IMG/VR virus record: IMGVR_UViG_3300021306_000185
Direction: 5' to 3' (one strand)
From: an uncultured virus (IMG/VR IMGVR_UViG_3300021306_000185)
Lineage: Duplodnaviria > Heunggongvirae > Uroviricota > Caudoviricetes
Length of the DNA stretch: 20,000 nucleotides
Below the pieces are notes generated by a model. It had not been told where the DNA came from and made no database searches. It was given only the letters and a program-made list of their open reading frames with translations. Made by a program: the position numbers and the translations under genes. This document shows positions 1-20,000 of the stretch, one piece after another (the stretch's first letter is position 1; each line of letters begins with the position of its first letter).

Positions 1-1
1 C

Positions 2-514
2 AAGAAATCGTATGCAATCAAGTTGGTAAAGCTATCGGAAGGGCAGTCTATCGCTGCACCAAATGCTGCTGGCGGCGCTGAGATTTTCATCGTTATGAAC
101 GTTGGTAAGAACGTCTCGTTTACTGCCACTGTTGCCGATGAAAAAGGTCTAACAGGAAAATCGAACGAGATAAAGTATGCTTTCCGCAGACCTATCTACT
201 ACGGCATCGTAGCTGATACCAACGCTAACCCAGGTATAACCCAAGGGCTAACGAAGGTCATACCTACGGCGAACAGCGGCACTATCACGGCGGCATTCGG
301 GAAGTTCGACTCGATGCGCATGATCGTGGCTGTGGCTGGTACAGTCTCGGACATACTTAACCCGTCGGGCTACAAGATTCTGAACTCGTTCGATACTCGG
401 TTTGTCATCAAGATTCCGTGTCTCGATGGGCAGGAAGTGCCTTACAACATCTACATCTCTAACCCAAACAAGCAGGAGTCATATACCTGCAAAATCACTT
501 ACTCACTCAACTGA
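2..514 (+). CDS. Phage structural/fibre-associated beta-rich protein, 5'-truncated by the window edge
   Basis: Frame is open from base 2 (KKSYAIK upstream of the TTG at 23). Beta-rich sequence with a 'PIYYG' motif. Stop overlaps the next ATG (TGATG). Confidence 0.55.
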   Translation, partial: KKSYAIKLVKLSEGQSIAAPNAAGGAEIFIVMNVGKNVSFTATVADEKGLTGKSNEIKYAFRRPIYYGIVADTNANPGITQGLTKVIPTANSGTITAAFGKFDSMRMIVAVAGTVSDILNPSGYKILNSFDTRFVIKIPCLDGQEVPYNIYISNPNKQESYTCKITYSLN

Positions 515-840
515 TGTCAAACTCTTTCGGCAAAGGCATAGCGATGAACTGCGGCTTCGACATGGGCTCACAAGAGCTCGTGGACAACCGCTGTCGCTTC
601 GATTCGTTGGCGGAACGCGATGCGCTTGAGGAGATCAAGCGTGCCGTGGGTTTGCAGGTCTTTGTGCGAGAGACAGACACTGTCTACGTGTGGAATGGCA
701 AGGAGTGGATAGCTGTCGGGGGTGCGAATGACGAGGGCGAGTATCAGGTGTTCGAGAACCACTTCTTAGCATCCGAGGCGGGCAAAGAGATTGCCGACTG
801 CCATAACTCCGATAACACTAAAGATGACTGTCTGAAATGA
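514..840 (+). CDS. Phage fibre/adaptor-like protein
   Basis: 108 aa with 'VDNR..FDSLAERDAL...VGLQVFVRETDTVYVWNG.EW', a motif I associate with phage fibre/decoration proteins. Coupled to both neighbours. Confidence 0.55.
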   Translation: MSNSFGKGIAMNCGFDMGSQELVDNRCRFDSLAERDALEEIKRAVGLQVFVRETDTVYVWNGKEWIAVGGANDEGEYQVFENHFLASEAGKEIADCHNSDNTKDDCLK

Positions 841-1364
841 TTACGAGCGATTCCAACATAATGCAGAAACAGGGCGACTTCATCGCTCGCAAACTCATGC
901 TCATGGAGGCTCGTCTCAGGGAGTGTGAGCGGCTGCTTGAATTGTACAAATGCAAGTGCAACGACAAGGATAAACTGACTTTCGAGGATTTCGTCGAGTG
1001 TGATAGTCCTGTTGTCATTGCTGACACCATTGAGTTCAGTGATTTCGTAGAGTGCAGTAGTCCTGTTGTTATTGCCGATATTATTGAGTTCAGTGATTTC
1101 GTCGAGTGCGGTACTCCTATTGTCATTGCCGATACCATTGAGTTCGGTGATTTTGTAGATGCGAAAGGAGACATACTGACGTTCAAAGACTTCGTGGATG
1201 CGAACGGCAATACATTGACGTTCAAAGACTTTGTGAATACGAATAGCAATCAATTGACATTCTCAAACTTCATAGAAACGAGCAAGAACACCATGACCTT
1301 CGGCAACTTCGTGAACCAGACGGCCTCAACGCTAACCTTCAATAACTACATCAATCATGAGTAA
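837..1364 (+). CDS. Repeat protein with N-terminal coiled coil and nine F-x-[DN]-[FY]-[VI] repeats
   Basis: 175 aa, ATGA overlap with upstream stop. Three 18-aa repeats followed by 13-aa repeats. Confidence 0.75.
   Translation: MITSDSNIMQKQGDFIARKLMLMEARLRECERLLELYKCKCNDKDKLTFEDFVECDSPVVIADTIEFSDFVECSSPVVIADIIEFSDFVECGTPIVIADTIEFGDFVDAKGDILTFKDFVDANGNTLTFKDFVNTNSNQLTFSNFIETSKNTMTFGNFVNQTASTLTFNNYINHE
987..1352 (+). repeat. Intragenic tandem repeats: 3 x 54 nt then about 5 x 39 nt
   Basis: Units start at 987, 1041, 1095 (54-nt period), then 1149, 1188, 1227, 1266, 1305 and a partial unit at 1344 (39-nt period). Confidence 0.85.
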
Positions 1365-1881
1365 ATACGCGCTCTCCTTCACCACTCAGGGCAACGACCT
1401 GAACACCTACTACTTAGCCGCATCTGTACTTGGTATGGTAGCGACAAAGTACAGCAGTTCGTCTGTAAACATAAATACCAATAACGGATTCAACAACTCA
1501 TCCTACGCCAAAACGTTCCAGACGTTCATCGATGGCGTTTTCGATGCTAAGTATTGGAAGACATCTGTCAAGTGCATCCCCGCAGCTAAGATGTTCGCCA
1601 TGAGCAACGTCTCCAACAATGCCACGAAGACTGCTACGGCGGTCTCTTACAGCTCTACAACGACAGGTACGACGGCCAACAACAGCCTATCGGGACTCAA
1701 CTCTTGGCTCAATGGCTTAACGGGCTACAATCAGTGGTCGTTAGCTGTCAACCAGTCTGTGCCCTACGTCAACTACAAGATTTCGTGCATGAGCGAGACC
1801 GACTACAAGGATCTCGTCAATGCCGTCATCAAGGCAGGCAACCTCACTGGGTATTCACAGACCAACTCTCCAGTTCAGTAA
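1357..1881 (+). CDS. Ser/Thr/Asn-rich hypothetical virion-associated protein
   Basis: 174 aa ORF overlapping the previous stop, codon usage like its neighbours. Confidence 0.65.
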   Translation: MSKYALSFTTQGNDLNTYYLAASVLGMVATKYSSSSVNINTNNGFNNSSYAKTFQTFIDGVFDAKYWKTSVKCIPAAKMFAMSNVSNNATKTATAVSYSSTTTGTTANNSLSGLNSWLNGLTGYNQWSLAVNQSVPYVNYKISCMSETDYKDLVNAVIKAGNLTGYSQTNSPVQ

Positions 1882-1912
1882 ACTCTTAACTCTAAACTTT
1901 TAACTCTTAACT
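1881..1912 (+). repeat. Heptamer array (AACTYTW) upstream of start codon
   Basis: aactctt aactcta aactttt aactctt aact, then attt ATG at 1917. Confidence 0.85.
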
Positions 1913-1916
1913 ATTT

Positions 1917-2309
1917 ATGGTACTCAACACAATTCTCGCAAAGATTGGTGACTTTCTTGGTCGCAAGTTCAAGCTCATCGCAAGTCAGTTCGACAACATC
2001 ATCAACGTTGTCATCCCCAAGGCCAAGACCGAGGCTGTCACCGAAGCCAAGAAGTACACCGACGACAAGTGCACCGTCGTTCTCAACGAGGCTAAGGCGT
2101 ACACCAATACACAGATAAACAACCTCGTCAACGGTGCGCCCGAGGCTCTCGACACCCTCAAGGAACTCGCCGATGCCGTCGGTCAGAATGGCGACATCAT
2201 CACCACCATCAACAACACGCTCAATGGCATTGGTACTTACGAAGAGTTCGTTGCGGCATTCAACGAGCAGGTCGGTAAGGACAGCATTTTCTATGAGAAG
2301 ACAGCCTAA
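1917..2309 (+). CDS. Fibre connector-like protein (GAPEALDTLKELADA motif)
   Basis: Contains 'INNLVNGAPEALDTLKELADAV', a common phage fibre motif, 'EAKKYTD/EAKAYTN' coiled-coil repeats and C-terminal 'IGTYEEFVAAF'. Paralogue of 14299..14775. Confidence 0.75.
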   Translation: MVLNTILAKIGDFLGRKFKLIASQFDNIINVVIPKAKTEAVTEAKKYTDDKCTVVLNEAKAYTNTQINNLVNGAPEALDTLKELADAVGQNGDIITTINNTLNGIGTYEEFVAAFNEQVGKDSIFYEKTA

Positions 2310-2328
2310 CCACTAATCCCGAACCACC

Positions 2329-2694
2329 ATGTTTGAAACGCTTCAACAATGGATGGCACTTGTACTCGTACCGCTCACCAGCGCAATAACCTGGTGGGCG
2401 GCGAGGCACAAGCGCAACACAGAGCAGGCGCAACTCGACAACGACACCGTCAACGATCTCCGCAAGACCGTCGATGACTGCGTAGAGCAGAACAAACAGC
2501 TCTACGATAAGATTTTTCAGTTGCGTGTAGACTATGCGCAAATCAAGACCGAGTGCATCGAACTCGACAGCAAGAACAAGCAACTCGCGCAGACAATCGA
2601 CATGCTCAAGCGTGCCAACGAGGAACTGAATCAGACTATCGATGCGCTCCGCAACGAGAATGAACAACTAAGAAAACTAATCTGTAGAGGTTAA
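2329..2694 (+). CDS. Holin-like membrane protein (single TM plus long coiled coil)
   Basis: N-terminal hydrophobic segment (WMALVLVPLTSAITWWAA) followed by basic residues and a heptad coiled coil. Lies near the spanin-like and amidase genes. Confidence 0.55.
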   Translation: MFETLQQWMALVLVPLTSAITWWAARHKRNTEQAQLDNDTVNDLRKTVDDCVEQNKQLYDKIFQLRVDYAQIKTECIELDSKNKQLAQTIDMLKRANEELNQTIDALRNENEQLRKLICRG

Positions 2695-3039
2695 AGTTTG
2701 GCGAGGGAACGTGTAATAGACATTTAGTGCAAAGAAAGGAATTTCTAGTATGGCCAACACGCCAAATACGCTACGTGTAACTGCAAGTCCTATAAGGCCT
2801 ATTGAGTATAAGCCAAACACTATTATCATTATTGCCGATAGACAATGATTTGTTTTACGTTTCAATAGACAAAAAGCAGCCCATAAAAACAAAGGACTTG
2901 GTATCACTATTATCCATGCAATCCAGATAAGAAAGGCTACGAAAACATTATCATCATTAGCACCGTGCAACACAAGAGCCAAGATAATAATGCTTGCCAA
3001 ACTAACTAGTATGTCAACATAAGCGAGAATCCTTTTCAT
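2677..3039 (-). CDS. AT-rich four-TM membrane protein (moron-like)
   Basis: 120 aa with four hydrophobic segments, antisense to the block, visibly lower GC, with its own promoter motif. Confidence 0.7.
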   Translation of the reverse strand: MKRILAYVDILVSLASIIILALVLHGANDDNVFVAFLIWIAWIIVIPSPLFLWAAFCLLKRKTNHCLSAIMIIVFGLYSIGLIGLAVTRSVFGVLAILEIPFFALNVYYTFPRQTLTSTD

Positions 3040-3060
3040 ATTAATCCGAAAATATTACCG

Positions 3061-3090
3061 CAAAAGTAATAAATTACCATGCAATACAAA
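3061..3090 (-). promoter_or_regulatory. Bacteroidota sigma-ABfr-type promoter for the antisense membrane gene
   Basis: On the minus strand TTTG (3090-3087), 18 nt spacer, TACTTTTG (3068-3061), matching the TAnnTTTG -7 consensus, 21 nt upstream of the ATG at 3039. Confidence 0.6.
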
Positions 3091-3252
3091 CTCTCAATCA
3101 AAGTAGATGCGAGCGGTGAAGCCGAGGTAAAGCAACTCGGCACGCTCCTCCAAAAGGTGCTATCTACGTCCGACAAGCAAGATGTTATCCGCTTGCTCGA
3201 CAAGGTGGTCAAGAACCCACTCCTCATCAAGACAGCTCTAAAATTCGCATGA
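3079..3252 (+). CDS. Small 57-aa hypothetical protein (absent from ORF track)
   Basis: My translation: MQYKLSIKVDASGEAEVKQLGTLLQKVLSTSDKQDVIRLLDKVVKNPLLIKTALKFA*. A-rich leader and ATGA coupling to 3249. Confidence 0.7.
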   Translation: MQYKLSIKVDASGEAEVKQLGTLLQKVLSTSDKQDVIRLLDKVVKNPLLIKTALKFA

Positions 3253-3674
3253 GCAGAATACTTATAGGCATACTAATGATGATGCTCGTCGTGAGCTGTC
3301 GACCGACGCAATACATAGAGACTGTGCGAAGGGTCGAGGTGCGCGATACGCTCATAGTTACGAAGCCCGACACTGCCAGTCTGCACGCGCTCATCGAGTG
3401 CGACTCGCTTGGCAACTTACTCGTACGTGAGATTGAGGCGCTGCAAGGTGAACGTGCGAAGGTCAACACAAATGTCAAGTTTAACAACCATAAGGAAGCC
3501 GAGATAAACACTGTGTACATACTTCAGCCAGACACGGTCTACGTACCTATGTACCGAGAGAAGGAGACGACGACACAAACTGTTGCGCCAGAGGAAAAGC
3601 CCGACTTATGGTTTGCGTGGCTGCTCATCGGCATCATCATCGGCTGCTTAATCACATTCAAGCTAATCAGATGA
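3249..3674 (+). CDS. Unimolecular spanin-like lipoprotein
   Basis: Signal peptide II with lipobox (LVVS-C17), beta-rich middle and C-terminal TM (LWFAWLLIGIIIGCLITF). This is the u-spanin architecture. Confidence 0.65.
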   Translation: MSRILIGILMMMLVVSCRPTQYIETVRRVEVRDTLIVTKPDTASLHALIECDSLGNLLVREIEALQGERAKVNTNVKFNNHKEAEINTVYILQPDTVYVPMYREKETTTQTVAPEEKPDLWFAWLLIGIIIGCLITFKLIR

Positions 3675-4144
3675 ATCTATCCGACAATCAATTGCGTGTA
3701 TTGCTCAAAGCGGCTGGCATCACGGCACTTGGTGTGACGGCGCTCGTCATAGGCGTGCGCATTGTCAAGCGCATACGCGAGGGTCGCAACGAGCGTGAAT
3801 TGTCAAACGCCGTCAACAGTCTGACCACAACCGACAATGAGATCTCAGCGACAATAACTTCCGAGCAGGCCAAGATATTCGCAAACACGCTCTTCGAAGC
3901 GTTCAATGTCTGGAATGGTACGGATACCGATGTCATCAAGTCCGTCATCGCCAAGCTGAAGAATGGTAAGGACTGGCTCGCGGTTATCAAGGCGTTCGGT
4001 GTCAAGCCATACGGCACGACAGGCACGCCGTGGTTCGGCGATGGCATCCAGCTCGACCTCGTAGGTTGGTTTCGCAAGGAGCTCAGCGGCTCGATGATGG
4101 AGGAGATAGAGACTAAGCTCAGTAAGTATGGAATCAACATATAA
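3671..4144 (+). CDS. Membrane-anchored annexin-repeat-like protein
   Basis: Start at ATG 3671 (ATGA overlap). N-terminal TM, then 'ANTLFEAFNVWNGTDTDVIKSVIAKL...WLAVIKAFG...LVGWFRKELSG', resembling the annexin repeat consensus (L..A..G.GTDE..i..il...L...i..e.SG). Confidence 0.55.
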   Translation: MNLSDNQLRVLLKAAGITALGVTALVIGVRIVKRIREGRNERELSNAVNSLTTTDNEISATITSEQAKIFANTLFEAFNVWNGTDTDVIKSVIAKLKNGKDWLAVIKAFGVKPYGTTGTPWFGDGIQLDLVGWFRKELSGSMMEEIETKLSKYGINI

Positions 4145-4670
4145 CCGCAAGTGGACAATTCTTCTTGTGGCTGGCATAGCTACGACTGCTGCTGGCATAA
4201 TCATCTACCGCAAATACAAGACTCAAATCATGAACCTCGTTGACAAGACAAAACTCGCTCTCGTGGGGCGGACTATCAATAAGATTATCGTTCACTGCAC
4301 CGCCACTCGTCCCTCGCAAGCCTGCACAGTCGAACTGATTGACAAGTGGCATCGTGAGCGTGGGTTCGACTGCATTGGCTATCACTACGTCATTTATAGA
4401 GACGGTTCGGTGCATGAAGGCAGACCGCTGTCGAAAGTCGGGGCGCATTGCGTTGGGCAGAACTCGAACTCCATCGGCATATCGTATTGTGGCGGTGTGG
4501 CTGAGGACGGCAAGACACCGCAAGACAATCGAACTGATACACAGAAAGCCTCGCTTCGTCAACTTATCAAAGAACTCCGTCAGGCATACGGCAATATTCC
4601 AGTCTATGGTCATCGTGACTTCGCCAACAAAGCCTGCCCATCATTCGACGCAAAATCAGAATTCAACTAA
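4128..4670 (+). CDS. N-acetylmuramoyl-L-alanine amidase (T7 lysozyme/Amidase_2 type) with N-terminal TM
   Basis: Motifs IIVHCTAT, IGYHYVI, GAHC.G.N.NSIGI.Y, GHRD, KACP. Hydrophobic Gly/Ala-rich N-terminus. Confidence 0.9.
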   Translation: MESTYNRKWTILLVAGIATTAAGIIIYRKYKTQIMNLVDKTKLALVGRTINKIIVHCTATRPSQACTVELIDKWHRERGFDCIGYHYVIYRDGSVHEGRPLSKVGAHCVGQNSNSIGISYCGGVAEDGKTPQDNRTDTQKASLRQLIKELRQAYGNIPVYGHRDFANKACPSFDAKSEFN

Positions 4671-4682
4671 CACGTAATAATC

Positions 4683-5000
4683 ATGGCAACAAAGAAAACC
4701 ACCAAGCGCAAGATAACTACGCGCACCTACAAGAAGCGCACGACAACTCGCAAGAAAACCGCTCGCAAGCGCACAACACGTTCAACAAGTAAGAAAACGA
4801 CCAGCGTGTCTGGTTCGGTATGGAAAGCAATCCGCAAGGCTGCTGCCATTGTCCGCAGTGCTGTCCGTGCCAAGACGCACAACGAGACAGCCGCTCGCAA
4901 GGCAGGACGTGCCGTTCGTGGTGCTGCTCGTCAGACTATCAAGAAGAACGTTGGCGCATCGGCTCTCAACGGTGTGAGGCGTGGCCGTCGCAGCCGTTAG
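4683..5000 (+). CDS. Highly basic histone H1/protamine-like protein
   Basis: 105 aa, 36 Lys+Arg and a single acidic residue by my count. A-rich leader. Confidence 0.7.
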   Translation: MATKKTTKRKITTRTYKKRTTTRKKTARKRTTRSTSKKTTSVSGSVWKAIRKAAAIVRSAVRAKTHNETAARKAGRAVRGAARQTIKKNVGASALNGVRRGRRSR

Positions 5001-5029
5001 TGCAGCTCTCATCGCAACAACAATAATCT

Positions 5030-5062
5030 TGAAACGCTGATGCCAATCACGTCAGCGTTTCA
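5030..5062 (+). terminator. Stem-loop, possible terminator or stabilising hairpin
   Basis: tgaaacgctga (5030-5040) pairs perfectly with tcagcgtttca (5052-5062). U-tract is weak. Confidence 0.55.
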
Positions 5063-5082
5063 TTCATACAATCATCGAACTC

Positions 5083-5379
5083 ATGAATCCTACCAGCACT
5101 TCACTCCTGCTCGCTCTCCTCGGTGAGCAAACTACCCCTGCCATCGTCGAAGAACTCTCCGATACTCTCATGTACGTTGGCTATTGTCTGCCGACAACCA
5201 CGAGCTACGATGATCCGACGTGGCTCATTCGCCGTGTCAAGAAGACCACCAATGAAGATGGATCGTCATTACAGACTATTATGTACCCGAATGGAGAAAG
5301 ACGGTATAATCAGAAGTGGTCAGAAAGAGGGGAATTGGTCTTTACGTATGTCGCTGGCTGGTCAGAGAGTGATGATTAG
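5083..5379 (+). CDS. Small phage-associated structural-type protein
   Basis: 98 aa with pattern 'YVGY..P......PTWLIRR......G......YPNG...Y...W..R..L.F', which I recognise from phage morphogenesis regions. Confidence 0.6.
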   Translation: MNPTSTSLLLALLGEQTTPAIVEELSDTLMYVGYCLPTTTSYDDPTWLIRRVKKTTNEDGSSLQTIMYPNGERRYNQKWSERGELVFTYVAGWSESDD

Positions 5380-5410
5380 GACGAGAGAATTCTTTAGACT
5401 CAAAATAAAT

Positions 5411-5446
5411 TGCGCCTCCATTTCTTTGCGTAAAGGGGGCGTATTT
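5411..5446. terminator. Imperfect hairpin between the converging blocks
   Basis: tgcgcctcc ... gggggcgta with G-U pairs and AT-rich flanks, lying between converging genes. Confidence 0.35.
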
Positions 5447-5575
5447 GCGTTAAATTTGAGAGGCAAAACAAGGTCGTTGGGGAAGTGCTATAGAGTCGTT
5501 TGATACTATCTTGATACAATATTTTGCAATATATTGAATAACAATATCGTTTCTAAATCCCCTCCAACGGTTTCT

Positions 5576-6463
5576 TCACTTGATCCGGTATTCTATTGTT
5601 GAGTGCCAGCTATCGGTAGCATCGAAGCTGACCACGAAGTATCCACTTCCGGGCATCACACGGACGTCGATGGGTTTGGCATCGCCATAGCCGCTGGAGG
5701 TCTGACCTGTTGCACTTACGGCGGTGCTGCTTGCTTCCACGATGTGCGGCACTTCTACTCCATCTACCGTCTGAAGGTAGTCTGTGAGATGCTCCAAGAC
5801 GAGTTCGCCGTTGAATGGTAGCTGCTTCAAATACTCTTTGATAGCCGTTTGAATGGGGCTCGAAGGCTCGCTGATGAGCGTTCCATCGGTGTTATACATA
5901 GTGTCGTCTACATATACAACGAGTTTGAGCGTCAGACGATCACCCGCTTGGCTAAGTATGGTGGTTTGAATGCCGGCATCTTTTATCCTACCTATGTATG
6001 ATGAGAATGCCGACAGACGGTTGCTCGGTAGGTATGTGAGGTTGCCATCGCTATCGGTGGTGGCAACTTTTATGACGAGTCCGCCCGTGTCGGCTTCGTT
6101 TACGGCGCATTGGCTGACGGGCTTCTCCGTGTCGGATGTCTCGTCGGTGGTGTAGTCGGCAGTTGCATCGTCGATGGCTTCGCCATAGCGGAATGCGAGC
6201 GCCTTCTGCTGATACCAGGTGAGCGTATGTGGGCGTAGAGCCGCCACAACCGACGTCACTTCGGTGAGGTGCGTTTCGGTGAGGCGCTCAATGGCGTAGG
6301 CACACACGGCAAATACATAGAATAGTATGCTCTCGATACTTGCCTTGCTGAAATGTGCCGAGAACTTCTGATTTTCGCCAAATCCGTATGCCGACTGTGC
6401 CGCGCTGTCGCGCATAAAGGCGGTGGTCATCGCCTCTTTTATCTCTTCTATTGTTCGTGCCAT
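5576..6463 (-). CDS. Baseplate wedge protein (P2 gpJ/Mu gp47-like)
   Basis: 'MARTIEEIK..MT..F', 'FSKASIESILFYVFA', 'PHTLTWY...ALAF.YG', 'IKDAG', 'YLKQLPFNGEL...HLTD.LQ.VDGV' match Bacteroidota prophage baseplate J-like proteins. Follows W-like and LysM-like genes. Confidence 0.85.
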   Translation of the reverse strand: MARTIEEIKEAMTTAFMRDSAAQSAYGFGENQKFSAHFSKASIESILFYVFAVCAYAIERLTETHLTEVTSVVAALRPHTLTWYQQKALAFRYGEAIDDATADYTTDETSDTEKPVSQCAVNEADTGGLVIKVATTDSDGNLTYLPSNRLSAFSSYIGRIKDAGIQTTILSQAGDRLTLKLVVYVDDTMYNTDGTLISEPSSPIQTAIKEYLKQLPFNGELVLEHLTDYLQTVDGVEVPHIVEASSTAVSATGQTSSGYGDAKPIDVRVMPGSGYFVVSFDATDSWHSTIEYRIK

Positions 6464-6469
6464 GGGGTA

Positions 6470-6790
6470 TTAATTATTGGGTGAGACCACGAAGACCGGC
6501 ACTGGCGCTTTTATGTACCAATATGCTATGCCTTCGGGGTTTAGTTCATCTATCTCTTCTTGGCTTGCCGACGTGGCAGGCGTTATGCTGTTCAACTCGT
6601 ATGCACTCACCACGGCGCGGTCGGTCTTAGCATCCACTGTCGGTATTAGCAAAACAGTATTTGCTGCCACTTCGTCGGATAGAACCAGGTCGTTGGCTTC
6701 GGCAAGGTTGTAGGCTAATTCGGCGCGGCCCCACACTTCGAGGGCTATGTCAAAAAGCGTTTGTCTGTCTTGGGCTGTAATGGTTTGCAC
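6470..6790 (-). CDS. LysM-like baseplate protein (P2 gpX-like)
   Basis: GTG start, 'QTLFDIAL...G......LAEAN', C-terminal 'EGIAYWYI...FVVS'. Confidence 0.8.
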   Translation of the reverse strand: MQTITAQDRQTLFDIALEVWGRAELAYNLAEANDLVLSDEVAANTVLLIPTVDAKTDRAVVSAYELNSITPATSASQEEIDELNPEGIAYWYIKAPVPVFVVSPNN

Positions 6791-6875
6791 GTCTTTAGTT
6801 ATAAGTTATTAGTTACGAGTGTTAGTCGCTGATGGACGATGGTTACTCGGAACTCGTAATTGGGAATTCGGAACT
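6791..6875 (-). repeat. Bipartite heptamer spacer
   Basis: Minus strand reads agttccg aattccc aattacg agttccg agtaacc ... actcgt aactaat aacttat aactaaa gac GTG. Confidence 0.75.
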
Positions 6876-7164
6876 ATTCAACTTCCATTTGAATGGCGTT
6901 TGAACGGCTATCAACGGCGAGGTTCTTCACCTTCAGCCCTACCGCCACAAGTTGTTTGCGTAGGCGTGTCAGCCAGAGCGCTTGACGAGGAGAACCGAGT
7001 TGACGGTTGGCTTCGCCACCGATGAGTGGCAGCTCCTTCAGTTCACCTCGGTTGGCCGTGGTGACAATGGTTGCTATCGTCGTTTGTGGACGACCCAACG
7101 CAATGCATCTGCCATCTATTAGCAGGTCGTTGGTTTCGCTGTCGAGTATTAGTCCAAGGGTCAT
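6874..7164 (-). CDS. gp25/gpW-like baseplate (sheath initiator) protein
   Basis: 96 aa, 'GLILD....DLLI', 'NRGELKELPLIG'. Size and position upstream of LysM and J fit. Confidence 0.7.
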   Translation of the reverse strand: MTLGLILDSETNDLLIDGRCIALGRPQTTIATIVTTANRGELKELPLIGGEANRQLGSPRQALWLTRLRKQLVAVGLKVKNLAVDSRSNAIQMEVE

Positions 7165-7196
7165 TGAGAATTAAGAATTTATAATTAAGAAGTAAG

Positions 7197-7249
7197 AATT
7201 ATAAGAGCATGGCTTACGGCGGACGCGGCACGCCACGGCTCTCTTACTT
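7197..7249 (-). repeat. 53-bp dispersed repeat, copy 1
   Basis: Exact reverse complement of 16634-16686. Similarity continues through the heptamer arm to the start codon. Confidence 0.95.
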
Positions 7250-7272
7250 ATTACTTTCTACTTACTACTTTT

Positions 7273-9234
7273 TTACATCGCATAGTTCACATCATTTACG
7301 GCATCGATGAGGGCGCGGGCAACCATGTCGCGAACGTCGGTGGCTGTCTGTTGCATATTGGTAGTGGCCACGGTGAAGTTCTCCACCACCTTGTCGATGG
7401 TTATGTCGATGCGTTTTATTTGGCTCGACTGCGCAGTGGCTTTTGTAGCTGTGCCGTTAGCAGCGAGGTTGATGCCGAGCGGTCCGAGCTTCTTTTCCTC
7501 CTTCTTCTTGTTGTCGGCTTTGGTTTCGGCGGTCTTGTTGTCGGTGGCTTTGGTCTCTTCGGGCTTAGCAAGGTTGTGATCGATGCGCACCTCTTGCACC
7601 CAGTTAGCAGCCTTCTTAGCCCAATCCCACCCCGTGAGTTCGCCCACCCATCCGAGGAGCTTCTGCACAGGGCGCAGCAACACGTCCATAAGTACCTCGC
7701 CGATACGCTTCAGTCCGGCTATTATGCCCTCGTTTTTGAACGCATCTACAATGCTATCCCAATGCGTCTTGAATGCAAGAATCATCGAACCAAGCGGACC
7801 GAAGAGCATTAGAGCCTCGTCGCCCCATTTCTTGAAGGCTTCTATTACGAGATACACCACGCCGATAAGCGCCATGATGCCAAGCACTATCAAGACTATC
7901 GGGTTCATGCTCATAATTACATTGAACACCTTCTGTACAGCCGTCCACACCTTGGTTACGGCAATGACAACCTTTTGTGCCGCCGCTGTTTTCATCAGTG
8001 AAGTGCGTAGCATATTGAAGCGCAAACGCAACAGGCGAACCGACGCAAGCGGATTGAGAAGCACGCGACCCATGTTGTGGGTGACGGAAATAAAAGTTTT
8101 ACCTAACGCGCCCGCAAGTTTTGTGGCTTCACCAAGAGCGACAAACTGTTGTGCACCCTCCGACAACACTGTGGTCCACGCTGCTGCAGGTCCGAGGGCT
8201 GTACCTATACTTATCTTCAGGTCGTCGAACTGTGCGCGCGTAATCTCAAGTTGATGCGCCCAAGTGGCATTGCGGATTTCGGCTTGCTCTTGTGCGGCTT
8301 GGGTGTTGGTTACAGCGTCGGTCATATCGCGCACGGCATCGGCATTTTGAATGAGGTAAGTGGCTGCCGTTACATTGGCTATGCCGAATGTTTTGGCAAG
8401 AAATTCGGTGTCTTGCAGTTTAGGTCGCAAAGCCGCCAGTGCGTCCGAGAGGTCGGTTACCGAAGTGTCTACACCGAGTTTCGTTTTGAGGCTAAGCAGC
8501 ACGTTGCGTAGTGCCGTACCAGCCTCAGCGCCTTTGATGTTTGCACCGCCAAGCACTTCGAGTGCACCAGCCGTATGCTCCACATCTACGCCAAGGCTCG
8601 AAGCTGCTGCGCCTACCACCTTGAACGACTGTGCAAGGTCTACCACTTCGCTCGCTCCCACGCGGCTACCAGCGGCAAGCACATTCATAATGCGGTCGGC
8701 ATCGTTGGCGGCAAGTCCATATTGGCTGATGGTGGCGGCAAGCGAGTTGGCAGCATCGTCGATGGTGAGACCTGCCGCCTGTGCGAGGGTGGCACTCTTA
8801 TCGAGAATAAGCCCGATGTCGTCTACTGGAGCGTCCAGCTGACCAGCAAGCACCGAGAAGGCACGAGCCGCTTCGGCAGCACCAAGTCCGCTCTCTTTGC
8901 CTATCTGACGTGCCATCTCGCCTACGCGTTCAAGATCTTTGCCTGTCACGCCTGTTATGGCCGACAGGTCTGCCATACGCTGCTGAAACTCTATGGCAGG
9001 CGTTGTCGTCTGCATTATGGTGTCGCCAACGTGTTTTATAGCGTCTGAAGCCGTCTTAAATTTGAATAGAGAGTCGGTGGTTTTGTCGAAGACCTCTTTC
9101 TGCTTTTTTGCAGCATCGAGGACTTTCTTCACGGCGTTCTCTACACCCTCAATCGAGCCAGTTATATTCTGCACCGCACCTGTAACGTTGTCGACGAGTT
9201 GAAGTTTTAACTCTACTGTATTGTTATTGGCCAT
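7273..9234 (-). CDS. Tail tape measure protein (TP901-family core)
   Basis: 653 aa Ala-rich helical protein with 'MADLSAITGVTG', 'NVLAAGS', 'IKGAEAGTALRNVL', TM-like segments and Trp-spaced repeats. Lies downstream of the chaperone genes. Confidence 0.95.
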   Translation of the reverse strand: MANNNTVELKLQLVDNVTGAVQNITGSIEGVENAVKKVLDAAKKQKEVFDKTTDSLFKFKTASDAIKHVGDTIMQTTTPAIEFQQRMADLSAITGVTGKDLERVGEMARQIGKESGLGAAEAARAFSVLAGQLDAPVDDIGLILDKSATLAQAAGLTIDDAANSLAATISQYGLAANDADRIMNVLAAGSRVGASEVVDLAQSFKVVGAAASSLGVDVEHTAGALEVLGGANIKGAEAGTALRNVLLSLKTKLGVDTSVTDLSDALAALRPKLQDTEFLAKTFGIANVTAATYLIQNADAVRDMTDAVTNTQAAQEQAEIRNATWAHQLEITRAQFDDLKISIGTALGPAAAWTTVLSEGAQQFVALGEATKLAGALGKTFISVTHNMGRVLLNPLASVRLLRLRFNMLRTSLMKTAAAQKVVIAVTKVWTAVQKVFNVIMSMNPIVLIVLGIMALIGVVYLVIEAFKKWGDEALMLFGPLGSMILAFKTHWDSIVDAFKNEGIIAGLKRIGEVLMDVLLRPVQKLLGWVGELTGWDWAKKAANWVQEVRIDHNLAKPEETKATDNKTAETKADNKKKEEKKLGPLGINLAANGTATKATAQSSQIKRIDITIDKVVENFTVATTNMQQTATDVRDMVARALIDAVNDVNYAM

Positions 9235-9243
9235 AAATACTTA

Positions 9244-9251
9244 TATATTTG
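9244..9251 (+). promoter_or_regulatory. Bacteroidota -7 promoter element
   Basis: TATATTTG matches TAnnTTTG, 21 nt upstream of a small ORF at 9273. No exact -33 TTTG. Confidence 0.45.
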
Positions 9252-9272
9252 AAATGTGAATACGACAAAGTC

Positions 9273-9356
9273 ATGGTACTCTTCGTTTACATATTAACTG
9301 GAATTGGTTGTTGGTGTCTCTTCAAAGAGATGGGTATATTCGGCAATCGAGATTAG
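9273..9356 (+). CDS. Putative 27-aa hydrophobic peptide, antisense to the tail operon
   Basis: MVLFVYILTGIGCWCLFKEMGIFGNRD*, preceded by a TAnnTTTG element. Confidence 0.35.
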   Translation: MVLFVYILTGIGCWCLFKEMGIFGNRD

Positions 9357-9393
9357 ATGTAGCGTCTTGCAATTCCCTCTCAACGCAGAATTT

Positions 9394-9612
9394 TCAATCC
9401 TTTTTACTACCAAATAGCCTTCCGAGCATTTCTGCTTGGTTGCGCAGTCGCCATGTCTCTATCCAAAGGGATTCGGAGCACAGACGCGCCCACGTCTCTT
9501 CGTCGAGAGTAGACGGATCAAGGTGGAAGTTGGCACGTATTAGTGCATCGCCTTTGAGGAGTTCATCTTCCTCGTTGTCGGAGTCTACCTTGAGGGCAAA
9601 CTCCGTCAGACG
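9394..9612 (-). CDS. Tail assembly chaperone, frameshifted (gpT-like) extension
   Basis: The -1 frame after the slippery site reads RLTEFALKVDSDNEEDELLKGDALIRANFHLDPSTLDEETWARLCSESLWIETWRLRNQAEMLGRLFGSKKD*, with no ATG near its 5' end. Confidence 0.8.
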   Translation of the reverse strand, partial: RLTEFALKVDSDNEEDELLKGDALIRANFHLDPSTLDEETWARLCSESLWIETWRLRNQAEMLGRLFGSKKD

Positions 9613-9914
9613 TTTTTTATTGTAGCCTTGGCTGCGCCTACAATCTTCGAGAGTTCGCCCACAGTAGCCATGAAGAGCGAGGTGTCGCTTTTGACGGTGT
9701 CGGCACCACCCACGAAACAGTTTTCGAGCAGTATTTGAGAAGCTTTTATCTCGTCGGTTTTGGCCATTTTGGTCATGGCGCTGAGTGTGCCCATGTCGGG
9801 GCGGCGGAAGTAGGCAACGTATTGTTCGCCATCGTCTTCGGCTGTGATTTCGTAAATCTTACCATACTGAGCTTTGAGGCGGTTGATTTCGGCCTCGGTG
9901 AGTTGTCCGGTCAT
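9606..9914 (-). CDS. Tail assembly chaperone (gpG-like)
   Basis: 102 aa from ATG 9914: 'EINRLKAQYGKIYEI', 'AYFRRPD', 'LLENCFVGG'. Ends IKNV*. Confidence 0.85.
   Translation of the reverse strand: MTGQLTEAEINRLKAQYGKIYEITAEDDGEQYVAYFRRPDMGTLSAMTKMAKTDEIKASQILLENCFVGGADTVKSDTSLFMATVGELSKIVGAAKATIKNV
9612..9618 (-). other. -1 programmed ribosomal frameshift site A AAA AAC
   Basis: X XXY YYZ heptamer in the correct phase just before the chaperone stop, upstream of the tape measure gene. Confidence 0.85.
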
Positions 9915-9945
9915 TTCTTTAGTTATAAGTTTTGAGTTATTAGTT
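9915..9945 (-). repeat. Heptamer array abutting start codon
   Basis: Minus strand reads aactaat aactcaa aacttat aactaaa gaa ATG. Confidence 0.8.
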
Positions 9946-9953
9946 ACGTTCAG

Positions 9954-9971
9954 GCGGATTTGCAAATCCGC
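9954..9971. repeat. REP-like perfect palindrome GCGGATTTGCAAATCCGC
   Basis: Perfect 18-bp palindrome. Related copy at 15432-15448 with the same CTGAACG flank. Confidence 0.75.
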
Positions 9972-10073
9972 TCCAACGGCCACAAAGTTGCCGCCCGTGA
10001 ATCGTTGCGGGAAATAGTTGCGCCAATTTGGCTCACCTATTTTGCGGGGGTGTAGAGGCAATTCATTTTTGCC

Positions 10074-11015
10074 ATGAAAACAAAAACAACCTATTCCCTA
10101 ATGAAACGTATCGACCGTGAATTTTGCCTAACCGACAACTCCGTCAACTGCTATGGCTATCGCTTGCTTACTGATGGTATGGAACTCGACCGCTACCGAC
10201 CGCCAGTGGGTTTCCTTATGCACGACCGCGACAAAGGTGTTGCAGTGCAGTGGACCGACTTCCGCCGTGAAGGCGATGCTCTCTTTGCCGTTCCTATTGT
10301 CAACGACACACTCTTCCCCGACCTCGCCCAACAAATAGAGGAAGGCTTCATCAATGCTGCTTCGGTGGGCCATATCGTTGCGCTTGAGATAAGCGACGAC
10401 CTATCCGATAAACTCCCCGGACAAGATGGTCCAACAGTGAAACGTTGGTTCCCGCGCGAGATTAGTCTCGTTGATATTCCTGGCAACTACAACGCTCTGG
10501 GCCGACTTTATGACGAAAACGACAATGTGCTGCACGACCTTGCGGCGCGTATTAATAACCATAATAATATGAACTACAAAGAAATCTTTCCCGACCTCCA
10601 AAGCGAGGACGAAGAGGTGCTAAAGCCATATTTGGTAAACCTCAAGGCGAAAGCCGACCGCGCCGACGCTCTGCAAAAAGAGCTCGACAACCTCAAAGCC
10701 TCCAACGACCAAAACGCCGTGCAACAGATGCTCGAAAAGGCAGTTGCCGATCATCGCATCACTCAACAACTTGCCGACTGTCTGAAGAAAGACTACGTAG
10801 GCCGACTTGAAGCGCTACAAAACCTCCTTGCCGCTATGCCAGCCAAGAAGAGCGTGCCAACGCCAGAACCAAAACAAAGCAAAACCGACTTCGCTTCGCT
10901 CTCGTGGGACGAACTGGACCGCAAGAACCTTCTCGCGCAACTCAAAGCCGAAAACAAAGAGCTCTTCGAGAAGAAGTTCTTCGAGAAATTCGGTCAGAAA
11001 CTCAACCTCGAGTAA
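10074..11015 (+). CDS. Prohead protease with C-terminal scaffold domain
   Basis: 'FCLTDNSVNCYGYRLLTDG', 'FLMH', 'GFINAASVG', 'EISLVDIPGN' (HK97/Mu gpI-type protease), then a coiled coil and 'WDELDR...L..LK'. The start may be 10101. Confidence 0.85.
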   Translation: MKTKTTYSLMKRIDREFCLTDNSVNCYGYRLLTDGMELDRYRPPVGFLMHDRDKGVAVQWTDFRREGDALFAVPIVNDTLFPDLAQQIEEGFINAASVGHIVALEISDDLSDKLPGQDGPTVKRWFPREISLVDIPGNYNALGRLYDENDNVLHDLAARINNHNNMNYKEIFPDLQSEDEEVLKPYLVNLKAKADRADALQKELDNLKASNDQNAVQQMLEKAVADHRITQQLADCLKKDYVGRLEALQNLLAAMPAKKSVPTPEPKQSKTDFASLSWDELDRKNLLAQLKAENKELFEKKFFEKFGQKLNLE

Positions 11016-11113
11016 GTAAAAAGTAAAAGAGCAGAGCGTAGTGGGTATAGCGAAGTGCAGATACCGATGGCGCGTCTCTCGTAATTATTAATTCGTAATT
11101 CTTAATTCTAAAC
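11014..11113 (+). repeat. Bipartite heptamer spacer, related to 17150-17256
   Basis: aagtaaaaagtaaaagag, agcgtagtgggtatagc core, then aattatt aattcgt aattctt aattcta aac ATG. Confidence 0.75.
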
Positions 11114-11993
11114 ATGGCTTTACAGAAAGAAATTTGGCTCAACGACATTGTCGCACCCCTTTTTGCCGACAACACCTTTGCGGCACGCGCTATCAACCAC
11201 TCGGGCTTTGTGAACAACAAGACTGTCCACGTCCCCAATGCTGGTTCTGCCCCCTCTATCGTCAAGAATCGCTCTACTTTCCCTGCTCAGGCTGGCGGTA
11301 GAACCGACTCAGACCTCACCTACAACATCAACGATGTATACTTCCGATCCTATTCACATCACCAATGGCGAAGAGGTGGAACTCTCGTACGACAAACGCC
11401 AAAGCGTCATTGCTCAGATGCGTGCAGCTCTTGTCGATGCTGTGCATGGCGACATTGTGGACGCCTGGATAGACGGCGTAACGCCTACCATGAAGGCTAT
11501 TGCAAGCTTCGGCTCATCGGATGTGCTCGACCTTGCTACCACCTTCAACTCTCAAGATGTGCCGCAAACAGGACGTTGTCTTCTCCTCAACGCACAGGCA
11601 TATAGCCAACTGCTTGAAGACCTCACTCAGCAGCAGAGCCAAGCATTCCTTGCTTCTGCCGATGCTCAGAAAGGCACCGTGGGTGCCATCTATGGCTTCG
11701 ACGTCTATCTGCGTTCGTCTGTTTCGCCTGCCAATAGCAATGTGTATGCTGTGGCATGGCAACAAGAGTGCGTAAGCCGCGCACTTGGCAACGTGGATCT
11801 CTTCGTCGACGAAAAGAATCCGTCGTACTACGGCGACATCCTCTCGGCTCTCGTTCGCGCTGGTGGCGCTGCCATCCGTCAAGATGGCAAGGGCATAGCT
11901 GCTATCTCTGCAAGTGCACCAACCACCGAGGGTGATACTCAAGAGACCACCACCGAGGGTGATACTCAAGAGACCGACGGCGAAGGTGAGTAG
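11114..11993 (+). pseudogene. Major capsid protein copy 1, interrupted by a 1-bp insertion near 11335
   Basis: Homology to 13005..13805 switches frame at 'aac gaTg tat act tcc gat'. Removing one base gives DLTYNIN[E/D]YTSDPI, aligning with DVHYPVSEFSTSPI. Restored length 292 aa. Directly follows the protease. May be a sequencing error. Confidence 0.8.
11922..11975 (+). repeat. Perfect 27-bp tandem duplication (TTEGDTQET x2)
   Basis: accaccgagggtgatactcaagagacc at 11922 and 11949. Confidence 0.95.
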
Positions 11994-12051
11994 ACTGTGA
12001 CTGTTGATTTAGCTCACACTTAAATCATACACATTATACACTTTCTTTTCA

Positions 12052-12459
12052 ATGAGACCAATTACCGAAATAATAATCCACTGCACAGCCACGCGCGAGG
12101 GCCGCGATTTCTCTATCGAGACCTTTCGCCGTTGGCACCGCAAACGTGGGTTTTCCGACGTAGGCTACCATTACATCATACACCCTGACGGCTCGGTTAG
12201 CATAGGTCGTCCGCTTACCATAGCGGGCGCACACTGCACGGGTCACAACGCCAATTCAATAGGTGTGGCCTACGTCGGCGGCTTGGCCTCTAATGGAAAG
12301 ACGCCTAAAGACACTCGCACCGAGGCACAAAAGGTGGCTATGCGCAACCTCTTGCGCGAACTGCATACTCAGTTCCCTCGAGCCACTGTGCATGGACATA
12401 GCGAGTTTGCCAACAAAGCTTGCCCGTGCTTCGACGTGAAAGAATTGACAATGGAGTAA
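12052..12459 (+). CDS. N-acetylmuramoyl-L-alanine amidase endolysin (T7 lysozyme type)
   Basis: IIIHCTAT, VGYHYII, GAHCTGHNANSIGVAY, GHSE, KACP. No signal anchor. Confidence 0.92.
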   Translation: MRPITEIIIHCTATREGRDFSIETFRRWHRKRGFSDVGYHYIIHPDGSVSIGRPLTIAGAHCTGHNANSIGVAYVGGLASNGKTPKDTRTEAQKVAMRNLLRELHTQFPRATVHGHSEFANKACPCFDVKELTME

Positions 12460-12600
12460 AGAGTAGTGAGTAGAGTGTAAAGAGTAGTGTCGATACTATA
12501 TCTAACTACACTCAACTCTGAACTTTCAACTCTGAACTTTCAACTCTGAACTTTCAACTCTGAACTTTCAACTCGTAACTCTTAATTCATAATTATAAAG
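12455..12600 (+). repeat. Bipartite heptamer spacer including 4 perfect 14-mers CAACTCTGAACTTT
   Basis: gagtaaa/gagtagt arm after the stop, 14-mers at 12513, 12527, 12541 and 12555, running on to the ATG at 12601. Confidence 0.9.
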
Positions 12601-12762
12601 ATGTCTGTAATGAAATTCGTTCTAAGACTCATACTGCGCGACCTCATTGGTTTCGTGGTAGCCAACATCGGTTCTTGGATTGGTGCTGTAGGTGAAGGAA
12701 TGCAAAAATTCTACACCGACGACACCAAGAAGACCGAACAGACCGACACCGAGAAACAATGA
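12601..12762 (+). CDS. 53-aa amphipathic peptide (absent from ORF track)
   Basis: MSVMKFVLRLILRDLIGFVVANIGSWIGAVGEGMQKFYTDDTKKTEQTDTEKQ*. Sits directly after a heptamer array, like the bona fide genes. Confidence 0.7.
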   Translation: MSVMKFVLRLILRDLIGFVVANIGSWIGAVGEGMQKFYTDDTKKTEQTDTEKQ

Positions 12763-12905
12763 GAGGTGTCGTTCGCTTCATAGCCGCCGCAACCTTAGGG
12801 GTGGGCGGCTTACTTCTAACCTTCGTAGGCGACATGCTATCGACAGTGGGCGAAAGCAATTTCCGCCTATACTCAACGATTGATAAATGGGCGAAGGGGA
12901 ATTGA
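12759..12905 (+). CDS. 48-aa amphipathic peptide, paralogue of the preceding one
   Basis: MRGVVRFIAAATLGVGGLLLTFVGDMLSTVGESNFRLYSTIDKWAKGN*. ATGA overlap, and its stop coincides with the start of the next heptamer array. Confidence 0.7.
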   Translation: MRGVVRFIAAATLGVGGLLLTFVGDMLSTVGESNFRLYSTIDKWAKGN

Positions 12906-13004
12906 CAATTGACAATTGAGAATTGAGAATTGAAAAATACTCTAAACTCTAAACTTTCAACTCTCAACTCTAAACTTTCAACACTAAACTCGTAACTAAA
13001 CAAA
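12900..13004 (+). repeat. Bipartite heptamer spacer, near-copy of 14195-14298
   Basis: attgaca attgaca attgaga attgaga attgaaa, then aaactct aaacttt caactct ... taactaa acaaa GTG. Confidence 0.9.
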
Positions 13005-13805
13005 GTGGCACTAAACAAAGAACTATGGCTTAGTGAGATAATTGCTCCGCTACGCAACAATAATAGCTTCATACGTCGTTCGCTCGACCATTCGGCGTTT
13101 ATCGATGGGCGTCAGGTGCATGTGCCCTGCGCTATGGGCGAGGTGCAGGTGGCTAAAGACCGCGCCACGTTCCCTGCCACGCCAGGCAGTCGCGACGACA
13201 TCGATGTGCATTATCCTGTCAGCGAGTTTTCCACATCGCCTATACTTATTCCCTTCCGCGACCGCATAGAGCAAAACGCCAACGCGCGTGCTGCTACTAT
13301 ATCGCAGATGCGCGACAGACTCGAGGATGCCATCACCGAAGAGATAGTGTCGCGTTGGCTTGGCGGTTGCCAAACAAACGTGATTACAGGTGCCAGCATG
13401 GCCGACAACCTTCTTGTGGCTACCGACACCTACTTCAGTCAAAAGCGCCTACCGCGCACTGGACGTTGCTTGCTCGTGAAGCCAAGTCGATGGATAGAGA
13501 TACTCGACACCATCACCAGTAAGCCAATAAGCGTGGTGCTGCCACCGCCAAGTGTGCCTGGTGCTGCTACTAATCTCTTTGGCTTCGACGTATACATACG
13601 CCAAACCATCTCGGAGACTTATCCGAATGTGTATGCTATGGCTTGGCAACAAGACTGCGTAAGCCACGCCATTGGTGGAGACGAACTCTTTGTGGACGAA
13701 CGCAACCCGCTATACTATGGCGAAGTTGTTTCGGCTCTCGTGCGCGCTGGTGGCTCTCGCATCAACGTCGACAACGAAGGCGTGGTAGCATTTGCGGACA
13801 ATTGA
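13005..13805 (+). CDS. Major capsid protein copy 2 (intact paralogue)
   Basis: 266 aa, GTG start. Shares MAL.KE.WL, VHVP, R.TFPA, TGRCLL, GFDVY.R, NVYA.AWQQ.CVS and LFVDE.NP.YYG...SALVRAGG with copy 1. Confidence 0.8.
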   Translation: MALNKELWLSEIIAPLRNNNSFIRRSLDHSAFIDGRQVHVPCAMGEVQVAKDRATFPATPGSRDDIDVHYPVSEFSTSPILIPFRDRIEQNANARAATISQMRDRLEDAITEEIVSRWLGGCQTNVITGASMADNLLVATDTYFSQKRLPRTGRCLLVKPSRWIEILDTITSKPISVVLPPPSVPGAATNLFGFDVYIRQTISETYPNVYAMAWQQDCVSHAIGGDELFVDERNPLYYGEVVSALVRAGGSRINVDNEGVVAFADN

Positions 13806-13888
13806 TAGTTGATAATTGACAATGCACAATGCATAACTCGTAATTATAGACGCTCGTAATTCGTAACTCATAACTCGTAACTAAAGAA
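13800..13888 (+). repeat. Bipartite heptamer spacer
   Basis: aattgat agttgat aattgac aatgcac aatgcat ... aattcgt aactcat aactcgt aactaaa gaa GTG. Confidence 0.85.
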
Positions 13889-14200
13889 GTGGACACAATC
13901 GATATAATACGGACCATTGGTGAAGCGGTGCTCTCGTCGGGGCTGATAGCTTCACTGTTCACATTGCGCACAACCAAGCGCAAAGCCGAAGAGGAACTAC
14001 AAGAGATAAAAGCCACAAATGCCGACAGCATCTTGCGCACCAACGAAGAGTATATCGTAAAGCCGCTCAAACGCGAGATAAACGGTCTTCGAACCACAGT
14101 GCGCCAGCTGACTAAGGTGATTCAGAAGGCTCAGGAATGCCCGCATGCTGGCGACTGCCCTGTGCGCAACGAGATGCTGGATGTCTCGACAAACAATTGA
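13889..14200 (+). CDS. Holin-like protein (N-terminal hydrophobic helix, coiled coil, Cys pair)
   Basis: 'SSGLIASLFTLRTTKRKA', coiled coil and 'CPHAGDCPV'. Resembles Bacteroidota prophage lysis-region proteins. Confidence 0.55.
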   Translation: MDTIDIIRTIGEAVLSSGLIASLFTLRTTKRKAEEELQEIKATNADSILRTNEEYIVKPLKREINGLRTTVRQLTKVIQKAQECPHAGDCPVRNEMLDVSTNN

Positions 14201-14298
14201 CAATTGAGAATTGAAAATTGACAATTACTCTAAACTCTGAACTTTCAACTCTGAACTTTCAACTCGTAACTCTTAACTCATAACTCGTAACTATAGAA
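14195..14298 (+). repeat. Bipartite heptamer spacer
   Basis: attgaca attgaga attgaaa attgaca, then aaactct gaacttt caactct gaacttt caactcg taactct taactca taactcg taactat agaa ATG. Confidence 0.9.
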
Positions 14299-14775
14299 AT
14301 GAGCACATTAATGACACAACTCGGCACCTACATTGCCGGGAGGCTTCAAGGCATCAAAGACTATGCAGATGGGCTGATTACCATTTCCAACGCCGACCTC
14401 AAGGCTATCATCAAGACTTGCATTCAAGATGCTACCAATAGCTCTGCGTCCAACGGCATGGGCACCGAGACGAATGGCACAGGCCAAGGCGTGGTATACG
14501 CCGCCATCAACCAAGCCATATCCGATCTTATCGATGGTGCACCAGCGGCAATGGACACCTTGAAGGAACTTGCCGATGCCATAGAGGACAACGGCGACCT
14601 TATTGCTGCACTTCAGGCAGCTACGGGCAACCACACCCACAGCAACGCTACGCAATCGACCGCTGGCTTCATGTCCGCCGAGGATAAAACGAAGCTCGAT
14701 GGTTTGGGCACATACGCAGAGTTCGTTTCTGCATTCGAGACGGCATACGGTAGTAACAGTAATAGCAACAGCTAA
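14299..14775 (+). CDS. Fibre connector-like protein
   Basis: 'ISDLIDGAPAAMDTLKELADAI', fibre repeat 'HTHSNATQSTAGFMSAEDKTKLDG' and C-terminal 'LGTYAEFVSAF'. Confidence 0.8.
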   Translation: MSTLMTQLGTYIAGRLQGIKDYADGLITISNADLKAIIKTCIQDATNSSASNGMGTETNGTGQGVVYAAINQAISDLIDGAPAAMDTLKELADAIEDNGDLIAALQAATGNHTHSNATQSTAGFMSAEDKTKLDGLGTYAEFVSAFETAYGSNSNSNS

Positions 14776-14786
14776 GCCTAATACCT

Positions 14787-14897
14787 ATGAATACACTTGA
14801 ACAGATGGCGCAATACTTGGCTACGGTGATAGCCGAATTCAACACTCGTATAGAGGCTCTGAATGCACGCATAGCAGCCCTCGAAGGCGAAAAATAG
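14787..14897 (+). CDS. 36-aa coiled-coil microprotein (absent from ORF track)
   Basis: MNTLEQMAQYLATVIAEFNTRIEALNARIAALEGEK*. Fills the gap between two genes and resembles the N-terminus of 14901..15392. Confidence 0.7.
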   Translation: MNTLEQMAQYLATVIAEFNTRIEALNARIAALEGEK

Positions 14898-14900
14898 CCA

Positions 14901-15392
14901 ATGAGCACTACGTATGATATAGGCTACTACTTAGGCACCAAGCTAAAGCACCTTTCCGACCTCCTCGATGGTTTGGAAGGACGTGCGACGGCGCTGGAAG
15001 AGGCGGAACCGGAAAGTGAAGGGGTAACATATCTCAAGGCACAGGCGCGAGAGATGAACTCTACGGATATGGTTTATGTATACATACCTATTTCAATGAC
15101 GTCATCTTATAGTAGTATGTACAACATCTATAACGTTGATATTTACTTCCCTTCGGTTTCAAGCGTGCGAACAACTTGGGCATCGCGAGTAGAAACCGAA
15201 GACGGCGTCTATAACCGTTTTGGGTATAACGCAAACCAGGTATCAGGTAGACCTTTTGAGAAGGCGTCCTTCATTCGCCTCGATTGCTCAGGTGGTCAGA
15301 AGACTATCAGATGCACAGTACCATATATGTACAAAGACACCGCCAGCAATAATGCATACTACATATTTGAAGAGTACATTCCTGAGTATTAG
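14901..15392 (+). CDS. Putative fibre tip / receptor-binding module
   Basis: N-terminal 'IGYYLGTKLK...LEGRATALE' coiled coil followed by a Tyr-rich beta domain in visibly lower-GC DNA. Confidence 0.55.
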   Translation: MSTTYDIGYYLGTKLKHLSDLLDGLEGRATALEEAEPESEGVTYLKAQAREMNSTDMVYVYIPISMTSSYSSMYNIYNVDIYFPSVSSVRTTWASRVETEDGVYNRFGYNANQVSGRPFEKASFIRLDCSGGQKTIRCTVPYMYKDTASNNAYYIFEEYIPEY

Positions 15393-15399
15393 TTCTGTT

Positions 15400-15510
15400 G
15401 TAGGGAATTTGTAATCCCCGACGAGGGAATAGCGGATTTGAAATCCGTCTGAACGCCTTCTCCGTACGCTACGTCTCGTAACTCTTAATTCTTAACTCAT
15501 AACTATAGAA
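15400..15510 (+). repeat. REP-like palindrome doublet plus heptamer array
   Basis: gtagggaatttgtaatccccgac (15400-15422), gcggatttgaaatccgt (15432-15448), ctgaacg, then aactctt aattctt aactcat aactata gaa ATG. Confidence 0.75.
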
Positions 15511-16614
15511 ATGCAAACACTCGTAATCAACCGCGAAAACGGCAACATTGCCAAGAGCCTTGCAGGGCAGGACCACATAAGTGGTTTGCTCTTCCTCGTC
15601 AGCGAAGCGTCCGACATACCCGACGAATTCGAATCCAACCCATTTCAGCCATGCTCGTCTACCAAGACAGCCGAAGCGCTCGGCCTTGCCGCCTCCGATA
15701 CCTATGGCTACCACGTCCATGAAGCCCTACGCCTCAACCCTGGACTATCGCTCTGGGTTGGCTTTGCCGTCCGCACTGCCGACATGCATGCCGTGGGCGA
15801 CTTTCAACGTGCTGCCTCTGGCAACCTCCGTCAGATAGGTATACTCGACACCACTGTCGAGATAACCCGTGCCACCATTACTGCACTTCAGGCTCAAGCC
15901 TCTGCCCTCGACGAGGCGTGGATGCCACTCTCCATCGTCATCGCACCTAAGGTTACCGACATCGACGCTCTGCCCACCGACATCGCCGGTAGTGCGCCTA
16001 ACGTCTCTGTACTCATCAGTCGAGATTCCGAAGTCTCTGCACCTGCTATTGGTACACTCATCGGCATCCTCTCGGCTCGTGCCGTCAACGAAAGCATAGC
16101 ATGGGTGGAGCGCTGCGAAACGGGGCTCACCAAACCCTACTTCTCCGATGGTCAAGCCTACGCCGATGTCTACAAGGTTATCCTCGAATCTCTCGACGAA
16201 GCTCGTTATATATACCTACGTACCTATCCAGGACTGTCGGGCGTATACTTCAGCGATAGCCATAATATGGACAGCGCACAGAGCGACTACTGCACCATTG
16301 AGCTACAACGCACCATGGATAAGGCAGTGCGCGGCACGCGTACATACTTATTGCCAGAACTCGGTCGCCCCATCTATTACAACAACGACGGCACTCTCCG
16401 CGCCGACACACTGCAGCACCTCAAGACGGTAGCTCAAAAGGCTGTGGAAGATATGGAGAAGGCTGGCGAGGTGAGTGGCTGGGAAGTTCAGATAGATCCC
16501 GCACAAGACGTTCTTGGCACCAGCACGGTGGAGTTCACCATTCATGCCGTGCCAGTGGGCATCATGCGCAAAGCAGTAGTGAATATCGGCTTCGTGAAAG
16601 CAACGGAAGATTGA
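15511..16614 (+). CDS. Contractile tail sheath protein (DUF2586-like)
   Basis: 'INRENGNI...LAGQDHISGLLF', 'RQIGI', 'VNESIAWVE', 'RYIYLRTYPGLSGVYFSDSH', 'SDY..IE..RTMDKAVR', 'IDPAQDVL', 'VPVGIMR...VNIGF'. Confidence 0.92.
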   Translation: MQTLVINRENGNIAKSLAGQDHISGLLFLVSEASDIPDEFESNPFQPCSSTKTAEALGLAASDTYGYHVHEALRLNPGLSLWVGFAVRTADMHAVGDFQRAASGNLRQIGILDTTVEITRATITALQAQASALDEAWMPLSIVIAPKVTDIDALPTDIAGSAPNVSVLISRDSEVSAPAIGTLIGILSARAVNESIAWVERCETGLTKPYFSDGQAYADVYKVILESLDEARYIYLRTYPGLSGVYFSDSHNMDSAQSDYCTIELQRTMDKAVRGTRTYLLPELGRPIYYNNDGTLRADTLQHLKTVAQKAVEDMEKAGEVSGWEVQIDPAQDVLGTSTVEFTIHAVPVGIMRKAVVNIGFVKATED

Positions 16615-16633
16615 GTAAAAATGAAAAAGTAAA

Positions 16634-16686
16634 AAGTAAGAGAGCCGTGGCGTGCCGCGTCCGCCGTAAGCCATGCTCTTATAATT
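16634..16686 (+). repeat. 53-bp dispersed repeat, copy 2
   Basis: aagtaagagagccgtggcgtgccgcgtccgccgtaagccatgctcttataatt, identical to the reverse complement of 7197-7249. Confidence 0.95.
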
Positions 16687-16717
16687 TCTACTTCTTAATT
16701 GTTAATTCTTAATTACC

Positions 16718-17149
16718 ATGAACATAATTCCACTAATCAACGGCAACTTATATGAGTGGGCCGATATTACGGTGCTCGTAGGTGGTGCTCCAATGACGGG
16801 CATACGCGGGGTGAAATACTCCGACAAGCAAGATGTTGTCAATATTTACGGCGCTGGTCGCTATCCCGTTGGTCGCGGCAAAGGACGCATCACGTGTGAG
16901 GCTTCGCTCAAACTGCTTCTCGACGAAGTGCGCTCGCTTGCCAGTTCATCTACCACGGGACGTTTGCAAGACCTTGGCGTGTTCGACATACAAGTAAGCT
17001 ACATACCAGACGAAAGCGGCAAAATAGTCCACGACGTGATACACGACTGCCAGTTCTCCGAAGTGGAGATAGACTGGAGCGAAGGCGACACAAGCAAAGA
17101 GGTGGACATTCCGCTCGTCTGCTCGCGCATAGAGTGGGGAAAACTATAA
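16718..17149 (+). CDS. Tail tube protein
   Basis: 'LINGNLYEWADI', 'GIRGVKYSDKQ..NIYGAGRYPVGRGKG', 'FDIQVSY', 'DCQF'. Follows the sheath gene. Confidence 0.92.
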   Translation: MNIIPLINGNLYEWADITVLVGGAPMTGIRGVKYSDKQDVVNIYGAGRYPVGRGKGRITCEASLKLLLDEVRSLASSSTTGRLQDLGVFDIQVSYIPDESGKIVHDVIHDCQFSEVEIDWSEGDTSKEVDIPLVCSRIEWGKL

Positions 17150-17256
17150 TAAGTAAAAATGGAAAAGTAAAAAGTAAAAGAGTAAAGCGTATAGCGTAGT
17201 GTATATAGCTGCCGCACGGCTCTTTTACTTCTTACCTCTTAATTATTAGTTATAGG
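17150..17256 (+). repeat. Bipartite heptamer spacer with 11-bp inverted arms
   Basis: aagtaaaagag (17172-17182) pairs with ctcttttactt (17220-17230). Core agcgtagtgtatatagc is 15/17 identical to 11035-11051. Confidence 0.75.
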
Positions 17257-17874
17257 GTGGAAGCCTACATTCAAACCAACCTGCCGCATTTGCCACAGAC
17301 GCGACAGAGCCTTCGCTTGGTGACAACGGGCGCAGCGAGCCACTTCAAAGGGCGGCTTGTGCAGACGCATACGCTGCAAACCGATAGTCAAGCGCGCGAC
17401 GTTCAAACCGCTGCCGATGGTTCTGTTGGCGTTGTGCCACGCGATAGCTACTTAGGTAGGTATTACAACACCGACCTCTCGCTTGGCCTCACCGAGACGG
17501 CCGACGATGTGCTTATAACAAGCGCCGTGTGCAAAGTGACGATGGCAAAGAATATCGTATCCACAGCTATCGCTGGACGCGACGGGACTGTCAAGGAAAT
17601 GATTTCGGCTCAGGACTACGAAATTGAGGTTACGTTTTCGCTCATAAATACCGAGGACGAGTACCCAGCCGATGCCATGCGACAACTCTCGGAACTCGCC
17701 CGTGAAAACAGCGCAGTCTACATCGATAGTGCATTCTTGCGCATCTTCGACATAGACCGTGTAGTGGTGGAAAAAATGGAAATTGATCAAGCTACGTATG
17801 GAAATACTCAGGAGGTGGTGATGACACTAAAGAGTGATGACGACTACGAAGTAGAGGTCGTGCAAACCATTTAA
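17257..17874 (+). CDS. DUF6046-like tail tube initiator/baseplate protein
   Basis: 'KNIVSTAIAGRDGTVKEMIS..DYEI', 'YP', 'FLRIFDI.RVVV', 'SDDDY'. GTG start after a heptamer array. Confidence 0.8.
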   Translation: MEAYIQTNLPHLPQTRQSLRLVTTGAASHFKGRLVQTHTLQTDSQARDVQTAADGSVGVVPRDSYLGRYYNTDLSLGLTETADDVLITSAVCKVTMAKNIVSTAIAGRDGTVKEMISAQDYEIEVTFSLINTEDEYPADAMRQLSELARENSAVYIDSAFLRIFDIDRVVVEKMEIDQATYGNTQEVVMTLKSDDDYEVEVVQTI

Positions 17875-18203
17875 CGGCATGGACGATTGACACCAGGCAA
17901 GCTCTCCACATATCGAATTGTAAAGTCTTCGCCACTCTCGACAAAACATACCGAAAAATCTTGTCCGCTCTCCACAAACCGCCATTCACCAGGGTCATTG
18001 GCAATGCCATCTACGACGCGCACATGGAGGTCGGCAAGACTACCAACCACTTTTACTTTGAAGTCGGCCAAACTGTCTACAATCTTCACCCTTCCGCACA
18101 GCCTTTTCCCACGAAAATATCCGTCTTTGGATATGCAGTCGTCCGACCTCATCGAGCAGCAAAGTGCACTAATGACTATAAGTATAAATAGAATGCGTTT
18201 CAT
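17871..18203 (-). CDS. Secreted beta-repeat protein, DUF6150/7(1) septoil-knot-like
   Basis: Signal peptide, then 'LCGRVKIVDSLADFKVKVVGSLADLHVRVVD....PGEWRFVESGQDFSVCFVESGEDFTIRYVESLPG' with 11-aa repeats. Confidence 0.7.
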   Translation of the reverse strand: MKRILFILIVISALCCSMRSDDCISKDGYFRGKRLCGRVKIVDSLADFKVKVVGSLADLHVRVVDGIANDPGEWRFVESGQDFSVCFVESGEDFTIRYVESLPGVNRPCR

Positions 18204-18206
18204 AAC

Positions 18207-19178
18207 ATGTACCGATTAACGTGCGATATAGAGATTTCTACGACAGAAGGCGTCATAAGGTTCGACCATGCCGAGAGCGTAAATATACAAAAACACTCCG
18301 ATACGCTCTGCGACACCGCCACCGTGACGTTGCCACGCCGCATTCGATGGCGCAATGTTGAGAGGAATCCCATACGCCGTGGCGACACCATACGTATTTC
18401 GCTTGGCTACGATGGCCGCAACCACCTTGCGTTTGTAGGCTACGTACGCCGCGTGCTGCCTAATACGCCAATGCAGATTGAAGCGCAAGACCCCATGTGT
18501 GCGTTTCAGACGCGCGAAGCCAAGAAAAAGGCCTACACATCGACCACACTCAACCAGTTGCTTGCCGACCAAGGTCTCAATGCCGAAATAAAAGGTACGC
18601 AGAGCATTGGTGCATATCGCGTGGAGTGCAACACAGTGAGCGAACTCCTCGACGCGCTGAAGAAGCAAGGCATACGAACAATGATGCGCATAGGTGCAGG
18701 CTCAGAACCGAAACTTTATGCCGGTCTTGCCATGAGCCCATCGGACGCTCGCACATTCGATTTCGACGACCACCGGAACGTAGTTTCGCGTGCAAATTTG
18801 AAATACGAGCCAGCAGATGAGGTGCGTTTCCTTGTGCGCGTGAAGAACAACAGCACCGTACAAAAGGGTAAACGCCAAAACAAGAGTATCAAGCCTGTTG
18901 AGGTTGGCTATAAAGATGGCGAGTTGCGCACCTTCAACGTCATAAATATGACCGAGAGCGAGATGCGTACGTATGCCAACGAGCAACTTGCCAAACTCAA
19001 GCAAGACGGCCTGAGTGGCAGTCTGACGGTCTTCGGCGGTGAGATGATAGATAAACTCGATGCCGTCCGTCTCACCCTCGATGGCGAAGAATCAGGCACG
19101 TGGCAAATAGAAAAAAACGATATTGCATGGGGCAGTAGCGGCTTTCGTCAGACGCTAACCATAGGTAGTAAATTGTAA
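18207..19178 (+). CDS. Baseplate hub protein (P2 gpD/Mu gp44-like)
   Basis: 'LCDTATVTLPR', 'IRRGD.I.ISLGYDG..HLAFVGYV', 'GLSGSLTVFG', 'GFRQTLTIG'. Confidence 0.88.
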   Translation: MYRLTCDIEISTTEGVIRFDHAESVNIQKHSDTLCDTATVTLPRRIRWRNVERNPIRRGDTIRISLGYDGRNHLAFVGYVRRVLPNTPMQIEAQDPMCAFQTREAKKKAYTSTTLNQLLADQGLNAEIKGTQSIGAYRVECNTVSELLDALKKQGIRTMMRIGAGSEPKLYAGLAMSPSDARTFDFDDHRNVVSRANLKYEPADEVRFLVRVKNNSTVQKGKRQNKSIKPVEVGYKDGELRTFNVINMTESEMRTYANEQLAKLKQDGLSGSLTVFGGEMIDKLDAVRLTLDGEESGTWQIEKNDIAWGSSGFRQTLTIGSKL

Positions 19179-19180
19179 AT

Positions 19181-19230
19181 TCTGAACGCCTAACCTCGTA
19201 ATTCTTAATTCATAATTCGTAATTATAGAA
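19181..19230 (+). repeat. Heptamer array with REP-flank remnant
   Basis: tctgaacgcc (also at 15448), then ctcgt aattctt aattcat aattcgt aattata gaa GTG. Confidence 0.75.
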
Positions 19231-19716
19231 GTGGATATTCGCGAAGCCATAAATGCAATAGTAGGCAATCAGCCGATGCCCGTGGTTGTTGGCACCGTCA
19301 CCGCCACCGATGGCACGACAGCCGACATACAGCCACTCGACGAGACTGCTGCACCGCTTCTTGGCATCGACCTTAGCGTAGGCGATACGGCGGCCATCAG
19401 CTACCGCCCCGAAGTCGGTGCCACGGTCCTTGTGCTGCTCGACAGCGCTACTACGGGCTTCGTCATTGCTGCAAGTCGTGGCAAGGTAGTTATGAACGGC
19501 GGCGACAACGGAGCTCTCATAAATATTGATGCACTTGTGCAAAAGATTAACGCCATCGAAGATGATTTGAACACGCTTCGAGCGGCATTCAAAAACTGGG
19601 TTGTAGCACCTCAAGATGGCGGCGCAGCACTAAAGACAGCCGCTGCCAACTGGACTGCTACCGACATTACAAAAACCGCGTCGGCCGACATTGCCGATAA
19701 CAACATAACGCACTGA
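19231..19716 (+). CDS. Baseplate spike (gpV-like)
   Basis: OB-fold-like N-terminus ('PEVGATVLV'), 'MNGGDNGALINIDALVQKINAIE', 'PQDGGAALK', ending 'NITH'. Follows the hub gene. Confidence 0.8.
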   Translation: MDIREAINAIVGNQPMPVVVGTVTATDGTTADIQPLDETAAPLLGIDLSVGDTAAISYRPEVGATVLVLLDSATTGFVIAASRGKVVMNGGDNGALINIDALVQKINAIEDDLNTLRAAFKNWVVAPQDGGAALKTAAANWTATDITKTASADIADNNITH

Positions 19717-19721
19717 CAATT

Positions 19722-20000
19722 ATGGCAACCGACAATACATACACCCGCGAGCAACTGAAGAAATGGTTCAAAAACGGCTGTAAGCCTACCGAGAATCACT
19801 TTGCCGCCATCTTCGATAGTTATATACATAAAGACGACACCATTCCAGCATCGTCAATCGAGAACCTTGAAGAGATTCTCGCGCGATGCACGGGCGTGAC
19901 GCGCGAAGAGGTCGAAGCGATGATAGCCGCCCACAACGAGTCCAATGATGCTCACAACATTGGCACTATAGAGGACTTCAGCGCGGCATTCGAGGAATAA
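19722..20000 (+). CDS. Short tail-fibre baseplate-anchor module
   Basis: 'REQLKKWFKNGCKPTENHFAAIFDSYIHKDD.IP...IENL' resembles the N-terminus of Bacteroidota tail fibres. Only 92 aa, with a real TAA at 19998-20000, ending IGTIEDFSAAFEE. Confidence 0.7.
   Translation: MATDNTYTREQLKKWFKNGCKPTENHFAAIFDSYIHKDDTIPASSIENLEEILARCTGVTREEVEAMIAAHNESNDAHNIGTIEDFSAAFEE

Follow-up and report, generated by a model that had tools for sequence, protein, structure and literature searches.

Small separately encoded fibre-like proteins with matching terminal motifs in two adjacent prophage-like elements: a candidate helix-pair joint

Introduction

Can a phage fibre be put together from small, separately encoded proteins that carry matching motifs at their ends? 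This question is raised by a stretch of 20,000 nucleotides from an uncultured virus of the Caudoviricetes (IMG/VR record IMGVR_UViG_3300021306_000185), here called the window, in which a sequence-only reading had noticed a set of short, fibre-like open reading frames sharing one motif near the N-terminus, another near the C-terminus, or both. Anchor, connector and tip proteins were proposed, joined C-terminus to N-terminus and able to polymerise into fibres of variable length. We followed up this proposal computationally. Our reading is that the accessory host-recognition fibre of each element consists of separate small trimeric proteins connected by a portable two-part joint, to which we give a probability of roughly 0.55.

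Results and Discussion

Two elements and their setting

The window comprises two adjacent prophage-like elements of a gut Bacteroidales bacterium. Element 1 extends from about -9300 to 5400 in window coordinates and is of an unrecognised virion type. Element 2 (5576-20000) is a truncated relative of the Mu-portal-type myoviruses, and no virion proteins common to both element types were detectable. Since element 2 is truncated it is without terminase, portal and a gp10_C-like protein; its capsid gene is also frameshifted, and because the element is defective the fibre of the window may never assemble in the present genome. The region 14299-20000 to which the split fibre had been assigned also takes in unrelated genes, namely those for sheath, tube and hub.

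The truncation, the frameshift and one remnant-like small frame (14787, see below) are what would be expected if the small open reading frames were pieces of a once-long fibre gene in a dying prophage. Against this, the same small proteins are intact in two complete relatives that possess terminase and portal (G096 and G118), a diverse family of 114-219 aa proteins is present in public data, and the length of the 19722 family is kept in 11 of 11 near-length sequences, and we regard decay as very improbable. Beside J-like and I-like genes, the complete relatives have a further gene for a gp10_C-like fibre or baseplate protein of 366-369 aa, so that the idea of small pieces standing instead of one long fibre gene was too strong.

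Specificity of the terminal motifs

The peptides quoted in the sequence-only reading were all found in the open reading frames named, and the observation itself is confirmed. In a six-frame census of the genome (7.1 M residues) the strict N pattern G.[YF][LI][AG].[KR][LF] gave 11 matches, four of them in the window (837, 1917, 14299 and 14901), where the distance to the preceding stop is 8-15 residues, and two in a related element on contig C16; all three matches to the strict C pattern GT[YI].[ED]F..AF lie within the window. A looser C pattern was carried by nine of the 34,497 genome open reading frames of 30 aa or more, six of these nine belonging to the three elements, and all having it 2-24 residues before the C-terminus. 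When applied to 79 genome-contig loci, from unrelated to related (11,366 open reading frames), it gave 17 rows, of which 16 fall in relatives of the two element types. Both motifs are real and far more frequent than chance. The description of the C motif as closing three of the proteins holds for 19722, where two residues remain to the stop, and fails for 14299 and 1917, where 12 and 15 residues follow. The motif pair was not found among the papers listed in a full-text search on tail fibres and Bacteroides, a weak negative as degenerate motifs are unsearchable as text; the motif strings retrieved only an unrelated match, and DUF2586/DUF6046 were not found in the same kind of search.

The stub 19722 and its anchor domain

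The candidate base of the element 2 fibre, 19722 (19722-20000, + strand), is a complete 92-aa stub and the last gene of the mobile region. Towards its N-terminus it has an anchor domain at residues ~5-55 (KPTENHFAAIFDS), from which a helical linker leads to the C motif at nt 19950-19991 (AHNIGTIEDFSAAF). That the gene runs off the window, making the closing motif an artefact, was ruled out by the stop codon at 19998-20000. The family includes 11 sequences of 88-97 aa, every one ending just after the C motif; the sole longer match (162 aa) has an unrelated N-terminal extension, and a long C-terminal body on the same chain is absent from 19722 and its 10 near-length homologues. Within the order, 20 of 401 genomes, G000 included, have open frames that begin with a match to positions 5-60 of the family profile (A3); these frames are of 99-876 aa, the 99-aa frame being that of 19722 itself. 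In other Bacteroidota phages the anchor domain of ~50 residues ('KPT..F..LIDS') stands at the start of long virion proteins made in one piece, which supports the anchor role proposed for 19722. The AlphaFold2 monomer of 19722 is poor (pLDDT 52), the ESM Atlas returned unnamed viral clusters only, and a lead from the same source to T4_gp9_10_N (0.79) was rejected with a score at chance level.

One such long protein is gp46, a 635-aa 'structural protein' of the Flavobacterium myophage vB_FspM_lotta8-1, which has the same N-terminal anchor domain (47% identity to 19722 residues 12-47, E 6e-3; fF4 E 1e-5). The sheath of this phage is of the same family as that of element 2 (DUF2586), and gp46 is encoded downstream of the baseplate hub. 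No N or C motif was seen on reading the sequence of gp46, which is one long polypeptide with its own body, whereas 19722 ends at the C motif after 92 aa. The 161-aa gene always directly before the stub (19231-19716, + strand) belongs to PHROG 27270, of unknown function, and this adjacency is kept in L097, L127, L209 and L211; by its position alone the product may be spike-like.

The shaft 14299 and its family

The protein 14299 (14299-14775, + strand) is a mini-fibre of 158 aa in which the N motif (residues ~5-16) is followed by a APAAMDTLKELA motif and an HxH plus GFMSAEDKTKLD repeat, with the C motif at residues 135-151 (nt 14701-14751). Together with 1917 of element 1, to which it is 40% identical over 84 aa (E 2e-16), it belongs to a conserved family of complete mini-fibres of 114-219 aa with both motifs, and 12 of the 15 short matches retrieved in a search of 1.84 billion proteins bear both. 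In the family profile (A2), G9, G137 and the AP..T..E.A core are invariant, and H112, H114 and G123-S126 are at least 90% conserved. At E <= 0.01 there was no Pfam match for 14299, 1917, 514 or 19722, and so no foldon or fibritin family. Searching viral contigs with A2 left 79 loci and no open reading frame with both motifs; these loci are of no use for context because they were seeded on the ubiquitous AP..LDT motif.

Among structures in the PDB, A2 matches the monocin protein FtbO (9j1l, E 4.7e-13), with two repeat copies aligned and at profile positions 99-132 only, and the 'tail collar fibers gp4' (9d93, E 1e-5). The latter match, and the location of 14299-14901, flanked by the capsid/lysis genes and by the sheath gene in the usual site of head-completion and neck genes, could mean that the joined pieces serve as neck or capsid decoration in the manner of fibritin or head fibres and do not form a tail fibre. 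The stub, however, comes after the hub and a spike-position gene, in the same relative place as lotta8-1 gp46, and the fibre set of element 1 ends the structural block just before lysis, the usual tail-fibre place; we find a neck or head location quite improbable.

The tip 14901 and the small frame 14787

The candidate receptor-binding protein 14901 (14901-15392, + strand) is a tip of 163 aa. Its residues 1-36 (nt 14901-15008) make up an N module, beyond which the body is variable and rich in beta structure. The four sequences of its family all agree in 31 of the first 36 alignment columns, and overall identity to 14901 is 35-39%. The AlphaFold2 monomer has a helix at residues 3-34 and then strands (pLDDT 64, poor); it found no PDB match with Foldseek at E <= 0.001. 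No match to 14901 was obtained by tblastn against 50,697 phage records at E <= 1, and a metagenome scan with the family profile (A4) gave 68 pattern matches, none confirmed. The proposed division of anchor-like, connector-like and tip-like proteins among separate small genes is supported, 19722 having the C motif only, 14299 and 1917 both motifs and 14901 the N motif only.

Between shaft and tip lies a 36-aa frame (14787-14897, + strand) that has a coiled coil and a degenerate form of the N motif. It had been counted among the proteins sharing the N motif and is more likely a remnant than a connector, given its size and its alignment to a 291-aa tip protein of the complete relative G118 at residues 1-33 (E 1e-5 pairwise). 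It is probably a recombination remnant, or the N module that stayed behind when a tip gene was displaced.

A corresponding set in element 1

The candidate virion-side adaptor of element 1, 514 (514-840, + strand; 108 aa), has a C-type motif only (GEYQVFENHF), which lies 24 residues from the end and is preceded by a hairpin-like segment, 'TVYVWNGKEWIAVG'. Taken alone this motif is weak, because the loose C pattern of the sequence-only reading matches 75 times in the six-frame genome census. Chance was considered as its origin and dropped once the positional counterparts of 514 in five further elements (C16, L099-L101 and L132) were seen to have the same type of ending, G[ED][YWF]xxF[EK][ND]xF. 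The motif is identical in the homologues of L099, L100 and L101; the counterpart in L132 is a 98-aa protein with GDFDVFKDAF and that in C16 a 582-aa protein ending in GDWNDFENAF, both directly before an N-only gene. All counterparts are homologous to 514 save the C16 protein, which by BLASTP has no similarity to it and has the terminal motif alone in common.

The stop of 514 overlaps the start of 837 (837-1364, + strand), a candidate tip of 175 aa with the N motif only (QGDFIARKLMLMEARL), a coiled coil and units encoded by 54-nt repeats. It shares its first ~30 residues with a 245-aa protein of C16 (42% over 60 aa, E 3e-9), and the remainder differs. Between this gene and the N+C gene lies a conserved gene of 174 aa (1357-1881, + strand) with counterparts in L099-L101 that are 55-64% identical and with no match in Pfam or PHROG. 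The set ends with the mini-fibre 1917 (1917-2309, + strand; 130 aa), directly before the lysis cassette. It has the N motif (IGDFLGRKF), a APEALDTLKELA shaft motif and the C motif (GTYEEFVAAF), is without the HxH/GFMSxxDKxKLD repeat, and matches 21 PHROG families, mostly of tail fibres.

The combination of C-only, N-only and N+C proteins recurs in two unrelated element types. The co-occurrence of the motifs expected under the proposal was seen throughout: in element-2-type loci with both regions in view, N-motif proteins were accompanied by a 19722-like gene in four of four (the window, G096, G118 and L211), and in element-1-type loci a C-only gene was followed directly by an N-only gene and further on by an N+C gene in six of six (the window, C16, L099, L100, L101 and L132).

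Modelled docking of the C motif on the N motif

Docking of the C motif of one protein on the N motif of the next had been proposed, with trimer modelling as the check. A complex of three copies of 14299 and three of 14901 scored 0.85, against 0.01 for the best of three controls (0.00-0.01). The modelled interface involves residues 135-139 and 141-151 of 14299 and residues 1-13, 15-16 and 19 of 14901, which is exactly both motifs. Contact agreement between runs was at least 88% and partner pLDDT at least 75. The score mark is reached by 116 of 157 solved complexes and by 2 of 215 mismatched pairs, numbers that hold only roughly since the alignments were our own and a 3+3 job differs from those of the calibration. 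Significant PDB profile matches cover positions 35-132 of A2 only and were obtained with neither A3 nor A4; because they miss the ends of A2 and the other two families, memory of a homologous solved complex is an unlikely source of the result. Short amphipathic helices may be bundled generically by the model, despite the low controls. For the one pair modelled, binding of the 14299 C-terminus to the 14901 N-terminus is supported by the model only.

A natural fusion bears on the same point. In G118 a 264-aa protein has an N motif and shaft nearly identical to those of its 125-aa neighbour, continues through a C motif ('GIGTFDEFLAAYEQRISDLEG') and ends in a globular tip, so that shaft and tip are fused in one gene in one relative. 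Taken together, motif specificity, the families, the 3+3 model, this fusion and the recurring layout support end-to-end docking in silico.

The fusions may also be read otherwise. As the C motif is internal in the 264-aa and 291-aa proteins of G118, running on into a coiled coil, it may be a structural or recombination joint and not a free docking end. This would fit an arrangement in which the N-motif proteins are independent fibres attached in parallel to a site on the virion that is not the C motif, the latter being a foldon-like trimerisation cap and/or a recombination linker, with no chaining. A common virion anchor would predict the N motif on all fibre-like proteins, as is found; the gp10_C-like protein of the complete relatives could offer the docking sites; and the hairpin-like segment just before the motif in 514 would suit a cap, if its supposed likeness to the T4 fibritin foldon is real. 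The model, however, sets the N helix on the C helix with the clear separation from controls given above. Moreover, the same N motif serves two element types without detectable shared virion proteins, which could hardly have a virion site in common unless a C-motif adaptor supplies it, and a stub of 92 aa lacking a receptor-binding body would be hard to understand if nothing docked there. Parallel attachment is a serious alternative that we nevertheless consider unlikely.

Likeness to known systems

Receptor-binding proteins dock via conserved N-terminal peptides on an adaptor in the CBA120 tailspikes, G7C gp63.1/gp66, the Klebsiella phage receptor-binding protein pairs and TP901-1 BppU-BppL. 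In these anchor-and-branch systems tips are swapped between phages, and the sockets are T4 gp10-like or BppU-type domains. The proteins described here are alike in being separately encoded and in their presumed N-terminal docking, but the candidate socket is a C-terminal helix of ~17 residues that is presented again by each shaft piece.

Separately encoded segments joined end to end are known from the T4 long tail fibre (gp34-gp35-gp36-gp37), in which trimeric gp36 binds the N-terminal region of gp37 according to a review (PMC3004832). In our case the joint is a modelled one and would be a short helix pair; the pieces are of 36-175 aa as opposed to 221-1289 aa in T4, the same joint would serve two unrelated element types, and no T4 fibre family was found by Pfam or PHROG for the fibre open reading frames. 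In the monocin, a Listeria F-type tailocin, the side fibre is composed of SFP-FtbN, SFP-FtbO and RBP-FtbP, and FtbO is described as a separately encoded trimeric protein of 146-159 aa whose N-terminus docks on another fibre protein by a latch of beta-hairpins and whose stalks have His pairs binding iron (PMC11830787). The 14299 family has the HxH + GFMSxxDK repeat of FtbO, and metal binding by the His-x-His of the 14299 shaft would be predicted from the FtbO description. The match, to profile positions 99-132 only, leaves positions 1-98 unaligned and covers neither the N nor the C motif of 14299; the beta-hairpin latch was not found here, the N module of 14901 being modelled as a helix, and FtbO is without a further piece after it. 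Given that separately encoded fibre segments are already known from T4 and monocin, what would be new is a joint cut down to two helices of ~17-19 residues, as modelled.

A proposed assembly

In the mechanism that we propose, the proximal piece would end in a C-terminal amphipathic helix, G-[TSD]-[YF]-x-[ED]-F-x-x-A-[FY], and the distal piece would begin with an N-terminal helix, h-G-x-[YF]-[LI]-[GA]-x-[KR]-[LF]. A virion-specific adaptor having the C helix and lacking the N helix would sit on the particle, putatively 19722 in element 2, via its anchor domain of ~55 aa, and 514 in element 1. N-helix proteins, which may be shafts (14299, 1917) or tips whose receptor-binding body varies (14901, 837), would then dock on the C helix of the adaptor. 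The shaft would contribute a coiled coil and a hairpin repeat whose His-x-His would bind metal, and would then offer a C helix anew, and recombination at the conserved joint would swap tips.

Head-to-tail polymerisation and variable fibre length, which had been part of the initial proposal, were not supported by any result. Stacking of several shafts (anchor-shaft-shaft-tip) is conceivable because shaft pieces present the C helix again. It belongs to a broader and doubtful extension, in which the helix pair is a virion-independent joint and any C-helix adaptor takes any N-helix protein.

Implications

If the joint were portable in this broad sense, unrelated gut Bacteroidales viruses could share and swap receptor-binding tips, and stacked shafts could give tunable fibre length or branching. 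The candidate joint is accompanied by stub adaptors, spacer-like pieces of 33-71 aa and interchangeable tips. Should the joint exist, it would account for the way in which host-recognition modules pass between gut Bacteroidales viruses that are not related. Receptor-binding proteins of uncultured phages, in which fibre genes otherwise stay unannotated, could then be found by a simple rule at the sequence level.

Results

The sequence-only reading had proposed that separate small proteins of the window (ORFs, named here by start coordinate) join through complementary ends, a C-terminal G-x-[YI]-x-x-F type motif (C motif) and an N-terminal motif (N motif), and all motif peptides that it quoted are present in the ORFs named. 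Candidates for the roles are 19722 and 514 as adaptor or anchor, 14299 and 1917 as shaft bearing both motifs, and 14901 and 837 as tip. A complex of three copies of 14299 residues 96-158 (alignment A2 of its family) and three copies of 14901 residues 1-60 (alignment A4) was modelled alongside three controls, and scored 0.85 compared to 0.01 for the best control. Of 157 solved complexes 116 attain that mark, as do 2 of 215 mismatched pairs; the counts hold only roughly here, as the alignments were custom and the complex is unlike those calibrated. Contact agreement between runs was at least 88% and partner pLDDT at least 75. The interface, as predicted by the earlier reading, falls on the two motifs: it confidently involves residues 135-139 and 141-151 of 14299 (GLGTYAEFVSAFETAYG) and residues 1-13, 15-16 and 19 of 14901 (MSTTYDIGYYLGTKLKHLS), is symmetric over the three copies, and its closest pairs include A145/F146 of 14299 against G8/Y9/G12 of 14901. 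The model thus supports binding of the 14299 C motif to the 14901 N motif. No solved structure matched either motif by sequence.

The window lies on the minus strand at G000:C21:19839-39838, in a genome of 3.55 Mb in 25 contigs, and has a G+C content of about 50% versus 42-48% per contig of the genome (C21 44.8%). Pfam and PHROG scans, together with comparison with relatives, divide it into two elements. Element 1 (about -9300 to 5400) ends in the genes 514, 837, 1357 and 1917 followed by a lysis cassette, in which 2329 has a TM segment and a coiled coil, 4128 is an amidase, and 3249-3674 (141 aa), read by eye, combines an N-terminal lipoprotein-like signal (…VVSC) with a C-terminal TM segment, an architecture that would be that of unimolecular spanins. 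A 3249 homologue is also seen in the lysis block of element-2 relatives, with the amidase on one side and a mini-fibre on the other. Among about 12 ORFs in the upstream block of element 1 (L126, G000:C21:39839-52000, window -1 to -12000), nine lack a PHROG match and the other three have weak matches or belong to PHROG families of unknown function; no virion Pfam family was found in these 12 ORFs, the only Pfam domains being SH3, transglutaminase-like, SprT-like and a weak TIR domain. Element 1 is virus-like, and its genes for capsid and packaging cannot be recognised. Contig C16 carries a diverged copy.

Element 2 (5576-20000) consists of two blocks on opposite strands. The minus-strand block holds the tape measure, genes for a DUF6848 protein and for a 295-aa protein of PHROG 38413, and two small genes. 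The plus-strand block carries a protease/scaffold-like gene, a capsid, an amidase, a second capsid paralogue and 13889, followed by 14299, 14787, 14901, sheath (DUF2586), tube, DUF6046, hub, 19231 and 19722. Beyond 19722 lie three ORFs, one of 1123 aa in the opposite orientation and two large ones of 1065 and 622 aa, which judged by size and sequence look like host genes. Since 19722 is complete and host-like genes begin straight after it, the mobile region ends at about 20000-20250 in window coordinates.

The layout of element 2 recurs in two other genomes, G096 and G117, and as a collinear variant in a third, G118. Also present in these relatives are a Mu-type portal (E 3.8e-85), a large ORF that by eye has the size of a terminase (in G096 it matches no Pfam family), an I-like and a tail-terminator-like gene, and a protein of 366-369 aa in which a T4 Gp10_C domain is recognised (E 4e-7 and 6e-6). 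Because none of these five has a homologue in the window's genome (tblastn, 1e-5) and the first capsid gene (11114-11993) is frameshifted, needing a +1 shift near 11330-11337, the window's element 2 is a truncated and probably defective copy. The second capsid paralogue (13005-13805), inserted after the amidase, is 40% identical to the relatives' single capsid. Large rearrangements also separate the relatives (G118:C100 in L098/L127, the window, and G096:C150 in L097): G118 has the canonical order sheath-tube-chaperone-tape measure-...-J-like-I-like-gp10_C-like-spike-stub, and in the window and G096 the hub-spike-stub block follows the tube, with the tape-measure block encoded on the other strand.

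Arrays of a 7-nt unit, AACTCNN, immediately precede the start codons of 1917 (1881-1912), a small ORF at 12601 (12511-12582), 13005 (12939-12997), 13889 (13853-13882), 14299 (14227-14292) and 15511 (15494-15504), and two of them are preceded by five AATTGAC/ACAATTG copies (12900-12933, 14193-14226). The pattern AACTCNNAACT is found 22 times where 0.17 would be expected. It looks host-specific, since it is absent from the relatives' elements yet occurs 142 times across the window's genome, and the arrays could be a leader or promoter element.

The N and C patterns were built from the family itself, and their counts therefore measure specificity and not discovery. Of 11 matches to the strict N pattern among the 7.1 M residues of the six-frame genome, four fall in the window, each 8-15 residues past a stop, and two in the C16 element; all three matches to the strict C pattern fall within the window. 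A looser C pattern was found in 9 of 34,497 ORFs, six of the nine being in three elements and 2-24 residues from the end. Over 79 contig loci (11,366 ORFs) the C pattern gave 17 rows, all except one in relatives of the two element types. All six element-1-type loci that are fully in view (window, C16, L099, L100, L101 and L132) have a C-only gene immediately before an N-only gene, and an N+C gene ahead of the lysis genes; the protein bodies may differ completely (108 vs 582 aa; 175 vs 245 or 351 aa). N-motif proteins co-occur with a 19722-like gene placed after a 19231-like gene in all four element-2-type loci that show both regions (window, G096, G118 and L211), a count that leaves out G117:C161, G010 and L209, in which only one of the two is visible.

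The shaft candidates 14299 and 1917 share 40% identity across 84 residues (E 2e-16) and match tail-fibre PHROGs via an AP..LDTLKELA motif. A search of 1.84 billion proteins with the 14299 family gave 2296 matches, mostly long proteins aligned solely to the repeat (residues 105-145). Both end motifs were present in 12 of 15 proteins examined (the shortest, plus one of 408 aa, from the best 150 matches), and these 12 measure 114-219 aa. Small pieces of N and C motif and little more also exist (33, 70 and 71 aa). The repeat matches monocin SFP-FtbO (9j1l; E 4.7e-13), of the F-type tailocin of Listeria, described as a small trimeric side-fibre protein that holds iron by His pairs and docks by its N-terminus on FtbN (PMC11830787).

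Three homologues of the tip candidate 14901 were found, and in the resulting alignment (n=4) all sequences agree at 31 of the first 36 columns, with just 35-39% overall identity to 14901. A constant start and a diverging rest would be expected of a receptor-binding protein. The 36-aa ORF 14787 aligns with residues 1-33 of a 291-aa tip protein of G118 and is probably what remains of a tip gene that was displaced. The candidate tip 837 contains repeated 'EFSDFVEC.SPVVIADTI' and 'LTFKDFV' units, encoded at window 987-1262 by tandem repeats of 54 nt (3.3 copies, 83% matches) and 39 nt (2.2 copies), and the different lengths of its homologues (175, 227 and 241 aa) suggest that repeat number varies.

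The anchor candidate 19722 (19722..20000, stop 19998-20000) is a complete ORF of 92 aa with ten homologues of 88-97 aa, every one of which ends just past AHNIGTxxDFxxA[LF]. In 20 of 401 genomes of the order, a count that takes in G000 (where the 99-aa frame is 19722 itself), open frames of 99-876 aa begin with a stretch matching its first ~55 residues. The same residues match the start of gp46, a 635-aa 'structural protein' of the Flavobacterium myophage vB_FspM_lotta8-1, encoded downstream of a DUF2586 sheath and a baseplate hub. Since the same start heads these long frames and gp46, 19722 corresponds to the anchor domain of a virion protein that is normally long, shortened to end at the C motif. 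On one metagenome contig (P0161 / L210 2346-2834) a 19722 homologue is called as a 162-aa ORF whose first ~75 residues resemble the start of a host signal-peptide/Reg_prop protein (PF07494); rather than a true fused form, this probably reflects a junction at the end of a prophage or an artefact of gene calling.

Discussion

The modelled interface points to the C motif as a docking end, and a natural fusion, the co-occurrence of the genes in the loci and the sharing of the motif pair by two element types bear on the same question. The C motif could just as well be a structural joint or a linker for recombination. In G118 a 125-aa N+C shaft adjoins a 264-aa protein bearing an almost identical shaft, a natural fusion in which the C motif continues into 'EQRISDLEG' and then a globular tip, and the 291-aa neighbour shows the same junction. 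Being internal in these fusions, the C motif evidently need not be a free end.

Two further parts of the sequence-only reading fared less well. No line of evidence favours self-polymerisation or variable fibre length, and the suggestion that a split fibre stands in place of one long fibre gene goes too far in view of the complete relatives, which also carry the gp10_C-like protein beside J-like and I-like genes. The snap-together fibre is therefore an accessory set and not a replacement for every fibre.

Adaptor-and-branch systems for receptor-binding proteins are known. Separately made fibre segments joined end to end are a textbook feature of T4, in which gp36 binds the N-terminal region of gp37 (PMC3004832), and a small docking fibre protein is likewise a feature of monocin (PMC11830787). 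No description of this helix pair, of the stub adaptors or of their use across two element types was found in literature searches, in which a degenerate motif cannot be queried. The principle of a segmented fibre is thus already known, and this helix pair and its stub adaptors are supported in silico. The pair of C motif and N motif, a candidate joint, is common to two element types without recognisable shared virion genes, which is more readily explained by a docking site on a small C-motif adaptor than by one on the virion itself.
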